This document shows positions 1 through 64,000 of a stretch of 64,000 bases of DNA, piece by piece. Under the pieces are notes generated by a model. The model was not told where the DNA came from, did no database searches, and was given only the letters and a program-made list of their open reading frames with translations. A program made the translations under genes and the position numbers. Where the stretch lies: the NCBI GenBank assembly GCA_016193335.1, contig JACPSK010000001.1, positions 175,926-239,925 on the forward strand. Reading direction: 5' to 3'. This DNA comes from Candidatus Magasanikiibacteriota bacterium (GTDB lineage Bacteria; Patescibacteriota; Patescibacteriia; Magasanikbacterales; UBA922). Numbering within the stretch: position 1 is the stretch's first letter; every line of letters starts with the position of its first letter.

Positions 1-1132
1 CCTCTGAAAAAGAAGGGCCCAGGTATGCGCCCCGCATCATGTCTCTGCCCTCTGGCGTCCGATCATTCAAAAAATGTTTGTGCCACAAAGCCAAAGCGGC
101 GCCCAAAGCTCCACCAGCATCTCCGGCCGCAGGCTGAATCCATATATCTTTGAAAGGCGACTCGCGCAGCACGCGGCCATTGGCCACGCAATTGAGAGCC
201 ACGCCTCCGGCCAGACACAAATATTCAGCGCCCAGCTCTTTATAAAGCGTGTTTGCAAGACGCAAGATTATCATTTCGGTTAACTTCTGGATAGAAGCGG
301 CAATATCCATTTCTCGCTGTGTCAACGCCGCTTCAGGAACCCGTGGCAGAGCGCCAAATAATGCGTGAAATTTATCATTTGTCATGGTTAATCCGACGGG
401 ATAATTGAAATAATCCATGTTCAAACGAAAAGTGCCGTCTGTCTTCACATCAATGAGCTTATCCAATATAAGCTCAAGGTACCTCGGTTCGCCGTATGGC
501 GCCAAACCCATGAGTTTATATTCTCCGGAATTAACTTTGAAACCCGTATAATACGTAAAAGCTGAGTACAAAAGACCCAAAGAATGAGGGAAATCTATTC
601 CCCATTTCAACTCAAGATTCTTGCCGTCTCCAAACCAAACACTGGTTGAAGCCCATTCTCCAACGCCGTCCAAACACAAGACAGCCGCGCTCTGAAACGG
701 ACTCGGATAAAATGCCGAGGCCGCGTGGGATTCATGGTGTGTCGAAAAAAAAATTTCCGGCAACTGTTTCTCTTTAATAGAGCCGACCTTAGATAATTCT
801 TTTTTTAAGAAGCTCTTCAAAAATAATTTTTCTTTGAGCCAGACAGGCATTGATGCTACAAAAGATTTTAAGCCGCGCGGCGCATAGCTCAAATATGTTT
901 CAAGTAAGCGTTCAAATTTCAACAAAGGTTTATCATAAAAAACAATCCCGTTCAAATCTTTAATTCCAATTCCCGCTTCTTTCAAGCAGTAGCGAAGAGC
1001 CTTGGCTGGGAAACCAGGGTCATGTTTTTTGCGCGTAAATCTCTCTTCCTGAGCGGCGGCTATGATTTTCCCGTCCTGTATAAGAGCCGCCGCGCTGTCG
1101 TGATAAAAGGCGGATATGCCTAGAATATACAT
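1..1132 (-). CDS. Carbamoyltransferase (NodU/CmcH family), partial: the start codon is at 1132 and the gene runs off the window edge
   Basis: The minus-strand translation from the ATG at 1130-1132 gives MYILGISAFYHDSAAALIQDGKIIAAAQEERFTRKKHDPGFP..., the hallmark N-terminus of NodU/CmcH-type O-carbamoyltransferases. The frame stays open to position 1. The ORF is absent from the track because it has no in-window stop. Confidence 0.75.
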   Translation of the reverse strand, partial: MYILGISAFYHDSAAALIQDGKIIAAAQEERFTRKKHDPGFPAKALRYCLKEAGIGIKDLNGIVFYDKPLLKFERLLETYLSYAPRGLKSFVASMPVWLKEKLFLKSFLKKELSKVGSIKEKQLPEIFFSTHHESHAASAFYPSPFQSAAVLCLDGVGEWASTSVWFGDGKNLELKWGIDFPHSLGLLYSAFTYYTGFKVNSGEYKLMGLAPYGEPRYLELILDKLIDVKTDGTFRLNMDYFNYPVGLTMTNDKFHALFGALPRVPEAALTQREMDIAASIQKLTEMIILRLANTLYKELGAEYLCLAGGVALNCVANGRVLRESPFKDIWIQPAAGDAGGALGAALALWHKHFLNDRTPEGRDMMRGAYLGPSFSE

Positions 1133-1275
1133 AATCCTAAAAACTATTTATTCGAAATCGACATAAAATACAGATAAGCTATAACGCGAGCGAGCATTTG
1201 TCAAAGTATGTCATTTACTCCGCCCGTCCCTTAAGGTAGAATACTCGCTGTCACACGAAGGGGTACCAACCAAAC

Positions 1276-2634
1276 ATGAAATCAAAATCGGAAAAATTCT
1301 CGGATTCAATATACACCGCAATAGGACTTGGGTCTATAGCTCTTTCGGCTTACACCGTATACGCAAGCTTTGTTTTTCACATAGAGAAAACAAGCGCGGA
1401 TTACGCGCTACCCTTTATAGGAATTCTGGCCTATTTTTTTTCTTTACGCATGAATAAAGAAAAAAAACTGAATATGATCCTCTTCTTCATCGCCATAGCT
1501 TTGTCTCTCTACATAGTGGAATTTTTACTTTTATTCCTTTCCACTGAAAATAAAAAAATCGAGAACACTATTATCAAAAAAATGAGATACTCGGTGGTTG
1601 AAGAGTACCGAACAAAAGGAGTTGACGCATTCCCCATGGCTTCTGCATCTGACCTAAATGGAAAACCAGATCCGAACACTGGACCATTTACCTTAGGACA
1701 CATATCGGATGCTTTGCTGGTCTCATGCAATGAAACCGGAGAATGGTCCGTATACCATACAGACGAACATGGATATCATAATCCTCTCGGTTCTCATAAT
1801 CCTGATCTTCAACTTGTCCTTTTGGGCGACTCATTCGTGGAAGGAGAATGCGTGCAAGAAAAAGAAGATGTAACTTCATTGCTGAGAGAAAAAGGCTACA
1901 GCGCGCTTAACCTTGGTTTTGGAGGTAATGGTCCGCTTCTAGAACTTGCCAGCCTTATAGAATATGCAAAACCATTAAAACCAAAAAGGGTGCTGTGGTT
2001 TTTCTATGAAGGCAATGACCTCTCTGACCTCAAAAATGAAATGTTATACCCGATGATAAAAAACTATTTTGATACGAGAGAATATTCTCAAAACCTAAAC
2101 AAACGGCAAGAAGAGATAGACGAAAAAATCAAAGCCAAAATTCAAAAAATAGAAACGGCAGAACAAGAGAGAGAGAAAAAGAATGCCGGTAATTCCTTTC
2201 CAGACACTCTGAGTTTAATGCGGATCCGGGTGCTTGTTTATCAAAATCTGGCAAAAATAAAAAAACTCAGCCGACAAGATGAAGAAAAGAAAGAACTGCA
2301 AGAGACGATCAACACCTTTAATCAAATACTCGAGCGAGCCAATACGGAAGTACGTTCTTGGGGTGGAACCTTATATTTCATATATCTGCCTTCAACTATA
2401 AGGTACACAGACAGTACCAAGTACGATAATGATGGCTATCGTCCGGACATACTCTCAACCGCAGAAAAATTGGGTATAGCGAGCATTGACTTCCACCAGG
2501 TTTTTAGTAAACACAAAGATTCATTTTCCCTTTATTTTCCTTTTTATCGGAGAAAAATAGAATCCCATTACACGGCAGAAGGATACAAATTGATAGCTGA
2601 CACTATCACGGAATATCTAAAAAATGAAGACTAA
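1276..2634 (+). CDS. Membrane-anchored SGNH/GDSL-like hydrolase or acyl-transfer accessory protein (AlgX/AlgJ/DltD-like architecture)
   Basis: Three N-terminal TM helices, then a soluble domain carrying SGNH blocks: LLGDSFVEG (GDS block), GFGGNG (G/N block), YEGNDL (GxND) and ESHYTAEG (His block). A coiled-coil insert is present. The gene is divergent from the carbamoyltransferase. Confidence 0.5.
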   Translation: MKSKSEKFSDSIYTAIGLGSIALSAYTVYASFVFHIEKTSADYALPFIGILAYFFSLRMNKEKKLNMILFFIAIALSLYIVEFLLLFLSTENKKIENTIIKKMRYSVVEEYRTKGVDAFPMASASDLNGKPDPNTGPFTLGHISDALLVSCNETGEWSVYHTDEHGYHNPLGSHNPDLQLVLLGDSFVEGECVQEKEDVTSLLREKGYSALNLGFGGNGPLLELASLIEYAKPLKPKRVLWFFYEGNDLSDLKNEMLYPMIKNYFDTREYSQNLNKRQEEIDEKIKAKIQKIETAEQEREKKNAGNSFPDTLSLMRIRVLVYQNLAKIKKLSRQDEEKKELQETINTFNQILERANTEVRSWGGTLYFIYLPSTIRYTDSTKYDNDGYRPDILSTAEKLGIASIDFHQVFSKHKDSFSLYFPFYRRKIESHYTAEGYKLIADTITEYLKNED

Positions 2635-2677
2635 AGACTCTGTGTATATCTGAGCTGGATTTTGTAAGCGATCTCTC

Positions 2678-3679
2678 TCATTTTTTGGGATTCTTCTTAT
2701 ACCATTCATAGGTTCTCAACAATCCGTCTTCCAAAGAAACTTTTGGCTTCCAATCCACCAAAAACTGGAGTTTGCTCACATCGCCAAGACGCCGAGCCAC
2801 ACTCCCTTCTACCGAGTTTTTTACCTCCACGCTCTTGGGCCGCCAGCCGGTGACATTAAACATTTTTTCCAAAAGATCGCCCATAGAGATTTCTTGAAAA
2901 TCTCCGATATGCACCGTCTCTATGGGCAGAGTATCGGTTTTCTCCGAATCCATAAGCAAACCCATGGCTCGGACCGCGTCATCTATAAAACAAAAGGTCC
3001 TGGTGTCAGTACTCCCAAAAATGGCGAAAGGATCACTGCGCTCTGCGATGCGAAGAGAAAATTGGGGAATCACATGACTATATCCCGCCCGAGGTCCGTA
3101 AAAATTATGCGGGCGAACGATAAGAGCGCGCAGTTTATATTGTTCGGCATAGTGAATCATAAATTGCTCCCCGATCAGCTTGGTACCCGCGTAAGTCCAG
3201 CGCGGATTATAGGTGTCCTCAATTACAAGAGGAACTGCTTCCGGAGTCGGGATCGGTAGTTGATTAAAAGCCGCCAAAGCACCTGCGTAAGCTTCATTGG
3301 ATGAGGTAAACAAAAATTTTCCTTCTTTGTTTTCCCTGCGAAACCATTCGAGCATGTAAATCAATGATAAAGTATTGATGCGCAATACTTCGTGAGGAAT
3401 TTCATAAAAAAGATTGGTGCCGTTTACGGCCGCCAGATGATACACGTGGTCATATCCGTTTCCGAGCTCTTTATAAACGGCTTGATCGGTGAGATCCAGC
3501 TGTAAAAATCGCATTCTTGGATCAGCGAGCAATTCGTGCATGTCCGCGTCAAGACGACCGCGCTGGAGATTGTCTACTAAAGTAAGACGAAGATCCGGCC
3601 CACCGGCCTCAAGCAAATATCTGCTTAAATGATAACCTATAAAACCCGCCCCTCCGGTAATAAGTATGTTTCGCGCCAT
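2678..3679 (-). CDS. NAD-dependent epimerase/dehydratase (extended SDR)
   Basis: N-terminal [11 protein letters not shown] Rossmann motif and a length of 333 aa typical of nucleotide-sugar epimerases/reductases. Confidence 0.8.
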   Translation of the reverse strand: MARNILITGGAGFIGYHLSRYLLEAGGPDLRLTLVDNLQRGRLDADMHELLADPRMRFLQLDLTDQAVYKELGNGYDHVYHLAAVNGTNLFYEIPHEVLRINTLSLIYMLEWFRRENKEGKFLFTSSNEAYAGALAAFNQLPIPTPEAVPLVIEDTYNPRWTYAGTKLIGEQFMIHYAEQYKLRALIVRPHNFYGPRAGYSHVIPQFSLRIAERSDPFAIFGSTDTRTFCFIDDAVRAMGLLMDSEKTDTLPIETVHIGDFQEISMGDLLEKMFNVTGWRPKSVEVKNSVEGSVARRLGDVSKLQFLVDWKPKVSLEDGLLRTYEWYKKNPKK

Positions 3680-3700
3680 AAGATATTATTCTGATTAGAG

Positions 3701-3726
3701 CCCCAGCTCAAAAATAATTTTGAGCC
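3701..3726. promoter_or_regulatory. 26-bp palindromic intergenic motif CCCCAGCTCAAAAATAATTTTGAGCC, copy 1 of 2
   Basis: A near-identical copy lies at 14248..14273. The core CTCAAAA-ATAA-TTTTGAG is an inverted repeat. The motif lies 22 bp upstream of the start of the 2678..3679 gene. Confidence 0.3.
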
Positions 3727-3858
3727 AGTTTCAAAGCAGTTTTGAGCGAAAAAAGTGAAGATTGAGAGAGTCATACTGGTAGTATGAAGATGAAAGCTGA
3801 ACTTTTTGGAGCCAAAACTGGTTGAAAATGGGCCATGAATTATTTGTGAGATGGGACT

Positions 3859-5709
3859 CTAGTTAATGCGATACAAAGACAGGTTAACAGATTCAGCAAT
3901 CAATTTCAAATCGGGAATGAATGAAAGATCCCAATCCGGACTCTGGGTCTTATCCCACAAGATGTAACGAACTTTGTGTTTTTTCAAAAGGTCATTAAAG
4001 CCCTTATTCTCATAAACAGTACTATAATCTTCTACAAATTCCTGAACGATTTTGTTTCTCCTCAGCAAGGCTTCAGAATCTCTCTTAGCCAAGAGATGAA
4101 TATAAGTACCCGAATCTTCATAACCCGAAAAATAAGCCTCTATAGAGGAAAAAAGCCTTGACGCGATATCAGCTTGGAGAGGGAGATAAAATCCGGCTTC
4201 GGAAATCCGTTCATCTTTGGACGAAAAGCCTTGCTCAAAAAATCCGAGAGGATTGTCTCTGATTTTTTTATTCAGATACATATAAACATGCAAAGCATCA
4301 CGCATATAGGTGATGGGCGTGTGGAACACCAAAGCATTACCCCAGAATAAATCATGTTTAGTATATATGCTAAGACCGTGGCCCAAGAATTGGTCTGAAA
4401 CCAAAACCACGCCGGGCTCGGGGTCTTGATCCAATATTTCAAAAATCGGCCCGTACTGTTGGGCGTAGGATTTTATGGACAGAGTGCTTTTGGCCGCCGC
4501 TATTTGGTCTCTTGTCAAAACAGAAAAAACCAAAACGAAAACCAAGCAGGCCCCGATCCCTAGCCAGGATTTACGAGAATAAAAATTGAGGAATTCCGAG
4601 ACACAATAAAAAACCGTTATAATGCCAAGCGGCACGATAAAATACCAAAAATAATGCAACGGCTGAACAGAGCGACCGCTGAAGAGCTGTTGATTCATGG
4701 CTACCCAACCTGCCGCTGAAGCGGCCAACAACAAAATGGCATCTTGGTTTATGACCTGTTTCTTTCTTTTTTGTAAAAAAACCACTATGATAAGCAATAA
4801 GATACTCCCCAGCGTTATTTTACTCAGATTCCAAAAAGACCTTCCTTTTTGGACCCCCATAAAAAAAGCTATCTGAGAACCGATAACGCTTGAAAGCAAA
4901 TAAAAACTCTGCCAGATTCGAGGCAGAGCAAGCAAAAGCGCCAATAAGCCGGAAAAAAACAAACCTGCCAAACGATTCCAATCTTTCGACGCGATATACC
5001 AAAGAGCGAGCAAAGCGCCGATCGCGAAAGCATAGGTCCAGGCGTAAAAATACACATAAAATAAAAGCCCTAAAATAAGTCCTAAGAGAACCCAATCCTT
5101 TAAGCGCCTATCCCAGATGGCTTTTTTTAATCTCAGAAAAAACCAAAAAAACATGATTGACCCTGCGAGAGGCATGATCGGACGTCCGTACACATTAAAT
5201 AATGAACTGAACGGGGAAGCCTGTATGGGAGCTTGGAGAAGCATGTTGTAGCCCCCAATTGCCATAAAGGCCGCGGCCAAGCTCCATATTCGGTGTCCTG
5301 TCATCGCGCTTACCAGATTCGACAGAATCCAAAAGAAAACAATAACGCCTATAAAACTAAGCCCTGTGTAATAAACGCTTATATCAACACGATCTGATAA
5401 ACCAAAAAAACGCAGGGGCCGAACAAGAACATACTCCACAAAGACACCGTGAGGATCGGGATTATCTTTGCCTACAGCCAGAGCGTAATTGCCGTTTCGA
5501 TGCCCCTCGAGTATCTCTTTTCCTTTTGAATAATAGCCCACGTCGTCTTCTCCATAATTGCCGAAATTCACCCCACGGTAAGATTCAGTAGCGACAAAAG
5601 GGAAACTGAGTTGTGGAAGTATAATCAAAAAGCCGAGTACGGCTCCCAAAAAAAGCGGGGCCGCGCTTTGTGTCGCATGTTTTTTTATACGCTCAATACA
5701 GGCAGGCAT
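3859..5709 (-). CDS. Polytopic membrane protein, putative GT-C-type (ArnT/PMT_2-like) glycosyltransferase; paralog of 10770..12560
   Basis: About 12 predicted TM helices, an ED..Y......EIL motif in the first loop (compare ArnT DEARYAEISREML) and a C-terminal soluble domain. The track ORF starts at 5892 and overlaps the upstream gene. An internal ATG at 5709 (MPACIERIKK...) removes the overlap. Confidence 0.5.
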   Translation of the reverse strand: MPACIERIKKHATQSAAPLFLGAVLGFLIILPQLSFPFVATESYRGVNFGNYGEDDVGYYSKGKEILEGHRNGNYALAVGKDNPDPHGVFVEYVLVRPLRFFGLSDRVDISVYYTGLSFIGVIVFFWILSNLVSAMTGHRIWSLAAAFMAIGGYNMLLQAPIQASPFSSLFNVYGRPIMPLAGSIMFFWFFLRLKKAIWDRRLKDWVLLGLILGLLFYVYFYAWTYAFAIGALLALWYIASKDWNRLAGLFFSGLLALLLALPRIWQSFYLLSSVIGSQIAFFMGVQKGRSFWNLSKITLGSILLLIIVVFLQKRKKQVINQDAILLLAASAAGWVAMNQQLFSGRSVQPLHYFWYFIVPLGIITVFYCVSEFLNFYSRKSWLGIGACLVFVLVFSVLTRDQIAAAKSTLSIKSYAQQYGPIFEILDQDPEPGVVLVSDQFLGHGLSIYTKHDLFWGNALVFHTPITYMRDALHVYMYLNKKIRDNPLGFFEQGFSSKDERISEAGFYLPLQADIASRLFSSIEAYFSGYEDSGTYIHLLAKRDSEALLRRNKIVQEFVEDYSTVYENKGFNDLLKKHKVRYILWDKTQSPDWDLSFIPDLKLIAESVNLSLYRIN

Positions 5710-5728
5710 AGACGCGTACCGACGGTAT

Positions 5729-6979
5729 TTAGGATTCAAGGTTTGATGGAAACAAAAATCCTCTGCCCCAGGCATTCCAGAGGTCAACATATATTTTCCC
5801 CGGATAAGCCTCGAAAGAAATATCCATGTACATGCGGTGAGGAGTTGACAACAAGATAATGTCAGAACGGGATAACACTTCTTCAAGTTCAAAAAATTCA
5901 GAACTCTTTATATAAGGATCATGGCATAAGACTTCTTGGGCCTCTGTATTCGCCACTTTTCTCAGTTTAAAAGATAGGCTGTCTCGCTGATCATCGCTTT
6001 CCGGTTTGAAAGCCATTCCAAGAATGCCTATGGTTTTATGCTTCAGATCAGGATACTGCTCTTTTATTTTTTGCATGACAAAACCGGGCAGACCTTCGTT
6101 CACCAGCATGGCCGCGTGCCCGAGCAAAAAATGGTTATTGTTGAAAGCCGCGAGTTGCATCGTGTCTTTTAGAAGACAAGGGCCCGCGGCAAAGCCCGGC
6201 TTGGGCAAATCCTTCATGCGTGAATAATCTTCAGTCATGGCTTTGAAAATAGAATGGTAATCCAGATTGTATTCAGACGCGATCATGAAGAATTGATTCG
6301 CAACCGCGAATGAAATATAACGCCAGGCATTGCAAAATAATTTGGAAAGCTCGGCCTCAATCGGTTTCACCGGCACAATGGCTCTTTCGGTGAGCTTCTG
6401 AAAAAGTTCTTTGACTCTTTCCAAGGTTTTTTCATCAAAGGCTGAAATAATCTGCGGAAGTCTCTTCATTTCTTCGAAAGCCTTGCCTTCCACAATACGC
6501 TCGGGACAAAAGGCGACTTTTACGTCCTTGCCATTTTTTTCAAAAAAACGCTGAACCCGCTCAGAGGTCCCCGGATACACGGTACTTCTCAAAATAAATA
6601 TCTGACCATCCCGAAAATGTTCCAGGTAATCGTTGACCGTGCGGATAATCCCGAGAAAATTGGGATTCAGATATTCGTCTATCGGCGTGCCGATCACGGT
6701 TATGATAATGGAGCTTTGGCTGATTACCGAAGGATCACTAGCCCCAAACAAAGTCCCGCGAGAAAGAGCTTCTTTCAATGTTTCTGTCCCCTTGTCTTCC
6801 TTAAACGGGAAAACACCGGACATGATCGTATCCAAATTTTTTTTATTAATATCCAACAAAACAGTCTTCAGGCCCGAACGCGCGAGAGCCACGCCAAGAG
6901 GCAAACCAATATGTCCCCCGCCTCCTATAATACAGACATCATACTTAGATGATTGATCCTTAGAATTCAAAACATTCAT
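5729..6979 (-). CDS. Nucleotide-sugar dehydrogenase (UDP-glucose/GDP-mannose dehydrogenase family)
   Basis: N-terminal CIIGGGGHIGLPLGVALA Rossmann motif and a C-terminal FKPESDDQRDS motif typical of UDP-glucose 6-dehydrogenases. Confidence 0.8.
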   Translation of the reverse strand: MNVLNSKDQSSKYDVCIIGGGGHIGLPLGVALARSGLKTVLLDINKKNLDTIMSGVFPFKEDKGTETLKEALSRGTLFGASDPSVISQSSIIITVIGTPIDEYLNPNFLGIIRTVNDYLEHFRDGQIFILRSTVYPGTSERVQRFFEKNGKDVKVAFCPERIVEGKAFEEMKRLPQIISAFDEKTLERVKELFQKLTERAIVPVKPIEAELSKLFCNAWRYISFAVANQFFMIASEYNLDYHSIFKAMTEDYSRMKDLPKPGFAAGPCLLKDTMQLAAFNNNHFLLGHAAMLVNEGLPGFVMQKIKEQYPDLKHKTIGILGMAFKPESDDQRDSLSFKLRKVANTEAQEVLCHDPYIKSSEFFELEEVLSRSDIILLSTPHRMYMDISFEAYPGKIYVDLWNAWGRGFLFPSNLES

Positions 6980-7043
6980 ATAATGTTAATTATCATAAGA
7001 TACGGCAAGTCTATCACAAAGCAAACAAATTACAAGGACCGTG

Positions 7044-8147
7044 CTAACCTGAAATGATCTCTTTAACAAGCGCGCGAGCCGTACTTACGGCAGTAATGAT
7101 TTTACCTTCAAATACAGACCAGCAGCCACGCCCGTGGTTTGTTATGGCGGTCAGACGCTGATCTGTTTTTTCAGTTTGCGGCTCTATGGCGAGAACAGCT
7201 CGCATGGATTTTATCAATTCGGCCCGGGCTGTAATAGGAATAAAGTAGGGATCATGAATTTTCATTTCTGTAAAACAAGATTTCGGAGTTCGTATTTCTT
7301 CCGAGGTCCACGGTATTCCCTCTTTTGAAATTTTAGTCTCATGAATAGAGCGAGGCACATCGCCCCAGGTAAATATTCCGGGTTCAGCTGTCGCCACCAA
7401 AGTGACAAAAGGCCCGTCCATTACGGTCACGGCGGTCCGCTCTTTAATTGGCAATTTCACCAGTAGAAACTCTTTGAGCCTGTATTCTATCTCCCTTTCC
7501 CCAAAACCAAACCAGCGGTAAAACAAGTTATTGTTTCCATACATCGCGTTCACCACATAATCAAACTCCAAACTTTCTATTGAAGAACCGCGCTCGATAT
7601 CCAATATCTTGGCCTGACTCTGTTCAGGAATTCTTCCGCCAACGACACGTGATCCAAGATTAACCTGTATCTCGGAAGTCTCGTTGAGAGTTTCTTTCGC
7701 GATTCGCTTCAGTCTGGCATAATCGTAAATCGGTTCAGGTGTCCGAACACATATCGAAACAGCATCAGGATTTAACAAAGAAAGATCCGGATATTCTTCT
7801 CTGTAAGGAAGACTATGCCGTTCGCAAAAATTCAAAAAATCCTCAGGAGACACTTTTGACCCTTCTTTCGCTATTGCGTAGTAAGCCGGGAACCCCTCAA
7901 TGATCGCGTCTCCCCACAAAGATCGAAAGTCCGCATCAGCGGCGATACATTGTTGAACGGTCTCATCGCTTCTCGGATAATGATACCCAAAATGATGCCT
8001 GTACTGATTCAAAAAAGTGCCCTCCCGCATGATATCATCATGTTGTTCAAACAAAAAAATGCGCAGGTCGGTTTTTGAAGCCAACTCGAGAGCGCAACTT
8101 ACTCCAAATATTCCTGCGCCGATAATCGCTACTGAAGGCCGTTTCAT
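7044..8147 (-). CDS. FAD-dependent oxidoreductase (DAO-type Rossmann)
   Basis: N-terminal VAIIGAGIFGVSCALELA dinucleotide-binding motif. Substrate unknown. Confidence 0.6.
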   Translation of the reverse strand: MKRPSVAIIGAGIFGVSCALELASKTDLRIFLFEQHDDIMREGTFLNQYRHHFGYHYPRSDETVQQCIAADADFRSLWGDAIIEGFPAYYAIAKEGSKVSPEDFLNFCERHSLPYREEYPDLSLLNPDAVSICVRTPEPIYDYARLKRIAKETLNETSEIQVNLGSRVVGGRIPEQSQAKILDIERGSSIESLEFDYVVNAMYGNNNLFYRWFGFGEREIEYRLKEFLLVKLPIKERTAVTVMDGPFVTLVATAEPGIFTWGDVPRSIHETKISKEGIPWTSEEIRTPKSCFTEMKIHDPYFIPITARAELIKSMRAVLAIEPQTEKTDQRLTAITNHGRGCWSVFEGKIITAVSTARALVKEIISG

Positions 8148-9112
8148 ATCTCCTGATACCGAACAGGCTTGCCGCTCAACAATGATCGTTCAGCCTGCGC
8201 GGCGATATGCACAATTCTGGCGCCAAGCAAGGCATCCGGGTAGCCTGAATGCGGGTCTTTGAGCGCTGAGAGAAAAAAGTTCAATTCATTCAAGAGCGGC
8301 GTCTTTGGCTTGGTCATCTTTATTATTCTCTTCTTTTTTTGCTCAAAAATGCTGATCTTTTGAGCAAGCAAATCAATTGACAGCTTTTTATCCGGAAAAT
8401 AGAGTTCGAGGCGTCTTGTTTTAGGCAGAGCATTCCACTGCAAATGTATCTCTCCCATTAAATCAGGCCCATAATTCATCAAGATGCTGACCGTGTCATG
8501 AGATGTGCTGTCTTCCCTCAATTTCATACCCATGCTGTACAGATTCCGAGGCTGACGTTCAAAGAGATAATCAAATATATCGAAACCATGCAGGTCAGAA
8601 TACAATATGCCGCAATCATCAGGCAATACATCGGGCTTATCGCTCATGATGCAAACCGCAAGAAAAGGCCTTGTCGCGCTTTTATCGAGATACTGTTTCA
8701 AAGTTTTCAGACAAGTGTTGAACCGATAAATATGCCCGGCGAAGAGGACGCGTTTATAACGCTTTGCCAGCTGATCCAATTGTAAAGCCTCTTTGACCGA
8801 CAAAGCGATGGGTTTTTCCAAAAAAACATTGGTATAAGGCAAACAGCGTTTTGCGAGCTGGAAATGAGTACTCGGCGGCGTGGAGATGTCCACCGCGTCA
8901 AGAGAAGACAGAAGTCCTTTGGAACATTCAGAAAAATAGTCTAAACCTTCTCGACGGGCCATGGTCCTGCTTCTTTTAGAAACTCCTAAAATTCCAACGA
9001 GATCAATCAGACCTTCTTTAGCCAAAATCTTCCAATCAGATAAATGATGTCGGCCAAAATGCCCGACGCCGGCAAGCAAAATTTTGGGTTTATTTGTTTT
9101 TGATAACTTCAT
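8144..9112 (-). CDS. Gfo/Idh/MocA-family NAD(P)-dependent oxidoreductase
   Basis: KILLAGVGHFGRHH Rossmann motif plus the EKP motif (FLEKPIA). There is a 4-bp overlap with the upstream gene. Confidence 0.7.
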   Translation of the reverse strand: MKLSKTNKPKILLAGVGHFGRHHLSDWKILAKEGLIDLVGILGVSKRSRTMARREGLDYFSECSKGLLSSLDAVDISTPPSTHFQLAKRCLPYTNVFLEKPIALSVKEALQLDQLAKRYKRVLFAGHIYRFNTCLKTLKQYLDKSATRPFLAVCIMSDKPDVLPDDCGILYSDLHGFDIFDYLFERQPRNLYSMGMKLREDSTSHDTVSILMNYGPDLMGEIHLQWNALPKTRRLELYFPDKKLSIDLLAQKISIFEQKKKRIIKMTKPKTPLLNELNFFLSALKDPHSGYPDALLGARIVHIAAQAERSLLSGKPVRYQEI

Positions 9113-10016
9113 AAATCATGTACTGACTGTGATCTTTTTGCTCATAATAAATCCTGAGAAGAATTTCTGTAACCAGGCCGAGCATAAAAAGAAGCACGGA
9201 CAAAATCACAAACATGGTGCCTATAAGAGGGAGCGGCGTTACGGTAAGATCTTTTATACCCATTATCTTAAGAGCCAGAGCCGCGGCAAAAGAAAACAAT
9301 CCCAAAACAAAAGAACCTAAGGCAGAGACACCAAAAAAACGAAGTGGTTTAGCAAAATAACCCAGCAAAAATTTCACGCTCAAAAGATCAAAAAAAACAA
9401 AAATCATCTCAGAAATTTTATGTTTGGATTCGCCGGTTTTTCGAGGAAAGTGTGAAACCGGCACTTCAACAACGTTTGCTCCTCTATGATGAGCGAAAAT
9501 CGGCATAAAAATAAAAGTCTCGCCAAGCAATTGCACCCCATCCACAAATTCACGACGATAACCTTTCAATGAACAGCTGAAATCATGAAGAGGAATATCC
9601 GTCATCCTGCGCACCAGCCAATTCGCGAGCCGCGAAAAAACTCTTCGGGAAAAGGAATCTTTCCGATCACGGCGCCTCCCCACCACGGCTCCATAGCCTT
9701 CACGCAATTTCTCGTAGAGCAAAAGAATATCCTCAGGCGCCTGCTGTAAGTCGCTGTCCATGGTTATGATATAGTCTCCTATGGCCACTTGAAATCCGGC
9801 GTCCACGGCCGCGTTTTGTCCGAAATTTTTTGAAAAAAGGACCAAAGTGGCTGGAGACAAAACGGACAAAATCTCTCGAGAACCGTCTGTAGAACCATCA
9901 TCCACAAAGACAATTTCAAAAGCTTCGCCTGTTTTTTCCAAAGTATTAACTAAACGCTCGTGTAATTCTTTTAAAGAATTTTTTTCATTGTACACAGGAA
10001 TGAGTACGGAAATCAT
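9090..10016 (-). CDS. GT2 polyprenyl-phosphate glycosyltransferase (DPM1/GtrB/ArnC-like), copy 1
   Basis: VLIPVYNE...VDDGSTDGS...MDSDLQ motifs and two C-terminal TM helices typical of lipid-carrier monosaccharide synthases. It is a paralog of 20711..21643. Confidence 0.75.
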   Translation of the reverse strand: MISVLIPVYNEKNSLKELHERLVNTLEKTGEAFEIVFVDDGSTDGSREILSVLSPATLVLFSKNFGQNAAVDAGFQVAIGDYIITMDSDLQQAPEDILLLYEKLREGYGAVVGRRRDRKDSFSRRVFSRLANWLVRRMTDIPLHDFSCSLKGYRREFVDGVQLLGETFIFMPIFAHHRGANVVEVPVSHFPRKTGESKHKISEMIFVFFDLLSVKFLLGYFAKPLRFFGVSALGSFVLGLFSFAAALALKIMGIKDLTVTPLPLIGTMFVILSVLLFMLGLVTEILLRIYYEQKDHSQYMIYEVIKNK

Positions 10017-10023
10017 ATCATTT

Positions 10024-10710
10024 TCAATTAAGTACGAGTCTAATCGGATCTATGCGATCGAGTTCGTCCGGAGAGAGAAAGTTAGGACGCTCTCTGCCGT
10101 ATACAGCGTGTACCATATGTGTTTTCATAAATTGATTCATGAGATCCGTGAAATAGTATTGTCCGTTTTCGTGACGCACAAGATCATAACGGAAAATATC
10201 CTCATTCAGAACCACGATGCCGGCAGCCGACATATTGGATGAAGGATTCGCCGGTTTTTCAATGACTTCTAGAATTATGTCGTCTTCTCCAATGGAAGCG
10301 ATTCCAGACTGTCTGGGGCTTGCCGAAGGCGCGCAGAGCCAACTGCTGGGGTATGACATACAGCCCTTGATTTCTTCCCGAGTGGGCAGTTCATCGCCGT
10401 AAATAAGCAAAAAACGTTCTTGAGGAGAAAAAAAATCTTTCGTGAGAAATAAAGCCGTTGCCGTTCCATCCAAGACAGCTTGGTCAACGTATCGAATGTT
10501 TTTTCCTTGATACTTGTGTCCTAGATGCTGCCGAATTTTTTTTTGAAGATAGCCAACCACCATAATTACTGAATCCACTTCGGGAGGAAGCGACTCAAAT
10601 ATATAATCAAGAATGGTTTTGTTCCCTACTCTCAACAATGGTTTGGGCATACTGCGCGTCAGCGGGTACATTCTGCGCCCTTCCCCTGCCGCAAGAATAA
10701 CTGTTTTCAT
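10024..10710 (-). CDS. Sugar-1-phosphate nucleotidyltransferase (HddC/mannose-1-P guanylyltransferase-like), copy 1
   Basis: MKTVILAAGEGRRMYPLTRSMPKPLL matches the NTP-transferase signature G-x-G-x-R. An internal ATG at 10710 is preferred over the track start at 10761. It is a paralog of 19995..20714. Confidence 0.7.
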   Translation of the reverse strand: MKTVILAAGEGRRMYPLTRSMPKPLLRVGNKTILDYIFESLPPEVDSVIMVVGYLQKKIRQHLGHKYQGKNIRYVDQAVLDGTATALFLTKDFFSPQERFLLIYGDELPTREEIKGCMSYPSSWLCAPSASPRQSGIASIGEDDIILEVIEKPANPSSNMSAAGIVVLNEDIFRYDLVRHENGQYYFTDLMNQFMKTHMVHAVYGRERPNFLSPDELDRIDPIRLVLN

Positions 10711-10769
10711 AGGAGGCCAGTAAAGTAGTCTTATTCTATAGGGCGGCGGCTCTCCTGTCAACGTGAGAG

Positions 10770-12560
10770 CTATTCTTTCTGCAAATGAAAAACAGCCATT
10801 TCATGCTCCTCAAAAACCAAATTCAAAGAAGACAAAGATGCAAAAACTGTTTTGTCCAAAGGCCCCTCTGACAATATATAATCAATGCGAAAACGCGAAA
10901 GCGCTTCCAAGAAATCCGTATCCATAAAACGGATATAATCATCAGCGAAACGTTCAAAACGAGTCTGGAGTTTAGGGTCCGGAAGGCCGAGCGTATGTTG
11001 CAATTGAAACTGCAGAGCATGCTCCACTTCTTGCTTGTGTGTCGCCAGATATCCATGGATGCTATCTTTTGTAATGCCTCGCAGACGCAACACACTCATG
11101 TAACGATAGACAAAATCCTCGGGATCAGCGAGCACAGATTGATTTTCTCCTGAATGATACGTATTGCAATGAGTGAACGCAGGAATGAGATTACTCCACC
11201 ACGAAATATCCTCTTCATTGATTAAAACTACGCAATCTTTTTGAGCTTGAGTATTGAAAAAAGCAAATACATCAGCGTACCATTGCCGTTCTCGAAATAT
11301 AGGCTCGTTCTTTTGATAGGCGCTCACCTGTTGGAATACACCCAATGCCAGAGAAGCGATGGCCATAAACCCGACCGCGGCCAAAGCACTGCGGGGGAAG
11401 CGCAGTCTGACTGCATGCCAAAAAAGGACAATAACTACCACGTACATGAGAGGAATAGTATAAAATACATAATGATAGTACCAAATCTCACGCCCTGTTA
11501 TGACCTGCTGATTATAGACAATCCAGGAAGCTAATATTAGGAAAAACGAAAAACTCCACCACCTAGTCCAAGAACCTAAGATACCTTTTTTGAAATATAA
11601 GATAAAACTGATTCCTGCAAAAAGAAGGGTGACGGCCAAGACAAAAAGGTTGAGATGCGGTTCACGGGTTAAATAAAGACCGATGCGCGCGGCGGCTTCT
11701 GGATACCATTGATCTTGGGCAGCTTCTAAGGCCCTCAGCCAGTATGGCAGGGAAAATAAAAGACCTAAAACAAAAATAGAAATATAGGCACGACATTCTT
11801 TATACTGATGCTTAAAAAAGGCACCAATAAAACACAAACCCAAAATCGTGAGAGCCAAAGTCCAACTAAAAACATAACTCGCCATCATAAGCGACAAAGA
11901 AAGGCCTCCTACTATTATCCACCGTTTCTCCCTCAATCCTCTATATATGTTCCAAACACACAAGAGAAAGAAAAACAACAATATCCCTCCAAACACCGGA
12001 TTGACAGGCCTGGTCCAGATAAAAAAACCTTCCGGAGAAGCAGACCCTAGTAGGTAAGCCCACACAGAGCGATAATCCACGAGATCAAAGCCCAAAGTCA
12101 CCATCAAAGCAGCCGCCGAAGCGTAGAAACCGGCTTTGCTTTTTTGAGAATCATCAGCTTCCAATATATGAAAAGTCAATAGGTAGACGGCAAAACACAG
12201 GAGGCCGGGAAGTAAAAATTTACTGAAAAGCAAAACAGAGATGAGAGAAATTCCAAACCATTTCACGGGGAAGGTATAAAGATGGGCCAGCGTGGCTGGC
12301 AAAAGAGGAAATTTATCTTTATATTCAAAAAAGGGCATAGAAGCTGTGCTTGGATGGCCATCTAAAATTTCTTGCATGATTGCTATGTAGGCTTCTTCAT
12401 TTGGCGTGGCAAACATATGCACGCCCCTATATTCAGGCCCAAGAGAAAAAGAAAACAGAATATGGGGAGCGACGGCAAGCAAGGCCACAAACAAAGACAC
12501 TACGATACCAGCCGCGTGCTGTCTGATTTTAGTATTCAGAAGCTTTAAATGCATTCGCAT
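10770..12560 (-). CDS. Polytopic membrane protein, putative GT-C-type glycosyltransferase; paralog of 3859..5709
   Basis: Many TM helices. The motif NEEAYIAIMQEIL aligns with ArnT DEARYAEISREML. An N-terminal block PEYRGVHMFATPNEE matches ESYRGVNFGNYGED of the 3859 gene. Confidence 0.5.
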   Translation of the reverse strand: MRMHLKLLNTKIRQHAAGIVVSLFVALLAVAPHILFSFSLGPEYRGVHMFATPNEEAYIAIMQEILDGHPSTASMPFFEYKDKFPLLPATLAHLYTFPVKWFGISLISVLLFSKFLLPGLLCFAVYLLTFHILEADDSQKSKAGFYASAAALMVTLGFDLVDYRSVWAYLLGSASPEGFFIWTRPVNPVFGGILLFFFLLCVWNIYRGLREKRWIIVGGLSLSLMMASYVFSWTLALTILGLCFIGAFFKHQYKECRAYISIFVLGLLFSLPYWLRALEAAQDQWYPEAAARIGLYLTREPHLNLFVLAVTLLFAGISFILYFKKGILGSWTRWWSFSFFLILASWIVYNQQVITGREIWYYHYVFYTIPLMYVVVIVLFWHAVRLRFPRSALAAVGFMAIASLALGVFQQVSAYQKNEPIFRERQWYADVFAFFNTQAQKDCVVLINEEDISWWSNLIPAFTHCNTYHSGENQSVLADPEDFVYRYMSVLRLRGITKDSIHGYLATHKQEVEHALQFQLQHTLGLPDPKLQTRFERFADDYIRFMDTDFLEALSRFRIDYILSEGPLDKTVFASLSSLNLVFEEHEMAVFHLQKE

Positions 12561-12586
12561 ATATCTAGGCCCAAAAAATCAAAAAA

Positions 12587-13258
12587 CTATTTCTTCAAAA
12601 GAATATGAAAACTATTAAAATACCAGGGGCGAAAGCATCTATATAAAAGAAAAAAAGGGAAAAACCAAAAGCCGAACTTTTTTTTGATTTTCATTTCCCT
12701 GATATCTTGAAAAACATAGAATCCCGCTTGCTGCAGGATCCGCTCTGCTTCTGAATATGTCACATAATGCATCGTGATCAGCTTTTGTCTGCCCGCGATT
12801 CCGTCTTCTTTTTGTCTATGCAAAAAATCCAGAACTGGCTCTGTCCAAGAGCGAGGCATCCAGTTGATGCCATACATGTGATAATGATAATCATAAGCGC
12901 CCCAACGATTGTGAAAACTTATGTAGGCTGAACCCCCTGTCTTCAATACTCTGTATAATTCTTTGGACATCAAAAGAGGATCTTCCACGTGTTCAGTAAC
13001 TTCTGAAGCATTTACAAAATCAAACTGCCCGTCGGGATAGGGCAGTTCTTCGGCTTTGGCCGCTCTTAAGTCAAAAGAAATTCCGTTTTGTTCCGCCAGA
13101 TTCTTGATTTCCTCGATATAGACGGGGTTGACTTCAATGCCGGAAACACGAAACCCTCTTTTTGCCATTTCCTTTAAAAAAGTTCCTCTCCCGGCGCCTA
13201 TATCCAAAACCTCGGCGCCCGGATTCAAGTAAGAGGCGCAATAATCTGCGTGTTTCAT
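12587..13258 (-). CDS. Class I SAM-dependent methyltransferase
   Basis: Motif I VLDIGAGRG, with a downstream acidic residue and a post-II motif. Confidence 0.75.
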   Translation of the reverse strand: MKHADYCASYLNPGAEVLDIGAGRGTFLKEMAKRGFRVSGIEVNPVYIEEIKNLAEQNGISFDLRAAKAEELPYPDGQFDFVNASEVTEHVEDPLLMSKELYRVLKTGGSAYISFHNRWGAYDYHYHMYGINWMPRSWTEPVLDFLHRQKEDGIAGRQKLITMHYVTYSEAERILQQAGFYVFQDIREMKIKKKFGFWFFPFFLLYRCFRPWYFNSFHILLKK

Positions 13259-13264
13259 AAAATG

Positions 13265-13999
13265 TTAAGCCAACCAAGCGCTAAAGTCGGATAAAAATTG
13301 TTCCACGACCTCGTCGGTCTTGAAGTGCCGTATCATGTCCGGAAAAAATTTGGGAGGCACGGTTACGATATGAGCTCCTGCCAAAGCCGCGTCGCGAACG
13401 TCCAGGACTCCTCTGATACTCCCGACTATAATTTTTGTGTTCAATCCTGATTGGTCAAGAAGTTTTCGCACCGATTGAGTAACGAAAGACGGATCAAAAT
13501 CCTGAGAATCAAGCACTGATCTTTTTTTCAAATCCTCACGTTTCTCCGCTGACTGATCGTTAAGCCCGCCGTCACGAATCCTGCCCCAAAATAAGCTGAC
13601 ATAACGCGCGCCGGCCCGAGCCGCCATCATAGCTTGGTTACTGTGCATACAGGCAGTGCAATTCACTGATATCCCCTGTTCAGACAGAATTTTTATAGTG
13701 GCAAGCTCATCCCAGCCAACTTGAACTTTTATACTGAGCTCGGGGTATTGAAATTGCTCCACAAACTGCTTGGCCTGACGAAGAATCTCTTGAGGATCCT
13801 TGGAAAAAACTTCCACGCTCAGATGAATGCCGGGCGCGTATCTTTTTATGAGTTCAACTATCTTTCCTATGTGCCCTTCAAATGAAGACTTGGGTTCTTT
13901 GGACAAAAGAGAAGGGTTCGTGGTGACTCCGGTCGCAAACCCACGTTTCAGCGCTTCTTCAATATCGTGAAGATTCGCTGAATCAACGAATATGTTCAT
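13265..13999 (-). CDS. Transaldolase / fructose-6-phosphate aldolase family (TalC/Fsa-like)
   Basis: N-terminal IFVDSANLHDIEEA...GVTTNPSLL and a length of 244 aa match the short transaldolase/Fsa class. Confidence 0.75.
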   Translation of the reverse strand: MNIFVDSANLHDIEEALKRGFATGVTTNPSLLSKEPKSSFEGHIGKIVELIKRYAPGIHLSVEVFSKDPQEILRQAKQFVEQFQYPELSIKVQVGWDELATIKILSEQGISVNCTACMHSNQAMMAARAGARYVSLFWGRIRDGGLNDQSAEKREDLKKRSVLDSQDFDPSFVTQSVRKLLDQSGLNTKIIVGSIRGVLDVRDAALAGAHIVTVPPKFFPDMIRHFKTDEVVEQFLSDFSAWLA

Positions 14000-14195
14000 A
14001 AAATATAATGAAAATTATCTGGCTCTAGTGTATCAAAGATGCCATGTAGGATCAATAGATAACAATAAGTCCTTTACCGGAAGCTCAAAAAATATTAAAC
14101 AGCCGATTTTGCTCGCAAAGAATCAAGACAAATTTTTACTTTAGACATGTACGCCATTTTGGCCAAAAATAGATTTAAAAAAAATAAACAAAAAA

Positions 14196-14232
14196 GCGAG
14201 GCACCGCGCAGCTCGCTTTTGGATTTTGGCGT
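14196..14232. terminator. Candidate bidirectional intrinsic terminator (AGCGAG-loop-CTCGCT flanked by A and T runs)
   Basis: On the minus strand the hairpin is followed by a TTTTTTGTTTATTTTTTTT run, downstream of gmhB. Confidence 0.45.
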
Positions 14233-14247
14233 CTCTTTTATTCAGAA

Positions 14248-14273
14248 CCCCATCTCAAAAATAATTTTGAGCC
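14248..14273. promoter_or_regulatory. 26-bp palindromic intergenic motif CCCCATCTCAAAAATAATTTTGAGCC, copy 2 of 2
   Basis: 25 of 26 positions are identical to 3701..3726. Confidence 0.3.
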
Positions 14274-14279
14274 GTGGTT

Positions 14280-14828
14280 CTACAAAGATAAATAAGGAAT
14301 AGCATCCAATAACCCATTCACCCGAATGTCTGACACCAAGTCTTTATTATATGAGTAATCAATAAGAACTGTCTTAGATCCAACAGCCTCGCCCGCCTCC
14401 GTATCCGCTTTCGTGTCTCCAATAATATAGGAACGGCTGAAATCTATTCCCCATTTTTTACCGGCCTCAAGGAGCATGCCGGGCTTTGGTTTTTTGCAGG
14501 CGCAATTATCATACCGTGTATGCGGACAAACAAATATATCATCAAACGGCAAAGCGGCCACAACGGCCATAATCTTCTGGTACTCTTCTTCAGTGATCAT
14601 GCCATAAGCCCGATCAGGTTGATTGGTGACAAGAATACGCAGATAACCCAGTTCACCCATCCGTTCAAGTGCTTCTTTGACGCCATCACGAAGATGGAAT
14701 TCATGATAAAAAAAAGGAGGGCTAAAACGCACTTTTTTTCCAAGCACTTCAAAATGCTCGCCGCGATCTATGGTCTCGTTAATTACTCCATCGCGATCAA
14801 GAAATACTGCTCGTCTTTTTGTATTCAT
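14280..14828 (-). CDS. gmhB: D-glycero-D-manno-heptose 1,7-bisphosphate phosphatase (HAD family)
   Basis: FLDRDGVIN, VTNQ and CxCxKPKPGM motifs together with GDTKADTEAG are diagnostic of GmhB. The internal start MNTKRRAVFLDRDGVIN is chosen at 14828. Confidence 0.75.
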   Translation of the reverse strand: MNTKRRAVFLDRDGVINETIDRGEHFEVLGKKVRFSPPFFYHEFHLRDGVKEALERMGELGYLRILVTNQPDRAYGMITEEEYQKIMAVVAALPFDDIFVCPHTRYDNCACKKPKPGMLLEAGKKWGIDFSRSYIIGDTKADTEAGEAVGSKTVLIDYSYNKDLVSDIRVNGLLDAIPYLSL

Positions 14829-15519
14829 GGATGCGCTCTTTAAGGCCGAACACGACCAGATGATCCAACACGACATGGAAGCCTTCCACCAGCGGCGTGG
14901 AATCGGCCGGAACCACAATAGGAACATCCACCAAATCTTTCATGGGCCCGCCGTCAAAGCCCGAAAATCCTATGGTTTTGCCTCCCCTTTCTTTTATATA
15001 TTGAAGACCCTTCATGACATTCTGAGACCATTTGCCGGCCAGGTCTGTCCCACTGCCGCCATGGACGCTCAGGGCAATGCCCACGCCTTCTGGCTCATAA
15101 TAGGTTGCTAATTGATTCACATAAATGTTGTCCCAACCCCAGTCATTGATAAAAGCGCTACATTGAGGGATATTGTCCACCAGAGCCATAGCCTTGATCC
15201 CGCGGTCTCCGGGTTTTTCGGTGATAGTCTTCGTAAGATCCGCGGCCAAATGAGTGGCACTCGAAGCTGAGCCTCCATTGCCCATAATATAGACCCAGCG
15301 GCCCGCTTTCCAGGTCTCAAACAAAAGTTCGATGGCCTGATCGAGTTGCCGCGTATACTCTTGTTTTATCCTCTCTATGGTCCGATCCGCATCTTCGAGA
15401 AAAGTAGCGGCAAAAGAAGCATTTTTTTCTTCCATCATAAATGACATGTGATAATCTGAAGCGTCTGATCTCCCGCCATAATCATCGTTATAGACGGACA
15501 GAAAATCGAAATCATGCAA
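14797..15519 (-). CDS. gmhA: Sedoheptulose-7-phosphate isomerase (SIS domain)
   Basis: IMGNGGSASSATHLAADL, SVHGGSG and GFSGFDGG blocks match GmhA/LpcA. The true start may be an internal Met near 15450. Confidence 0.7.
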   Translation of the reverse strand: MHDFDFLSVYNDDYGGRSDASDYHMSFMMEEKNASFAATFLEDADRTIERIKQEYTRQLDQAIELLFETWKAGRWVYIMGNGGSASSATHLAADLTKTITEKPGDRGIKAMALVDNIPQCSAFINDWGWDNIYVNQLATYYEPEGVGIALSVHGGSGTDLAGKWSQNVMKGLQYIKERGGKTIGFSGFDGGPMKDLVDVPIVVPADSTPLVEGFHVVLDHLVVFGLKERIHEYKKTSSIS

Positions 15520-15522
15520 GCT

Positions 15523-16044
15523 CTAATCACAGTGAACGATAGCATGAACCGGCGTATTTTGCAAGCGGGTTCTCCCCGCCATGTTATCCATTTCAATGAC
15601 AAAAACCGCGCCAATAATTTCAGCGCCCGTCTTTTTGACCAATTTAATGGCCGCTGACATGGTTCCGCCCGTGGCCAAAATATCGTCTACCAATAATACC
15701 CTGTCTCCGGACTTCACATCTCTTTCAGAAATCTCTATGACTTGTGAAGCGTATTCATAGCTGTATTCCTGGGATAAAACAGGCGGAGCAATCTTGCCTT
15801 TTTTCCGAATAAGACCAAGACCAGACCCGATCCGATCGGCCAAAGCCGCGGCTATTATAAAGCCTCTCGACTCAATTCCAAGGACCATAGAGATGTCTTT
15901 TTCTCTATATGGAGAAGCGATCTCATCAATAAGTTTTTTATACAAAATCGGGTCAGCCAAAATCGGAGCTATGTCATAGGTCATTATTCCCGTTCTTGGC
16001 CAATCATTAATTTTTCTTATGTGTTCTTCGAAACTCAAATCCAT
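15523..16044 (-). CDS. apt: Adenine phosphoribosyltransferase
   Basis: PRTase motif VLLVDDILATGGT and a length of 173 aa. Confidence 0.8.
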   Translation of the reverse strand: MDLSFEEHIRKINDWPRTGIMTYDIAPILADPILYKKLIDEIASPYREKDISMVLGIESRGFIIAAALADRIGSGLGLIRKKGKIAPPVLSQEYSYEYASQVIEISERDVKSGDRVLLVDDILATGGTMSAAIKLVKKTGAEIIGAVFVIEMDNMAGRTRLQNTPVHAIVHCD

Positions 16045-16049
16045 ATGAA

Positions 16050-17174
16050 TTATTGTATTTCTTTTAGCAAGCCTTGCTCACGCATAGTCTTTTCCGTTAC
16101 CCTAAGAATTGAAGAAACATTTTCAAACTCTGTAATCCATTGCATATAATCATGCACCATATCTTCCAAACCAAAACGAGGCTCCCAACCCAAAGACCGG
16201 AGTTTATCGATATTCATGAGCGCGTGGCGGGATCCTCCCACGCGGTATCTATTGTTGATTTTGGGTTCAAAAGGGACAGCGGCCTCTTTGGCCACGCGCT
16301 CGGCCAACTCAAGGACACGAGTTCTCTCACCGCTTCCCACATTAAAAACTTCAAAATTCGCTTTTTCATCTTCGAGAACACACAGATGCGCCCGGGCCAC
16401 ATCCTGCACATGCACAAAATCTCGGATCTGTCCGGCGTCTTCATTCATTTGAATAGCTTCTTTATCCAAGACATTGGCCGCGAAGGCTCTGAGAGCCCCT
16501 GAATAATAATGCCGAAATGATTGCCTGGGACCAAGCACAATACTGTAGCGCAAAGCCACTCCGGGAATGCGGTACTGTCTTCCCAAAGTCATAAGTAATT
16601 TTTCGCTTGCCCATTTCGATATGGCGTAGGGGATGTTCGGATGAAGTTCGTCGTCTTCACGTTCTGGCAAAGGCTTTACTTCCTGTCCGCAAACGGGACA
16701 GTGCTGTTCCCAATCGCCCTTCTTCATGCGCGCTTCACTGCGCGGCGGGAGATACAGCAGACCGTGCTCCTCGCATTCAAATTTTCCTTCTCCGTAAACA
16801 GACTGGGAAGACGCCATGATAATTTTTGTGATAGACAATTTTTTATCTTCTATGCATTCAAAGAGCAAGGCAAGACTTTTTAGATTCACGTCTATATAGG
16901 TGCTGAAGTCAAGATGATAATCCATGTACGCGGCCAAATGAATCACCGAATCTATGCCTTCAAGAGCTTTGAGCCAGTCTGCCTTTTCGCGCACATCGCC
17001 CCGCATGAATTCAGCTTTTTTATGTATCCAATCCGGTAAAATCCCATTATGAGTCGGGGGGAGAAGAGAATCAAAAATACGAACCCTATACCCGGCCTCA
17101 AGCAAAAGATCGGCCACATGGGAACCTATGAACCCCGCACCACCGGTAAGAAGGACATGATGTTTATCCTTCAT
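16050..17174 (-). CDS. NAD-dependent epimerase/dehydratase with internal zinc-ribbon insertion
   Basis: [13 protein letters not shown] Rossmann motif, a YxxxK motif (YAISK) and a CPVCG-containing insert. Confidence 0.75.
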   Translation of the reverse strand: MKDKHHVLLTGGAGFIGSHVADLLLEAGYRVRIFDSLLPPTHNGILPDWIHKKAEFMRGDVREKADWLKALEGIDSVIHLAAYMDYHLDFSTYIDVNLKSLALLFECIEDKKLSITKIIMASSQSVYGEGKFECEEHGLLYLPPRSEARMKKGDWEQHCPVCGQEVKPLPEREDDELHPNIPYAISKWASEKLLMTLGRQYRIPGVALRYSIVLGPRQSFRHYYSGALRAFAANVLDKEAIQMNEDAGQIRDFVHVQDVARAHLCVLEDEKANFEVFNVGSGERTRVLELAERVAKEAAVPFEPKINNRYRVGGSRHALMNIDKLRSLGWEPRFGLEDMVHDYMQWITEFENVSSILRVTEKTMREQGLLKEIQ

Positions 17175-18165
17175 ATATTTGTTCTACGATTTTAAGAACA
17201 CTGAGCGCGTCTTTGCCGCTTGGAACCGGGTCTCTTCCCTCTTCAATGGCCAAGAGCAACTCTCTCATCTCCCGAACAAAAGAAAGCTCCGCGTCAGGGT
17301 TACACTCAAATATTTCTTCTCGCGGCAGAGCGCTATATGTTTCATCTCGAATTCCGAAGATTACTTTTTCAGTGCCGCCGTACTTTCTGCCCAGACCTTC
17401 AACATGAATATACCCGAAACTTCCATAAATTTCAAAACGATGCAAAGGTTTCCAATTCGACCAGCTGACATGAATGGAGGCGAGCTGTTTTTTTTTGCTT
17501 TTGAGGAGCAGAAAGGCATTATCTTCCACTTGCGCGGTCCAATGCAAATTTTCCACAAAACCCTTTACTTCGGCGATTTCTCCGAAAAAAGAGATAACCA
17601 TATCAACCATATGCACGCCCTGGTCAATGAGTTCTCCGCCTCCGGCCCATTCTTTGTTCATGCGCCATTCAGTGTTCATACCTTTGCGCGCTCCAAAACC
17701 ATACACTGCTCGAATAAATTGGATGTCTCCGATTTTCCCTTCGGTGAATAATTTTCGCGCGAGCAAAAAACCTTCGTGGAAACGATGATTGAAGCCGGCC
17801 ATATAGCGCAGATTCCGTGCTTGAGCAAAATTCAAAAGATCAAAAAGTTCCGTACTCGAAACGGCGCAAGGCTTTTCTGACATAACGTGTTTCCCGGCCG
17901 ATAGAGCGGCTCTGGAAATGGAGGCCAGATACTTGTGGGGCGTAGCCGCTATGACTATATCTATGTCTGTGCGTTTCAAAAGCTCTTCATAATCCGTATA
18001 TGCTTGGCAAGCAGGACCATAGACTCCGGCGAGTTCACGCGCCTTATCGCCATCTGTGTCCAGAACTGCCAAAAGATTCACCTCTCCCATCGAGGAGAGG
18101 GCCTTTACCCAGCGTTTTCCTATGCCTCCGGCTCCAACGAGCGCCACTGCGTATTTACCAATCAT
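17164..18165 (-). CDS. Gfo/Idh/MocA-family oxidoreductase
   Basis: VALVGAGGIGKRW Rossmann motif and the EKP motif (SEKPCA). Confidence 0.7.
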   Translation of the reverse strand: MIGKYAVALVGAGGIGKRWVKALSSMGEVNLLAVLDTDGDKARELAGVYGPACQAYTDYEELLKRTDIDIVIAATPHKYLASISRAALSAGKHVMSEKPCAVSSTELFDLLNFAQARNLRYMAGFNHRFHEGFLLARKLFTEGKIGDIQFIRAVYGFGARKGMNTEWRMNKEWAGGGELIDQGVHMVDMVISFFGEIAEVKGFVENLHWTAQVEDNAFLLLKSKKKQLASIHVSWSNWKPLHRFEIYGSFGYIHVEGLGRKYGGTEKVIFGIRDETYSALPREEIFECNPDAELSFVREMRELLLAIEEGRDPVPSGKDALSVLKIVEQIYEG

Positions 18166-18991
18166 ATCCTCTGTCTTTAGGTTTAATTCTTCGAGCGGTA
18201 TATATATCAGAAGTCATTATGTCTTCACGATGTTTTAGTATGGTATCAGGATCGTCCCAACGGGCGGCAAACAATTTACCTGTCACTCCGGCCATTTCTT
18301 CTGACGCTAAAAATAAACAAAATTGAGCGGCCAGCTCCGGACCTATGGTTTCCATTTTACCGGAAACCTGAGCACAGGCGTCTTGGTACACTGTTTCCCC
18401 CGCGCGTTCCGGACCCGCGGCTATTATACTATGCACAAAACCGGAATTGATAAGTCCCGGATATATGGCATTAACTGATATACATTCACCCGAAAGTTCC
18501 ACGGCAACAGACTCGGCAAAGCGGATCACCGCGGCTTTTGAAGCGGCATAGGAACTTAAATGCGGCAAAGGGCCTTCGCCCCCACCGGCGAATACGATCA
18601 CTTTCCCGTTCTCGCTACGCCTGAGCAAAGGCAAAGCATATTTCACTGCGTGCATGGTCCCAAATACATTTACTCTGAAAGCATCCTGCCAGTGATCGGA
18701 ATCCGCGTTTGTCAAAGCATTGATCTCGCCATAGATGCCGGCTGTTGTAACGAGAACGTTCAGATACTTGATCCGTGATTCAAGACCTGTAAAAAGGGCG
18801 CGCATGCCGCTAGCATCCGACACGTCTCCCACACAAACCTGGCAGGCTTCTCCCAATCTTTCTTTTATCTCATGCAACTTTTTTTCGTCGCGTCCCAGAA
18901 TAAAAACATGATAGCCCGCGTCCACAAAATGTTTCGCGACAGAGGAGCCTATCACTCCGCTTCCTCCGGTTATAAGCGCTGTTTGAATCAT
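18155..18991 (-). CDS. Classical short-chain dehydrogenase/reductase
   Basis: TGGSGVIGSSVA glycine motif and a YAASKAA catalytic YxxxK motif. Confidence 0.75.
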   Translation of the reverse strand: MIQTALITGGSGVIGSSVAKHFVDAGYHVFILGRDEKKLHEIKERLGEACQVCVGDVSDASGMRALFTGLESRIKYLNVLVTTAGIYGEINALTNADSDHWQDAFRVNVFGTMHAVKYALPLLRRSENGKVIVFAGGGEGPLPHLSSYAASKAAVIRFAESVAVELSGECISVNAIYPGLINSGFVHSIIAAGPERAGETVYQDACAQVSGKMETIGPELAAQFCLFLASEEMAGVTGKLFAARWDDPDTILKHREDIMTSDIYTARRIKPKDRGYDW

Positions 18992-19998
18992 ATGCTGTTC
19001 ATTTCTCTCGGCCTATGAATCATTACCTGCGTGCCGCTCGCTTCAACCCTATAGGGGACCTCATGGAATTTGTATTCTGTAAATAATCGGCGAACCGCAT
19101 CTTGAGATCCTTCCTGACAATAGACAAGAAAAAACCCGCCCCCGCCGGCACCGATGATTTTCCCCCCAAGAGCTCCACAGCGTTTCCCTTTTTCATATAC
19201 TTCGTCAAAGACATCATTACTCATCCGATCGGACATTTTTCTCTTGGTCTGCCAATGTTCGTCCATCAGACGTCCAAAGGTATCCAGGTCTCCCTGTTCA
19301 AAAGCCGATAAAATTCCCTTTCCAATCCGCTTTGTTTCGTGTTTGAGAGCAATCTTATCCGGTTTCTCGGCCCGTATATCATCTTGCTGTTCTGCCAAGA
19401 CCGCGGTGCTCGAGCGACGCATTGCCGTGTTGAAGAGCAAAGTCCGGCGTTCAAAGGCCTCTTGAGTCGAACGGGAAATTTTAGCGGGTAGCAGGCTTAC
19501 CGTACCATTTGCGGCTATGTCCAGCACGCAAAAATTTCCGAAAGACGCAAGATAAAAATCTTGTTTTCCGTCCGGCAGACCCAAATCTTCCGTGGCAATT
19601 TCAAAAGCTTCTTCAGCAAGCTGCAAACGGGAAAGATTTTCCCCTTTCAGAGCATGAAGGCCGTTCAAAAGACCCACCAAATAACTCGCGGAACTGCCCA
19701 AACCGGTGCCACCGGTAACATCAGCCATGGAAGAAATTTCAATCTGTTTGACAATTCCGGTCCGTTGAAGAGCGGCACGGGCAAGGTTATGCTTTAAATC
19801 CATCAGACGCTCGACCTCCTCGCTATCGCTATATTTCAAGCGAATCATCTGGTCGACAGGAGGACGGTTCAGACCGATATACATGTACAGGTTAAGCGTA
19901 ACCGCAAAAATAAAGCCGCCATGCTGTTCATAATAAGCGGGAAGATCAGTAGAACCTCCGCCAAGGGATAATCGGAAAGGCGTTCTGGTCAATATCAT
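18988..19998 (-). CDS. hddA: GHMP sugar kinase, D-glycero-D-manno-heptose 7-phosphate kinase-like
   Basis: N-terminal TRTPFRLSLGGGSTDL, GHMP motif TGGTGLGSSASYLVG and a C-terminal GAGGGGF motif. Confidence 0.65.
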   Translation of the reverse strand: MILTRTPFRLSLGGGSTDLPAYYEQHGGFIFAVTLNLYMYIGLNRPPVDQMIRLKYSDSEEVERLMDLKHNLARAALQRTGIVKQIEISSMADVTGGTGLGSSASYLVGLLNGLHALKGENLSRLQLAEEAFEIATEDLGLPDGKQDFYLASFGNFCVLDIAANGTVSLLPAKISRSTQEAFERRTLLFNTAMRRSSTAVLAEQQDDIRAEKPDKIALKHETKRIGKGILSAFEQGDLDTFGRLMDEHWQTKRKMSDRMSNDVFDEVYEKGKRCGALGGKIIGAGGGGFFLVYCQEGSQDAVRRLFTEYKFHEVPYRVEASGTQVMIHRPREMNSI

Positions 19999-20714
19999 AG
20001 AGCGCTCGAGTGAATTACATGGTTATCTTTTCCAAAGCGTTCTTTTAATAAGTGCTCGGCTCTGATCAAATCTTCTTTGCTTGAAATCCCTCCTATCACA
20101 TCCTTGGCCACAACCGCCACCATACGCCTTTTTTTCGCGAGCTGATCAACCATACTGCTCAGATAATATTCATCGTTCGCCCCAGACTGCGGTTCATAGT
20201 CAAAAATGTCTTTATCCAAAACCATCAAGCCACCCACGATAAGACCATGGAAAAGATGCTGCGGTTTTTCGATCACGCTCAGAATCGTGCCGTCCTCCCC
20301 GGTAATAACAACTCCATGGTTCCAAGGATCGTTCACTTCACAACACAAAATGCTCAAAGGATATTTCAAACAAGCATCAAAATCAGCCCGCCTTGGCAAT
20401 TCATCTCCATACAGCAACACAAAGCGATCATCTCCAATAAAGGGTTTGGCGGCCAAAAAACTATAAGCGGTTCCGAGCGCCGATCCTTCGACATAACTAA
20501 TGGAACAGCCGTGAAACACGGAACCGCAATATTCACGGATTTGTTCACCCAGATAATGCACCACTATGACGGCTTCAGTGATTTCTTCGGGAAAAGATAA
20601 AAAAATATGATCCAAAAAAGTTTTGCCTGCCACAGACAGCAAAGGTTTAGGCGTCTTGAGCGTAAGCGGCCTCATGCGTTTTCCCTCTCCGGCCGCGAGT
20701 ATAACGGCTTTCAT
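19995..20714 (-). CDS. Sugar-1-phosphate nucleotidyltransferase (HddC-like guanylyltransferase), copy 2
   Basis: MKAVILAAGEGKRMRPLTLKTPKPLL. There is a 4-bp overlap with hddA downstream and with the GT2 gene upstream. Pathway context (gmhA, gmhB, hddA) suggests heptose-1-P is the substrate. Confidence 0.65.
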   Translation of the reverse strand: MKAVILAAGEGKRMRPLTLKTPKPLLSVAGKTFLDHIFLSFPEEITEAVIVVHYLGEQIREYCGSVFHGCSISYVEGSALGTAYSFLAAKPFIGDDRFVLLYGDELPRRADFDACLKYPLSILCCEVNDPWNHGVVITGEDGTILSVIEKPQHLFHGLIVGGLMVLDKDIFDYEPQSGANDEYYLSSMVDQLAKKRRMVAVVAKDVIGGISSKEDLIRAEHLLKERFGKDNHVIHSSAL

Positions 20715-21643
20715 ATTCCTTTTGTGATAATTTTTTCGCGGATCACATACGGTGTTTGTTTGCTTGTTTCAAAATACATGCGCAACATCATCTCGGCGAG
20801 CAGACCGAGCATAACAAACAAAATGGCAGACAAGACAAAAAAAATGCTTAGAATGGGAAGAGGCGTCTGACCAAAATTACGCAAGTCCGCAAGTTTTAAG
20901 TACAAAGCCAATACGGCGACTATAAATCCGATCACGAATGAAACAAAACCGATACTGCCGAAAAACACGAGAGGTCTGCCGGTCATCGCGAGCAAAAACT
21001 TCACCGTGGCCAAATCAAAAAGATTTTTAACCGCTTTCATGAAATAATGCTTGGACAAACCAAACTTGCGTTCGTGATGACGCACGGGCACTTCCGCAAC
21101 CCGGGCTCCGCGACCATGAAGGTAAGCGGGCAAAAACACATGCATCTCACCATAAAGACGCACCCCTTGAATAACTTCTTTTCGGTATGCTTTCATGGCG
21201 CAGGCAGAATCATGCAAAGCCAAGCCGCTCACTTTGGCCGTAAGCCAATTAGCGAACCTGGACAAAATTTTTCTGTTCATCGAATCTTGTCTGTCCTTAC
21301 GCCAACCGGAAACCACGTCATAGCCTTCTCTCATTTTCGCGACTAAGACCGGAATATCGGCAGGGTCATTTTGCAAATCTCCGTCCATGGTTATGATAAT
21401 ATCGCCCTTGGCCTCGTGAATTCCGGCGTCTAACGCCGAAGTCTGTCCAAAATCCATGCTCAAGGCGAGAATACATACCTCCGGGAGCATTTTTAGTTGC
21501 TGAACCGTGTCATCGGTAGAACCGTCATCTATAAATATAATCTCAAAAATGTCGGCCACTCGTTTCATGGAATCGAGAATTTTTTCGTGCAGCAACTTGA
21601 CATTATCACGTTCATTGTATACTGGTATCACGATTGAAATCAT
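20711..21643 (-). CDS. GT2 polyprenyl-phosphate glycosyltransferase (DPM1/GtrB/ArnC-like), copy 2
   Basis: IVIPVYNE...IDDGSTDDT...MDGDLQ motifs and two C-terminal TM helices. It is a paralog of 9090..10016. Confidence 0.75.
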   Translation of the reverse strand: MISIVIPVYNERDNVKLLHEKILDSMKRVADIFEIIFIDDGSTDDTVQQLKMLPEVCILALSMDFGQTSALDAGIHEAKGDIIITMDGDLQNDPADIPVLVAKMREGYDVVSGWRKDRQDSMNRKILSRFANWLTAKVSGLALHDSACAMKAYRKEVIQGVRLYGEMHVFLPAYLHGRGARVAEVPVRHHERKFGLSKHYFMKAVKNLFDLATVKFLLAMTGRPLVFFGSIGFVSFVIGFIVAVLALYLKLADLRNFGQTPLPILSIFFVLSAILFVMLGLLAEMMLRMYFETSKQTPYVIREKIITKGI

Positions 21644-21818
21644 AAAAATCTAGAGATGGACTTTTGAATCAAAGTGTTATGTCCTCACCATAGCGCCTCG
21701 GCTTAGTATAGTGTAAAGGCTCCACTATTATCACTATTTTATAGAAAGACACAGCCAAAATTTCTCTCTACAAAGCCAAAATAAGTTAGCTCAAGTATAT
21801 ATGAATTGAGAGTCCATG

Positions 21819-22556
21819 TCAATCTTGCTTTTTACGGGCAACACACAAAAGACTGGTCCCAAACGGCATGGGGATACAACTATCCAAAAACAACAAAAAA
21901 TTAAGCACGTATTTCTTCATTGCAGAACCAAAACCTTTGGTACGAGGGCCTATCGGATAAGACCGTTTTAATATCCTGCTAAAAAGCAAACAAATAGGAA
22001 TTAAGGTAAAACCGAAATAACGCAAGATACGTATCTCTAGGAGAGATTGTGAATTGATGAGACGGCGGAGTGTCAATTTTGAATAACGCCGGAAATGGCC
22101 CAATTCTCTGTCATGATACCCAAAAAGAAACTCCAGGGCGGGAACGGTAACAATAAGCATGCCCCCCGGCTTGACTAGTCTCGATAATTTCGCAAGGGCA
22201 GAATAATCGGCCTCAATATGTTCCAGAACATCGGTGGCTATAACACAGTCGTATTGATCCTTATCAGTGAAATTTTCGATAGAAGAGACTTCAAACACGC
22301 AGTCTTTTAAGCCCTTGCGCTCGGCAGCGGTCCTCGCGAGCCCTATATACTCTTCCGCCGGATCGATTCCGAACACACGGTGTCCCTTGTCTGAGAGTAA
22401 AAAAGACAGCTCTCCTGAACCGCATCCGGCATTCAAAATATGCAAAGATCTTTTGTCCTTCAGACAATCAGCTATCAAGCGATATTTCTTTTCGGCATAA
22501 GGATCCTGTTCTCTGATCAATAAATCCCGGTATTGATATTCATTATAATGATTCAT
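21819..22556 (-). CDS. Class I SAM-dependent methyltransferase
   Basis: Motif I ILNAGCGSGELS. The internal start MNHYNEYQ at 22556 avoids an overlap with the upstream gene. Confidence 0.7.
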   Translation of the reverse strand: MNHYNEYQYRDLLIREQDPYAEKKYRLIADCLKDKRSLHILNAGCGSGELSFLLSDKGHRVFGIDPAEEYIGLARTAAERKGLKDCVFEVSSIENFTDKDQYDCVIATDVLEHIEADYSALAKLSRLVKPGGMLIVTVPALEFLFGYHDRELGHFRRYSKLTLRRLINSQSLLEIRILRYFGFTLIPICLLFSRILKRSYPIGPRTKGFGSAMKKYVLNFLLFLDSCIPMPFGTSLLCVARKKQD

Positions 22557-22564
22557 AGTTGTAT

Positions 22565-24088
22565 TTACCAATAAGTATAAAACAATATTTGAAAGGCAAA
22601 ACTTTGAAATATGAGTAAGCACAAAAGCGAGGCGGATTTCGTTTCAGACTCTTGTTTGATCATAGAGGACAGTACCGGCAAAAACAATGGAAACACAAAA
22701 AGCCAGAGCCGCCCAACCTCACCCTGAAATATGCCTATGGCCAAAAGAAAAAGAACAAAAACATACCCTATATAATGATAATGTCGAGCCGTCTTATTTT
22801 TATCACGAAAACGCTGAAAAAAACCGGAAATATGCGCAATGCCCATGGCGATAGCAAAAGCAAGTATATTCATGAGGAAAAAAACCACATAGATTCCCAA
22901 GGAAGAAAAATTACTCTGCACTGTTTCGGAATTAGCGCCTCTCGCCGCGAGAAAATTTTCCAGTATCGAATAACCGGTCGAAACGTACAGAAAAGCAAAA
23001 AAACTCAGAAAAAAAACAAGACCAAGACTCAAATTCAGCGAAAAATCGTAAGCCGATCGTGTCGGATTATTTTTGTAATGCTTTTGCCATATGTGCCACA
23101 ACATATACAAAAAAACAGGAGCGACAAGCAAAAAAAGGAAATTCGAAAATAAAGCAAAAGCCGCGGCCAAACCGCCAAAGGCAGATCCAATCCGGGATGA
23201 TTTCCAGCCTTTGAGGCAGAGCCCCAAACTCAGCCATGTAATGAACAGAAAAAAAGCCTCAAGAGAACTCACGCTCATCAATACCAGGCCCGGAAAAAAA
23301 ATAAACAACTGAAGCGAAGATCTCAGGTCATTTTCATCCATGAATTCCCTCCAAAAAAGATAGATCGGAAAGACAGAAAGACCTGAAACCAAAGCCAAGA
23401 CAATGGCCACGCCCGGATATTCAAATTTGAAGAACTGCCGGAGCCCGTACAAAAACAAAATATAACCCGGCGGATGGGTGCTGCTGTGCCGCGCGTAAGA
23501 AAGATCGGGATCTGAAACGGTCGCGACATAATCATGGAGAAAACTCTTTGTATTTTCAATATGGGGAAGATAGCCAGTGTACTCCCAATAACTACGCGAT
23601 AAGGAATCCGTGACGCTCGCCCAACCCGAACGCATGCCGTTTATCCCCAAGCTAAACAGTGTAAATACAAAGGCCAAAACGGCCAAGTAAGGCCAAATTT
23701 TCCATTTTTTGAAATATTTCCGGAAGGCAAAAAATAAAAAAACGATAAAAACCGTGTACAAAACCCACCAGGGAGCCAAAATCTGCGGAGAAGGAAGGGC
23801 ATACATAATCAGTCTGTCTGCTATATACCCTTTATATGAGAGGCTGAGAACATATTTCCCCAAAACAACCAAGAACATTAAAAACATGCTGTAATAAAAT
23901 ATTTGCCGCGTTTCTTTTTCTTTCCAAAAAAAATGATGGTAAACAAGGCAAAAAAGTATGGTTGCCAATGTCAAAATAAGGCCGGCCCAGAGCACAGACT
24001 CAGCCTTTTCATAGAGCGCCAGACGGTACTCCTCCCCGAACAGCGATGAAATGAGATTCAGAAATATACTCTTAAAATAGTCCGCCAT
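22565..24088 (-). CDS. Polytopic membrane protein, possibly GT-C-type glycosyltransferase
   Basis: About 11 TM helices and an HPPGY loop motif. No soluble catalytic domain is present. Confidence 0.4.
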   Translation of the reverse strand: MADYFKSIFLNLISSLFGEEYRLALYEKAESVLWAGLILTLATILFCLVYHHFFWKEKETRQIFYYSMFLMFLVVLGKYVLSLSYKGYIADRLIMYALPSPQILAPWWVLYTVFIVFLFFAFRKYFKKWKIWPYLAVLAFVFTLFSLGINGMRSGWASVTDSLSRSYWEYTGYLPHIENTKSFLHDYVATVSDPDLSYARHSSTHPPGYILFLYGLRQFFKFEYPGVAIVLALVSGLSVFPIYLFWREFMDENDLRSSLQLFIFFPGLVLMSVSSLEAFFLFITWLSLGLCLKGWKSSRIGSAFGGLAAAFALFSNFLFLLVAPVFLYMLWHIWQKHYKNNPTRSAYDFSLNLSLGLVFFLSFFAFLYVSTGYSILENFLAARGANSETVQSNFSSLGIYVVFFLMNILAFAIAMGIAHISGFFQRFRDKNKTARHYHYIGYVFVLFLLAIGIFQGEVGRLWLFVFPLFLPVLSSMIKQESETKSASLLCLLIFQSFAFQILFYTYW

Positions 24089-24094
24089 AAAATG

Positions 24095-25231
24095 CTAGAG
24101 TCTGATAAAATCTGCGATGTTTCTCGCCCGCGCAGGCCATCCGTACAAGCTCCGGGCTTTCAATTGTAATGTGTTCGCCGCCTTCTCGCGCTCAGCAAAA
24201 TGCTTAAAGACCTGCTCAATCGCTTCTGCCAAAGAGGCCGGGTCATCCGGCTTAAAAAAAACCGCTTCTTCGTCGCTAAGCACTTCTCGAAGCGAAGGTA
24301 TATCTGAACAAATCATTGGTCTTCCGGAAACCATATACTCGAACAATTTGAGAGGAGAAGTATAATGCGTGCTAATGCGCTGTTTGGCGCTGTTTGGGAG
24401 TACCAAAATATCCGCCGCTTTCTGCCAAAAAGGCATCTCCCTTTGAGGCCTCCAACCCACAATATGCAGCCGATCAGACTGGTAAGCTTTCCTAAAACGT
24501 ACAATATCCTCTTGCGTTCCGCCTACAAAATAAATATGAATGTCAGAAGGAAGCAAAGACGCGGATTCTGCCAGAGTATCCGCCCCTTTCCAGCCGTACA
24601 AATGACCTGTATACACCAACATTCTTTCTTGTTTACCTATGCCTAATTTTTCTCTGCATGAATCTCTGGGTTCTGGTATGTCAAACATAGTCATGTCAAC
24701 CGCGTCACGGGCGATCAAAATAGAATTCGGATTAACGCCTTGTGCCACCAAATCGTTTTTAAGGCCCTGACTTATGACTACGAATGAGCTAAGATTCCGC
24801 CAAATTCTGTTATATAATTTCGGAGTCTTTTTTTCGGGCAAAGAATGAATCTCAAAAACTACCGGTTTCTCTCCGGAACGACTCAGCCAATCGGCGAGAA
24901 ATTGATCTCTCGTGTAATATAATTCAAGACCAGACTTTTTTAAATATCGTTTTAAAAAATAAAAAAAAGAGAGACTCTCCAAAAAAAAACCAAAAGGGCC
25001 CAAGGCGCACAGACTAACGAAGTCGAGACAGGGCAAACGCAGAATCGAAAAAGAATCTTTGACGCCATAAAATTCAAAAGGATCCGACTTTATGCTGTTC
25101 AAACGCTTCGGTACTATGAGCGTCACGTCAAGCCCGCACTCAGAAAGGCCTTCGCAGGTCTTCATAATCTGGACTCCATGAGCTTTTTCAGTTGGGAGCC
25201 GTATATTGGCTATATAAGCGACTTTGGTCAT
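24095..25231 (-). CDS. GT4 glycosyltransferase (group 1)
   Basis: A C-terminal block LVLPNSAKQRISTHYTSPLKLFEYMVSGRPMICSDIP resembles the E-x7-E region. The internal start MTKVAYIANIR is chosen. Confidence 0.65.
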   Translation of the reverse strand: MTKVAYIANIRLPTEKAHGVQIMKTCEGLSECGLDVTLIVPKRLNSIKSDPFEFYGVKDSFSILRLPCLDFVSLCALGPFGFFLESLSFFYFLKRYLKKSGLELYYTRDQFLADWLSRSGEKPVVFEIHSLPEKKTPKLYNRIWRNLSSFVVISQGLKNDLVAQGVNPNSILIARDAVDMTMFDIPEPRDSCREKLGIGKQERMLVYTGHLYGWKGADTLAESASLLPSDIHIYFVGGTQEDIVRFRKAYQSDRLHIVGWRPQREMPFWQKAADILVLPNSAKQRISTHYTSPLKLFEYMVSGRPMICSDIPSLREVLSDEEAVFFKPDDPASLAEAIEQVFKHFAEREKAANTLQLKARSLYGWPARARNIADFIRL

Positions 25232-25236
25232 ACATC

Positions 25237-27105
25237 TTATTTTTTGATATAGGTATCGTACCAGAGCTGCCACATAAAGGCGGCGTATAGTATGTTAACA
25301 TGATAGGCTTTTGAATGCACATGTTCCTCAAATAATATATTCAGGGCTTTGGGATCAAAAAAATCAGTGTTAAGATGACCGGGAGAAATGATGTCCCCCA
25401 CAAAATCCCGCAGTTCATGCCGCATCCATTTTGCCATGGGAGTAAACCAGCCTCTTTTTTTCTGGTTCAAAACTCGCTCGGGAATATAAGATTTCAAGGT
25501 CTCCCTCCAAATATCTTTTCCTTTAAACATAGACGGAGCCAAGGGAGACAGATGCATTTTCCAAACGCTCGGAATTTTTGCCGCAAATTCCACCAAGTGT
25601 TTATCAAGTATGGGGACTCGTTCTTCCAAACCCCAGGCCATAGTCATGGCGTCTGTGCGAAACAAAGATTCATCCACCAGCCAACTCTGCCGGTCCACGT
25701 TCATCAGATGTTTTTCCAAGTCTTCCTCTCCTTTCAATTCTTCTCCAAAACGTTCCGCAAGATGCCGGGCCACCCCGTTCGGCCGAAAAACATTCGCAGC
25801 CAAAGTACCCTTCGCCAGGCTTGTTTTTTGGCAAAAAAAAGCGAGCCAGCGTTCCATTCCGGTCCTAGCTCCTAGCTTTTTAAGCACATGCTGTTTTCCG
25901 GTAAGTCGTAAAAAATTCTCGAATGAACGCCTGAAAAAATGAGGGAGCCGATAATAATGGCTCAAAAGAAAACTGTAGTAATATCTCGGGTATCCTCCGA
26001 ACAATTCGTCTCCCCCGTCTCCGCCCAAAACAACCGCCACTTCTTGCTTGGCCGCGCGGGAAAGCAAAAATTGGGCGAAAGCGGTGGGGTTGGCGTTTGG
26101 TTCCCCCAGGTGAGAAACCACGTGCGCGCTATGTTCCAACACATCCCGGGCCGAAATTCTGGTTTCAAAATGTTCGGTGCCATAGTACGCGGCGCTGAGT
26201 TTCGCCAGCAAAAAATCCGCGTTGAATTTTTTTGATTCTGGATGATCAATTTCAAAACCCACTGAAAATGTCTTTATCTTGCCGCGTGCCGATTCTGATA
26301 CTGCCCCGAGCACTGCCGTTGAATCAATGCCTCCGCTCAAAAAAATGCCAAGAGGCCGATCCGAAACCAGCTGGCGTCTTATGCTCTCCTTAAACAAAAA
26401 TAAAATCTGTTCCCGAGCCTCTTTTCTCGTTAATGACGTATCGACAAAATCGTCTACTTGCCAATACCTAAGAATAGATAAACGCTTGTTCGCGTCCAAT
26501 CTGAGATAATGCGCGGCCGGCAATTTTTTTATTCCCTCAAACATGGTGAGCGGTTCGGGGATATAGAGAATCTGAGCATACATATTGAAAGCCACAGGGT
26601 CCACGCTACGAGGTACTCCATGCTCCAATATTCCCTTAATTTCAGAAGAAAAAATGAAGCGCGTATTATCAAAATAATAATACAAAGGTTTAATCCCCAT
26701 CTGGTCGCGCGCGAGCCAGAGATCTCCGGTTCGTTTGTCCCAGATGGCGAAAGCGAACATGCCGTTGAAACGTTTTAAACAATCAATCCCCCACTCCCGA
26801 TACGCGTATAAAACCACTTCAGTATCGCTTTCTGACCGAAAGGAATACCGTGTTTTCAGTTCTTCACGAATTTCTTTGAAGTTGTAAAGTTCTCCATTGT
26901 ACACAATGACGATCTCCTTCTTTTCATCCCACATAGGCTGGCTCGCCCGTTCGGATAAATCTATGATAGCCAGACGATTGAACCCAAAAGAGACAGCCTG
27001 CTCGGCGAAAAAATCATTTTGATCAGGGCCGCGATGCCTGGTTATGTGATTCATGCGCTGAATCAATTCCGGGCCGTAAAAATTAAAACCATTTATGCCA
27101 CACAT
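25237..27105 (-). CDS. Asparagine synthase (glutamine-hydrolysing)-like amidotransferase
   Basis: Starts Met-Cys-Gly-Ile, the N-terminal Cys nucleophile. PP-loop SGGIDS is present (FLSGGIDSTAV). The length is 622 aa. Confidence 0.8.
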   Translation of the reverse strand: MCGINGFNFYGPELIQRMNHITRHRGPDQNDFFAEQAVSFGFNRLAIIDLSERASQPMWDEKKEIVIVYNGELYNFKEIREELKTRYSFRSESDTEVVLYAYREWGIDCLKRFNGMFAFAIWDKRTGDLWLARDQMGIKPLYYYFDNTRFIFSSEIKGILEHGVPRSVDPVAFNMYAQILYIPEPLTMFEGIKKLPAAHYLRLDANKRLSILRYWQVDDFVDTSLTRKEAREQILFLFKESIRRQLVSDRPLGIFLSGGIDSTAVLGAVSESARGKIKTFSVGFEIDHPESKKFNADFLLAKLSAAYYGTEHFETRISARDVLEHSAHVVSHLGEPNANPTAFAQFLLSRAAKQEVAVVLGGDGGDELFGGYPRYYYSFLLSHYYRLPHFFRRSFENFLRLTGKQHVLKKLGARTGMERWLAFFCQKTSLAKGTLAANVFRPNGVARHLAERFGEELKGEEDLEKHLMNVDRQSWLVDESLFRTDAMTMAWGLEERVPILDKHLVEFAAKIPSVWKMHLSPLAPSMFKGKDIWRETLKSYIPERVLNQKKRGWFTPMAKWMRHELRDFVGDIISPGHLNTDFFDPKALNILFEEHVHSKAYHVNILYAAFMWQLWYDTYIKK

Positions 27106-27145
27106 ATGTTTCTGAAGACATCAAAACGAATAATGACCTGCCTTG

Positions 27146-28819
27146 TCAATTTAAACGACGGATAATAATCTCAGGCCCAAGCTGTCGAGTTCTCAACAGA
27201 TTCGGCAAGCCGCCGTTAAACCCGTCGGTAAAAGGCAGGCCTTCCGGCGTCTCATCTCCGTGAATGTATTCCAGTTCGGCCCCTGAGGCGAGAAAGGAGG
27301 AATCAGCTTTTTTGCTCAATAAAAATTCAGGGTTAAAAACAATATATTCATATCCCTGGGTTTCCAGATAGTCGGACAAATGAGCAAAAAAAGAAGAATC
27401 GGAAACCGCTTCCAGATTCAAAGCATGAAATGCTTTTCTATTTTGTTGAGTCATTGTCAATTGCTTTTCGGCCTTATCCGCGTTCCGCAAGGCTTGGGGC
27501 TGGATGGATTCGAGCTCCATAACCGCAGATGGGAGACCGGGCAAGCGAGTAAGCGGAGCAAGGACAGCAATCTTACTGCCGCCAGAAACCTCTCTGTATA
27601 TCCAATCCAAGGCCTGAATTCTGGAGTCATTTCGCAAAAACAGCAGATCGAGATAGAGAAGCGGCGCAATCATCAAAGCTATGAGAGAGAAAACAAGGAA
27701 AAACTGAAATCTTCTTCTAAGTCGCTGAGATATACACCATAACCCAAATCCGGCACATAAAGCAAATAGAGGATAAAAAGGAAGAATGTAGCGATCCATG
27801 TTGAGAAACGAATAATAAAATATGGCGACATACGAAGCCAAAAAAATAATCCCGACAAAAAAAAGACGTTTATACTTTTGAAAACCGGCCAAGGCTCCAA
27901 AAAATGCAAAAACAGAAAGCAAAGGATCCCCCTTTATCACACTCCGTATATACATCCAATAATCGTGGAACAAACCGCTCAATGTTTTGTGATAAAAAAT
28001 AGAGTCAGGCGCGTTTCTCGCCACAAAGAAAGGCTGGGGCCATAATACATATACCAGTAACACCAAACAAACAAAGACTGCTATCGACCCCCAAAACCAT
28101 AACGTCTTGACATCTTTGAACAAAGACCGCCGATCATAGATCAGATACCAAAGCACGATAAAAAGCGCTGTCAGACCCATTTGGGGAGCTATACCCACCC
28201 CCATGCCGCTCAGAATTGCCGACACGAAATAGCGTTTGGCAGAAGGCCATTCTTCATGGAGCAAGACGAGCATAAGCGCGGATAACAAAAAAGCCGCATA
28301 TATCCAATGCCGGGCCCAGTGGGAAAAATTACTGTGCAAAAATGATAGGGCCAAAAAACCGGCCGCGTAGAGAGCCATGGTCTTGTTCTTGAACAGACGA
28401 AGGCCCAGCGCGTAGCTGAGGTACACGGTTCCCGTGCCGACCAGAACCGCCAAAAAACGCGCCATCAAAAAAAATGCCGAAGGGTCACTGCGCATCAAAA
28501 GACTTAGAGTGTTTACATCCACACCTTTTATGAAAAAACTGATGCCGATATATGCCAAAAAGGGAAACAGGTACAAATAAGAGATAAAAGGAGTGTAATA
28601 AAATGTTAAAGCGAACACTTCTCTATGCGCAGCTGGAATTATGGTCTTGAGTTCCAACATTTTAAGAGCACCAAAGATCAATGTTGGTTCATCTCCGACG
28701 AGCCAGAGTGGCAAGCCGAAACCGATGCCCGTGAGTCGAATGATAAAGGCGACAATGAGGATAGCCACAATGAGCGCCTGGGGATACTTGTTTAAGATAC
28801 TTCTCATATGTATTCTCAT
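27146..28819 (-). CDS. GT-C-type glycosyltransferase (ArnT/PMT_2-like)
   Basis: LVGDEPTLIFGALKML matches the ArnT DE..Y/F..IA..ML loop motif after TM1. It has about 12 TM helices plus a C-terminal soluble domain. Confidence 0.65.
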   Translation of the reverse strand: MRIHMRSILNKYPQALIVAILIVAFIIRLTGIGFGLPLWLVGDEPTLIFGALKMLELKTIIPAAHREVFALTFYYTPFISYLYLFPFLAYIGISFFIKGVDVNTLSLLMRSDPSAFFLMARFLAVLVGTGTVYLSYALGLRLFKNKTMALYAAGFLALSFLHSNFSHWARHWIYAAFLLSALMLVLLHEEWPSAKRYFVSAILSGMGVGIAPQMGLTALFIVLWYLIYDRRSLFKDVKTLWFWGSIAVFVCLVLLVYVLWPQPFFVARNAPDSIFYHKTLSGLFHDYWMYIRSVIKGDPLLSVFAFFGALAGFQKYKRLFFVGIIFLASYVAIFYYSFLNMDRYILPFYPLFALCAGFGLWCISQRLRRRFQFFLVFSLIALMIAPLLYLDLLFLRNDSRIQALDWIYREVSGGSKIAVLAPLTRLPGLPSAVMELESIQPQALRNADKAEKQLTMTQQNRKAFHALNLEAVSDSSFFAHLSDYLETQGYEYIVFNPEFLLSKKADSSFLASGAELEYIHGDETPEGLPFTDGFNGGLPNLLRTRQLGPEIIIRRLN

Positions 28820-28946
28820 GCATTTTGATTTAATGAAACCTTTTCCGTAATCACGGTATTGTGGTACCACTCGCTCCGAGCAGGCATCCACTATGGAAAT
28901 ATGCCTAAGCTATTCGAACAAAAGTCACAAATGGCCAAACACGATG

Positions 28947-29504
28947 TCATAGCAAGTCAGCATCAGGCCGTTTTAACCATTCTTCAAAACTCAAAGCAAC
29001 GCTGTCCCTTTCAGACACGATATAATCTGTCGCGCCAGGCCAGTTTATTTTGAGCAAGGGATCATTCCAAACGATACTGGCTTCAGCCGCCGGATTATAC
29101 AAAGATGTATAATGATAAGACATGAAGGCCTCCGAACCGAGCACTTGGAAACCGCAGGCAAAACCCGGCGAGGCATACAACTGTTTCTTGTTTTCTTCAC
29201 TTATCTCGATGCCGAACCATGCGCCAAAACTGGGCGATGATTTTCTAATATCCACAGCCACCACAAAAGCGGCTCCACGGGTGATCCTCATCAATTTGCC
29301 AAGCGGCTCTTTCCACTGAAAATGCAGCCCGCGTATAACTCCCCTTTTAGAATATGAACAATTTTCTTGGACAAAATCCAAATCTAAACCGCATTCTTTG
29401 AATTTATCTTTGTGAAACAATTCCATGAAATATCCCCGCGTATCTCTGAAGCAATTCGGCTCGATGACATAAAGACCTTCAAGTGGTTTTTCCAGTATGC
29501 GCAT
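28947..29504 (-). CDS. rmlC: dTDP-4-dehydrorhamnose 3,5-epimerase family cupin (RmlC-like); it may act on another NDP-sugar such as GDP-heptose
   Basis: GVIRGLHFQ (RGLH motif) and a length of 185 aa. Confidence 0.7.
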   Translation of the reverse strand: MRILEKPLEGLYVIEPNCFRDTRGYFMELFHKDKFKECGLDLDFVQENCSYSKRGVIRGLHFQWKEPLGKLMRITRGAAFVVAVDIRKSSPSFGAWFGIEISEENKKQLYASPGFACGFQVLGSEAFMSYHYTSLYNPAAEASIVWNDPLLKINWPGATDYIVSERDSVALSFEEWLKRPDADLL

Positions 29505-29522
29505 ATATGTTAGGGGATAGTC

Positions 29523-29738
29523 CTAATACCATTGGCCTGAAGATTGTTTTTGATAATGGTCCTGAAATTCTCTGCGTCCCTTTATCTTAAGCCACCAATC
29601 TTTATGTTCAAGATACCATTCCACCACATCCCCCAAACTCTGGTCTATTGGCAAAGCTGGCGCCCATGTAAACTGAGATCTGAGCTTATCGCCATTCACG
29701 GCATAACGCGTGTCCGCTCCCGGACGGTCGCTGATATG
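29523..29738 (-). pseudogene. C-terminal fragment (about 70 aa) of dTDP-glucose 4,6-dehydratase (RmlB)
   Basis: ISDRPGADTRYAVNGDKLRSQF...VVEWYLEHKDWW matches the RmlB C-terminus DRPGHDRRYAID...TV.WY..N..WW. The upstream part of this ORF is antisense to the transposase remnant and unrelated to RmlB. Confidence 0.6.
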
Positions 29739-29744
29739 TGTGGT

Positions 29745-29909
29745 ATGTTCAGCTACCGTGATACTGATCTCGATACGATCACCGCCGCCCAGATCAGACG
29801 CGTTGAAGACAAAATCAATAACCGACCAATGAAGTGTCTCAACTATCAAACTCCGAACGAGGCCTATGCAATTGAAATGAACAAAATTATGCCTAACCGC
29901 AATCTATGA
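29745..29909 (+). mobile_element. IS30-family transposase, C-terminal remnant of about 55 aa
   Basis: DTDLDTITAAQIRRVEDKINNRPMKCLNYQTPNEAY matches the IS30 transposase tail ...EL..IA..LN.RPRK.L.+KTP.E.F. No DDE core is present. Confidence 0.55.
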
Positions 29910-29916
29910 AATTAAT

Positions 29917-30228
29917 TTATTTTTTTATCCACAGGTTGCACTTGTAAATTGAATGTGGGTAGTTTGATCGCCCACGAGCCTCAGCGGTTTTCAAGTATTC
30001 ACGGTCCTCGGTATTGTATAATTTTACCACTTCATCAAGGGTCAATGTTTCCCTGGTTTGAATAAGTCCGCAACGGATACATTTTACCATTGGCAAGCAA
30101 ACGCCATAATCTTTATCAGTGACTTTAAAAGTGGCGCACTCATATAAACTAACATACCGCTTAGCAAAGGATACAGGAGTTAGGTCACCTTGGCAAATTT
30201 CGCAATTGATACTCAGATTATTTGGCAT
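29917..30228 (-). pseudogene. N-terminal zinc-ribbon fragment of an NDP-sugar C-methyltransferase (TylCIII-like)
   Basis: CEICQGDL...KCIRCGLIQ resembles the CxxCG...CxxCGLVQL putative zinc-binding N-domain of sugar C-methyltransferases. The SAM-binding domain is missing, and the ORF stops 8 bp from the IS remnant. Confidence 0.45.
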
Positions 30229-30239
30229 AGCGCTAAAAA

Positions 30240-30815
30240 TTATTGAACAAGCAGAGAAAAATTACTGCCCTTTACTAAAAAAATACGGTCAGCTGCATCC
30301 ATAAGTGGACGATCTTCTTCTGAATCGGTAAAAACATCAAAATGTTCCAGATTCTCGGTTTTTAAACGATCAACTTTCGCCATATGCCAACAAGTAGAAA
30401 ATCTATTAAAATCAGGATCATACTCCGTACCATGAACAATCCAGCCTTTAATATTTTTGCGGGCTAAAATTGCTTCAACCAAATCTTTCCAGGCCGCGGT
30501 TGACACATACACACGGTTATATTGTTCGTTTATATACCGAACCAAATCTTCATTAACAAAGGGAAATAATTTTTCCGCATACTCATCGGTAACACGCGCC
30601 GCGCCGCGGCGGTAGACTTCCTTAAATAAAGCATGACGAAATTTTCTCCTAAAAAAAACTTGACGCTGATACGGCAAAATGAATCGCACGCCAAACAGGA
30701 CGATTCCCCACCATAAAATAATCGGGGAACTATAGGTATAGCCGTCACGAAGCATACGCATGGTGGAGTCAACCGTAAGCAAAGTTTTATCAAAATCAAC
30801 CACTGCCGTAGACAT
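30240..30815 (-). CDS. HAD-superfamily hydrolase (phosphatase)
   Basis: Motif I VVDFDKTLL (DxDxT) and motif IV FTDSEEDRPLM. Confidence 0.65.
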   Translation of the reverse strand: MSTAVVDFDKTLLTVDSTMRMLRDGYTYSSPIILWWGIVLFGVRFILPYQRQVFFRRKFRHALFKEVYRRGAARVTDEYAEKLFPFVNEDLVRYINEQYNRVYVSTAAWKDLVEAILARKNIKGWIVHGTEYDPDFNRFSTCWHMAKVDRLKTENLEHFDVFTDSEEDRPLMDAADRIFLVKGSNFSLLVQ

Positions 30816-30824
30816 ACAAAAAAT

Positions 30825-31766
30825 TTATTGACGGATAGAGTATCCTATAAAATGATTTTCCAGAAAAAAATGCAATCTGGGAAAATCAACCCACAACAAT
30901 AAACTGACACTCATGGTTAATAATAAAATGTACAGCATAAACCACCTCTCTCGATAAAGTTTTTCCGGCCGCTGTGCTGGTGAATCAGAATTCATCCCCA
31001 AAGACAGATACCAACCGAATAAAATTGAAAATAAAGGCAAACTCAAAAGAAGTTCAATCCGGTGTTTAATTATAAATACACCAAAGAAAAAGGCAAAACT
31101 CATGGCGTAAAAAAGAATGGATACAAGCAAATTATTTTCCGTGTAAAAACGAAATGACCGACGATAGAGTACGGCCGTACTCCGATCGCCGATAAACCGC
31201 AATTCGGCATACCGCTTCACGGCCATAAGGAATGCCCCGCCCATCCAATATGCAACCAATAAACTCACAGGTGGTAAATAGGCGCTGGTCACAACAAACC
31301 ATCCTAAGGCAAAACGGATAGGATTATTAATTGATTCGGATAATACATCCATGTACATTTTGTCCTTGGTTCGAAACGGTTTTACATTATATAAAAAACC
31401 CATGACCAAAAGAAACAACGCAGCAGCCAAAAAATAATAAGAAATAAAATAGGCAATACTTAAACCTGTTACCGCCAATACTGCATATTCAACAAAAACC
31501 AACTTTGCCTTGATTCTACCTGTTACCGACGGACGATTTTTTTTAAGGGGGTGATATTTATCAAATTCAGCGTCCAGCCACTCATTTATGACATAGTTAG
31601 CGGAAGCAATGATACATACACTTATCAAAGCCAAAAGACCTACCGCAAGCAGACGGTAAGAGAACGTATCGGTCAGCCACATAGCCACGACTACACCGGG
31701 CAACATGAATATATTTTTAAACCAATGTGAGGGTCTGGCAATAGAGATATAATCTTTTAAACTCAT
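30825..31766 (-). CDS. UbiA-family polyprenyltransferase-like membrane protein (candidate polyprenyl-phosphate phosphoribosyltransferase)
   Basis: About 8 TM helices. An N-x-x-x-D-x-x-x-D motif (NEWLDAEFD) follows an RP...W...F..PG segment, and a second acidic motif KDKMYMD is present. The gene abuts the HAD hydrolase gene. Confidence 0.55.
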   Translation of the reverse strand: MSLKDYISIARPSHWFKNIFMLPGVVVAMWLTDTFSYRLLAVGLLALISVCIIASANYVINEWLDAEFDKYHPLKKNRPSVTGRIKAKLVFVEYAVLAVTGLSIAYFISYYFLAAALFLLVMGFLYNVKPFRTKDKMYMDVLSESINNPIRFALGWFVVTSAYLPPVSLLVAYWMGGAFLMAVKRYAELRFIGDRSTAVLYRRSFRFYTENNLLVSILFYAMSFAFFFGVFIIKHRIELLLSLPLFSILFGWYLSLGMNSDSPAQRPEKLYRERWFMLYILLLTMSVSLLLWVDFPRLHFFLENHFIGYSIRQ

Positions 31767-31859
31767 AAAATCAAGCTCTAAAAAGACCCTGAAACTACAA
31801 ACATAATAACATAAACCCATCTTTATGACAATGGCTGCGGAATCAAAAAACAGCGGCTT

Positions 31860-32618
31860 TCATCTTTCATATTCTCCCCTCCCGAGTCTGAGCCGAATAT
31901 GAATTATATCCCAGATCATCATCAAGGTGTCTGCGACAAGGCGCACACTGCTTTCTTTATGATGAATCAATTCCACCGGAAAATCTAAAAATAAAAGGCT
32001 GTTTTTCCGAGCGATAACAAACATTTCTATATCAAAAGCAAAACGGTCCACGCGTGAACATTCAAGAAGCAAAACAGCAAATTCTTTCCTCATCATTTTT
32101 ATGCCGCATTGAGTATCCGGAATTCCTGAAAGCAGGACGGATTGCACGACATATTTAAAAAATGTTCTGCCCGCGTTTCTGATAAATCCATACTTTTTTC
32201 GTGATTGCGAAGCCGGATGACTCCGAGACCCATAGAGCAAGGACAAATCCGTTTGCGCCCGCATCTGACCAAGCATATGGCCAAACATCGCTATGCCATA
32301 AGGCAGATCCGCGTCAGTAAAAACAAGAAAAGCCCCGCGCGCCTTCCGGAATCCTTCTTTGAGCGCCCCGCCTTTCCCCTTGTTTTCGGGGAGATGCAAA
32401 ATCGTATAATCTCTTATGGATCCGGCATACGATCGGGCGATCTCGAGAGTCCTGTCTGAGCTTCCGTCATCAACCACTATAATTTCCACACCATATCCGC
32501 AGGAGACCGCATAATCCCGAAGCGTGCGCAAAGAAGATTCCAAAAAGGCCTCCGCGTTCAAGACCGGAATAATAATCGACACATCAATAGTCCTATTTAT
32601 TATCTGGGGTTCTTTCAT
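31860..32618 (-). CDS. GT2 glycosyltransferase
   Basis: VSIIIPVLNAE...VVDDGSSDRT...TDADL motifs. The internal start MKEPQ at 32618 removes the overlap with the upstream gene. Confidence 0.7.
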   Translation of the reverse strand: MKEPQIINRTIDVSIIIPVLNAEAFLESSLRTLRDYAVSCGYGVEIIVVDDGSSDRTLEIARSYAGSIRDYTILHLPENKGKGGALKEGFRKARGAFLVFTDADLPYGIAMFGHMLGQMRAQTDLSLLYGSRSHPASQSRKKYGFIRNAGRTFFKYVVQSVLLSGIPDTQCGIKMMRKEFAVLLLECSRVDRFAFDIEMFVIARKNSLLFLDFPVELIHHKESSVRLVADTLMMIWDIIHIRLRLGRGEYER

Positions 32619-34056
32619 ACAAAGTATAATGCCCTCGCTGAGCCGTGGGCCTATAGGATTCCAAAATAGTTGTTTCCAAGTTAGCCAATCTAAGTTCTGA
32701 AAGCGAAGCGCCGGAGACGATATAAGAAAATAAATTCCCGTTTTTATTTTCCAATCCGTCAACCCCGAAATGCAAAACCGGATTGATTTGGAGATATTGA
32801 TATATCTCGAACTCATCCGACAAAAAAGCAAGAGAGGGACTATTTATCATCAAAATATCAGAACCAAAATCCACATGATCTTTTACGGTCATCTCCATAT
32901 CTTGAACTTCTTGTGAAAAATATAAAGGTTCATCCACTTTTTTGATAAACAAAAAAGTTTGGAGCGAAACGAGACAAGCCAAGATAGCAAGTGCGTATGT
33001 TCTGCCGATGAGTTTAAAAAGCGCGAAAGGAAAAAACAAAAATAAAAGCAGGTGAGCAGGGAAAAAGTACCGGTACCATCCCGGCGTCTTCAGATACCAA
33101 AGAACATTCAATAGTATGAATACAAAAAGAATCAGCTCTGATCCCGAGAGAAAATCACCTTTCCGAAAACGCTTTATAAATGAAAGGCCGCTTATTAAAA
33201 ACAAAAACAGGAAATGAAGCGGCGTGCTTTCCCGCAAAAAACGAAGGGCATTCCCCGCGACAAGCCCCCCTATATTCGCTTCCGCGTAAGAATTGGCGTA
33301 AAAATCAAGCGTTTCCTTGAGTCCCGCCATACTGAATTCCGGCATGATAATGAAAAAATATATGAGAAGCGGGGGAAGCAATCCGGCGCCAAAAACCAAG
33401 GACTGCGCCAAAACTCCTTTTTTATGTTTCAAAAAACGATATGCCTCATATACGAATACGGCGGGAAGAATCAATACAAAAAAAGGCTTGGTGGCCACAC
33501 TCAAACCTATCAGTATGCCTGAAACAAAAAACCTTCGGAGACCCTGAGCGCCATAAAAAGCACAAACGCCTAAAAGCAAAAAACTTAAGCCCGGAACCTC
33601 GCCAAGCGCTGCTTTGCCGTTTCCATAAAAAGGAATAAAACTTATAATCAAAACAAGAGTCCATAAGGCGGCTTCTTTGTTATGGTAAACCATTCGAACA
33701 AAAAAATACGCGGTTCCGGAGAATAGCAACATATACAGGATCATGGGTATTCGAGCGGCCCCAATGCCCGAACCGAAAAATTTCAAAGACAGAGCCACCG
33801 GAATTATCAAAGGGTAATTGCTCGTTATCAAAAAAGACCGCTCTTCCACAAATTGTCCGGGGCCGATTTTTAAGCTAAATATCCAGTCTTCGGCCAGACT
33901 TTGGGCTATGCCCATGTTTATCCCTTCGTCAAACCAGGTGGCAGGCGAATACGAGATTCGCCAGAAGCCAAAAAATAGCAAGACAGCAAAAAGTAAACCC
34001 AGAAGTACCGTATGCCTGGGTACATAAGAAAAAACCTTTTGAAACAGAGTCTGCAT
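32593..34056 (-). CDS. GT-C-type glycosyltransferase (ArnT/PMT_2-like)
   Basis: WFDEGINMGIAQSL motif after TM1, a KP-type motif SVATKPFFVL and about 12 TM helices. Confidence 0.6.
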   Translation of the reverse strand: MQTLFQKVFSYVPRHTVLLGLLFAVLLFFGFWRISYSPATWFDEGINMGIAQSLAEDWIFSLKIGPGQFVEERSFLITSNYPLIIPVALSLKFFGSGIGAARIPMILYMLLFSGTAYFFVRMVYHNKEAALWTLVLIISFIPFYGNGKAALGEVPGLSFLLLGVCAFYGAQGLRRFFVSGILIGLSVATKPFFVLILPAVFVYEAYRFLKHKKGVLAQSLVFGAGLLPPLLIYFFIIMPEFSMAGLKETLDFYANSYAEANIGGLVAGNALRFLRESTPLHFLFLFLISGLSFIKRFRKGDFLSGSELILFVFILLNVLWYLKTPGWYRYFFPAHLLLFLFFPFALFKLIGRTYALAILACLVSLQTFLFIKKVDEPLYFSQEVQDMEMTVKDHVDFGSDILMINSPSLAFLSDEFEIYQYLQINPVLHFGVDGLENKNGNLFSYIVSGASLSELRLANLETTILESYRPTAQRGHYTLYERTPDNK

Positions 34057-34074
34057 ATTAGTGAATCTATCTTT

Positions 34075-35415
34075 TCAGCTGAATAACCGATACAGATGTT
34101 CGTGTACCGCGGGCCAGAAAAAAATAAAATCCAACACACTTATAATAAGCAGCAAAGAAAAAACTCTATACAAAGCCTTTAAAGCCTCTTTCTTTCTTTC
34201 ATAGAGCAGAACCAGAAAATAGGATCCAAAAAGCGCCAAGAAAGGATAAATTTGAAGACGATACCTGGATTCTACCACGCTTGGTAAAAGAAGGATCGGA
34301 GCGCTCAAACCGAGCGCGATACAATAATACAGTATGGTGCTTTTCTCTTTTTTAGAAAGCAACATTCCCGAAAAACCGCTCACAAACAAAATTCCTATGC
34401 CGATAAGCGAGCTCAAAACAAAGGCTATTTGCCCGATCCCGTTTTGATAAAACCAAAAACCCATCGGGCGTATTAAACTGAAATAACGGAGAAATCTGAG
34501 AAAAGACAGCTTGATAAAATGTGAGGGATCTTCTTTCAGAACCCGCAAAAATTCCTGGCGTGCTTTTTCTTTTAAATCAAAGGAACCTTCCTCGTTGAGA
34601 TATTCTGTCAAAGGATTGTACCCACCCGCGATCTGCCCGCCATTGGCGCTTTCAATATTACCGATCCACAAATTATATTCTCCGATTAGAGTGGTGGGAA
34701 TAAAATCCCCATAAATCGCATGATTTCGGAGAGCCCAGGGAATCAAAACGATAACAAAAAAACAAAAAAACAAAAACAACTGCGCATAATATTTACGTAT
34801 TGCATAAAAAAACAAAAAAACAGGCACAAAAAGCAATATGGGCGGCCGTGTGAGTATCGCGAGGCCTGTCAGGAATCCGAGTAAGGCCGCGGCGATTTTT
34901 CTCTCAGGTCGGCTAAAAATCTTCACAAAGACGTAGAGTGTCGCTATCGTAAAAAAAAGATACAAGGTCTCAGTCATAAGCATCGCGGATATTTCTATCA
35001 AATCAGGATGCAAACCAAAGAGACCCAAGGCCACAAAAGCGATGGCATTTTTGCTCGTTTGTTTCTCGAACACCATTCTCGCGATCAGAAAAATAAGGTA
35101 CGCGGAAACTGCGTGCAGGAAAGCTTGAATAAGCCATACGGCCTCGTAATAATGGCCGAATACAAAATATATCCCGGCGAGAAAAAATTCATAAGCAGGC
35201 CCTGCGCGAAGTATGGCGCCATCAAATTCATAGGATTTCGCCGCATCTTCCCTGAAACCCTGGCCATCAAGAATATTCAAAGCTATTCGATCGTATGCTT
35301 TCGCGTCGACCACGGGGTTTATCTTATAATAAAAAGAGTATCCTGCGGATAGCAAAAAAATGACAAGTAAAAACGCGGCGAGCCATTTACGCTCTTTGTT
35401 CCATTTCATAAGCAA
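34075..35415 (-). CDS. GT-C-type glycosyltransferase (ArnT/PMT_2-like)
   Basis: VVDAKAYDRIALNIL aligns with ArnT DEARYAEISREML. An LTRPPILLF segment resembles the KPPL motif. Many TM helices. Confidence 0.6.
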   Translation of the reverse strand: MLMKWNKERKWLAAFLLVIFLLSAGYSFYYKINPVVDAKAYDRIALNILDGQGFREDAAKSYEFDGAILRAGPAYEFFLAGIYFVFGHYYEAVWLIQAFLHAVSAYLIFLIARMVFEKQTSKNAIAFVALGLFGLHPDLIEISAMLMTETLYLFFTIATLYVFVKIFSRPERKIAAALLGFLTGLAILTRPPILLFVPVFLFFYAIRKYYAQLFLFFCFFVIVLIPWALRNHAIYGDFIPTTLIGEYNLWIGNIESANGGQIAGGYNPLTEYLNEEGSFDLKEKARQEFLRVLKEDPSHFIKLSFLRFLRYFSLIRPMGFWFYQNGIGQIAFVLSSLIGIGILFVSGFSGMLLSKKEKSTILYYCIALGLSAPILLLPSVVESRYRLQIYPFLALFGSYFLVLLYERKKEALKALYRVFSLLLIISVLDFIFFWPAVHEHLYRLFS

Positions 35416-36367
35416 TCATCCGTTCTATCAAGGACAAAAACGAATACTCAGGTTTCCAGCCAAGAGAGACAGCTATGCGCTCATTGGACGCGCCGAGTTC
35501 ACTCGTGTCTCGCTTGCGTATAAAATCAGAATTGACCCGAACATAAGCCTCCCAATCCTTAATCCCCAGTGCTTCAAAAGCCACCTTAAGAAGTTCTCTC
35601 AGAGTATGCTGTTCTCCGCTTGAAATAATAAAATCTTCAGGCTTCTTTGCTTGGAGCATCATCCACATGGCCCGCACGTAATCACCCGCGAATCCCCAGT
35701 CTCTGCTCACATTGAGGTTCCCCAGCTCCAGATATTTTTTATTTCCTTTCTTAAGATCAGCCACTCCTTTGATAATTTTTTTAAACACAAAGGTATCCGG
35801 CCGAAGCGGAGATTCGTGTTGAAACAAAATGCCGTTTACCGCGAATAGCCCATATTGTTCACGAAAATTGATTACGGAAAAATGCGCGGCAAGTTTTGTG
35901 ACGCTGTATAAATCGATAGGTTTAAACTCAGATTGGTCTTCGGTGACTCTCAGAGTTTCGAGTTTTTCTTGTTCATAGATTTTACCGCTTGAAGCCTGAA
36001 ATATCCGTGTCTCTCCGCTGTAACGCCGCGCTGATTCAAGCATATTCACCACTGCATCACAGTTTGTCTGAAAAGCTTCGAGCGGCCGCTCCCAGACTCC
36101 CGTCACGCTACTTAAAGCGGCGAGATTGTAGTATTCATGGGGCTGCGTTTTTTTGAGTATATCTTCTACGCGAGGATAATCCCTCACATCGCATTCCAAA
36201 ATTTCCACCTGATTTTGGATACCAAAATGATCCAAACGCCACAAAGCCTCCCGAGTGGCACGGCGGCACAGACCAATCACCCGGTAGTTTTTTCGCAACA
36301 AAAAGTCCGCTAAATAAGCGCCATCTTGGCCTGCGATTCCGCTAATCAGAGCTATTTTGTCCGCCAT
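35387..36367 (-). CDS. gmd: GDP-mannose 4,6-dehydratase family (may act on GDP-heptose)
   Basis: ALISGIAGQDGAYLADFLL and ILFQHESPLR blocks match Gmd, whose consensus is ILFNHESPRR. Confidence 0.8.
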   Translation of the reverse strand: MADKIALISGIAGQDGAYLADFLLRKNYRVIGLCRRATREALWRLDHFGIQNQVEILECDVRDYPRVEDILKKTQPHEYYNLAALSSVTGVWERPLEAFQTNCDAVVNMLESARRYSGETRIFQASSGKIYEQEKLETLRVTEDQSEFKPIDLYSVTKLAAHFSVINFREQYGLFAVNGILFQHESPLRPDTFVFKKIIKGVADLKKGNKKYLELGNLNVSRDWGFAGDYVRAMWMMLQAKKPEDFIISSGEQHTLRELLKVAFEALGIKDWEAYVRVNSDFIRKRDTSELGASNERIAVSLGWKPEYSFLSLIERMIAYEMEQRA

Positions 36368-36370
36368 ATT

Positions 36371-37597
36371 TCAAGTGCTAGGGAAGAGACTCTCAAGAGA
36401 ATTTTTAATAATTCCCGTCAAACGCTCAGAAGAAAACAAAGCCGAAGCCTGGTCTTTGGCTTTAATTGAGAGTCTCTGCCTCAAATCCAGGTCTCTCAAT
36501 ACGCCAAGAGCTTCTGCAAATTCCCGGGGAGAATCCGCAGTAAGCAGATGTTCTCCATTGTAAAATGGATAGCCCGCTATACCGCGAGACGAAACAAGAG
36601 CGGGGAATCCCCTGGCCAACGGCTCGAATATTTTCTGTTGCATTCCCGCTCCGTACAAAGAAGGAATAAGCGCTATATCCATTCCTTCGAATACCTTATT
36701 CAATTCTCCAAGTGGTACATAGCCATGTTGCGTCACGCCATTCACGCAGAGAGTTTCCAAATGAGAGGGCAATTTTGCCCCGAAAATATGGAATTCAAAT
36801 TCGCCGGGGAACATATGTTGAACCAAAGGGACAATCCGAGAAAGAAGCATTTCCGCGGCCGCCCGATTATGCGCCACATTGTATGTGGATCCGAAAAAGA
36901 ATACTTGAAGAGGGCTGGAATCTTTTATATTCGCCTTATAAGAAAGATAAGAAGAAATCCCCCGAAGCGGAAGCACTATCACATTTTTAGATCCTATCTT
37001 TTTATACCATTTCTCTTCGTCCGGCGTGATCGCGAAAAGGACATCGCTTAATTTTCCCGTAATGTATTCACTCAAAAATTTCGGCAAAAATTTTAGATAG
37101 TTCCAAGCGCTGCGGCCGTCCTCTTCCAAAAAATGCAAGGCCTCAAAATTGATAGAACGGCTGACAATGGGTATTTTCCTTTTTTTCACAAAACGGAAAA
37201 GCGGCCATAGATAGGTATAATCAAACCAGACCAGATCGGGCTGAAATTCGTCCAAGATACGCAAAAGTTCCTTTTGTATTTCTGGATCCCTGTATTCGTA
37301 GGCGGCTCCGTCCAAGTACCAAGGTCTCGCGAGACGTCCACAGATATTTTTTATCTTCTGAATCTTGGACATGTTTGCTCGAAGATTTTTGTATGGAACC
37401 GCGGATATGGGAATCTCAAGAGCCTCGCTCATTGTTTCCGCTTCTTTTCTGTATTTCTCTGAAGAAACCTTGGTAAGTACAGATACTTCATAACCCCAGC
37501 TTATAAATTGCTCTATTCCGGTCGCCCTATCTTGTTCGCAAGCCCCGTAAGCCGGAAACGGAAATTTCGGAGTTATGATCAAAATTTTCCTCTTCAT
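36371..37597 (-). CDS. GT4-like glycosyltransferase
   Basis: A C-terminal block [30 protein letters not shown] resembles the GT4 E-x7-E region. The N-terminus is divergent. Confidence 0.55.
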
Positions 37598-38301
37598 GAA
37601 AATAGATTAAATTTAATTATGGCCCACAAAGCGCTGAAACCATCTTTCCAACCTATTTTTTTGCCCTCGGCATAGGTACGGCCGCTGTATGAAATCCCCA
37701 CTTCATAAATTCTCAAACGCTCCCGCGCCACTCTGGCTGTTATCTCGGGTTCAATGGTAAAGCGATCTGAGCTCAGCTTAGGAAGAATTCTTTTCAAGGC
37801 TTCTCCGGTAAAAGCCTTGTAGCAGGTCTCCATGTCCGTAAGATTGATATTGGTAAACATGTTGGAAAGAAGGGTCAAAAACCGGTTTCCCACATAATGC
37901 CAGAAAAAAAGAACCCGGTGAGGCCTATTGCCCAAAAAACGAGAACCATAAACTACATCAGCGCGGCCATCAAGTAAAGGCTCAAGGAGAACCGGGTATT
38001 CTTCTGGATTATATTCCAAATCAGCATCTTGGATAATAACAAAGTCCCCTTTGGCCGCGGCAAAACCGCTCCGGAGGGCCGCTCCCTTACCTTTGTTTTC
38101 AGGATGAAACAGTACGCGCAAAGAGTCTTGATTTTTATCAAGACCTTGCAACAATTCCCTCGTACCGTCAGTGGAAAAATCATCAACCAAAATAATTTCC
38201 TTCTCCATGCCTTCGAGAGCAACCTTTTTCACGGCGTCAATGAGGCCGAGTATTGTATGTTTTTCATTATATACCGGTATGACTACTGACAATATCTTCA
38301 T
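37594..38301 (-). CDS. GT2 glycosyltransferase (soluble DPM1-like)
   Basis: [10 protein letters not shown]...[10 protein letters not shown]...QDADLE motifs. No C-terminal TM helices. Confidence 0.7.
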
Positions 38302-38442
38302 ACATCAAATATCTATGGGCTTATTCATGAGAATATGAATATAAGATCTTAATTACAAACCGTGGAAAAAATAAATCTCCGCGACATTTCCGTGGCAGAC
38401 TCAGGGAAAAATACATTCCCAGGCCTGCTTGTCTTGATTTTA

Positions 38443-39483
38443 TCAAGAGTCAAAATAAGCAACAATCCGGGTAAGAACCCGATCCAAAGAAAAATGACTC
38501 TCTATGAATTCAACGGCTTTTTGATTCCGTGTTAGTATATCAGCTGAGAGCATTTTTTCAAGCGTAATGAAGAGCGCGCCGGAATTATTGGCTGGAAATC
38601 TCTCCAACAGACCGTCAAAGCCCTCATACGCCTCGCTCGAGCTAATGACTCGAAGGCCTGAGGCAAGAGCTTCGAGAACCACCTTGTCCATGCTTCCGGT
38701 TTTACTCGTATGAACCAATATATCGCTTGCCGCGTATTCCTTGGCCATCTCATGGTATTTTTTCCCCCCGATAAAGCGCAGCTTGTCGGAGAGATTGAGT
38801 CTTTGTATAAGTTCTTCCAAAACTTTTTTATACTCTTGGTCTGCCACCGTGATAGGTTCGCCGATAATATCCAATACGAGAGCTCGTTCAGGATGTTTTT
38901 CTACTACTTTATGAAAGCCTAAAATCACCGTTTCCAAATCTTTTACCAGGCTGATTCGTCCGACGCACATCAAACGAACACTGTTGTTTTTTCGCGTATC
39001 CGAGATATTTGAAAAGAGATCAACATCAATACCGTGTCCCAGAACCTCCACTTTTTTGCTCGGGAGGCGGAAACTCTCTTTGGAAGCCGTAAAAATCTTT
39101 GTGGCAATTTTTTCCGCGAGACGCAATTTGAAATTCACGGCTTTGTGCGTGTACCAGAGCAAAACTTTTTTCCGGCTCAAACGCCAAAAAAAACCACCAA
39201 GAATCAAGTACTCAGGATTCATGTGCACGAATACGTGATCATAATGTTTGCGTTCAGAAAAAATATAACGATAAAAACGAAACAGATAAACAAAACGCGA
39301 AGTTCCCTCTTCTTTGCCCAAAGACAAAACATTCACGTTCAGAGGAAAATCGTAGTCCCCCTTTTTCAGACAAATCACGGTCAGTGTATCCACCTGGCCG
39401 GCAATCTTTTTTATCCAGGTATGAAAAAAACCAAGATCAGTATCGTCCCGGTCAACCGTCTGAGTAATTAATAAAAGTTTCAT
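38443..39483 (-). CDS. GT4 glycosyltransferase
   Basis: LVHTSKTGSMDKVVLEALASGLRVISS matches the E-x7-E region. Confidence 0.7.
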   Translation of the reverse strand: MKLLLITQTVDRDDTDLGFFHTWIKKIAGQVDTLTVICLKKGDYDFPLNVNVLSLGKEEGTSRFVYLFRFYRYIFSERKHYDHVFVHMNPEYLILGGFFWRLSRKKVLLWYTHKAVNFKLRLAEKIATKIFTASKESFRLPSKKVEVLGHGIDVDLFSNISDTRKNNSVRLMCVGRISLVKDLETVILGFHKVVEKHPERALVLDIIGEPITVADQEYKKVLEELIQRLNLSDKLRFIGGKKYHEMAKEYAASDILVHTSKTGSMDKVVLEALASGLRVISSSEAYEGFDGLLERFPANNSGALFITLEKMLSADILTRNQKAVEFIESHFSLDRVLTRIVAYFDS

Positions 39484-40499
39484 AGAGACAGTATGGCTTT
39501 AATGAAGGCATTCTTATCGTTCACCGGTACAATGCGAACTGTTTCGCTTGGTTTAAGTTCATAATGAGCGACACCCACATCGCTCATAATCACCGGCGTC
39601 CCGAGCGCGTGAGCTTCCATGGGCACCAGTCCATAACCTTCCGCGAGACTGGGAAAAAGCACCGCGTCAGCATTACGCAGATACACGGCCGGTGAATACT
39701 GCCAGCCCAAAAATCTTACATGCCGCTTGAGATCAAGAGCCTCAACGCGATTCTCCAAAGCCTGCTTTTGGCTCCCCTTCCCTACGAGGAACAGGCCATA
39801 CTTGGGGTTATGTTTTACGATTTCAAAAAATACATCAAGCAAAAAGAACAAATTTTTGATTGGCTCCATTCTGCCGGCCCACACAAAAATTTTTTCATAA
39901 TCTCCGAATGTTTTCTTTAAATCAGAATCTTCCGCCGCCCTCCCGTATATCTTTGCCAAATTTACGGTCTGCTCTATCGGCCTGATCTTCACCTTGTTCT
40001 CGTCCAAACCCAATTTGCTTAAGCTTTGTTTTATTCGTTCACCCACAACTCTAAGCCTATCCGCTCTCTTCACGATAAAGCGAGCCAGGATATAGCGCAA
40101 AAAATAATTTTTTTTATAATAATCAGAGTCAAAAAAATCTCCGTGAAGTTGTACTTCAAGTGGAACAGCATATTTCTTTTTGAGCAGATAACCCGCCAGC
40201 CCGGTAAAAAAAGGATCCTGAGCGCTCAGTTCTTTGATCTTATTTTTCCTCATAAGTTCAGCGCCGATCCGAAGGAGGCTAAAAAATTGCAGGGCCTTTC
40301 CCCCGCCGGTCGATTGAACATGGACCCTACCACTCAAATCAAACGCTGTTTTTTTTCTGTCAGGAATGAGAATGAATAATTCCTCCGCATTTCCATAAGA
40401 CATCATCCTATTTGCCACGGATGATTGCGGATCCAATATTTCTTTATCCAGACTGATCATTAAAATAGACATAGTGTTATTCATCCCGCCCTTTTCCAA
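39480..40499 (-). CDS. GT4 glycosyltransferase
   Basis: LFPSLAEGYGLVPMEAHALGTPVIMSDVG. Confidence 0.7.
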   Translation of the reverse strand: MEKGGMNNTMSILMISLDKEILDPQSSVANRMMSYGNAEELFILIPDRKKTAFDLSGRVHVQSTGGGKALQFFSLLRIGAELMRKNKIKELSAQDPFFTGLAGYLLKKKYAVPLEVQLHGDFFDSDYYKKNYFLRYILARFIVKRADRLRVVGERIKQSLSKLGLDENKVKIRPIEQTVNLAKIYGRAAEDSDLKKTFGDYEKIFVWAGRMEPIKNLFFLLDVFFEIVKHNPKYGLFLVGKGSQKQALENRVEALDLKRHVRFLGWQYSPAVYLRNADAVLFPSLAEGYGLVPMEAHALGTPVIMSDVGVAHYELKPSETVRIVPVNDKNAFIKAILSL

Positions 40500-41601
40500 A
40501 AAGACGAAGCGTATCCTTGGCCGCTTCTTTAAAACTATAAGTGTAACGCAAGGAGTTCAAAGCCTGTTTTGCTTTTTCATAACCTTCAGGGCTCATAATT
40601 GTTTTTAAAGATTGCTTAATATCTTCAGTCTTGCGCGGATTGAAATGAATGGCCGATTTTAGAACCCAGTCATAACCGATTTCTTCGGATGTTATAAACG
40701 GAGTTTTTGCGGCTATGCAATCAAGCATCGTATTCGGGCTGATATCCGTAAGGCTGGGAAAAACCATGGCATAAGAACGGGCAATACGTTTGGTCAATCC
40801 GTCTCGAGACAGAGCCGGTTCAAATCTGGTATGATTATAGTTTTGACTGCGCGCGTAAGCTTCAAGCTCTGATTTTTGCTCTCCTTCGCCGATAATGACT
40901 AACCCGATTTCTGTCTGGTCAATGGAAGAGAAAGCATCCAAGAGAGGCTTTATATTATTCTTGTTGATAATGCGCCCGGCGCAGAGAATTTCTTTGGATC
41001 TCTGCGCGGTCTGCGCTTCTATAACGGTTTCTGGCAAAGGATTTTCTATAAAAGCCAATTTTCTCTTATCACATCCATAATATCGCACAAATATGTCGGC
41101 CTGGAATCGAGTGGTAAAAACCAAAATATCGGCTCGGCCAAACACCCATTTAATTAAAACAAAACGAAGCCAATCCTTTTGGTATAAACCTTGTTCATAA
41201 TAATCTCTCAGAGCCAAAGCCGCGCCAGTCTTTCCCAAAAATCGTTCCCAGATGAAATCTCCTCCTATGCGGATTGCCATTTTTTTCCTGAGAAACAGAT
41301 TTGCCAAACTTGCCGGAATACCGGCGCTAAAATGATCAAAAGCGTATATATAGTCATACTGTTTACCGATTCGTAACAATGTTTTTGCGTAACGCCAATA
41401 ATTACTGAGAGTACTCGTCCTCTGTATTCTCAAAACACGGAAGGGATAACGCGCATCGTCATCATGCGCTGCCACATTAGAATATGTGAGGATACAGACA
41501 ACATGACCGAGGGCCGCGAATTCCTCGGCTATATTTTTGGCGTAGCAGGCAGGACCTCCGAGTTCTGGCACAAAAATTCCGCTGGCGATGAGTATCTTCA
41601 T
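40477..41601 (-). CDS. GT4 glycosyltransferase
   Basis: An N-terminal block KILIASGIFVPELGGPACYAKN resembles the GT4 N-domain. C-terminal PSLTDISPNTMLDCIAAKTPFITSE block. Confidence 0.65.
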   Translation of the reverse strand: MKILIASGIFVPELGGPACYAKNIAEEFAALGHVVCILTYSNVAAHDDDARYPFRVLRIQRTSTLSNYWRYAKTLLRIGKQYDYIYAFDHFSAGIPASLANLFLRKKMAIRIGGDFIWERFLGKTGAALALRDYYEQGLYQKDWLRFVLIKWVFGRADILVFTTRFQADIFVRYYGCDKRKLAFIENPLPETVIEAQTAQRSKEILCAGRIINKNNIKPLLDAFSSIDQTEIGLVIIGEGEQKSELEAYARSQNYNHTRFEPALSRDGLTKRIARSYAMVFPSLTDISPNTMLDCIAAKTPFITSEEIGYDWVLKSAIHFNPRKTEDIKQSLKTIMSPEGYEKAKQALNSLRYTYSFKEAAKDTLRLFGKGRDE

Positions 41602-42764
41602 AGGTCTCTGCTCGTTTTGTTGAACAATTCTTTCATTTTATACGCGATAATATTCCAATCATAATCCGATACGTGATTTCGGGCGTTTTTAACGCAGTTC
41701 TCACGAAGATCGACATTATCCATAATACGCGCGATAGCCTCTGCCGCTTCTTTGGGTTTCCCGGGACTACACAAAATTCCGGTTACTTCATGTCTCACAA
41801 TGTCCGGGATTCCGCCCACGGAAGTGGCCACTACCGGGATGCCGGCGGCCATGGCTTCAAGAAATACATTGCCAAGTCCTTCTGAACGCGACAAGCGACA
41901 AAAAACATCCGAAGAGGCGTAGAGACGGGGCAAGGATTCATGGGCGACATTGCCCAAAAAGAAAACTCGTTCACTGCATTTAAGATCCTTGCTCAATCTC
42001 TCCAAGGCAGCTCTTTCTTTTCCCGATCCTGCCACAATCAGCTTATATTGAAACGGCAAAAAGGCCAGGGCCCTGATCAGAGTATCCACTCCATTCTTCC
42101 GAGCCAAACGTGAAACCGTGAGGATCGTTCGATCATCCGGAGATACGGCACAGCCAAATTCATTCTTCAAAACAGCCACACGGGCAGAGGGATCCCGGGG
42201 TATCTGGAATCTCTTTGATTGCGCCAGGTCAACTCCATTGGGAATCAGCGCAGATATTTTTCCCCCAAAACCCATAATTCTACCCCACTCAAGCAAATAA
42301 CCGCTTATGGCCTGGAGGGCGCTCGCTCGTCTGAATATCTGCTTAAACCAAGGCCAGAGAAACCAAACTCGGGAATATATATGCGCCCTGCTGTCGCCTT
42401 CTTGCAAAGTCAACAAAAAAGGAATTTCGGGATTCTGTTTTTTGTATCTCAGAGCGGCAAAACCTCCGTAACTTGCCATGATAGCCCATATTACAGAAAA
42501 ATGACCAAGCCTTCTCACGTATTTTGCGCCTCCGAAAACCAAACGAAACTTATCAAAAAAATTCCCCTTCCCCATTCTATGAATTTCCACATTTCCTCTC
42601 TGTTCAATGATGGGAAATGTTTTATCCAAGCGAGCCGTAATAAGCACAAACTCAAAATCAAAAATCCGATCTGTTATCTCTTTTACCGCGATTTCTGCCC
42701 CGCCCAGCATCGGAAGATAGGCCGTGGAAAAAATAAGTATCTTCTGTTTCATAACATAATTCAC
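41598..42764 (-). CDS. GT4 glycosyltransferase
   Basis: VFCRLSRSEGLGNVFLEAMAAGIPVVATSVGGIPDIV (E-x7-E). Confidence 0.7.
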   Translation of the reverse strand: MNYVMKQKILIFSTAYLPMLGGAEIAVKEITDRIFDFEFVLITARLDKTFPIIEQRGNVEIHRMGKGNFFDKFRLVFGGAKYVRRLGHFSVIWAIMASYGGFAALRYKKQNPEIPFLLTLQEGDSRAHIYSRVWFLWPWFKQIFRRASALQAISGYLLEWGRIMGFGGKISALIPNGVDLAQSKRFQIPRDPSARVAVLKNEFGCAVSPDDRTILTVSRLARKNGVDTLIRALAFLPFQYKLIVAGSGKERAALERLSKDLKCSERVFFLGNVAHESLPRLYASSDVFCRLSRSEGLGNVFLEAMAAGIPVVATSVGGIPDIVRHEVTGILCSPGKPKEAAEAIARIMDNVDLRENCVKNARNHVSDYDWNIIAYKMKELFNKTSRDL

Positions 42765-42839
42765 AGCAGATTTAATCCTCTTATTCAGGCTATGGCCAAA
42801 AATACGAAGCTCGTCTGAAAAAGATACATCCGAGCCGGT

Positions 42840-43784
42840 TTATCCAAACAAGCGCTTCTTAAAATCCGCTATGGTTTTCTCCAAGCCCTGGTCCAGAGAG
42901 ATTGTCGGCTTCCAGGCCAAACGTTCTCCTGCCAGATCTATGTTCGGCTGTCTTTGTTTCGGGTCATCCTCCGGAAGATCCCGATACACGAGCCTGCTCG
43001 AAGAGCCAATGGCAAGAATAATTTTTTCCGCTAGTTCTTTAATCGTAAATTCAGAAGGATTGCCAAGATTGACCGGCCCGAGGAAAGAAGCCTCGGTTTC
43101 CATCATTTTGACAAGTCCCCCCACCAAATCGTCCACATAACAAAAACTTCTGGTCTGAGAGCCATCGCCGTAAATCGTAATATCTTCCCCTTTGAGGGCT
43201 TGCAAGATAAAATTCGACACCACGCGGCCGTCATTAAAGGTCATCCGGGGCCCATAGGTATTGAATATACGTACGACTTTTATTTCCATGCCGTGCATCC
43301 GATGATAATCAAAACACAGAGTCTCAGCGCAACGCTTGCCCTCGTCATAGCAAGCTCTCGGCCCGATGATACTTACATTCCCTCTGTAAGCTTCGGTCTG
43401 CGGATGAACTTCCGGGTCTCCATATACTTCGGAGGTGGACGCTTGCAAGAGCCTTGCTTTATGTTTTCTCGAAAAACCCAAAACATTAATCATGCCTATA
43501 GTGTTGGCTTTGATGGTACGCACCGGATTTTTCTGGTAATGAATGGGGCTCGCGGGGCAGGCTAAATTATATACCTGATCTATATGCTCTTGGATTTCAA
43601 AAGGTTCAATAATGTCTTTCGGCAAAAAATGAAATCGCGGATTATCAAGAAGCCGCGTTATATTTTCTTTCCCGCCGGTAAACAAATTATCAAGACAATA
43701 TACTTCATGTTCTTTATCCAAAAGCCGTTCACACAAATGAGAACCTATAAAGCCCGCGCCGCCGGTTACCATTATCTGAGACAT
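42840..43784 (-). CDS. uxs: UDP-glucuronate decarboxylase (UDP-xylose synthase)
   Basis: [40 protein letters not shown] and [15 protein letters not shown] blocks are characteristic of UXS/ArnA-C-type decarboxylases. Confidence 0.75.
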
Positions 43785-43874
43785 AAAGATATGAAAATTT
43801 ATCGCTCTGTTTAGAGAAAAAATGATAAAAAAAACACATATTCATAATACCCCAAATAAGCCGTCCCGTCAATC

Positions 43875-43910
43875 AAAAACCCGCCGATTTTATGTCACAA
43901 GCGGGTTTTA
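43875..43910 (-). terminator. Candidate intrinsic terminator downstream of the decayed fibre gene
   Basis: AAAAACCCGC-16 nt-GCGGGTTTT. On the minus strand the stem is followed by TTTTTGATT. Confidence 0.45.
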
Positions 43911-43930
43911 ATAAGTCCGATAATATTCCC

Positions 43931-45250
43931 TTACAGGATGGCGGGGCAGGTTACCACAGAACCGAGTACAACTCCGTTTTGAACCGTTATAGAGGTGCAA
44001 GCGGTCGCGTCATCAGAGTCGTGCATTATTATTTCAGGTCCGCCGGTGCCACCATCATAAATCATGAGCGTTGTGCTACCGGTGGTATTTTTTATGGTAC
44101 TCGTGGCAGAATGCACAGTGCCGGACGCGTGCACGTCATTCCAAGAAAAAGTTGGACCTGTAAAAGAACCCCATTCACCGATATCAAAACTATTGTTAAG
44201 GGCAGGTCTCAGAAAACCGCTGAAAGAAGCGGAGTTTATATCTATGTCCACCGAGCCTCCACCGGTTTGCCCGAATGTAACGTTTCCAAAAAAAGTGGTC
44301 GCTCCGGTAACTCCCAAGGTGGAACTTACATTCACAAAACCGTCAACAGATAAATTATTCCCTACATTCAGGTTCCCAGAGTTAGTTTTTGCTCCCGTGT
44401 TATTCACAGTCCCGAGCCAAACGGTGCCGCTGGAATACATATCACCCCAGGCAAACCCATAGGCTCCAAAGTCACCGGCGTCATTGCCGGATGGCATAAG
44501 AAAATCTACAGAGGTCATCGTAGAACTTACATAATCCAAGAACGCGGTGCTGGACGCGTAGATATTTTTTGCCGCTTTGCCAAAACTACCGAAACTGGCG
44601 CGATTATTTACGGTCAGCAAAACACCATCTCTAAGGAGTATGCATGGTGCTCGTTACATAATCCAAAAAGGCCGTACTCGATGCATAAATATTGCCAAGC
44701 GCGTTGCCATAAGCGCCAATGCCAACCGAATTGTTCGAACCGAGAAGCACCGTGCCATTTATGGTCAAGGCCGTACTGCTTACATAATCCAGAAAGGCCG
44801 TACTCGATGCGTAGATGTTGTCGAGGGCATTGCTATAAGCGCCAATGTCCACTGTTTTGTTTGATCCCAAAAGCACGGAACCGTTTATGCTTAGTGCAGT
44901 CGAACTTACATAATCCAGAAAGGCGGTGCTGGACGCGTAGATGTTGTTATACGAGAGAGAATATGAACCCAAATCAACCGTGTTGTTGGCATTCGGATCC
45001 AAATCTCCTGCCAAACGCGCGGTAACCGTGAGGCTGTCGCTCGTGGCATTGCCAATGGTAGTACTGCCTTCTATACTCAAGGCCGAGCTTAAAGTGGTGT
45101 TTCCTATTACGTCAAGCGTGCCACCTATACAGATACATCATTGCCCACAGTCGTCACAGCAAGGGACGATTCAGAAATCAAGAACGACAAAACCACAATA
45201 AATAAAAATCCCAAACAGGCGAATTCTATTCTAAAAAGTGGTCTTGCCAT
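43931..45250 (-). pseudogene. Frameshifted paralog of the secreted phage-tail-fibre-repeat protein (47446..49158)
   Basis: From the ATG at 45250 the reading is MARPLFRIEFACLGFLFIVVLSFLISESSLAVTTVGNDVSV, then a stop. This is a signal peptide plus the same TTVGN(N/D)VSV start as the 570-aa protein. The repeat protein continues in two other frames (ORFs 44631..45080 and 43931..44620). Confidence 0.6.
44640..44990. repeat. Three tandem 114-bp (38-aa) coding repeats
   Basis: CTTACATAATCCAGAAAGGCCGTACTCGATGC... recurs at about 44660, 44775 and 44895. The protein repeat is D.GAYSNAL.NIYASSTAFLDYVSSTAL.ING.VLLGSN. Confidence 0.55.
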
Positions 45251-45314
45251 ATTTTTTCTAAATATAAAAAATATAATTAATTGATGAACAAAAAAATAAA
45301 ACTTTCTATCCCAC

Positions 45315-45764
45315 CTAATTCGCAGATTCCGAATATAACCTTACAATATCAACAATTTTATCCGCCACCGCATCGTATATTATAACTCCATGAGGATAAT
45401 AAAGCAATTTATCTCCGTTTTTCACATATTGAAAATATATGGGATTTTGCTCATGCAAGCTGGACGCGTCAAGCACCGTAGCCACCGTAATTTTCCCCTC
45501 AGGGAAAAGCATATGACGTGAGACAGCTTGTACCACAAGATCCGCCTCAGAACCTGATCCTGTTGTGTCTTCTGCAGGCTCTGTAGCCTCTGTTTGTCTG
45601 CTTTTCAAAAAATCTTGAGAGTTTTCTTGAAAAGGTACCTTTGCTTTGTCCTCAACACCGCGATCAAGCATATACCAGGCCAAAATTACGACTACCAAAA
45701 AACTGATGAGAGACACTGTAACAGAGCCGTACAAAATCCTTTTCTGATTCAAATTCTGATTCAT
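45315..45764 (-). CDS. Small type-II membrane-anchored protein, family copy 2 (paralog of 49262..49729)
   Basis: An N-terminal TM helix, then the conserved C-domain VQAVSRHMLFPEGKITVATVLDASSL...NPIYFQYVKNGDKLLYY...IVDIVRL, shared with 49262..49768. Confidence 0.55.
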   Translation of the reverse strand: MNQNLNQKRILYGSVTVSLISFLVVVILAWYMLDRGVEDKAKVPFQENSQDFLKSRQTEATEPAEDTTGSGSEADLVVQAVSRHMLFPEGKITVATVLDASSLHEQNPIYFQYVKNGDKLLYYPHGVIIYDAVADKIVDIVRLYSESAN

Positions 45765-46006
45765 ACATTCGCTTCCTAAAAATTTAAACTTTCAGAAGAA
45801 CAGGCATATTATAGATCTTTTTCTATGCCTAGTACATCCTTATTTGTGTACAAATATAAGTCTACCTCTTCACAACATATTTTGAAAATCCTACGAAGTC
45901 AGCCCGCTTCGCTGCTTTGCCGACTTGAGTCCTGACTGAAAAAATTGTCAATAAAACAAGCCCCTGAATCCAGAGGCCTGTAATATCCGATAGAGCTTTT
46001 TGATTT

Positions 46007-47404
46007 TTACAGTCCGCTCAAAACAGCTCCTTCGCTATATGTTTCAGAGTCTTTCAAAGTAACTATCCGGTCCCAGCGATATTTCAATTTTTTGAATGTT
46101 TGTTCGTCCTTTATATGACGCTTTATCTGTTTGCTGGAATCAGCCGGATCCGGTTCAAGACGATAAACCTTGGAAGAACCTTTATATTTAACCAAAGTAT
46201 AATTCGGATGATGATCCGTATAACTTATCTCTGACCCGACTTTATATTTGTCGAGCAAGGCGCCATCTATGTCTTCAATCCAATCCCATTTATAACTGAG
46301 ATCATTAAATACTTTTTCAGAATTTATCCAATATTTATCAGGACCCAGAAGCAAGTATACTTTAGGATCTGTGACGATTTTTGCCAAGGCTCCGTATTTT
46401 GGATCGTAGAGAGGCCCCCATGGCATGAAACCCAGCGAATCATTAGTGATACTGTCCAATTTCGCTTTCGTGGTCGTCATGACACTGCTCCATCCGGTGA
46501 GATAGCTGAAAAATTTATCCGGACTGCTGAAAGGTCTTTTGGTACAGTTTTCAGTTACATAGTAAACAGCGGGTGACGCGGAATGTTTGTAAGCTTTTTT
46601 CAGAGCCAAAGCACACTCTTTCTTGCCGCCAGCTGCCAATTCTGAGAATTGCAGTTTTGGATTGCCTTTTTCATCCAAACCGTAATAGGTTACTCTCAAA
46701 TCCGCTTTGCCATTGCCATCACTGTCTATATCTTTCGAAGCACCTTTATCAAGGGTAACACTCACCGGTTTTGACTCTATCACCATGCTGATAGTGCTTT
46801 CCGTGGCGCTTGAAACAGTAACCGTGTGAGAGCTGGATCCTACACTTATTGATGTGGGAGAGCTGACACTTACTGAAACAGTAACCGGAATTCCTACGGG
46901 AGCTGGAGCTTCAGCGGCCGGGGCAGGAGCTTCAGCCTCAGCCTCAGGAGCCGGAGCCGGAGCCGGGCTAGCGCCCGGGCCTGATCCACCTCCGCCACCT
47001 CCGCCGCCCCCACTACTACCCGCGCCTGAGCTCGCCGTACAGGTGGTCTGAGGAGTTACCGTAATGGTCTGAGAATCAATATCATTGGTACAAAGAATCG
47101 TGAGCTTAGATGTTGAGGCGCAGGTTATCGTTTTTTCACCGCAGGTATTGCTCGATAAGCCAAATCCGTCTCCATTGGCTGAAGTGATCTCCACCACAGA
47201 GCCGGTAGCCACGGTAAACACTACATTATCTGTATTAACCGTGTAAGACTCCACGCGGGTGGCATTGGTAAGCGTATAGGTGTGTCCTGTGCCCGCGCTC
47301 AAACTTACGGTTGTAGTCCCATCATGCGTGACCGTGTTAAAGGCTCCAAGCGCCGCGGCGGGTACGAGGAGAAAAACCGCGATAATTGTGAATACTTTAT
47401 GCAT
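46007..47404 (-). CDS. Secreted protein with poly-Gly and Pro/Ala/Glu-rich linker, C-terminal domain of unknown function
   Basis: Signal peptide MHKVFTIIAVFLLVPAAALGA. Low-complexity segments GGGGGGGGGS and PAPAPAPEAEAEAPAPAAEAPAP. The C-terminal domain of about 270 aa has no motif I can name. Confidence 0.55.
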   Translation of the reverse strand: MHKVFTIIAVFLLVPAAALGAFNTVTHDGTTTVSLSAGTGHTYTLTNATRVESYTVNTDNVVFTVATGSVVEITSANGDGFGLSSNTCGEKTITCASTSKLTILCTNDIDSQTITVTPQTTCTASSGAGSSGGGGGGGGGSGPGASPAPAPAPEAEAEAPAPAAEAPAPVGIPVTVSVSVSSPTSISVGSSSHTVTVSSATESTISMVIESKPVSVTLDKGASKDIDSDGNGKADLRVTYYGLDEKGNPKLQFSELAAGGKKECALALKKAYKHSASPAVYYVTENCTKRPFSSPDKFFSYLTGWSSVMTTTKAKLDSITNDSLGFMPWGPLYDPKYGALAKIVTDPKVYLLLGPDKYWINSEKVFNDLSYKWDWIEDIDGALLDKYKVGSEISYTDHHPNYTLVKYKGSSKVYRLEPDPADSSKQIKRHIKDEQTFKKLKYRWDRIVTLKDSETYSEGAVLSGL

Positions 47405-47445
47405 AATGCTTTTTGTTTTGCTTGGGTTATACTTCAACTACCGGA

Positions 47446-49158
47446 CTAGAAATCACATGGATAGGTCCCGCTTGATACCGTCGAAGTGACAAACTCTCCA
47501 TTCACACCGAAAGAAAAATTTATACAGCCGCTTCCATCGCTTTTTTCCATTATGATGGCCGCTCCGAGCGAAGCTTTGCCCGAACCCATCACCAAATTGG
47601 AAACAGCCACAGAATTAACAAGAGTGGAAGTTGTCATATAGACTGTTCCTGAAGCGACGAGATCATTAAACGCCGCTCCGGCGCCGGCGCCGGAAACCAA
47701 GACACCGACATCATAGGTGTTATGTGTCCCCGGAGCTACTGAAGAAGCAACTCCTCCGTTAAAGGTAATAGTATCAGCGCCTGAATCTCCAAGAGTCACA
47801 TTGCCGTCTGCGCTCAGCACACCTGCCCAGAGAGTACCGGAAGAGAAAACATCATTCCAAGCGTTGCTGAACGCGCCGAGATCAAGATCATTGTTTGCAG
47901 TCGGTTCGAGTCTGCTTGCAAAACGAGAGTTGAGATAAATGGTATCAGACGTAGTGGCATTGCCCAGAGTTGTATTGCCGCCAAACCAGCCGGTGCCGTC
48001 TACCGCGAGGTTGTTGCCAACGCTCAAATCACCGGCACTGGTGCCAAGAGTGGCTACGTCTACGGTGCCGAGAACGATGGTGTTGGAAGCGAAAATGTCC
48101 CTCCAAGCTCCACCGTATTCTCCGGAGTCATACAAATTATTACCCACCGGTACCACAGTACCCGTAATGTCAGCGGCTCCAAACAAAGTCAAAGTACCGC
48201 TTGCAGAGCTATTCCCGATGGTGGTATTTCCGTAAAGCTGTGAAGTCCCATCAACAGCGAAATTATTACCCACACTCAAATCTCCGGCAGCGGTGCCAAG
48301 AGTAGCTAAGTTAACAGTGCCAAGCACGATAGTATTCGAAGCGAAAAGGTCATTCCAGGCGTTTGAATAGGCGCCAAGATCATTTCCATTGTTATCAGTG
48401 GGCTGAACTGACCCGGCCACACGAGCGTTGAGATACAATACATCTGTGGTAGTGGCGTCCCCAACAGTCAAGTTGTTTGAAATGGTAACGCTTGAACTCC
48501 ATACTGCCAAAGTGCCTACATACAAAGTCCCGGAAACATACAGATCTTTCCAAGCATTTGAGTAGGCGCCAAGATCATTTCCATTGTTATCAGTGGGCTG
48601 AACTGACCCGGCCACACGAGCGTTGAGATAAATGGTATCAGAAGTAGTGGCATTACCAAGAGTAGTGTTGCCGCCAAACCAGCCGGTGCCGTCTACCGCG
48701 AGGTTGTTGCCAACGCTCAAATCACCGGCACTGGTGCCAAGAGTGGCTACGTCTACGGTGCCGAGAACGATGGTGTTGGAAGCAAAGAGATCGTTCCATC
48801 CTGAACCATAAGCTCCGAGGTCATAGGTGTTGTGAGTGCTCGGCAAAACATTACTTGCCACGTCAGCGGTTATTGTAACCGTGTCGCTGGCAGAATCTCC
48901 GATGGTCGAGTTCCCGTTCAGGGTTGTAGCCCCAGTCACGGTTGTGGCTCCGGTAACGTCGAGCGTACCTCCAAAGGTTGCAGCCCCAGTGATGGTTGTA
49001 ACTCCGGTTACGTCGAGTGTGCCTCCAACAGAGACATTATTACCGACTGTAGTCGCGGCTTTGGAACTGCTTGGAGCGAACAGCAGAGCAACCGCTATAC
49101 CCAGTCCTGCGTAGAGAAGCAACATTCGTGCCTCTCTCCAACTTAGTGATTCAGACAT
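47446..49158 (-). CDS. Secreted beta-rich repeat protein with phage-tail-fibre-like repeats
   Basis: Signal peptide. Recurring DLGAYSNAW(N/K)DL(F/Y)AS.T..LGTV units resemble the LG....W..+Y phage tail-fibre repeat. The C-terminus has two cysteines (GSGCINF...YPCDF). Confidence 0.65.
   Translation of the reverse strand: MSESLSWREARMLLLYAGLGIAVALLFAPSSSKAATTVGNNVSVGGTLDVTGVTTITGAATFGGTLDVTGATTVTGATTLNGNSTIGDSASDTVTITADVASNVLPSTHNTYDLGAYGSGWNDLFASNTIVLGTVDVATLGTSAGDLSVGNNLAVDGTGWFGGNTTLGNATTSDTIYLNARVAGSVQPTDNNGNDLGAYSNAWKDLYVSGTLYVGTLAVWSSSVTISNNLTVGDATTTDVLYLNARVAGSVQPTDNNGNDLGAYSNAWNDLFASNTIVLGTVNLATLGTAAGDLSVGNNFAVDGTSQLYGNTTIGNSSASGTLTLFGAADITGTVVPVGNNLYDSGEYGGAWRDIFASNTIVLGTVDVATLGTSAGDLSVGNNLAVDGTGWFGGNTTLGNATTSDTIYLNSRFASRLEPTANNDLDLGAFSNAWNDVFSSGTLWAGVLSADGNVTLGDSGADTITFNGGVASSVAPGTHNTYDVGVLVSGAGAGAAFNDLVASGTVYMTTSTLVNSVAVSNLVMGSGKASLGAAIIMEKSDGSGCINFSFGVNGEFVTSTVSSGTYPCDF
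47961..48110. repeat. Intragenic direct repeat, copy A (about 150 bp)
   Basis: Near-identical to 48641..48790. It encodes IFASNTIVLGTVDVATLGTSAGDLSVGNNLAVDGTGWFGGNTTLGNATTSDTIYLN. Confidence 0.7.
48641..48790. repeat. Intragenic direct repeat, copy B (about 150 bp)
   Basis: Near-identical to 47961..48110. A second shorter pair lies at about 48378..48445 and 48572..48640. Confidence 0.7.
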
Positions 49159-49261
49159 AATGTACTATATTTTACCTATGTATTTAAAAGTAACATAGGT
49201 TTTAATTTATAAATAAATGTAAATTTCTCAGAGAATAGGAACCCTTATTTCTTCGACCACA

Positions 49262-49729
49262 TTATTCGGTAGTCTTCTTGGATCCTGGTCCAGTAACCAC
49301 TTGCTCAGGAAATAACCTTATAACATCCACAATAATATCTTGCTCCAAATCGTACACAATCAGACCCAAAGCGTAGCGTATAATTTTATCCCCATTCTTA
49401 ACGAACTGAAAATATAATGGATTCCTGGAACGGAGCAAATCCGCGTCCGTAACGGTTACGACCGTAACATCGCTTTGAGGAAGCATAATATGTTTAGAGA
49501 CCTTCTGAACCACTTCCACTACCTCGGATTGTTGATTGTTTGCTGAAGCCTTATCTATATTTAGACCTTCTGCGTTTTTTGCAGGTCCTGCGCCATCCGG
49601 TTTCACGTCTCCCTTGTCAAAAACATACCAAGCAAGTATCAAAACAATCGATAAAGCTAAAAAAGACAACAAAATTGAGGCATACGAAAAAGATTTTTCA
49701 CCCGTAAGATGAAGTCCTTGTTTCTTCAT
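49262..49729 (-). CDS. Small type-II membrane-anchored protein, family copy 1
   Basis: An N-terminal TM helix, then the domain VQKVSKHIMLPQSDVTVVTVTDADLLRSRNPLYFQFVKNGDKIIRY...IVDVIRL. It lies immediately upstream (minus strand) of the fibre-repeat gene. Confidence 0.55.
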   Translation of the reverse strand: MKKQGLHLTGEKSFSYASILLSFLALSIVLILAWYVFDKGDVKPDGAGPAKNAEGLNIDKASANNQQSEVVEVVQKVSKHIMLPQSDVTVVTVTDADLLRSRNPLYFQFVKNGDKIIRYALGLIVYDLEQDIIVDVIRLFPEQVVTGPGSKKTTE

Positions 49730-49865
49730 TCCTAAACTCATAACCCCTTTAGAAATATATATCTGCAAGTATACTCTTTTTTTTATACAGGTGATACGTT
49801 TTCTGTGGATAAGTACTAAAAAACAAAATACAATTGTTTTTCAAAAATAAATACGATACACTACA

Positions 49866-51071
49866 ATGCATACAATCATTATGGAATTACGCCAAAAACA
49901 AACTATTTTGTACATCATCACTCAGGGGCATTGGGGAGGCGCTCAAACCTATCTCTATGAGCTCGCGACAGGCTTAAACCGGAGGTACAACATACATATA
50001 GCAGTGGGAGAATCTCTGGATACTCCTGATTTACAGAAAAAAATACAAACATTCAACCAAGGAGAATCCGCACAAAATCAAATCTCCTGTATAAGCCTCA
50101 AACATCTAGTCCGTCCCGTCTCCCCTGCCCAGGATATCTTGGCCATTTTTGAAATGGCAAAATGTATCAAAACCTGCGAACCGGATATAATACATCTCAA
50201 CAGCTCAAAAGCCGGCGTTCTTGGTTCAATATCCGCCCTATTTTACCGTAATCCTTCAAAACGCGTGATATACACGGTCCACGGCTGGGTATTCAACGAA
50301 GCTCTTGGAAAAACAAAAAAATACCTATATAAAATCTTGGAAAAACTAAGCGCGGCTTTCAAGACTCACATTATTCTACTGACAAAAAAAGACTTTTCCA
50401 TTGTCCTCAATCTCCTTGGTATCTCCAAAAATAAATTGCGTCTTATACCGCTTGGCGCCTCAGTCCAAAATCATATTTTAACTAAACAAGAGGCAAAAAC
50501 ACAGATAAACGCATACCTACCTTCAAACAAAAAAATTCTCCAAGATACATTCACCATAGGTATCATAGCCAATTTATACCACAACAAAGGTATCGACATA
50601 CATCTGCGAGCCCTCGGCCTTTTGTCCAAGACAGAGATTCAAAATACCAAAACCATAATCATAGGAGACGGGCCTGAGCGCGCAAGACTTCTAAAGCTTT
50701 CCGAAGATTTGCATATCAAAGACTTTGTCCATTTCCTCGGATTCATTGACAAAGCTTCCTGTCTTCTACCGGCCTTCGATCTCTGCATCATACCTTCAAG
50801 AAAAGAAGGCTCACCATATATCTTAAAGGAAGCCATAATCCAAAACATCCCTGTGTTAAGCTCAAAAGTCGGCGACGTAGAAGAATATATCATACATAAA
50901 AAAACCGGACTCCTCGCAGAACCCGGCAATACGGATGAATGGGCCGCTCATATTGTATGGTCTCTCCACAATAGACAACAACTGTCTTCTTTCTCCGCGT
51001 CAAACCAAAAAAACATCCCGAGCGTGGATGAAATGCTAAAAAAAACCATTGAGGTGTACGGCACTGTGTAA
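49866..51071 (+). CDS. GT4 glycosyltransferase
   Basis: CIIPSRKEGSPYILKEAIIQNIPVLSSKVGDVEEYI (E-x7-E). Confidence 0.7.
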   Translation: MHTIIMELRQKQTILYIITQGHWGGAQTYLYELATGLNRRYNIHIAVGESLDTPDLQKKIQTFNQGESAQNQISCISLKHLVRPVSPAQDILAIFEMAKCIKTCEPDIIHLNSSKAGVLGSISALFYRNPSKRVIYTVHGWVFNEALGKTKKYLYKILEKLSAAFKTHIILLTKKDFSIVLNLLGISKNKLRLIPLGASVQNHILTKQEAKTQINAYLPSNKKILQDTFTIGIIANLYHNKGIDIHLRALGLLSKTEIQNTKTIIIGDGPERARLLKLSEDLHIKDFVHFLGFIDKASCLLPAFDLCIIPSRKEGSPYILKEAIIQNIPVLSSKVGDVEEYIIHKKTGLLAEPGNTDEWAAHIVWSLHNRQQLSSFSASNQKNIPSVDEMLKKTIEVYGTV

Positions 51072-51082
51072 AGTCTTCTCTC

Positions 51083-51114
51083 AAAATTCCTCCGGCTTGG
51101 ACCGGAGGAATTTT
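51083..51114. terminator. Bidirectional intrinsic terminator between convergent genes
   Basis: 13-bp perfect stem AAAATTCCTCCGG-CTTGGA-CCGGAGGAATTTT. Confidence 0.65.
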
Positions 51115-51139
51115 GACGCAAAAATCAGTGTCGAAAAAC

Positions 51140-53161
51140 CTACTTATTTATCGTCGTAGAAACGACATCTCCGAGAAGCGCCAAACTCTGTTCATCAAAA
51201 TAAATCCCGGCCGCGTAGGCGCGGTTTACCAACTCAATCGCCTTCTCAGTCTGTCCCAAATGTTTATAGACCAAAGCCAACCTCCACCAACCCTCGCCTA
51301 TATCAGGCAAAAGATTTATACTCTCTTCCAAAAGTTTTACGACTTCTTCCCCTTTTCCCAACTGAAATTTAACACCGGCCAAACTGTAATACACTTGCTG
51401 ACGCTTGGGAGACTTGCGCAAGGCATCCTCCATAATCACTTCGGCTTTTACCACATATTCTGCGTTATGCGTGATTTCTGAGAGAACCTGGGCTATATGG
51501 GTCAGCTGAAGGTGTATCCTGATGTCATAGGGATGGATGTCCATGTTTTTCATCAAATCGTCGAAAGCTCGCTTTCCCATTTTAACCGCGAGTTCCGGAT
51601 TGCCGCCCTTGGCATACTGGCCCATGGTGTCCACCACGGTTCGCGCCAAGTCCAAACGAATATCATCCACATGAGGCGTGGGAATCCGGTACGCCTGTTC
51701 TATGGCTCCAAGCGGGTCGTTCCCTGCGTAGATACCGCGAATCGCGTCAAGAGAATGCATATTTGCCCGGGCAGGGCTGATATTAGTGGCATAGATGATA
51801 AGCGCCAGCACAATGGAAACAGGAGCCACCATGGAGAGAGACAGCTTGGCAGACTTAACATTCGCTATCCGCGCCAGAGCTTGAGGCCGTATATGCCAAT
51901 TTACAAAAGCCAAAAAGAAAAAGAAATAAATATATGAAGTGGGATTTTCAAACACAAACAACTGTTGAACAAAATGAGACACCAAAAAAGCCGACCCGAG
52001 AACACTCACATGCACGCCAACTTTCTTCTCACGATATCCTTTCCACAAATACCATATGGGAACCCCGAAAAGACCGAGATAACTCAAGAATCCAAACAAA
52101 CCCTGAACCGCAAGCGTGTTTAGAGCCGCGTTGTGCGCGTTGTCAAACCAGGTTTCTCCATAACCGGAACGCAAAAACTCGGGTCTGTAATATTTATTAA
52201 ACGCGTAATAATAATTGTTGGGTCCCCAACCGAATATGGGCTTTTCTTGCCAAGCCTCCACGGCTATATTCCAAGCCATCAAACGCGTGGCCCCCGTACC
52301 GCTGGTAAAAGATGAATTAACCAGTTTGCCCACAATGGGTGTTTTCATCACAAAAGGACTTTGTCTAAAAGTAAAAGCCAATACAAGGCACAAGAGACCG
52401 CCCACTATTACTATTCTCAAAATCTGGCGAACGCGCTTATGGCCCGAAAGAGTAATCGAATAACCAAGCAACAAAACCCCAAGCCCGGCCAAAAAACCCA
52501 AAAAAACGCCCCTGGTACCGCTAATAAATATACCCACCAAGCCAAGAAAGCTCACTATTCCAAAATAGCCTTTCCACAAAAATGTTTTCTCTTCAACAGC
52601 AAGAAAAAAACCCACAAAAGACAAAAACATCCCATAAGCTCCCAGATAGATGGCATTCCCCAAAGTGGCAGACACACGATCACTGCCTCTATTCAAAAGA
52701 AATTCAGGACTAAAAATTTGGATAATCCCCAAAACCATGATTAAAGCCCCTGTTGATAAAAGAATAAACAGCAAACGCCTCCATTGCTCCCGGGTTTTGA
52801 TGCAAGATGCCAAGACCACGTAATACATGCCATAATGGATAAGCGTAAAAAAACCAAGCATCCGTTCATGGTTGTCCCAAAAACTCTTGTACCAATCCAC
52901 GCCCAAAAAAGTGGACACCGCGAAACTCAAGAAATAAAGCAGAATCATGAGAGTAAGCGGCGTAGCTCGTACTTTATACGCCTCCCTGTCCATTTTAAAA
53001 AGCAAAATAAAAGTGCCGAGCATCAAAAGCGCAATGGTCCTGAAAAGAATAATTTTGGGTACGATAAAAGGAAAAATAAAAGCGCTGGGCACCACCACAA
53101 AAGGAACCAAAAACGTCAAGACAACAAGAGAAAAAAGTACTTGTTCAAGTCTCTTTTGCAT
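51140..53161 (-). CDS. O-antigen ligase/polymerase-like (Wzy_C) polytopic membrane protein with C-terminal TPR domain
   Basis: About 12 TM helices, including a loop segment IFISGTRGVFLGFLAGLG typical of the Wzy_C region. The C-terminal 250 aa are TPR-like (ALVYKHLGQTEKAIELVNRAYAAG). Confidence 0.55.
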   Translation of the reverse strand: MQKRLEQVLFSLVVLTFLVPFVVVPSAFIFPFIVPKIILFRTIALLMLGTFILLFKMDREAYKVRATPLTLMILLYFLSFAVSTFLGVDWYKSFWDNHERMLGFFTLIHYGMYYVVLASCIKTREQWRRLLFILLSTGALIMVLGIIQIFSPEFLLNRGSDRVSATLGNAIYLGAYGMFLSFVGFFLAVEEKTFLWKGYFGIVSFLGLVGIFISGTRGVFLGFLAGLGVLLLGYSITLSGHKRVRQILRIVIVGGLLCLVLAFTFRQSPFVMKTPIVGKLVNSSFTSGTGATRLMAWNIAVEAWQEKPIFGWGPNNYYYAFNKYYRPEFLRSGYGETWFDNAHNAALNTLAVQGLFGFLSYLGLFGVPIWYLWKGYREKKVGVHVSVLGSAFLVSHFVQQLFVFENPTSYIYFFFFLAFVNWHIRPQALARIANVKSAKLSLSMVAPVSIVLALIIYATNISPARANMHSLDAIRGIYAGNDPLGAIEQAYRIPTPHVDDIRLDLARTVVDTMGQYAKGGNPELAVKMGKRAFDDLMKNMDIHPYDIRIHLQLTHIAQVLSEITHNAEYVVKAEVIMEDALRKSPKRQQVYYSLAGVKFQLGKGEEVVKLLEESINLLPDIGEGWWRLALVYKHLGQTEKAIELVNRAYAAGIYFDEQSLALLGDVVSTTINK

Positions 53162-53176
53162 AAAATGCGTATGTGT

Positions 53177-53884
53177 TTATTTTAAAGCCGAACCCCAGGT
53201 CTCTTGATATAATTTCTCATCAGGATAAGCTTCAAGCAGTATCCGTACTGCCTCTTTGTATGATGTTTCATTGTTAGTATCCTGGTAGAAATTGATCAAA
53301 GCAATCAAAAGATCGGGATGTTTTGGGATTCGCTTCAATCCATTCGACAAAACCTCCTCCGCTTCGTTCGGATTATTGAGCTGTTTCTGGAGCATCCGCG
53401 CAAATGTTATATAGATGCCCACGTCCCCGGGCGATTCATCCAAAGCTCTCGGATAAAAGAGGGCCGCTTGTTCATAATCATTGAGCTCGATTCTATAGGT
53501 TTCGGCGATATTTCTTTGTCCCAATATATTGGGATGCACTTCATGCGACTTCTTGAAGCTCAAAATAGCCCGATGATAATCACCAAACATAGAGTACATA
53601 TTGCCAATTGCTATCCAGGTCTGCCAATCGCCCGGGCCGTCTTCTTCAAAAGCTTTTTTCGTCAAAGTTAGGGTTTCTTCCATGCGCGCTCGCGTCGCCT
53701 CATCCAAATTTTCTGGAATTACAACATGCCGAAATGGGTCTTCCACTGAAAAACTAATCTGAGTATCTTGATTCTGTCCGTCTTTTTTATCATCAGACCC
53801 TGTTCTGTACACAAACCAATACCAAGAGCTGAGAATTACCCCAATCAAAACGGCTCCTAACAATACATATGTTCTTTTTTTCAT
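53177..53884 (-). CDS. Membrane-anchored TPR-repeat protein
   Basis: An N-terminal TM helix, then TPR-like repeats (WIAIGNMYSMFGDYHRAILSFKKSHEVHP...). Confidence 0.6.
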   Translation of the reverse strand: MKKRTYVLLGAVLIGVILSSWYWFVYRTGSDDKKDGQNQDTQISFSVEDPFRHVVIPENLDEATRARMEETLTLTKKAFEEDGPGDWQTWIAIGNMYSMFGDYHRAILSFKKSHEVHPNILGQRNIAETYRIELNDYEQAALFYPRALDESPGDVGIYITFARMLQKQLNNPNEAEEVLSNGLKRIPKHPDLLIALINFYQDTNNETSYKEAVRILLEAYPDEKLYQETWGSALK

Positions 53885-54111
53885 ATTTTGATTTACATCC
53901 GCATCTCCGCAAAATCTCTATGACATGAGGCCTTCTTTCAAAAAAACCGCCGCAGGCTGAGAAAATTTCGGCTCATTCCGGATTAAATGGCAGCCAAACA
54001 TTTCACATCGTCCCGATCACGCGGGAACTAAAAATTATAAATTGTTGAGATTGTTAAGAAAGTATAACACAGATAACAAAAGCCCGGCAAGGCTTGAAAG
54101 TAGACTTAACG

Positions 54112-54135
54112 AAAAACCCCCGTAAGGGGGTTTTT
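54112..54135. terminator. Intrinsic terminator for the giant surface-protein gene
   Basis: AAAAA-CCCCC-GTAA-GGGGG-TTTTT, a perfect GC stem with a tetraloop and a flanking T-run, 29 bp downstream of the stop at 54164. Confidence 0.8.
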
Positions 54136-54163
54136 CTAGACTAGGCGTTCAGTAAGAGAAATC

Positions 54164-57100
54164 TTACTTCGCTACAACGGTAGGCGTGGTAGAGACGGAG
54201 TTCAATCCGCTTACCAAGAAACCGTTTACCCAGTCGTTCGTGGTGGTCGCGTGAGCGCCAGCACTGCGATCAGACCAGATGAAGTCATCATGGACATCGC
54301 TGTCGACTGTGTTGGCTGCTGACATGAGGTTAGCGTTCTCAACCCATGTGGCCGCGTCACCGCCGAGCCGTGTGCTAATGCTTGCTCCGGAAGCCACGCC
54401 AGTAACTGTGCCGCGGACCAAGTAGAGTCTTGGCTTGGAAACAGAAACTGTGCGTTCTTCTCCTCCATCGCCTGTGCCTGAACTGTCAGTATCAAACAAG
54501 GCCTGGAAGTAGCCGTTCACAAAAGCAGTAGTAGCTGAATTGTACAGTTGTACTTCCGTGCTTTCGGTAACATCGAGCACTTCAACGTTCGTGACTGTAG
54601 CCGTTGTCGTACTCATATCGAACACGAATTTGTACAATCCGATATCTCCCTTGTTGGCTGTGACCTTGAACTTGAACAGATCATTAGCGCCGTTTGCCAA
54701 GGTTCCGCCCACCGACAGAACTTCTACAGTCGGAGCAGCCTTGTACATGTAGTGCGTATTTCCTGTCGGAACATTGGAAGTGCTGAGGTACTCAATACTT
54801 CCAGTTCCGGTGAGGTTGCCTTTTGCCACCACATCTCCCGCGGCGTTGATCTTCAATCCAAGACGATGGCCACCTACTGTTACGGACTCTTGCGGACCAA
54901 TGCTGGCGAGGTTTGCCTTGAGATAAAGTTTCTTGCCATCAGAATCATCGGTCTTTACCACAAAGGATCCATCATTAAAGTCTATAACAGGGGTGGTGCT
55001 GGTCGGTACTACAGAACCTACCTTCACACCGTCTTCATCTTCAGCGTACAGAAGAGCATAATCCTTAAATGAAGAGCTGCTTGTGTCAGTCACGTTCATG
55101 GTGAACATGAGAGTGTCGAGCTCTACATTTTCTGTGGTGGTTGCGTAGAAGTTGAAGGTTCCCAAGGTCACACCGCTCGTTCCCGCGGTCATAAGAGCCG
55201 CTGTCGGGTTGGATGGGTCAAGTGAAACCTGTACGGTTCCGCCTGCCGCGCCTACGGTAATGGCTTGTCCATTTGCCGTGTCCTTAGTCTCGGTAACTGT
55301 GTTACCGGTCTTCACGCCCACAGATACCACGTCATCATTGCTGTTGTCATTGTCTACAGCAAATGTATGAGAGGAGGTGGATCCGGTCACTGCCCCACCG
55401 GCAATGTTTCCAACAACGCGTACTACCACCTTCTTGCCGGCCTTGACAACAAATTGGTCAGTGCCGCTCAAGTTGAAGGTAAAGGTTTGGTTGTTGCCTG
55501 CCGTGGAATCAGAACCGCTCTTTGTTTCGTTCAAAGCTTCTTCAGTACCGGCGCCATCATAGCTGTCGCCATCTTTATCCACCATCAATCTGATGTTCTG
55601 GACATCAATGGTTTTAGCAGCGGCATCGGTAGTATCCGTCATCTTGACCTGAGTAACTCTTATGTCCTCAGAAGAATTGCTGCCGTCAAACAAAAGTTGA
55701 GCGAACTCAACATTGTTGGTACCGGCTGCGAGTGTCTTGGCCGAAGGTACGGACAAGGTGGTCACGCGCAAAGAGCCTGCTTTGATAGTCTGAACGTTTG
55801 CGCTCACTGCGGCTTGCGGGTTTGCGTAAGTGCCAAGCGTAATCGTTTCAGAACTGTTTTCACCGGTAGCTTCGAAATTGGACGTATTGGCCATATCGAT
55901 AGCTACGGTTACTGTGTCATTTACTGCCGGCGTGCTGTCAAGAGTAGCCTTCAAAGTAAGGATATTGTCACCGACCGGTAAAGTAAATGAATCAGTTGAT
56001 GTCGCATAACCGGGGCTGGTGGATCCTACGCCGTCTTGTCCTCCGGTAAGAGAATCACCTTTTGCGCTGTACAAAACGAGCTGATCAAATCCGGTCGGAA
56101 GTACAGAGCCAGTGGTGGTCAATCTGAACACTACGGTTTTTACGGTTATAGGTTCTCCCTGAACTTTGAAGTTCCATGAACCCAATGCTACGCCGGTTGA
56201 ATCTTCCGGGATATTGCCGGCAATAACATCATTGGTCTTGGAAACGGTCAAGTTGCCCTGAGCGACAGTTACCGTGTTGCTCATCGCGCTCGCGTTATTG
56301 GTGGGAGTGGCATAGTAGCTATGCTTCAAATCCTTGGCCAATACATCGCTGGCTTGTTTTACATCCAAGTTCATGGTTCTCGCTGAGCCGCTCACAATGT
56401 CACCATATACTTCATAGGTCTTGTTCTTGCCTTTACCGATCTTACAGTCTTCGGTACAAGCATCAAGCTTGAAGGTAACATATTTGCCGCTCATTACACC
56501 GGTAGCAACTTTGTTGTCGTTGTAGCGGAGTTCAAGATCCGCGAAATCAGTGGTCGCGGCGCTTCCATCGTTGTAGAGAACGATTTTCTCAACCTGGAAA
56601 TCATTGGTCGCAACCGTGATCTTTACGTTGGCAAGGTTTATATCCTTGTCACCAACTTGCTCGGTGATGGTGCCTACCACAGCGCCTTCTGCCAAGGTTA
56701 CGGTGCCAAGAGTCACACCGGTGTTGGTTTGCACAGCATTTCCTTCCACAGGAAGAGTGCTGGCTACTTTGGCATCTGTCTCAACAGAATACAAAGCCAA
56801 GCGTGGTAAGTCTCCGCCGATAACGCCGGAACTCGCCATGTCAGCAACCAAAGTGTAGGTCTTGGTTTCGCCGCTCTTTACCATTACGTCTTCTGTAAAG
56901 GTGGCTAGGCTATCTGCATTCAATGTTTTACCAAGTGAATTCAACAGATTTCCATCCGGATCTACCACGTTTACTTTGCTCAAGTCTGCGTCTCGAGCCG
57001 GTGTACCGGTTCTCTTAACCACAAATGACTTGATAGTTACATCACCACCAGTCGCGCTAAGGTTGAGTTTGGTAAACTCAACGCGAGCCGCGCTTTGCAC

Positions 57101-57937
57101 TGCATAGGTGCCTGATGGCGTGCCAGCAGCCAAAGCCACACTCAAAGTCCCTTGGCTGGTCGTTGTGGTGTCAGTGGTTGTGGTGTCAGTGGTTGTGGTG
57201 TCAGTGCTGCTTGAACCAGTTCCCATCTGAGAAGGATCGGCACTAAGACTGCTTGGAGTTGCCGTGCCGCTTGCCACTTCCAAAGAATCAAATACTTCTT
57301 GGGAAACAGTGCGCACGTCACCCTTTGAGGTCATACCAAGAGTGCCGCTTACTTCTTTCAGTTCACCATTCCATACGTAGAAAACGCTGTCATCTCCGGA
57401 AGTCTTCACCAACATACCATTATGTGGTTTTGCTTCGGTTACAGCAGGGCCGTCTTTGTAGTTGGCGTCAAATACATCCGCAAGGTCTCTCACAAGAGAA
57501 GCCCACTTGTCGCCATACAGCGCTTTGGCCACAGCTTCGCTGGCCAATTTGTGCTTCATGTTGCTTGGACCCACGGCGTATACGTCTGGTGAAACTACGG
57601 TCTTGTACAATCGTGAACCAGGGCGGAAGTTTACACCACCACCACTTGGATAATTGCTTACGCATGTGTTTGGAATTTCTACCACACCGGAGAAATCTTC
57701 AAACCATGTTTTGTATACTTCTGAGTTCGGGAAATACATGCGCTCCATGTCAGCGTTGACATAGTATACCGCGCTGTTGTTCGGAACTTTGAACAAGTCC
57801 CCGGCTTCTAGCTCAGGACATGCTTCGGCCGCGTTGACCACGGCTGGAAGAAAAGCACCGAACGACATGCTGAAAACGGTCATACCAGAAACTACGCTGG
57901 TAAAGAGCTTTTTCCCGAATTTCTTCAAATCGCTCAT
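54164..57937 (-). CDS. Giant secreted cell-surface protein (S-layer or adhesin candidate) with Thr-rich linker
   Basis: Signal peptide MSDLKKFGKKLFTSVVSGMTVFSMSFGAFLPAVVNA. An N-terminal domain of about 200 aa, then a TDTTTTDTTTTDTTTTS linker, then about 1000 aa of beta-rich Thr/Ser/Gly/Val sequence. A strong terminator lies downstream. Confidence 0.7.
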   Translation of the reverse strand: MSDLKKFGKKLFTSVVSGMTVFSMSFGAFLPAVVNAAEACPELEAGDLFKVPNNSAVYYVNADMERMYFPNSEVYKTWFEDFSGVVEIPNTCVSNYPSGGGVNFRPGSRLYKTVVSPDVYAVGPSNMKHKLASEAVAKALYGDKWASLVRDLADVFDANYKDGPAVTEAKPHNGMLVKTSGDDSVFYVWNGELKEVSGTLGMTSKGDVRTVSQEVFDSLEVASGTATPSSLSADPSQMGTGSSSTDTTTTDTTTTDTTTTSQGTLSVALAAGTPSGTYAVQSAARVEFTKLNLSATGGDVTIKSFVVKRTGTPARDADLSKVNVVDPDGNLLNSLGKTLNADSLATFTEDVMVKSGETKTYTLVADMASSGVIGGDLPRLALYSVETDAKVASTLPVEGNAVQTNTGVTLGTVTLAEGAVVGTITEQVGDKDINLANVKITVATNDFQVEKIVLYNDGSAATTDFADLELRYNDNKVATGVMSGKYVTFKLDACTEDCKIGKGKNKTYEVYGDIVSGSARTMNLDVKQASDVLAKDLKHSYYATPTNNASAMSNTVTVAQGNLTVSKTNDVIAGNIPEDSTGVALGSWNFKVQGEPITVKTVVFRLTTTGSVLPTGFDQLVLYSAKGDSLTGGQDGVGSTSPGYATSTDSFTLPVGDNILTLKATLDSTPAVNDTVTVAIDMANTSNFEATGENSSETITLGTYANPQAAVSANVQTIKAGSLRVTTLSVPSAKTLAAGTNNVEFAQLLFDGSNSSEDIRVTQVKMTDTTDAAAKTIDVQNIRLMVDKDGDSYDGAGTEEALNETKSGSDSTAGNNQTFTFNLSGTDQFVVKAGKKVVVRVVGNIAGGAVTGSTSSHTFAVDNDNSNDDVVSVGVKTGNTVTETKDTANGQAITVGAAGGTVQVSLDPSNPTAALMTAGTSGVTLGTFNFYATTTENVELDTLMFTMNVTDTSSSSFKDYALLYAEDEDGVKVGSVVPTSTTPVIDFNDGSFVVKTDDSDGKKLYLKANLASIGPQESVTVGGHRLGLKINAAGDVVAKGNLTGTGSIEYLSTSNVPTGNTHYMYKAAPTVEVLSVGGTLANGANDLFKFKVTANKGDIGLYKFVFDMSTTTATVTNVEVLDVTESTEVQLYNSATTAFVNGYFQALFDTDSSGTGDGGEERTVSVSKPRLYLVRGTVTGVASGASISTRLGGDAATWVENANLMSAANTVDSDVHDDFIWSDRSAGAHATTTNDWVNGFLVSGLNSVSTTPTVVAK

Positions 57938-58067
57938 AATTAGTAATCCTCTACTCATCTTCAAGCGTCCCAATGTTTATTTTTTCACCGGGATCAAAAA
58001 GATAAGTACTTGACTTAAAGTCATCCAACGGTCCATAGACCCCGACCTTTCAGTCGAATGACACTTC

Positions 58068-58104
58068 CTTGCGCGAACGCAAGTCCTTCGGCTTTGGCCG
58101 AAGG
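58068..58104 (-). promoter_or_regulatory. Tandem GC-rich tetraloop hairpins in the leader region of the giant surface-protein gene
   Basis: CTTGCG-CGAA-CGCAAG and CCTTCGGC-TTTG-GCCGAAGG on the plus strand. On the minus-strand transcript these give UUCG and CAAA loops. No U-run follows. Confidence 0.35.
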
Positions 58105-58239
58105 GCCGCAATATACTGTATGGCATAGAGATCCCTCAATATTAAGGTGAAGGAGCCCAAGCCGCACAGTAGTATACCGCGACTGCATACTTTATAATAC
58201 TTGTAAAAGAACCCTTCTCTAGTTTTCTATCCTTAATTT

Positions 58240-59580
58240 TTAATTCGAGTTTGTTCCCGTGGCTGATTTTGGAGCTACCTGTAATGCCGGATCTGTCTTT
58301 TGCGTGCCTGCTCCCAAGCCTCCCGCAGGAGGGGACACTGCCACAGCCTGAGCTTCAATCAAAATATGTTCAGCTACGTTTGTAATTTCACCGAGACCCT
58401 TTATGGTGTCAAAAGCCTCTTGCAATTTACCTTCTTCTATCAAAATCCTTACTTTTTGGGCTGAATTATCTACTTCTTTTGTTTTTTCTTTAAGTTGTTC
58501 TTTTGCCTGGCTAACCGAAGGCGTCTCTAGCACCTGGGCAGCCTGGGCCATCACATTGGCACTGGAAGAAACGATTCTCGGCGTGTCAGCGCTCCAAGAA
58601 GCTGTGGAACTGCTAAGCTGTACGGAAACAGTGGAAGAAGACAAAGACAGAGTACTGCTGACTGCGCCATTCATCAAAATAGCTGAACCGGAAACCGTTT
58701 GATTCGAAGCGTTTGAGTCGGCTCCTTTCTTTACTTTTTCATTATCTTGTAAAATATTGTCTAATGCTCCGTTCACCAAACTTTTTACTTCGTCTTTCAA
58801 ACCACCATTTTCAGCGATCCCGCTTCTCACGATTGTTTCAATCGAATCCAAGGCCTTACCATCCACACTTTGGGCCACTTCAGAGACTTGCCTTACCACT
58901 TCCGTATTTTGGGTCGTCTGAGAGTTGGCGCTAATGTCTTTCAATTCTTTGGTGATCACTTCTGTTTCTTTTTGAGTGTCTTTCGCAAGAGCCAGAGCTT
59001 TGCCAGGGTCTTCATTTATTTTTTGTTTAACCTCTTCATTGCTTATGGTCACTGCGGTTGATATAGACTCCTGAAGATGCTTGTTCGCGGCATCCACCCG
59101 ACGCGAAGTATCTTTACGATCCTCTTCAACCAATTGTTTGATCTCTTCCACCCTTCTCTCTGCAAATTCAAAATTTCTTTTAATTTTAATCTCTTGTTTT
59201 GATTCTTTTGGCGCTCCAACAGCTGCAAAAGCTATCTGAGTTTTCTCATGAGCCACTTTAACACTCCAGCACATATCTCCGGGTATACAATTGAAAGTGG
59301 CGCTTACACTGGCAGACCAGCCGGCGAGGGCCATGAGCATGATAAGAAAAGTAGTGAGCACCGGACGACCAAACGACACCAAGCCCTGCGGTACAAACGT
59401 ATGAATAAATATATCGAAAGACCAACTTTTTTCTCCAAACGAGACAGGCCATTGCTTCACTGCCTGAGCACGTATCTGGTCCATCATTATCTCTTTATTT
59501 TTTGAAACCCAAGAAGGATCTGGGTTAAGCAGATCTTTCATCGTATCAAAATGCTTCAATTGTCTTCGAAAATTCTTCAT
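58240..59580 (-). CDS. Candidate anti-sigma factor: a single-pass membrane protein with a long coiled-coil and Ser/Thr-rich ectodomain
   Basis: It starts 17 nt after the sigma-factor stop. A cytoplasmic N-domain of about 85 aa, one TM helix (VLTTFLIMLMALAGWSASV) and a charged, repetitive extracytoplasmic domain. Confidence 0.5.
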   Translation of the reverse strand: MKNFRRQLKHFDTMKDLLNPDPSWVSKNKEIMMDQIRAQAVKQWPVSFGEKSWSFDIFIHTFVPQGLVSFGRPVLTTFLIMLMALAGWSASVSATFNCIPGDMCWSVKVAHEKTQIAFAAVGAPKESKQEIKIKRNFEFAERRVEEIKQLVEEDRKDTSRRVDAANKHLQESISTAVTISNEEVKQKINEDPGKALALAKDTQKETEVITKELKDISANSQTTQNTEVVRQVSEVAQSVDGKALDSIETIVRSGIAENGGLKDEVKSLVNGALDNILQDNEKVKKGADSNASNQTVSGSAILMNGAVSSTLSLSSSTVSVQLSSSTASWSADTPRIVSSSANVMAQAAQVLETPSVSQAKEQLKEKTKEVDNSAQKVRILIEEGKLQEAFDTIKGLGEITNVAEHILIEAQAVAVSPPAGGLGAGTQKTDPALQVAPKSATGTNSN

Positions 59581-59596
59581 ACACGCATTGTCCAAG

Positions 59597-60157
59597 TTAT
59601 TGCTCTTTCTGAAGAATATTTTTGAGCACTTGCAAAGCTCTATGCAGAGTAACCCTCACATTTGTCCTGCTTTTTCCAAGTATGACGGCTATTTCAGAAC
59701 CACTCAAAGAGTCCATATATCGGAGAATTATTATCTCCTGATATTCACGCTTCATCTTTTTCAAGGCTTTCAGTATTTTTTCAGCCTCATAACGATCGTG
59801 AATCATTTCGTATTCTTTCGCGTCTGTTCCCTGTTCTTTCAAATCTTCGAGAGAACAAAGTTGTTCTCTTCCCTTTTTTCTATAAAAATCCACCAAAGTA
59901 GTTTTGGCTACTTTATATATAAAGCCGCTGAAACTTCTTACATCACTGTACTTTCCTTCGGCAAGATAATTCCAAGCTTTCAAAAAAATGTCACTGGTCA
60001 AGTCCTCTGCCTCGGAACGACTTGAAACCTTAAAAGAAATAAATCTATATATCCTCTCTATATACAGACTATAAAGCTCCCCGTAAGCCTCAGGATCACG
60101 GTCTTTCTTTATTTTGTAAAGAAGCTTTTTTTCTCTCAAGCTGTCTTTTACGTTCAT
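59597..60157 (-). CDS. ECF-type sigma-70 family RNA polymerase sigma factor
   Basis: Region 2 DLTSDIFLKAWNYL and region 4 HTH LSGSEIAVILGKSRTNVRVTLHRALQVLK. Length 186 aa. Confidence 0.8.
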   Translation of the reverse strand: MNVKDSLREKKLLYKIKKDRDPEAYGELYSLYIERIYRFISFKVSSRSEAEDLTSDIFLKAWNYLAEGKYSDVRSFSGFIYKVAKTTLVDFYRKKGREQLCSLEDLKEQGTDAKEYEMIHDRYEAEKILKALKKMKREYQEIIILRYMDSLSGSEIAVILGKSRTNVRVTLHRALQVLKNILQKEQ

Positions 60158-60619
60158 ATATGAAGACGTTGGAACTAAAAAAGTGTTACATCAGAACACC
60201 GAAAGCAGGGGCCCTAAATCTCTAAAAACATCAAGAACAAAACAAAATTCCTTTTCGGAATCTGCCGGACGATGTTTCAAGAAATTAAGAGAATACAGGC
60301 CAAACCCACTTGAATAGAAGTATAGCATATTTTATAGCTTGATTCCAGATTTTAAAGAAAATATGATTAGAAAAACAGCTGTCTAAGACATGGCCTATGC
60401 CCGTGGAAACATATCTATAAGCTTTCCATATATTGAACGCGAATACGCGAAAATTTATCTCCATTCAGGTTCACCGACAAGAGGCCTCATATCTTAGCCG
60501 ATAAAATGAAAAAATGCAAGTATCTGTACAGTATCTCTATTCTCAATAATAAAGCATTCCGCTTATTCTACCATTCTTAGTCAAAATTATCTCAAAAAAT
60601 TAAAGAATACTAAACATAT

Positions 60620-60910
60620 TTTTGTATAAAATAATGTATACAAAATTATATTAATATAGATCTTTTTGTATACATTATTGTACTAAATTAAAAATGTCGA
60701 ATAAACCTCCCCACTCCGAGAGTATTCATCAGTCATTCTTGTATTTAAGATATTTTGTAGTTAAGATAAAATATAATTTTGTATAGATTATTGTATACAA
60801 ATATTATTATATTTTTTCTTTCTTCAAAGCTAGCTACTAAATAAAATAAAAAAACTTGTATATTGACAAAAATACCTTTTTTTGTTAATATTATTGTATA
60901 CAAAATTACT
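60620..60910. promoter_or_regulatory. Array of TTGTATACAA palindromes and ATTATTGTATACAAAAT direct repeats in a 760-bp non-coding region
   Basis: Full palindromes lie at about 60646, 60668, 60796 and 60895. Half-sites TTGTATA lie at about 60622, 60778 and 60858. The array sits immediately upstream of the HTH_17 gene and is part of the region divergent from the sigma-factor operon. Confidence 0.5.
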
Positions 60911-60918
60911 GTTTATTT

Positions 60919-61251
60919 ATGCCTGAACAGAGTTTTTCCCAGCAAAAAGAGGTAATACGAGTATCGGTTTCCGAAGCGGCAAGGCTTTTTGGCGTAAATG
61001 CTCAGACCATTCGAAGAGCGATCAAAAATCAGGAAATCAATTATGTGGTGGTTGCCGATCGCTATAAAATAGATTTTGAAAGCTTGGTAAAATGGTCTCA
61101 AAAGAGAACAACCGTACGAAAAAAAACAAATATTCATGGGATCGGCCAATTTGTAGACAAATGGAAAATATCAAACACTCTTTATTCACCAAGCTCTAAA
61201 AGAATAAAAAAAACAGAAACCCCTGAGGAACAGAAAAAGACAGAAGAATAA
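60919..61251 (+). CDS. HTH_17 (excisionase/MerR-like) DNA-binding protein
   Basis: VSVSEAARLFGVNAQTIRRAIKNQEINYVVVADRYKIDFESLVKW fits the HTH_17 pattern. A basic C-terminal tail follows. Confidence 0.6.
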   Translation: MPEQSFSQQKEVIRVSVSEAARLFGVNAQTIRRAIKNQEINYVVVADRYKIDFESLVKWSQKRTTVRKKTNIHGIGQFVDKWKISNTLYSPSSKRIKKTETPEEQKKTEE

Positions 61252-61434
61252 AGCCTAAGCAAATTCCGCGCTACAACAAACACTGACAATCTCCGACAGA
61301 GCAGGATCCAAATTCTTAACAAAGCGCCAACAAACTCTAGAGACCGGATGAGCGCTCATTAATTAACAAGACAAAACACTGAAGATAACTAGATCTTCCT
61401 GTCTGTTTTAAAAGAGACAAAAAATGCAAAAGAT

Positions 61435-61466
61435 AAGGCCCGAATCCAAGGGCCTTCTTTTTTTCT
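61435..61466 (+). terminator. Intrinsic terminator after the HTH gene
   Basis: AAGGCCC-GAATCCAA-GGGCCTT followed by CTTTTTTTTC. Confidence 0.65.
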
Positions 61467-61692
61467 TGTTTTTTACCCCCTAAGAGGGATATAATAATCA
61501 CAGTCTGAAATCCTCACCATAAACGGTAATCAAGTCTTACAGATACATTCATACTCGCGACGCCAACTGCCAAAGCCCAACGGTTGGAGATAGCCAATTC
61601 GGGTGCCAGAATAATCGGGACTCTGTACTCAAATCTTCCAAAGACGTATTTCTAAAATATCCATAGATCTGCAAAACCGTATATCCGTACTT

Positions 61693-63561
61693 ATGGATTT
61701 TGTCACAAAACACCTCACGCGCCATCACTTCTTCCGCGCGCCGCATCGCTGGTTTTTTAGTTTGCTTTTGTCCCCCATTCACTTTGCCGAAATACATTAC
61801 CAAAAACGTTATCACCTCAAATACGCTCACGCAAAAAAATTATTCTTCTTTGATAGTGCGCTCCTCGGTACTGTGATCGTCCTTATAACATCAACTCTAT
61901 TTTGGCTGAGCTATGACCCAAGTGTAACGGCCCTCGTATACCTCAATATTTCTCAACAATTGAATGAGGAAGCGCAAAAAAATCCGGAACGAATCTCGAG
62001 CGGTTCATACACCACATATATCGTCTCATACGCGAATAAAAGCGATACAGAGCTGAGAAGTCCCGCCGTCAGCTTACAATTACCCGCAGGATTCATTCTG
62101 GATTCAGCCAAACCTTCTGAAAACTTTTCATCGTCTACCTTTACGTTTAACTTGCCCAGCTTAAAGCCCGGAGCCGAAGGAATTCTCTTCTTCAGTGGAT
62201 GGTTCTATGGCGCAGTGGACAAAGAAACAACGCTCAGCGCTCGCATTTCCTACACGCAAGCCGACAAAGAAGAGCTGGAGACAAAAGCAGTCCACATTCT
62301 CACTACTCTTAGAGGTTCAAGCATGGAGGCAACTATCAACGCGCCAAACTATATAGTATCCCAAGGCTCGCATAAACTCACTTTGAGCCTGCAAAACCGC
62401 GGAACTCATAACATTGAACTCACACGGGTACCGCTTATACTTCCAAGTGGACTTGAAATACGAAACACGACCAACACCATAGGGAACGTGGAAGATACAA
62501 TCTGGACTGTTAAAAATATGGATGCAAATCAGCAAGCCGATCTGGACCTGGATATTTCTTCAAACATAGCTCAGAACCTAAACGAACAAGAGCTTTCATT
62601 CACCCCGGAAATAATTATAGATAGTCATATATTTCCACAGACAAAAATTTCACATGTTTATACTACGGTTCATCCAAATCTTGAAACATCCGCTATCTGG
62701 AGCAAGGCAAACCTAAAGCCCGGAGAAACAGACTCATTAAAAATAAAATTAAAAAACAGCGGCGACACGGCCCTCAAAAATCTCACTTTCTCGGTTCTTT
62801 TATCTCCTGAACTTGTTGACTTAAGCATGCTTGCCAAAATTAATCATGGATTCTTGGAAAAATCTACATTCAACATAGATTCCGGATACAACGCGGGATT
62901 CAGTTCTCTCGAAGTTCAAGAAGAAATAGCAATAAACCTGGATATTCCTATACGCAAAACCCCTAAAGGCGGGACTGACCTCACCATGCGGCTTAAGCCT
63001 GTTTTGAACGCGGATATCAGCGCGAATGGATCTTCATATCGCTTTGAACGTTCATTCGAAACCCCATCAGCGCATATTGGAACCCTGCTTTCATTGGACG
63101 CGGAATCACGTTATTTTACCAATGAAGGAGACCAGCTGGGGCGCGGCCCCTTGCCGCCTCGAGTAGGAGAGCAAACCAAATATTGGGTCTTGATAAACAT
63201 TTCCAATACAAGCAGTCGGGTGCGAGATCTTTCGTTTTCAGCAAAGATTCCGGAATACATACAATGGACCGGCAGATCCAGTGTGAGCAAAGGAAACAAT
63301 CTGACATTCAACGATCAAAACCGTCTGGTGTCTTGGTCCGCCGCGTCTCTTGAACCGTATGAGACAGTAGGACTCTACATAGAGCTTGGTCTCACGCCCA
63401 CCCCAAGCCAAAAAGGAAGCTTTCCTATTCTGCTCAGCGATATCGAACTGAACGGAACAGACAACTACATATCTTCACCATTACAAAACTTTATTTCTTC
63501 TGTGGATTCTTCACTCAAGAACGATAAAAAAGCTCAAGGAAAAGGAGTCGCTGTGCGCTAA
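61693..63561 (+). CDS. Membrane-anchored extracytoplasmic protein with repeated beta-sandwich-like segments (surface protein, function unknown)
   Basis: One TM helix (LLGTVIVLITSTLFWL), then about 540 aa with recurrent ...L.L.L.N.G...+.L... segments suggesting Ig-like or CARDB/DUF11-type repeats. The start codon is uncertain. Confidence 0.45.
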   Translation: MDFVTKHLTRHHFFRAPHRWFFSLLLSPIHFAEIHYQKRYHLKYAHAKKLFFFDSALLGTVIVLITSTLFWLSYDPSVTALVYLNISQQLNEEAQKNPERISSGSYTTYIVSYANKSDTELRSPAVSLQLPAGFILDSAKPSENFSSSTFTFNLPSLKPGAEGILFFSGWFYGAVDKETTLSARISYTQADKEELETKAVHILTTLRGSSMEATINAPNYIVSQGSHKLTLSLQNRGTHNIELTRVPLILPSGLEIRNTTNTIGNVEDTIWTVKNMDANQQADLDLDISSNIAQNLNEQELSFTPEIIIDSHIFPQTKISHVYTTVHPNLETSAIWSKANLKPGETDSLKIKLKNSGDTALKNLTFSVLLSPELVDLSMLAKINHGFLEKSTFNIDSGYNAGFSSLEVQEEIAINLDIPIRKTPKGGTDLTMRLKPVLNADISANGSSYRFERSFETPSAHIGTLLSLDAESRYFTNEGDQLGRGPLPPRVGEQTKYWVLINISNTSSRVRDLSFSAKIPEYIQWTGRSSVSKGNNLTFNDQNRLVSWSAASLEPYETVGLYIELGLTPTPSQKGSFPILLSDIELNGTDNYISSPLQNFISSVDSSLKNDKKAQGKGVAVR

Positions 63562-63697
63562 AATTCGCGGGAGTATCTGGATTTTAATAAGCTCTCATTT
63601 CTTACAGCTCGCTTCTTTATCGAGATTAAAATTTAATTATACACGCTTTCTCTTACAAAAATGGCTTAAATAAGGCATTTTTTTATACTTTTTATTA

Positions 63698-63726
63698 TTG
63701 ACAAAAGGAGAATTTTGTGCTAGAGT
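63698..63726 (+). promoter_or_regulatory. Candidate sigma-70-type promoter TTGACA-17-TAGAGT
   Basis: TTGACA at 63698..63703, a 17-nt spacer, TAGAGT at 63721..63726 and an AT-rich upstream region. A second TATTGACAAAA element lies at 63806..63816. Confidence 0.35.
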
Positions 63727-63793
63727 GTTCTGTTCTATAGCGTATCTCTGCTATAGTACAAAAGGCTCTTTACAAGCGGTGAATATAATCCTA

Positions 63794-63847
63794 TCCGCCC
63801 TTCTTTTTATTGACAAAACTTATTTTGCCAGATGAAAAGAAGGGCGG
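63794..63847. other. 13-bp inverted repeat CCGCCCTTCTTTT / AAAAGAAGGGCGG enclosing a TTGACA element
   Basis: Perfect complementary arms separated by 28 nt, about 110 nt upstream of the partial ORF at 63954. Confidence 0.3.
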
Positions 63848-63953
63848 AAAAAACGCCTACATTTTCTAAGAAGGGAGGCCTCGCTGTTCCGGCGAAGCGC
63901 ACTCAACCAATTGGCATAGCAAGAGCAAGGGAGAAACCTAATAATGAGCGGCA

Positions 63954-64000
63954 AGATCATGAATTTTTTTGTGGCGACGGTGCTGGTGCTTTCGTCTTCC
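63954..64000 (+). CDS. N-terminus of a probable secreted or membrane protein, partial at the window end
   Basis: A GGGAG RBS 9 nt upstream of the ATG. MSGKIMNFFVATVLVLSSS looks like a signal peptide. Confidence 0.4.

Follow-up and report, generated by a model that had tools for sequence, protein, structure and literature searches.

The locus described here raises the question of how about 700 bases of a Candidatus Magasanikbacteria genome came to hold one end each of three genes: an IS30-family transposase gene, the dTDP-glucose 4,6-dehydratase gene rmlB, and a gene for a zinc-ribbon methyltransferase. The pieces lie between an intact rmlC and a HAD phosphatase gene in the 64-kb window (the whole stretch of DNA that was analysed), at the coordinates given in Table 1. 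Genes for a UbiA-type prenyltransferase and the HAD phosphatase are followed on the same strand by the methyltransferase fragment, with gaps of only 9 nt (UbiA/HAD) and 11 nt (HAD/fragment), and the rmlB fragment is separated from rmlC by 18 nt. A first-pass annotation of the letters had read the arrangement as the scar of a decayed deoxysugar operon, made by an IS insertion and a later deletion that removed most of the IS, the 5′ part of rmlB and the 3′ part of the methyltransferase gene.

Table 1. Features of the scar and of the genes on either side, numbered from the first letter of the 64-kb window.
Feature	Position	Strand	Basis or remark
Scar overall, ~700 bases	29523-30228		Candidatus Magasanikbacteria; IS30 remnant with the first third of a methyltransferase gene on one side and the final quarter of rmlB on the other
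Membrane-protein gene (PMT_2/GT-C-like in relatives)	27146-28891	-	Far edge of the extra DNA
rmlC, intact, 185 aa	28947-29504	-	TIGR01221, PF00908; NCBI MBI2989756.1
rmlB 3′ fragment, last 77 codons and native stop (29523-25)	29523-29756	-	About residues 270-346 of a 346-aa enzyme
Joint J1, rmlB interior to transposase-gene interior, opposite orientations	29748-29757		Deletion joint
IS30-family transposase end, last 50 codons and stop, RDTDLDTITAAQIRRVEDKINNRPMKCLNYQTPNEAY...	29757-29909	+	tblastn and full-length transposase alignments
Right inverted repeat (IRR) of the IS remnant, GGTTGCACTTGTAAATTGAATGTGGG	29934-29959	+	IS30-family motif
Entire IS30-family remnant, 203 bp	29757-29959	+	Transposase tail and IRR combined
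Zinc-ribbon class I SAM methyltransferase 5′ fragment, about codons 1-90	29960-30228	-	HMMER and family HMM
HAD phosphatase	30240-30815	-	Pfam PF12710
UbiA-type prenyltransferase resembling decaprenyl-phosphate phosphoribosyltransferase	30825-31820	-	PF01040; NF008977, E 1.3e-20

Such an arrangement could in principle be a chimera of mis-joined reads from different genomes, or a set of chance similarities. Contig ends do gather within the scar, at 29922 and 29951 inside the IS remnant, and the transposase piece by itself gives a weak match to the family HMM NF033563 (model positions 242-267 of 267, E 0.035). However, both joints are crossed at 100% identity in two NCBI MAGs and in contigs from several independent run-level assemblies. 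The 18 aligned Logan contigs, from 12 runs, are 100% identical over whatever part of the scar each covers, further contigs carry the same RmlC protein (12) or the same HAD protein (14), the second NCBI MAG is identical across the scar, and a contig of another project is 99.95% identical. Because the sequence is identical in the two NCBI MAGs and in all run-level contigs compared directly, the scar is no assembly artefact, and the targeted comparisons detailed below (E 8e-30 for RmlB, 1e-8 for the transposase, and 1.7e-28 for the methyltransferase) leave the chimera-or-chance explanation with practically negligible probability. Apparent variants dissolved on inspection: two contigs considered as carrying a longer gene upstream of rmlC (L099 and L100) were rejected, being 100% identical to the window and ending inside the IS remnant, and a 159-aa RmlC call in the second NCBI MAG (L158), considered as a different allele, is likewise 100% identical and differs only in its start call. 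The clustered contig ends hint that part of the IRR also occurs in another sequence context, and this branch of the contig graph at 29922-29951 could be a co-existing second allele or a related IS that is still present.

The plus-strand piece belongs to the C-terminus of an IS30-family transposase, as had been proposed, with 50 codons and a stop in place of the 55 residues first counted. A tblastn search recovered 116 plasmid records at ~40% identity (best E 2e-5), and among the 15 plasmid matches listed most are annotated as IS30-family transposases. Three full-length IS30-family transposases (311-332 aa) match the window only at 29757-29903, through their last 48-49 residues and with E values of 1e-8 to 1e-6; the homology begins abruptly at 29757, and with these three references matching nowhere else in the 64 kb, there is no trace of the HTH and DDE core. 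The searches made recovered no close full-length relative of the tail. A word-indexed protein search with the 52-aa tail was empty, which we regard as technical rather than as absence because a 101-aa ORF that includes the tail (a Logan call) is present in that database and was also not returned.

The right end of the element is marked by the motif GTTGC-N9-TTGAAT-N5-end, which occurs at the right end of E. coli IS30 and of two of three plasmid IS30-family elements, with a variant in the third. The motif has a single match in the window, at 29935-29954 on the plus strand, compared to 0.11 expected per window, and gave zero chance matches in 1.76 Mb of other loci; it starts 26 nt past the transposase stop in the correct orientation, and the IRR agrees with that of E. 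coli IS30 at 16 of 26 bases (hand count). By analogy with these elements, the outer IS end would lie at about 29959, placed to within ~3 nt. In all four reference IS30-family elements the IRR overlaps the transposase stop, whereas here it lies 25-50 nt after it. An alternative IRR overlapping the stop (~29889-29916), as in the reference elements, shows weak similarity that is explained by coding conservation, and it was rejected, albeit not with certainty, because the full motif sits at 29934-29959 instead. The inverted-repeat search that the first-pass annotation had suggested thus found one end of the element and not the other: no left repeat occurs in the 64-kb window at up to three mismatches to the IRR. 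The left IS end and its flank, on which a target duplication (2-3 bp in the IS30 family) would be read, are deleted. The original element was probably 1.0-1.2 kb long; E. coli IS30, as measured in a reference locus (L153), is 1221 bp.

The IS right end is also the breakpoint of the methyltransferase gene. The 103-aa minus-strand ORF (29917-30228, stop at 29917-29919), which ends 7 nt (8 bp as first described) from the transposase stop at 29909, had been taken as a zinc-ribbon fragment over its whole length, and its CxxC...CxxC pattern is indeed present. Only its ~90 N-terminal residues are methyltransferase-derived, and the final 13 come from reading on past the joint into the IS. In exhaustive HMMER searches, the ORF aligns to the N-terminal ~90 residues of relatives of 294-302 aa (E down to 1e-13), and the family HMM scores it at 85.7 bits (E 1.7e-28) with an alignment that stops at residue 91; the end of homology, at residue 90/91, corresponds to nt 29959-29956 and coincides with the IS right end. 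Each of the 14 family-invariant positions (C9, C12, C50, C53, T37, K39, Y41, Q57, Y71, D75, Y78, R85, S88, and N89) is retained in the fragment. The SAM-binding Rossmann domain, whose LEIGAGSG motif starts near family residue 108, is absent. In other comparisons, a word-indexed search with the 103-aa ORF returned only itself, phmmer against the PDB gave a chance-level match (E 0.17), and Pfam PF08421 (Methyltransf_13) stayed below its cut-off of 31.3 bits, scoring 14 bits (E 0.06) across residues 45-66 alone.

The identity of this family bears directly on whether a deoxysugar operon has decayed here. The fragment had been assigned to TylCIII-like NDP-hexose C-methyltransferases, and the family profile does match TcaB9, 5t64, and TylC3 at ~E 1e-10, through an N-terminal zinc ribbon and a Rossmann methyltransferase domain. 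However, the full-length relatives are of 291-302 aa (the intact gene here would have encoded ~296 aa), with Methyltransf_23 as their sole substantial domain and no C-terminal domain, and the family is only distantly related to the sugar C-methyltransferases. In nine of nine loci examined (L004-L010 and the neighbourhoods of P0029 and P0042) the gene adjoins one for a UbiA-type prenyltransferase, often together with a HAD phosphatase, and tblastn found neither RmlB nor RmlC in the seven genome loci searched (L004-L010). The methyltransferase therefore belongs with UbiA and HAD, not with the rml genes as a TylCIII-type partner, and the notion of a single deoxysugar operon that included it is not supported.

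On the other side of the IS remnant, the ORF at 29523-29849 (minus strand) aligns to model positions 265-320 of 321 of TIGR01181, the dTDP-glucose 4,6-dehydratase family (E 1.5e-13). Its whole-protein score of 50.5 bits falls below the cut-off of 365.1, which the 346-aa RmlB of the closest relative found (locus L103) exceeds at 373.5 bits; the fragment is 51% identical to residues 267-346 of that protein (E 8e-30). The identification as the RmlB C-terminus thus holds, with 77 RmlB-derived codons (29526-29756) replacing the 70 residues first estimated, and the NAD-binding and catalytic parts are absent. At J1, RmlB HMM alignments begin at ORF residue 32-33 (nt 29756-29751) and every IS30 transposase alignment begins at nt 29757, so that neither side of the joint is an IS end. 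A BLASTP alignment of RmlB that runs 4-5 residues further into the IS side was judged to be chance, because the IS30 match is stronger over the same bases (6/9 identical to IS1112a). Since only deletion fuses the interior of a transposase gene to the interior of rmlB, J1 is a deletion joint. With the IRR abutting the end of methyltransferase homology, J1 internal to both of its genes, and each fragment representing one gene end only, the proposal of an IS event and then a deletion, with its three losses, is supported, and the similarities to IS30 transposases and RmlB that database searches were expected to show are confirmed (E 1e-8 and 8e-30).

The adjacent gene had been called RmlC-like and intact, and its product scores 206.4 bits against TIGR01221 (cut-off 155.75, model positions 3-174 of 176), with E 4.7e-59 for Pfam PF00908 and E 4e-49 for solved RmlC structures. 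In L103 the full 346-aa rmlB lies directly upstream of an rmlC whose product is 64% identical to the one here, and rmlB and rmlC were once one unit. A scan of ~58 ORFs of the 64-kb window revealed neither rmlA nor rmlD nor a further rmlB. Four SDR genes in the window (35387-36367, 42840-43784, 2678-3679, and 16050-17174) were considered as a source or paralogue of the rmlB fragment, and none reaches the TIGR01181 cut-off; the one compared directly by BLASTP (35387-36367) gave no match. The rmlC gene is orphaned, lacking an upstream rmlB at the locus, and because of this dTDP-rhamnose synthesis should not be inferred from the locus alone.

Each joint creates chimeric reading frames in which a remnant continues into antisense sequence of its neighbour: 108 aa (29523-29849, minus strand) with 31 antisense-IS and 77 RmlB residues, 101 aa with 51 antisense-rmlB and 50 transposase residues, and the 103-aa frame with 90 methyltransferase and 13 IS-end residues. 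One public MAG record labels the 108-aa chimera a hypothetical protein (MBI2989757.1), and neither the methyltransferase fragment nor the transposase tail was found there as a protein entry; the latter two are best treated as pseudogene or IS-remnant features. None of the three remnants can perform its original function, since the DDE/HTH region, the SAM site, and the NAD and catalytic sites are all missing. The retained codons (90, 50, and 77, respectively) contain no stops and no frameshifts, and identity to the family is 42.3% for the methyltransferase fragment, compared to 42.2% among intact members.

This preservation, with divergence no greater than that of intact members, might suggest that the 103-aa ORF has been kept and is expressed as a small zinc-ribbon protein of the UbiA-HAD operon, all the more as its ATG persists 11 nt after the HAD stop, its invariant columns include the four Cys, and no terminator-like site breaks the operon (a promoter and terminator scan of the locus gave nothing above background). 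However, no homologue sharing its length and end point was recovered: all relatives aligning over most of the fragment are longer, mostly 289-302 aa, with two of only 116 and 196 aa that are possibly incomplete, and the 103-aa protein stands alone in its cluster. The IS end supplies its last 13 residues, the gene is wholly missing in the closest relatives, and a recent event explains the lack of decay equally well. We consider a retained mini-protein very improbable, and take the event to be recent in evolutionary terms and fixed in the sampled population.

Comparison with relatives bears on where the rml genes came from. In the five closest contexts (UbiA 73–79% and HAD 54–71% identical), HAD runs directly into the membrane-protein gene, and no methyltransferase, rmlB, rmlC, or IS lies between them, so that this genome carries 1,348 bp of extra DNA (28892-30239); the syntenic comparison that the first-pass annotation had suggested thus yielded no intact ancestral arrangement. 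Because the closest relatives are without methyltransferase, rmlB, and rmlC, the block could be imported rather than ancestral: the rmlB-rmlC pair, possibly with the IS, would have arrived by horizontal transfer (e.g. as IS-flanked cargo) between HAD or methyltransferase and the membrane-protein gene, and would then have been trimmed by deletions, with no operon always present in the lineage. The locus is indeed mosaic downstream of HAD, with a membrane protein only 35-39% identical to the product of the gene directly after HAD in L084-L090; GC content steps from 0.38-0.41 (UbiA, HAD, and methyltransferase fragment) to 0.44-0.47 (rmlB fragment, rmlC, membrane protein, and AsnB) exactly at the scar; and among the RmlC relatives found none exceeds 64% identity. 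Nevertheless, the methyltransferase fragment stands in its family's usual place by UbiA and HAD and has their composition, which argues that at least this gene was resident. Furthermore, rmlC, the membrane-protein gene, and AsnB share one composition, which makes the higher-GC side a long resident stretch and not a small island, and the 55 bp beyond rmlC (28892-28946) contain neither a 3′ piece of the methyltransferase gene nor another IS end or a direct repeat, so that import would require extra deletions. We regard import as rather unlikely, and the mechanics of both joints would be unchanged under either reading.

Overall, the anatomy favours a scar made in two steps, in which a transposase-made joint between IS and methyltransferase gene was followed by a non-transpositional deletion into rmlB; we place the probability of this reading at about 0.8. 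In the first step, as indicated by the anatomy of the right joint, the transposase would have linked an IS30-family element, by its right end, to the methyltransferase gene at codon ~90. That gene stood behind UbiA-HAD as part of a minus-strand glycan operon, and the joint would have formed either when the IS simply inserted there or through an IS-mediated adjacent deletion reaching into the gene; the SAM-binding two-thirds of the gene would thus have been severed. In the second step, a deletion not made by the transposase would have had one end within the transposase gene, with 50 codons left up to the stop, and the other within rmlB at codon ~270 of ~346; the event is evident in the anatomy, and the mechanism is the one we infer from it. 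The deleted DNA, at least ~2.3 kb in total, would have taken in the IS from its left end over ~80% of its length, the last ~620 bp of the methyltransferase gene, any intervening DNA, and the first ~800 bp of rmlB, leaving three short remnants and an intact, orphaned rmlC. Because no pre-insertion or pre-deletion allele was found, we likewise infer from the remnants what was deleted and in which order the events took place.

The scar is an ordinary one, a known kind of event found here in a CPR genome, and unsurprising to a specialist; it records past IS30-family activity and recent gene loss at a variable surface-glycan locus of a streamlined genome. A more tentative view, against which we would still set the odds, is that the scar is a natural methyltransferase knock-out in a conserved uncharacterised module of zinc-ribbon SAM methyltransferase, UbiA-type polyprenyl-phosphate phosphoribosyltransferase, and HAD phosphatase, in a lineage shedding the methylation step, in which case the closest relatives would represent the clean loss of the methyltransferase gene. 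The module occurs in Patescibacteria, Planctomycetota, Omnitrophota, Fibrobacterales, and Bacteriovoracaceae, and plausibly supplies the many GT-C/PMT_2-type glycosyltransferases of the locus with a (methylated) polyprenyl-phosphate pentose donor. The methyltransferase-UbiA-HAD linkage across phyla is a by-product of this analysis that may merit its own study.

The scar can be set beside several known systems. In comparison to the sugar 3-C-methyltransferases TcaB9/TylC3 (PDB 3NDI, 4RV9, and 5T64), which have 416 aa and NDP-sugar enzymes as genomic partners, the methyltransferase family here is shorter, lacks the C-terminal domain, and is partnered by UbiA and HAD. With respect to the dTDP-L-rhamnose pathway (RmlABCD), the fragment is a true RmlB C-terminus with the same ...KQSxGxWY end as in L103 and the same short rmlB-rmlC spacing as that intact pair, although ~78% of the length of an intact rmlB is missing. 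Within the IS30 family (E. coli IS30, IS1112a, and relatives), the surviving 50 codons align to the extreme C-terminus at ~40% identity, and the IRR core GTTGC-N9-TTGAAT is common to the remnant, IS30, IS1112a, and a Klebsiella element; compared with complete elements, the remnant comprises 203 bp of ~1.0-1.2 kb and lacks the HTH, the DDE triad, and the left repeat. The closest mechanistic parallel comes from experiments with IS30, in which deletions partly removing an IS copy and its flanks, with ends away from the IRs, were judged non-transpositional (PMC9333248). Those deletions arose in laboratory plasmid constructs in E. coli, whereas the present one is a fixed chromosomal allele of an uncultured CPR bacterium with a mechanism read from anatomy only, but the two share the same form: one endpoint inside the IS and away from the IRs, the other in the flank, and one IS end left in place.

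The window is for the most part a single long minus-strand cluster for surface-glycan synthesis, with GT1, GT2 and GT4 glycosyltransferases, several PMT_2/GT-C-like membrane proteins, an asparagine synthase, a heptose-nucleotide pathway, and GDP-mannose-dehydratase-like and O-antigen-ligase-like genes. The product of its UbiA-type prenyltransferase gene (UbiA) matches, at 100% identity, a protein that NCBI places on a 686-kb contig of a Candidatus Magasanikbacteria (CPR/Patescibacteria) MAG, and NCBI accessions MBI2989756-58 cover RmlC, the HAD phosphatase (HAD) and a 108-aa ORF. Along the minus strand, UbiA and HAD are followed by three fragments and then by rmlC, which is intact, as the first-pass annotation had it. 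GC is 0.38–0.41 in UbiA, HAD and the methyltransferase fragment, and 0.44–0.47 from the rmlB fragment onwards, including rmlC and its downstream neighbours. Elsewhere in the window, GC falls sharply to 0.31 at 60001-61000, a 1,269-aa ORF (54164-57973) lies within a higher-GC (0.49) stretch, and six consecutive ORFs (43931-49768) have no Pfam match.

Features of the scar and of the genes on either side of it
Feature	Coordinates	Strand	Remarks
UbiA	30825-31820	-	
HAD	30240-30815	-	
Methyltransferase fragment, in a 103-aa ORF	29917-30228	-	HMMER and family HMM
Candidate IS right inverted repeat (26-mer)	29934-29959		
GTTGC-N9-TTGAAT motif	29935-29954	+	
IS30-family transposase tail	29757-29909	+	50 codons and stop, encoding RDTDLDTITAAQIRRVEDKINNRPMKCLNYQTPNEAY...
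108-aa chimeric ORF	29523-29849		31 antisense-IS and 77 RmlB codons
rmlB fragment	29523-29756	-	last 77 codons and native stop
rmlC, intact	28947-29504	-	starts 18 nt past rmlB fragment
Membrane-protein gene	27146-28891		

The rmlB and transposase pieces proved to be the C-terminal fragments they had been taken for. The former matches positions 265–320 of 321 in TIGR01181 (E 1.5e-13) and is 51% identical to residues 267–346 of the 346-aa RmlB of comparison locus L103 (E 8e-30), itself a genuine RmlB (373.5 versus a cut-off of 365.1). The NCBIfam IS30 model matched the transposase tail weakly, at its end (242–267 of 267; E 0.035); tblastn with the tail retrieved 116 plasmid records, at gene C-termini, most of the 15 listed being annotated as IS30-family transposase, and the tail is the sole match in the window for three full-length transposases (311–332 aa), via their last 48–49 residues (E 1e-8 to 1e-6). 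A word-indexed protein search with the 52-aa tail returned no candidate, although the collection holds a 101-aa protein containing it verbatim, so negatives of this kind with very short queries are untrustworthy. All transposase alignments start at 29757 and the RmlB HMM alignments end at 29756-29751; at this joint (J1) the interior of the transposase gene is joined head to head with the interior of rmlB. Neither a left inverted repeat nor further transposase-like sequence was found in the window. Given the interior-to-interior fusion and the missing left repeat, J1 could not have been made by transposition and is a deletion endpoint.

The second joint (J2), between the right end of the IS and the methyltransferase fragment, is of a different origin. 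Right inverted repeats were derived from three plasmid IS30-family elements and from E. coli IS30, whose left end was verified in a set of 3,541 E. coli genomes. Three of the four reference right ends carry GTTGC-N9-TTGAAT, with 5 nt separating it from the element end, and the fourth, from a Pseudoalteromonas element, carries a close variant. This pattern occurs once on the two strands of the window (0.11 expected), 26 nt past the transposase stop and oriented as a right inverted repeat should be, and has no chance match in 1.76 Mb of unrelated loci; the surrounding 26-mer shares 16/26 bases with the E. coli IS30 right repeat by hand count. The proposed search for IS30 inverted repeats thus succeeded on the right side only. 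By analogy with the reference elements, the outer end of the IS would lie at about 29959. Homology to the methyltransferase family stops at residue 90/91 (nt 29959-29956), coinciding with this end, and J2 is therefore an IS-end joint of the transposase's making.

The methyltransferase fragment was likewise correctly recognised as an N-terminal zinc-ribbon piece, and its family and partners require revision. Pfam gave a single, sub-threshold zinc-domain match for the 103-aa ORF. An exhaustive HMMER search aligned it with the first ~90 residues of 294–302-aa proteins (35–48% identity), which are class I SAM methyltransferases of the Methyltransf_23 type and bear a CxxC...CxxC ribbon at the N-terminus. 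The family HMM scores 85.7 bits, its alignment stopping at residue 91; the ORF has no SAM-binding motif (LEIGAGSG, near residue 108) or anything beyond, and the IS end supplies its final 13 residues and its stop. The family is indeed distant kin of the sugar 3-C-methyltransferases, its profile matching 5T64, TcaB9 and TylC3 over ribbon and methyltransferase fold (~E 1e-10). Against the earlier assignment as an NDP-hexose C-methyltransferase, sugar 3-C-methyltransferases are ~416 aa with a C-terminal domain, whereas the present family is ~300 aa, lacks that domain and is partnered with UbiA. Seven genome loci, belonging to Planctomycetota, Fibrobacterales, Omnitrophota and Bacteriovoracaceae, were examined with flanks of up to 10 kb per side: a UbiA homologue adjoins the full-length methyltransferase gene in all seven and a HAD homologue is present in four; RmlB and RmlC are absent from all these flanks. 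Two UbiA relatives (P0029, P0042) have a 291–292-aa Methyltransf_23 gene immediately upstream of UbiA-HAD; the copy in L156 (linkage at 5056-7613) reaches 166 bits with the family HMM. Overall, a ~291–300-aa zinc-ribbon Methyltransf_23 gene adjoins UbiA in nine of nine loci (Planctomycetota, Fibrobacterales, Omnitrophota, Bacteriovoracaceae and others), usually with a HAD-type phosphatase. In view of size and architecture, UbiA adjacency in relatives, the 11-nt gap from UbiA-HAD to the fragment, and the shared lower GC, the methyltransferase is part of a UbiA/HAD module. The scar is thus at the seam of two functional units, not within the single decayed rmlB/rmlC deoxysugar operon that had been proposed. 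Methyltransferase-UbiA-HAD has the look of a conserved module that is as yet uncharacterised and may produce a modified polyprenyl-phosphate pentose donor. The closest models for the window UbiA are decaprenyl-phosphate phosphoribosyltransferases. In one locus (L154, 6001-8472; UbiA 66% identical), a PRPP-synthetase/phosphoribosyltransferase-like gene lies between UbiA and HAD, an order that fits PRPP-dependent polyprenyl-phosphate ribosylation by this UbiA clade.

Comparison with syntenic relatives did not recover the ancestral arrangement. In the five closest contexts (L084-L090; UbiA 73–79% and HAD 54–71% identical), UbiA-HAD runs directly into a homologue of the membrane-protein gene, with methyltransferase, rmlB, rmlC and IS all absent in between; HAD and this PMT_2-like gene overlap by a few bases, and in L089 they are fused into one 735-aa product. 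Relative to these loci the window has 1,348 extra bases (28892-30239), all accounted for by the three fragments and rmlC. Since its membrane protein is just 35–39% identical to theirs, the locus is mosaic downstream of HAD. Upstream of UbiA, these relatives have two genes that are missing from the window, an MBOAT gene and one for a 378-aa product. Mosaicism of the glycan locus is pronounced among close lineages. Import of rmlB-rmlC, as opposed to long residence, would agree with the lack of both genes in these relatives, but we regard it as improbable. The nearest rmlC found (L103, 64% identity) has an intact rmlB immediately upstream, which shows the form of the lost gene, the short contig limiting context to rmlB-rmlC. 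Among ~58 window ORFs scanned, no rmlA, rmlB or rmlD partner for rmlC was recognisable. The RmlC motif, usually GFAHGF, reads GFACGF in the window (29127-29507) and GFASGF in L103; because the His is also missing there, its loss is lineage-specific and not decay.

The scar is not confined to one assembly. All 18 aligned Logan contigs (12 runs), and a second NCBI MAG as well, match the window at 100% identity wherever they cover the region; several of the contigs compared span both joints, and the exact RmlC and HAD proteins occur on 12 and 14 contigs. A contig from another project (SRR4343435), which stops at 29923, matches with 99.95% identity over J2 and the genes upstream of it. The retained 90, 50 and 77 codons contain no stop or frameshift, and the methyltransferase fragment is 42.3% similar to its family versus 42.2% among intact members. 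From this identity, the intact codons and the family-level similarity, we infer an evolutionarily recent event, fixed in the sampled population. In at least six assemblies the contigs on the rmlC side end at 29951 (five) or 29952; those on the HAD side end at 29922 (three) or 29923 and, in three additional assemblies, at 29931 or 29932 (two). The pattern is also present in a second sequencing project. In paired samples the two overlap by exactly 30 nt, as an assembly at k = 31, the value assumed here, would leave. These ends indicate a de Bruijn graph branch, with the 30-mer 29922-29951 (sub-terminal IS sequence and inner right repeat) present in another metagenome sequence that then diverges. 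The source could be a co-existing allele that departs from this one immediately to the left of 29922, or else a related IS at another site.

None of the three remnants retains the ability to carry out its original function. Together they yield chimeric ORFs of 108, 101 and 103 aa; a record look-up for the MAG found the 108-aa one alone (MBI2989757.1, a hypothetical protein in one MAG record), the others being known from Logan gene calls. No terminator-like site was found in the scar, and read-through to rmlC and downstream genes is therefore plausible. As a phenomenon the scar is ordinary, a fresh instance of a known event type that the first-pass annotation spotted correctly; the gains are the corrected methyltransferase family and partners and, as a modest by-product, the methyltransferase-UbiA-HAD linkage across phyla. 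The proposed order, IS insertion and then deletion, agrees with J2 at the IS end and with the interior-to-interior J1. J2 would go back either to plain insertion of the IS into the methyltransferase gene or to an adjacent deletion, mediated by the IS, that extended into this gene, with the same product, and a later deletion from the IS interior into the rmlB interior would have created J1. The estimated losses are ~269 of 346 codons from the rmlB 5′ part (0.8 kb), ~206 of 296 from the methyltransferase 3′ part (0.6 kb), and 0.8–1.0 kb from the left of a 1.0–1.2 kb element (E. coli IS30 measures 1221 bp), or at least ~2.3 kb plus any DNA once between the methyltransferase gene and rmlB. In laboratory work on IS30, deletions were recovered that took out part of an IS copy along with flanking DNA and whose endpoints did not lie at the repeats; the authors considered them non-transpositional (PMC9333248), and J1 matches this class of product.

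Follow-up and report, generated by a model that had tools for sequence, protein, structure and literature searches.

A UbiA-superfamily enzyme, a HAD phosphatase and GT-C glycosyltransferases as a probable lipid-linked pentofuranose pathway in a Patescibacteria bacterium

The locus considered here raises the question of whether a Patescibacteria bacterium makes a polyprenyl-phospho-pentose and uses it as a sugar donor in glycan synthesis. A preliminary description of the 64-kb stretch of DNA that we analysed (the window) had proposed such a system, analogous to the mycobacterial one in another lineage, from a UbiA-family gene with a HAD phosphatase gene downstream and a GT2 and two GT-C genes upstream. 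Our analysis indicates that the UbiA, HAD and GT-C genes probably form a pathway for lipid-linked pentofuranose donor synthesis and transfer, in which the five-carbon sugar most likely decorates a surface glycan; this reading is based on homology, conserved contact residues, predicted fold, gene neighbourhood and gene fusion. The concept of three-component pentofuranose systems was published in 2024, with biochemical proof that a polyprenyl-phosphate 5-phosphoribosyltransferase (PPPRS) and a HAD phosphatase produce polyprenyl-P-Ribf for a GT-C (Kelly et al., PNAS 2024, PMC11127046), and the locus therefore adds a further example without introducing a new mechanism.

The composition of the gene set was borne out by the minus-strand open reading frames and their Pfam matches (Table 1). 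Along the minus strand from 35409 to 30240, the two GT-C genes are followed by the GT2, UbiA-superfamily and HAD genes in a tightly packed, co-directional array, in which neighbours overlap by 26 or 23 nt or are spaced 9, 18 or 93 nt apart, which is consistent with a single operon inside a glycan-biosynthesis region of about 45 kb. The likely gene starts were taken from gene calls on an identical public contig; the UbiA frame is open as far as 31820, with homologs beginning at M19, and that of the third GT-C as far as 28891. The span originally drawn for the module, 30240–35415, does contain the five reported genes, but the module also takes in the third GT-C, which lies outside it.

Table 1. 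Features of the putative pentofuranose locus, in window coordinates
Feature	Position	Strand	Evidence and properties
First GT-C gene	34075–35409	-	PF13231 PMT_2, 34.9 bits vs cut-off 26.1; PMT 23.1 bits; 444 aa, ~10 TM segments
Second GT-C gene	32593–34056	-	PF13231 PMT_2, 29.5 bits vs cut-off 26.1; 487 aa, ~11 TM segments
GT2 gene	31860–32618	-	PF00535, E = 2e-27; 252 aa
UbiA-superfamily membrane protein gene	30825–31766	-	PF01040, E = 4.8e-24; 313 aa; predicted PPPRS-like
HAD-superfamily hydrolase gene	30240–30815	-	PF12710, E = 4e-9; 191 aa
Third GT-C-like membrane protein gene	27146–28807	-	553 aa, ~10 TM; L087 GTC559 ortholog
GDP-mannose 4,6-dehydratase-like extended SDR gene	35387–36367	-	PF16363, E = 1.3e-89
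Scar region between HAD gene and rmlC	29523–30228	mixed	two gene fragments and a possible third

Judged from its sequence, the UbiA homolog, of which NCBI holds an identical copy from a Candidatus Magasanikbacteria MAG, is most likely a PPPRS-like enzyme rather than a prenyltransferase. In the PDB its best sequence match is with the decaprenyl-phosphate phosphoribosyltransferase of M. tuberculosis, Rv3806c (E = 4.8e-14; DGGGPS, 3e-4), and the family profile likewise places Rv3806c (1.2e-18) before AfUbiA (2e-7) and ApUbiA (0.89) among solved structures. The best fold match of the AlphaFold model (pLDDT 88.8) is again Rv3806c (8j8j), with TM scores of 0.77/0.82. Among NCBIfam models, PRK08238 and three for DPPR synthase score highest, at 68–74 bits, far under every NCBIfam DPPR-synthase or PRK08238 cut-off (207–474), and identity to validated enzymes is only about 20–23%.

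The alternative that the protein is a conventional prenyltransferase of quinone, haem O, chlorophyll or ether-lipid synthesis, lying beside an unrelated housekeeping phosphatase, has the Pfam UbiA match in its favour, as well as some JGI records that call homologs 4-hydroxybenzoate polyprenyltransferase, and we regard it as very improbable. The NCBIfam models for UbiA, MenA, MqnP, CyoE and DGGGPS reach 20–53 bits with partial coverage, short of the 68–74 bits of the phosphoribosyltransferase models. The NxxxDxxxD motif quoted in the preliminary description is present (INEWLDAEFD); KRYAEL, as in Rv3806c, replaces the second Asp-rich motif of prenyltransferases, and the lysine/arginine cluster for pyrophosphate and the acceptor-phosphate lysine K191 are in place. 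The Rv3806c contacts R22, K28, Y70, N73, D77, K87, R90, Y138, K143, K191 and K208 (PMC10994848) correspond, in this order, to R, K, Y, N, D, K, R, Y, K, K and R, so that 11 of 13 residues contacting PRPP or polyprenyl phosphate are conserved. The two changes are Q135 to G, at a position that contacts ribose O3 and also varies among known enzymes, and Y157 to N, where the tyrosine of Rv3806c contacts the 5-phosphate and the acceptor phosphate. Throughout the clade of the UbiA homolog the listed contacts are near-invariant except for K208, and K28, Y70, K87 and K191/R192 are missing from E. coli UbiA and MenA. Rv3806c as best relative, the kept contacts and KRYAEL together rule against an aromatic or lipid prenyltransferase, as do the location in a glycan cluster and the pairing with HAD, GtrA and GT-C genes across phyla.

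The clade is large and uncurated, with 462 clusters (50% identity) from no fewer than 574 species. In neighbour-joining trees it is monophyletic (bootstrap 89–100%) and sister to, not inside, the validated or annotated PPPRS, with moderate support for the joint clade (53–77%), and is placed apart from E. coli UbiA, MenA and CyoE. Thus neither the PDB match, profile and fold nor the tree and contact residues group the UbiA homolog with MenA, UbiA or DGGGP synthase. That the organism uses PRPP follows from the adenine phosphoribosyltransferase encoded in the window.

The HAD gene begins 9 nt past the UbiA stop, and its product is predicted to dephosphorylate polyprenyl-P-ribose-5-P at the 5-position. 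It shares motif I (DFDKT) and motif IV (DSEED) with its homologs. Over its full length it is 30% identical (E = 3e-20) to the N-terminal domain of P0234, a HAD–UbiA fusion within the same UbiA clade that aligns to PRK08238 across both domains, and it has no detectable similarity past motif I (E = 0.18) to the PRP domain of the ORF15-type fusion of Rhizobium CCGE531, a system included in the supplementary data of Kelly et al. (PMC11127046). In a survey of 83 loci of the clade from many phyla, 62 have a HAD gene no more than 3 kb from the UbiA homolog and 41 have it directly adjacent, which indicates more than chance; the closest relatives (77–79% identical) also have it directly after the UbiA gene. 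The conservation of this adjacency across phyla, together with the fusion, the kinship to Rv3806c and the kept contacts, supports the proposal of a polyprenyl-phospho-pentose donor system outside the mycobacteria. Further support comes from a UbiA–HAD–GtrA operon of Rhizobium johnstonii described below and from loci L024 and L049, where clade members are paired with close orthologs (264–295 bits) of the CCGE531 GMC oxidoreductase and epimerase.

Transfer of the pentose would fall to the GT-Cs. At least 47 of the 83 loci have a GT-C gene within 5 kb, and the GT-C families beside the UbiA homolog vary by lineage. The first GT-C is 53% identical to GTC443 of the related locus L087 and has only weak, family-level similarity (24–28%) to proteobacterial and Contubernalis GT-Cs encoded next to the UbiA homolog; the second is 31% identical to a PMT_2 protein of the L087 cluster. 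The third has no Pfam match of its own; it aligns over 99% of its length, at 36% identity (E = 1.6e-106), with L087 GTC559, which matches PMT_2. In relatives L087, L088 and L089 the start of the GTC559-type gene overlaps the HAD stop, and this synteny makes the third GT-C the best candidate pentofuranosyltransferase. No similarity was detected between the GT-Cs of the window and the 658-aa presumed GT-C of the CCGE531 system.

The same GT-Cs could instead be supplied with polyprenyl-phospho-hexoses by neighbouring GT2s, in the style of GtrB/DPM1 with a GT-C, and be functionally separate from the UbiA–HAD pair; the product of that pair would then serve elsewhere or feed an unrecognised enzyme, and the adjacency would be an effect of a large glycan cluster. 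Two DPM1/GtrB-like GT2 genes count against the pentose pathway in this respect. The GT2 at 37594–38301 has matches to dolichyl-phosphate glycosyltransferases of the AglJ type (E = 5.8e-34) and to ArnC, and the GT2 of Table 1, possibly a polyprenyl-phosphate hexosyltransferase, resembles the NCBIfam models ArnC (E = 2.3e-10) and PpgS (E = 1.6e-7) weakly over the full length. A further GT2 (9090–10016), with TM segments at its C terminus, is two genes away from that of a 596-aa polytopic protein, and the lineage-dependence of the GT-C families also suits a hexose supply. We nevertheless consider this quite unlikely, given the frequency of GT-C genes at the surveyed loci, the 560-aa polytopic C-terminal extension of clade member P0207, and the closest relatives, where the third-GT-C ortholog follows UbiA–HAD with no GT2 between them. 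These relatives also have no GT2 at the position of the GT2 of Table 1, which is unrelated to the GT2 domain of P0128, a GT2–UbiA fusion. Hexose supply is moreover compatible with the pentose reading, the window having three GT-Cs and as many candidate donor synthases.

In the pentofuranose pathway that we infer, the UbiA-like protein would transfer ribose-5-phosphate from cytoplasmic PRPP to polyprenyl phosphate, in the manner of Rv3806c and Citrobacter youngae ORF15, the HAD protein would remove the 5-phosphate to give polyprenyl-phospho-ribofuranose, and this lipid would be flipped to the external side of the membrane, where one or more of the three GT-Cs would add the pentofuranose to a surface glycan or glycoprotein, the glycan backbone being assembled by the numerous GT4 and GT2 enzymes encoded in the region. 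Of the 83 loci, 27 have a GtrA gene within 5 kb of the UbiA homolog; in the 64 kb of the window we recognised no flippase of the GtrA, SMR or MATE type.

A DprE1 homolog was found neither in the window nor in 82 related loci, and DprE2 is represented by a single weak match in the related loci and none in the window, so that ribofuranose is likelier than arabinofuranose. The first two steps could also be the same and the lipid-linked ribose be epimerised or modified before transfer, giving arabinofuranose by DprE1/DprE2-like enzymes, xylofuranose by an epimerase of the SDR type, or a pentose that is methylated or oxidised. Epimerases do diversify the pentose in the systems of Kelly et al. (PMC11127046). 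Within 5 kb, Methyltransf_23 genes occur at 24 of the 83 loci and GMC oxidoreductases at 22, and four proteins of the clade combine Methyltransf_23 and UbiA domains in one chain. The window has several further SDR/epimerase genes besides the extended SDR directly upstream of the GT-Cs, which may be an epimerase of the lipid-linked pentose. This SDR resembles GDP-mannose dehydratase, however (TIGR01472 over its full length, 264.6 bits, under the cut-off of 415), and probably serves nucleotide-sugar synthesis; the methyltransferase gene of the window is reduced to an N-terminal remnant, and with the DprE searches of the window and the related loci a modified pentose appears unlikely. The remnant (29917–30228, minus, a 103-aa frame) matches an HMM built from the Methyltransf_23 proteins found beside, or fused to, members of the UbiA clade (75.5 bits). 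The scar also holds a C-terminal fragment of dTDP-glucose 4,6-dehydratase (29523–29849, minus; TIGR01181 positions 265–320 of 321, E = 1.5e-13) and a possible, weakly matching IS30 transposase tail (29544–29909, plus; model positions 242–267 of 267, E = 0.035).

The mycobacterial DPA pathway comprises Rv3806c (DPPR synthase), the PAP2 phosphatase Rv3807c, DprE1/DprE2, the GtrA-like Rv3789 and the Emb/Aft GT-Cs. The window shares its logic, from PRPP through a lipid-linked pentose to a GT-C, and Rv3806c is the closest solved structure, with the same predicted fold. Differences are the UbiA scores below the DPPR-synthase equivalog cut-offs, the lack of DprE1/DprE2 in the window, other GT-C families and a HAD in place of PAP2. 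Canonical arrangements for comparison are provided by Tsukamurella and Flammeovirgaceae plasmids. The HAD pairing of the window fits the C. youngae ORF15 type. The C. youngae O1/O2 system has ORF15 (PRP-PPPRS), ORF14 (a MATE flippase) and ORF12 (a GT136 GT-C) (PMC11127046), and resembles the window in combining a UbiA-superfamily enzyme, a HAD phosphatase and GT-Cs in a polysaccharide gene cluster without DprE1/DprE2, with ribofuranose as the default pentose. In the window, unlike C. youngae, the HAD is a separate gene and not an N-terminal domain, without detectable similarity to the ORF15-type PRP domain; the UbiA homolog has some 19% identity with the PRK08238-type fusion and belongs to the sister clade; the GT-Cs are of PMT_2 type and not GT136-like; no flippase gene was recognised; and the host, a Patescibacteria bacterium, has no outer membrane or O antigen.

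A compact, overlapping UbiA–HAD–GtrA operon on pRL10 of Rhizobium johnstonii (leguminosarum) 3841 (RL_RS28975–RL_RS28965), for which we found no published function in the literature, encodes a UbiA homolog of the same clade (41% identity) with the HAD gene immediately downstream, stop and start overlapping. It differs from the window in its GtrA flippase gene, its HAD-IA-type hydrolase and the lack of an adjacent GT-C. Canonical arrangements for comparison are provided by Tsukamurella and Flammeovirgaceae plasmids.

Gene calls and a Pfam scan bore out the gene set that the preliminary description had listed at 30240-35415 (a UbiA-like gene, a HAD gene, a GT2 gene and two GT-C genes), and the scan of the window was concordant with the gene calls and Pfam labels on the identical public contig. 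All genes of the block region share the minus strand, and neighbours within the block show either overlaps of 23-26 nt or gaps of 9-93 nt. The block is embedded in a long glycan-biosynthesis region with many GT4 and GT2 genes and nucleotide-sugar enzymes, which also encodes an AsnB-like amidotransferase, a Wzy_C protein and a heptose pathway. An NCBI protein of a Candidatus Magasanikbacteria MAG (Patescibacteria group) has the same sequence as the window UbiA protein.

Features of the gene block and of the adjoining scar, in window coordinates
Feature	Coordinates	Strand	Order of transcription	Family match or remark
GT-C	34075-35409	-	first	PF13231 PMT_2, 34.9 bits (cut-off 26.1)
GT-C	32593-34056	-	second	PF13231 PMT_2, 29.5 bits (cut-off 26.1)
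GT2	31860-32618	-	third	PF00535, E=2e-27
UbiA family	30825-31766	-	fourth	PF01040, E=4.8e-24
HAD	30240-30815	-	fifth	PF12710, E=4e-9, 37.6 bits (cut-off 27)
Methyltransferase remnant, dehydratase fragment and possible IS30 tail	29523-30228	- (IS30 tail on other strand)		gene decay 3' of HAD

The G+C content dips to 0.391 at 30001-32000, in the UbiA-HAD genes, against ~0.43-0.45 in the flanks, and the window UbiA protein shows ~60% identity to homologs from unrelated phyla; both observations are compatible with horizontal acquisition.

In a sequence search of the PDB, the closest solved structure to the UbiA homolog was M. tuberculosis Rv3806c, a decaprenyl-phosphate 5-phosphoribosyltransferase (DPPRS), with E=4.8e-14. 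A profile of 20 homologs gave the same first match (Rv3806c 1.2e-18, AfUbiA 2e-7), and an AlphaFold model of the window protein (pLDDT 88.8) matched 8j8j best (TM 0.77/0.82, rmsd 3.4 A), followed by AfUbiA at 0.67. The top NCBIfam models, at 68-74 bits, were PRK08238, the HAD-UbiA fusion type (NF006088; 74.5 bits for the UbiA part against a cut-off of 351), and the three DPPR-synthase equivalogs NF008976, NF008977 and NF008978, whose cut-offs were all missed (69.1, 74.0 and 68.6 bits against 474, 234 and 207). The Flammeovirgaceae and Halostagnicola controls passed NF008977 with 241.9 and 240.5 bits.

The active site points in the same direction. The contacts of Rv3806c to PRPP, Mg2+ and decaprenyl phosphate are R22, K28, Y70, N73, D77, K87, R90, Q135, Y138, K143, Y157, K191 and K208 (PMC10994848); 11 of these 13 are kept in the window protein, and 10 of the 11 (K208 excepted) are near-invariant across its clade, while K28, Y70, K87 and K191/R192 are missing from E. 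coli UbiA and MenA. The two changed contacts are Q135, replaced by G, and Y157, replaced by N. Position Q135 is variable (Q/N/T) among known enzymes, and both substitutions are invariant in the clade: G for Q/N/T at the ribose-O3 contact and N for Y/F at the 5-phosphate/acceptor-phosphate contact.

An aromatic prenyltransferase of the UbiA or MenA type, or a DGGGP synthase, would have two Asp-rich motifs that bind two Mg2+-diphosphate, of which the window protein carries the first, NxxxDxxxD. In place of the second Asp-rich motif found in true prenyltransferases it has KRYAEL, just as Rv3806c does. The UbiA, MenA, MqnP, CyoE and DGGGPS models of NCBIfam gave 20-53 bits, and on the PDB side DGGGP synthase was the runner-up at 3e-4, with ApUbiA at 0.89 in the profile search; we rejected this reading.

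For the phylogeny we used references from annotated records, namely the Tsukamurella DPPRS (beside a PAP2 phosphatase), the Flammeovirgaceae DPPRS (beside DprE1- and DprE2-like genes), a haloarchaeal homolog and the PRK08238 fusions of Rhizobium CCGE531 and NGR234, as well as E. coli UbiA, MenA and CyoE and the PDB fragments. Neighbour-joining (NJ) bootstraps were run on Poisson and BLOSUM distances, Kimura distances being saturated. The window family formed its own clade (bootstrap 89-100%), its sister group was that of the known or annotated phosphoribosyltransferases (clade support about 100%), and the two clades jointly split from the prenyltransferases at 53-77% support. A grouping with MenA, UbiA or DGGGP synthases would have spoken against the preliminary description, and the tree shows no such grouping; since it is a simple one with few outgroups, the sister relationship to the known synthases is no more than indicative. 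Judged by homology, modelled fold and active-site residues only, the window protein qualifies as a predicted polyprenyl-phosphate 5-phosphoribosyltransferase (PPPRS).

The family is large: it has 462 clusters at 50% identity (E<=1e-30), species-representative genomes gave at least 574 matches, and its members are ~55-65% identical across phyla. Under the NCBI name 'UbiA prenyltransferase family protein' only, they occur, among others, in Pedobacter, Hymenobacter, Mesorhizobium and Rhizobium plasmids. In the phage collection we found no clade member and one partial match of 34% identity.

To survey the neighbourhoods, five genes per side of the UbiA gene were clustered at 82 loci of other genomes and in the window, and the clusters were labelled by Pfam. 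De novo clustering was used because the partner proteins evolve too fast for direct comparison: phmmer searches with the window HAD, GT-C and 581-aa proteins gave no match at the 82 related loci. A HAD hydrolase lies within 3 kb of the UbiA gene in 62 of the 83 loci, and several of the 21 loci without one are short contigs. Together with a fused form (P0234, a representative protein of the family), this confirms the expectation that the UbiA-HAD adjacency is conserved in relatives. The role is filled by two unrelated HAD types (HAD_2 at 43 loci, PF12710/HAD-IB at 21), which argues that the need is for phosphatase activity and not for one particular protein.

The window HAD gene begins 9 nt 3' of the UbiA gene. 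Its DxDxT and DxxxD motifs are intact, with D7, D9, T11, D164 and D168 conserved in the alignment and motifs II and III assigned by eye only. A word-indexed search recovered five close relatives besides the protein itself, too few for a structure-grade alignment. The protein is a predicted phosphatase for the 5-phosphate, encoded beside the putative PPPRS.

Among the family representatives, domain fusions comprise four methyltransferase-UbiA proteins, one GT2-UbiA protein (P0128) and one HAD(PF12710)-UbiA protein (P0234). Over its whole length, the window HAD shares 30% identity with the HAD domain of P0234 (E=3e-20), and P0234 aligns to PRK08238 over both domains at 100 bits, under the cut-off; between the window HAD and the HAD domain of the CCGE531 fusion, no similarity was detectable. 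P0128 was considered as a clue to the window GT2 and set aside, its GT2 domain being without meaningful similarity to that protein. In P0207, the UbiA domain is followed by a 560-aa polytopic C-terminal extension, possibly a GT-C.

A comparable system was described in Citrobacter youngae by Kelly, Duong, Nothof, Lowary and Whitfield (PNAS 2024, PMC11127046). There, ORF15 combines a HAD phosphoribose phosphatase at its N-terminus with a UbiA-type PPPRS and uses PRPP to make polyprenyl-P-ribofuranose; the proposed flippase for this donor is a MATE protein, and in the periplasm a GT-C, the founder of family GT136, attaches the ribofuranose to the O antigen (PMC11127046). The donor can be converted to xylo- or arabinofuranose via SDR or DprE1/DprE2 epimerases, and the Rhizobium CCGE531 system appears in the supplement (PMC11127046). 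The window differs from CCGE531, a true PRK08238 member (609 bits), in having separate UbiA and HAD genes, and its GT-Cs are of the PMT_2 type, without similarity to the 658-aa presumed GT-C of CCGE531. It differs from the known synthases in that its protein belongs to an uncurated sister clade. At two related loci (L024 and L049), close orthologs of the CCGE531 GMC oxidoreductase and epimerase (264-295 bits) lie beside a clade UbiA gene, L024 additionally having a separate HAD and GtrA, which suggests that clade members can fill the functional role that the CCGE531 protein has in its own system.

The lipid-linked pentose interpretation of the block, put forward in the preliminary description, is thus supported in substance; its novelty is lost to the 2024 report, and the mycobacterial analogy is imperfect because the phosphatase of the mycobacterial DPA pathway is of the PAP2 type, whereas the predicted one of the window is a HAD.

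As for the glycosyltransferases, both block GT-Cs exceed the PMT_2 gathering threshold and have 10-11 hydrophobic segments. The GT-C that is first in the order of transcription was compared by BLAST with the UbiA-flanking GT-Cs of Proteobacteria; at 24-28% identity over partial length the link is at family level only, and orthology was rejected. A 553-aa membrane protein (27146-28807) has no Pfam match, but relatives encode its ortholog (36% identity, E=1.6e-106), a PMT_2 GT-C, after the HAD. Through this PMT_2-positive ortholog only, it counts as a third GT-C in the module, and synteny makes it the strongest candidate for using the pentose donor. One or more of the three GT-C-type proteins in the cluster may use such a donor. 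Two or three window GT2 proteins resemble polyprenyl-phosphate glycosyltransferases, so some of the GT-Cs are probably fed by hexose donors. GT-C proteins are found within 5 kb of the UbiA gene in at least 47 of the 83 loci.

In the closest relatives (77-79% identity), the gene order is MBOAT, 379-aa protein, UbiA, HAD, GT-C, GT4, GT-C, GT4, AsnB, GT-C, and the first GT-C gene starts before the HAD gene ends. Where close relatives have this GT-C directly after the HAD, the window has a scar, then an intact rmlC, and the scar separates the HAD from 27146-28807. The 103-aa ORF of the scar corresponds to the zinc-ribbon portion at the N-terminus of a Methyltransf_23 protein. Pfam confirmed neither the IS30 nor the RfbB fragment in the scar; NCBIfam confirmed the RfbB fragment (dTDP-glucose 4,6-dehydratase, C-terminal) and gave weak support for IS30.

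With respect to flipping, the window differs from the Kelly system in that no GtrA, SMR or MATE gene is recognisable in its 64 kb: there was no GtrA HMM match, no SMR or GtrA phmmer match, and no called gene with a MatE or GtrA Pfam family. GtrA is encoded within 5 kb in 27 of the 83 loci. Three further large polytopic proteins with 9-13 hydrophobic segments and without a Pfam or NCBIfam match (3859-5892, 10770-12560 and 22565-24088) may be GT-C-like enzymes, polymerases or the missing flippase; the second is two genes from a GtrB-like GT2 with C-terminal TM segments (9090-10016).

Phmmer searches with Flammeovirgaceae DprE1 and DprE2 and a Tsukamurella FAD oxidoreductase gave no match in the window and, at the 82 loci, no DprE1-like protein and a single weak DprE2-like match, which makes ribofuranose the default prediction. 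A GDP-mannose-dehydratase-like SDR upstream was considered as a lipid-pentose epimerase, a role for which its position is the sole support.

In some relatives, the neighbourhood suggests further modification. A Methyltransf_23 protein with an N-terminal Cys-rich motif is encoded within 5 kb in 24 of the 83 loci (including L004, L007, L011, L021, L031, L036, L046, L047, L060-L062, L066, L072 and L073), and in P0141, P0149, P0172 and P0178 this domain is fused at the N-terminus of the UbiA domain; one possibility is that it gives rise to a methylated lipid-linked pentose. Genes for a GMC oxidoreductase occur within 5 kb at 22 of the 83 loci, and the PRK08238 systems of Rhizobium CCGE531 and NGR234 have one too; in 19 of the 22, mostly from Pedobacter and relatives, there is also a small protein with a Tat-signal-like N-terminus (by eye), and this pair repeatedly follows the clade UbiA gene in Bacteroidota.

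A fixed cassette of HAD, UbiA, GMC oxidoreductase (~480 aa) and a 140-aa protein with a Tat-like N-terminus (by eye), accompanied by a divergent GT-C and a GT14 'Branch' enzyme, recurs at L012, L019, L022, L023, L027-L029, L032, L041, L042, L044, L053, L058, L063, L064, L070 and L075-L077, loci mostly of Pedobacter and relatives. Its GMC oxidoreductase may oxidise the lipid-linked pentose.

The sister position of the clade, its own invariant substitutions, the methyltransferase fusion and adjacency, and the Bacteroidota pair of GMC oxidoreductase and Tat-like protein could together mean that the clade makes a chemically distinct lipid-linked donor, such as a pentofuranose that is methylated or oxidised, or a sugar from a non-PRPP donor; we regard this as unlikely. 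If true, lipid-linked pentose donors would be made by a second family of pathways, one that is very widespread and extends to Patescibacteria.

The evidence supports reading the locus as a further example of the systems reported in 2024, in a lineage not previously noted to have one, with a protein of the widespread and uncharacterised sister clade at its core. This reading involves no new mechanism, the chemistry, HAD coupling and GT-C hand-off all coming from Kelly et al. (PMC11127046). It would extend the three-component pentofuranose pathway to the candidate phylum Patescibacteria and proposes a testable function for a very large protein group. For a small Patescibacteria genome, 45 kb of glycan genes, with three or more GT-C enzymes among them, is a sizeable outlay. 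To our knowledge, the envelope glycans of Patescibacteria are uncharacterised.

A proxy in a culturable, genetically tractable model rhizobium is available in Rhizobium johnstonii 3841, where pRL10 carries a compact UbiA-HAD-GtrA operon with overlapping stops and starts (RL_RS28975-RL_RS28965; L091, 8950-10999). Its flanks carry toxin-antitoxin genes and a gene for a cadherin-domain protein, and no GT-C is adjacent.

Elsewhere in the window, a 1257-1269-aa protein is encoded near an ECF sigma factor gene and a 446-451-aa protein, neither protein having a family match (54164-57973 and 58240-60157), and several small unannotated ORFs lie at 43.9-49.8 kb. A GDP-heptose-type pathway at 12587-20714 comprises a SIS_2 isomerase, a GHMP kinase, a HAD phosphatase, a nucleotidyltransferase and a transaldolase/FSA gene, and inside it lies an adenine phosphoribosyltransferase gene (15523-16044; NF002636, 192 bits), an odd site for purine salvage.

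Follow-up and report, generated by a model that had tools for sequence, protein, structure and literature searches.

The best explanation of the locus described here, which we consider fairly probable, is that it encodes a fibre module of the cell surface that is conserved in Candidatus Magasanikbacteria, accompanied by a decayed spare copy. The DNA comes from an uncultured member of this group (Patescibacteria/CPR) from groundwater, and the whole 64-kb stretch that was analysed is referred to below as the window. The module consists of a small membrane protein, a fibre protein and a third, secreted protein. Export and a location at the surface are what we infer, as are adhesion and the functions assigned to the small and third proteins.

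All genes of the locus are located on the minus strand in the order small1, fibre1, third gene, terminator, small2 and broken fibre2 (Table 1), and every ORF of the original prediction was found at the position given there. The terminator-like hairpin divides copy 1 and the third gene from copy 2, which is a separate transcription unit with an intact small2 and without a third gene of its own. The hairpin downstream of fibre2 has a folding energy of −14.9 kcal/mol (z = −3.85). The locus lies in an envelope-glycan synthesis cluster; its flanking genes encode GT4 glycosyltransferases, a Wzy_C+TPR protein and an SDR enzyme resembling UDP-xylose synthase. Rfam and tRNA scans of the 64-kb window found nothing. 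The locus had been described as a two-gene cassette that occurs twice; the duplication is real, but the unit usually comprises three genes, the third secreted protein having been overlooked.

Table 1. Features of the fibre locus, in window coordinates.
Feature	Coordinates	Strand	Description
small1	49741/49729..49262	-	ORF; NCBI MBI2989776.1
fibre1	49158..47446	-	ORF, intact, 570 aa
third gene	47437/47404..46007	-	ORF, 465 aa from 47404, reaching 47437 if extended
terminator-like hairpin	45956..45981	-	11 pairs and then a T-run, 3' of the third gene
small2	45764..45315	-	ORF, intact, 149 aa; NCBI MBI2989773.1
fibre2 pseudogene	45250..43931	-	three pieces: A, B and C
fibre2 segment A	45250..45125	-	41 codons
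fibre2 segment B	45080..44631	-	shifted frame
fibre2 segment C	44620..43931	-	same frame as A
lesion 1	45126..45127	-	extra TA
lesion 2	44634..44637	-	one extra base, near 44636
hairpin with U-run	43876..43909	-	likely intrinsic terminator, 3' of fibre2

The small1 protein has a basic N-terminus and a predicted transmembrane helix (residues 11–39 in the 155-aa form), from which a disordered linker leads to a C-domain. This domain is conserved, about 75 aa long and of the alpha+beta type, with pLDDT above 90 in the AF2 model; it is predicted by the positive-inside rule to face the cell exterior (N-in/C-out). Small1 and small2 are paralogous, with 36% identity (E = 2e-33). They have in common the motif NP.YFQ[FY]VKNGDK ... 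IVD[IV][IV]RL behind a single hydrophobic helix, and the invariant and nearly invariant residues of the family all fall within columns identical between small1 and small2. A conserved C-domain behind one helix, as noticed originally, is confirmed by this motif and by the level of identity.

No family in Pfam, NCBIfam or PHROG was found for the small proteins, and sequence searches of PDB, whether by single sequence or by profile, found no real match. The closest systems named for an ectodomain of this type are PepSY/cystatin-like or VirB8/NTF2-like (YpmB, 2gu3; YpeB, 5boi; VirB8, 4kz1). YpmB and YpeB, the membrane-anchored PepSY/cystatin-like proteins in this comparison, come from B. subtilis; the PepSY profile matched none of 28 members of the small family. 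For the small protein as a phage tail-fibre assembly chaperone there was no support: comparison with viral chaperones gave no PHROG match in sequence and no BFVD structural match at E ≤ 0.001.

The third protein has a signal peptide and an N-domain specific to the module; a Gly/Pro/Ala linker joins these to a triple repeat of about 200 aa at the C-terminus. It belongs to no Pfam, NCBIfam or PHROG family, and its PDB matches were discarded as Gly-linker artefacts that hit scFv linkers. Of the 103 secreted proteins listed, about 60 share the C-terminal 200 aa or so at 50–70% identity; the named carriers are mostly Magasanikbacteria. The N-domains of the carriers vary and include PG_binding_1, fn3, CAP, Ig-like and GHL15 domains; PG_binding_1 is also present in some orthologues of the third gene. 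We regard the triple repeat as a putative wall- or surface-anchoring module. S-layer and other surface proteins of Firmicutes that contain SLH domains have a common anchoring module, and their genes are located beside those for the wall polymer that is bound. The third protein resembles such SLH-type anchored proteins in that one terminal module is attached to many secreted proteins with diverse functional domains, and its gene, like theirs, is encoded inside an envelope glycan cluster; polymer binding by the third protein is putative. Pfam gave no match for its C-terminal module, which is not similar to SLH, CWB2 or LysM.

The arrangement of these genes was compared in a neighbourhood sample of about 15 genomes. 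They were picked by similarity to the window locus, so the sample is biased to syntenic relatives. The usual unit in the relatives consists of three genes (small, fibre and putative wall-anchored protein) in an envelope-glycan cluster, and the same chromosomal position with glycan-cluster synteny is seen in many Magasanikbacteria. In 10 cassettes from 9 genomes a small and a fibre gene share a strand, with the small gene directly upstream, which upholds the expectation that small genes are recurrent neighbours of fibre genes. The order small, fibre, third gene is observed in five loci (L008, L010, L012, L021, L026), one of which (L010) is outside the glycan cluster. The order is third gene, small, fibre in L022 and fibre, small, fibre, third gene in L028, whereas in L016 the small–fibre pair is at the end of a contig. 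Orthologues of the third gene adjoin fibre genes in L008, L010, L011, L012, L021, L022, L023, L026, L027 and L028. Fibre genes without an adjacent small gene are present in L023, L024 and L025, as is the first fibre gene of L028; conversely, L020 contains a small gene followed by a third gene without a fibre gene, and in L007, L009 and L015 a small gene stands alone beside rplT/infC. We found no description of a small–fibre–third module in the literature.

The small-protein family is far wider than its association with fibres. It comprises 1680 representative clusters, and its variants elsewhere include fusions to LytR_C, fusions to a MerR HTH domain and four tandem copies. A single peptide pattern from the small-protein alignment, used to scan genomes and metagenomes, gave 4 and 5 loci, respectively. 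Contrary to what had been proposed, the small protein is not dedicated to the fibre: besides accompanying fibres, it occurs solo, in fusions, or beside the third gene where a fibre is missing. These observations, together with the fibres that lack a small gene, count against the module reading. They are what would be expected if the small protein were a general envelope protein of Patescibacteria, for instance a sensor or binding ectodomain connected with wall or glycan metabolism, that neighbours the fibre only via the same cluster. We consider this possible though rather unlikely: against it stand the 10 cassettes, the persistence of adjacency under permuted gene order (L022, L028) and outside the glycan cluster (L010), and the second copy in the window, where the small gene was duplicated along with the fibre gene and not the fibre gene alone. 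The original prediction had also called the small protein a membrane partner, an anchor or chaperone. Its recurrence next to fibres is retained, while the role is one that we infer.

The fibre1 protein has a signal-peptide-like N-terminus followed by the conserved motif ATTVGNNVSVGGTL and by six DLG..W..[LF]-type units, including an internal duplication of 231 aa. The number of repeats in fibre1 is uncertain, because other assemblies break or hold an N-gap inside them. With the frame restored, fibre2 comprises a signal peptide, the N-motif, four tandem repeats of 42 aa and a Cys domain. Fibre1 (570 aa) and the frame-corrected fibre2 (438 aa) align end to end with 29.5% identity (E = 1.7e-36), and both have the TTVGN[ND]VSV N-terminus, six DLG..W..[LI][YF]-type units and a C-terminal domain with two Cys residues, in agreement with the common N-terminus and DLG-type units noticed initially. 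Every fibre among the compared module homologues starts with a basic-hydrophobic segment followed by A[TS][TS][VI]G[NT].V.V, and many terminate in a G..II.E.SD..GC...V.C domain. The family is mosaic: the N-terminal half of fibre2 is similar to the fibres of L016 and L021, and its C-domain, to those of L012 and L022.

The sole match of the fibres in Pfam, NCBIfam and PHROG is phrog_25747 'tail fiber protein' (E = 3.4e-12). In tblastn searches the fibres matched proteins annotated as tail fibres in two groups of phages (E from 1e-7 to 2e-4), the cyanomyoviruses P-HM1, S-CAM9 and MED4-213 and the Roseobacter phages CRP-212/603. Some distant homologues bear a Peptidase_S74 or an endosialidase tail-spike domain. 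Thus the relationship of the repeats to phage tail fibres, suspected from their appearance, is supported by both searches. PDB contains no sequence relatives of the fibres, and the AF2 monomer model of fibre1 is poor (pLDDT 52), which makes a trimeric fold of the tail-fibre kind hypothetical and counts against the module reading. The likeness to phage tail fibres consists of a beta-rich, G/T/N/S-rich stretch closing in ..N..DLG.....W..[LIV][YF].SGT, a variable number of repeats and modular mosaic tips. Unlike phage tail fibres, these fibres are chromosomal, located in a glycan cluster away from virion genes, and have no Peptidase_S74 intramolecular chaperone. Their N-terminus is a signal-peptide-like segment plus ATTVGNNVSV instead of a baseplate or virion-attachment domain, and the phage-like homologues differ at this place.

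We weighed the possibility that the fibre genes, rather than belonging to the cell, were left behind by a prophage or tailocin. It draws on the repeat-level likeness and on the distant homologues that bear Peptidase_S74 (e.g. P0021), but seems very unlikely. There are no phage genes nearby, the flanks being glycosyltransferase and envelope genes, and the chromosomal position is constant in many Magasanikbacteria. The phage-type N-terminal domain is replaced by the signal-peptide-like one, Pfam detects no Peptidase_S74 in fibre1 or fibre2, and pattern scans of IMG/VR viral contigs found no relatives.

In the module reading, which we prefer, the fibre protein, with repeats homologous to phage tail-fibre shafts, would be exported by Sec. 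On the outer side of the membrane the small protein would fold, oligomerise or hold it, and the third protein would tie the fibre to the wall via the conserved N-terminus of the fibre. The tip of the fibre would then bind a partner surface, which may be that of a host cell, given the episymbiotic lineage. An old diverged pair of small and fibre genes forms a second unit in this genome, in which fibre2 was recently inactivated.

The reading frame of the second fibre gene had been reported to break twice. Both breaks are real; however, they do not lead to two further frames, as A and C share one frame and only B is shifted. At lesion 1, TA is inserted between ...GTA TCT GTA and GGT GGC ACG (context GTATCTGTA[TA]GGTGGC), which makes a TAG stop directly after VSV and shifts the frame; the homologues have VSVGGT or VSVTGT at this point. 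Lesion 2 is ACT[C]CTT in the third 42-aa repeat (context CATACT[C]CTTAGA), where the repeat spacing is 127 nt instead of the 126 and 126 nt elsewhere, and reading goes back to the original frame. Deletion of the three nucleotides restores the 438-aa ORF. That no more than 3 nt stand between fibre2 and a full ORF, and that further stops are absent, points to recent decay. Intact fibre homologues are available from L008, L010, L012, L016, L021, L022, L026 and L028. Six other assemblies, namely five Logan assemblies (from separate runs) and GCA_964404105.1, match fibre2 with 100% identity. Thus fibre2 is a pseudogene, disabled recently by two insertions, of 2 nt and 1 nt, and the decay supposed initially holds. 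The insertions are best explained as fixed in the sampled population, and the loss of fibre2 itself is ordinary gene decay.

The same lesions had suggested phase variation, and fibre2 might still be expressed through it or through programmed ribosomal frameshifting over both sites. The shifts do compensate, with A and C in one frame, and the segments are free of further stops. Yet a sizeable share of second indels should be compensating by chance, segment B lacks a signal peptide when taken by itself, and two independent non-canonical shifts would be required. No homopolymer, short tandem repeat or slippery heptamer is present at either site. Since neither site is a simple repeat, phase variation is unsupported; moreover, all seven assembled copies agree, with no mixture of on and off states among them. 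We therefore give continued expression of fibre2 very little weight.

Fibre1 and fibre2 have no DNA repeat of 30 nt or longer in common. Since the copies share no such repeat, copy 2, judged by its sequence, is a diverged paralogue of copy 1 and not its recent duplicate. The same observation bears on the suggestion that copy 2 is a silent gene-conversion donor for fibre1, providing antigenic variation in the manner of pilS or vls. A promoter-distal non-functional paralogue beside an expressed-looking gene would suit such a role, as would the mosaic structure of the fibre family, but we find it hardly credible: with no shared repeat and 29.5% protein identity the divergence is too great for homologous recombination, and copy 2 has a start codon, a signal peptide, a small gene and a terminator of its own. 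Least likely of all, the frameshifts would be sequencing or assembly errors: repeat-rich genes are error-prone, and fibre1 is broken or gapped in other assemblies, but the identity of all six other assemblies over fibre2 makes assembly error unlikely, and the sites are not homopolymers.

Episymbiotic CPR bacteria are known to attach by type IV pili, the only system tied to attachment experimentally (PMC9894109, PMC12206443), and cryo-TEM has revealed unexplained pili-like appendages on ultrasmall groundwater cells (PMC7906910). The module and the type IV pili of Patescibacteria are alike in that both would be surface filaments possibly contacting host cells. In contrast to type IV pili, the module has neither a pilin-type N-terminus nor genes for pilus assembly, and the fibres are large repeat proteins with a Sec-type N-terminus. 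For host recognition and attachment by ultrasmall episymbiotic CPR bacteria, the module would be a concrete candidate for a second attachment system, made up of a secreted tail-fibre-like protein whose tips vary, a small membrane partner and a putative wall-anchored protein. It would also exemplify the cellular reuse of phage receptor-binding architecture.

A bolder proposal, which we put forward tentatively and regard as rather improbable in full, is that the locus encodes a non-pilus, Sec-exported fibre domesticated from phage tail-fibre shafts, in Magasanikbacteria and perhaps in further Patescibacteria. The small protein, dedicated to this task, would assemble it, the wall-anchored base would mount it, and it would recognise and bind host cells, with the extra cassettes acting as alternative determinants of host range. 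If this is true, additional small–fibre cassettes with other tips would be gained, shuffled and lost, and the freshly inactivated fibre2 would be an instance.

Two large domains without a Pfam or NCBIfam match are flagged by this analysis: the ectodomain of the small proteins, with its 1680 clusters, and the C-terminal surface module of Magasanikbacteria. As to the extent of small1, it is 159 aa long from the ATG at 49741 and 155 aa from 49729; the former is probably the start, because it yields the 159-aa NCBI protein, is conserved in the homologue P0002 and has AAAGGGG just upstream.

The genes of both copies are part of a long series of envelope genes on the minus strand, which continues downstream with further GT4 enzymes. 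The two small membrane proteins, small1 and small2, are identical to MBI2989776.1 and MBI2989773.1 (locus tags HYY51_01115 and HYY51_01100) from a MAG of Candidatus Magasanikbacteria, a member of Patescibacteria/CPR. The original prediction described two cassettes, each comprising a small membrane protein and a secreted protein with phage-tail-fibre-like repeats (fibre1, fibre2). An ORF scan confirmed this observation, all ORF positions included, with corrections. One concerns the reading frames of fibre2; another is a gene for a secreted protein between the copies, which had been overlooked and is referred to here as the third gene. Features are listed in the table. A hairpin follows the third gene and another follows fibre2, so the region appears to hold two transcription units, small1-fibre1-third and small2-fibre2. 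Scans of the window for tRNAs and Rfam families gave no matches.

Features of the small-fibre region and its surroundings (window positions)
Feature	Position	Strand	Remarks
small1	49741/49729..49262	minus	
fibre1	49158..47446	minus	intact ORF, 570 aa
fibre1 internal duplication	47822-48814	minus	693 nt
third gene	47404..46007	minus	465 aa
third, C-terminal module	46007-46620	minus	~200 aa
terminator-like hairpin	45981-45956		3' of third gene
small2	45764..45315	minus	intact
fibre2 segment 1	45250..45125	minus	41 codons
fibre2 lesion 1	45127-45126	minus	extra TA between ...V S V and G G T L D V; makes TAG on the spot
fibre2 segment 2	45080..44631	minus	149 codons
fibre2 lesion 2	near 44634-44637	minus	one extra base, within 42-aa tandem repeat
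fibre2 segment 3	44620..43931	minus	229 codons
ORFs opposite fibre2	43892-44462, 44577-45201	plus	up to 153 aa
hairpin	43909-43876		3' of fibre2; -14.9 kcal/mol, z = -3.85
SDR enzyme	42840..43784	minus	UDP-xylose-synthase-like
GT4 glycosyltransferase	49866..51071		divergent
Wzy_C protein	51140..53161	minus	O-antigen-ligase-like, with TPR repeats
large ORF	54164-57973	minus	1269 aa
DUF5667 protein	58240..59595	minus	
sigma factor	59597..60157	minus	ECF-type
DUF11/CARDB-domain protein	61693-63561	plus	

The lesions of fibre2 were found by reading the DNA and testing the reconstructed frame. Lesion 2 was seen independently by the repeat finder, as a spacing of 127 nt versus 126 nt between neighbouring repeats. 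Removal of these 3 nt restores an unbroken 438-aa protein with zero further stops, which aligns with fibre1 from end to end (29.5% identity, E 1.7e-36). A signal-peptide-like N-terminus, the conserved TTVGNDVSVGG motif, six DLG..W-type units and a C-terminal two-Cys domain are all present in it. The predicted decay of the second fibre is thus borne out, while the "two further frames" ascribed to it are inaccurate, since the first and last segments share one frame.

To tell sequencing error from true frameshift, we compared six of the loci encoding the small2 protein, which is present on eight contigs in public assemblies. Five came from Logan assemblies of separate runs (SRR12113418, -20, -24, -28 and SRR4343435) and one from GCA_964404105.1. 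Over the part each covers, fibre2 was 100% identical to the window in all six, and both lesions recurred in every locus covering them. Neither lesion lies at a homopolymer or short tandem repeat. This makes assembly error unlikely and leaves the phase variation suggested originally without support. Fibre2 is a pseudogene produced by ordinary gene decay, apparently recent, given two indels and nothing else; small2 retains the conserved residues of its family. We read the long plus-strand ORFs opposite fibre2 as by-products of a repeat-rich, stop-poor composition, not as genes.

The fibre2 repeats (TVTARLA.DLDPNANNT.DLG..Y.NIY.SSTAFL.YVSST) are of the type present in intact fibres of loci L016, L021, L008 and L010 from other assemblies, with 56% identity over about 110 aa to the L016 and L021 fibres and 53% to that of L008. 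In its C-terminal domain, fibre2 is of the type seen in L012 and L022. Small1 and small2 align across the TM segment and C-domain at 36% identity (E 2e-33), which is no more than either shares with small proteins of other genomes (38–45% identity), and the repeat finder detected no DNA repeat common to the two copies. Copy 2 is therefore not a recent tandem duplicate; it is a mosaic, and either a paralogue of old standing or an alternative cassette that was acquired. Tail-fibre genes are generally mosaic. For a role as gene-conversion donor, copy 2 is too diverged.

Related genomes were surveyed with the small protein, fibre homologues and third-gene orthologues as anchors; in every ORF, the small domain was sought with an HMM, and the fibre and third proteins with phmmer.

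Gene order in loci from other assemblies
Arrangement (5' to 3')	Loci
small, fibre, third	L008/L017, L010, L012-14, L021, L026
third, small, fibre	L022
fibre, small, fibre, third	L028
small, fibre, then contig end	L016
fibre, third, upstream cut off	L011, L027
third, fibre, no small	L023
small, third, no fibre	L020
fibre alone	L024, L025
small alone, beside rplT/infC	L007, L009, L015
distant small-family member, no fibre	L018, L019 (longer, 260 aa)

Ten cassettes, spread over 9 genomes, have the small gene directly 5' of a fibre gene (the window counted twice; a small sample, biased towards relatives of this locus). Most of these loci are flanked as in the window, by Wzy_C+TPR, the divergent GT4, then the SDR enzyme and more GT4. 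No other surveyed locus has a second small gene; L028 has two intact fibre genes. The proposed pairing is thus real but not obligatory, as each gene also occurs without the other, and the usual unit has three genes rather than two. L010 (CAZTEU010000001.1) is titled 'uncultured Gammaproteobacteria bacterium' yet carries a Magasanikbacteria-like cassette; the record was probably mislabelled taxonomically or misbinned.

Profile and PDB sequence searches assigned the fibre to no Pfam or NCBIfam family and found no PDB relative. Its likeness to phage tail fibres, noted originally from the repeats, held up: a match to PHROG 25747 'tail fiber protein' (E 3.4e-12) covers the N-terminal part, tblastn aligned annotated tail fibres of cyanomyoviruses and Roseobacter podophages (30–44% identity, 12–37% of the query), and of the 518 homologues some distant members end in Peptidase_S74 or carry an endosialidase tail-spike segment. 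In CPR-type fibres a signal-peptide-like N-terminus precedes an almost invariant A[TS][TS][VI]G[NT].V.V. The AlphaFold2 monomer model is poor (pLDDT 52), which is common for obligate-oligomer fibres and proves nothing. The copies of the fibre1 internal duplication are 81–92% identical by the repeat finder, with one 168-nt stretch at 96% by blastn. Short-read assemblies stop within fibre1, GCA_964404105.1 carrying a 100-N gap there (L001 3575-3674), and the repeat number in the window is uncertain. Upstream of its normal three-gene set, L028 encodes a 490-aa variant (2071-3543) whose N-terminus and Cys tip are of the usual kind; the about eight 'SPDGI[NT]WT...YGNG.FVA' repeats at the centre look like a beta-propeller insert.

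The C-domain motif noted originally for the small proteins is present. An AlphaFold2 model based on 28 members of the family comprises a TM helix (residues 11–39), a disordered linker (46–63) and a confident helix-plus-four-strand domain (66–138, pLDDT above 90). HMMER, run in full against 1.8 billion representatives, gave 1680 clusters at E 0.001 or better, mostly of 120–180 aa; the small proteins belong to a large, unnamed ectodomain family that is not fibre-specific. Some variants have a C-terminal LytR_C, one an N-terminal MerR HTH, and one four tandem copies. The homologues P0248, P0170, P0195, P0204, P0246 and P0263 carry the ectodomain behind a cytoplasmic MerR HTH and TM helix, in fourfold tandem or fused to LytR_C. 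From its domain contexts, the ectodomain may serve more generally in binding or sensing at the cell envelope.

The C-terminal module of the third protein consists of three 'VY.L....K..I....F....Y.W'-type repeats without a Pfam match. It recurs at 50–70% identity in about 60 of the 103 listed secreted proteins; the named carriers are mostly Magasanikbacteria. Since their N-terminal parts differ (PG_binding_1, fn3, CAP, Ig-like or GHL15 domains), the module is probably a lineage-specific wall or surface anchor. A further copy occurs elsewhere in the same genome (HYY51_01665). Full-length orthologues sharing the N-domain are those adjoining fibre genes; the third gene belongs to the small-fibre unit.

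The interpretation first proposed is borne out in part. We read the three genes as a probable cell-surface fibre module, an uncharacterised surface fibre or adhesin with accessory proteins. Its description is very probably right; for its working we give the following scheme about an even chance. The fibre would be Sec-exported, the small protein would act on it at the membrane's outer face, the third protein would tie it to the wall, and the variable Cys-containing tip would bind a target. Speculatively, the Ser/Thr/Asn-rich proteins might be glycosylated, which is compatible with the glycan cluster and the Wzy_C protein. The module may be likened in working to phage tail fibres, to which the fibre is related in sequence, but its genes differ from phage genes in context and N-terminal domain and lack the S74 chaperone. 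Gram-positive wall-anchored surface-protein systems are alike in logic but have no domain in common with it. The type IV pilus is the known attachment device of CPR bacteria (PMC9894109, PMC12206443), whereas nothing in the module is pilin-like. No account of the module turned up in literature searches. For an uncultured lineage, it provides a concrete candidate for host attachment that can be tested.

Upstream of the TPR and Wzy_C genes, the 1269-aa ORF has zero matches in Pfam and NCBIfam. It is conserved, as a 1270-aa gene occupies the same relative position in L020, and may encode another large surface protein. Beyond it lies the sigma-factor gene, followed on its strand by the gene for the DUF5667 protein, with the DUF11/CARDB-domain gene nearby, in surroundings low in G+C (0.35 at 60001-62000).
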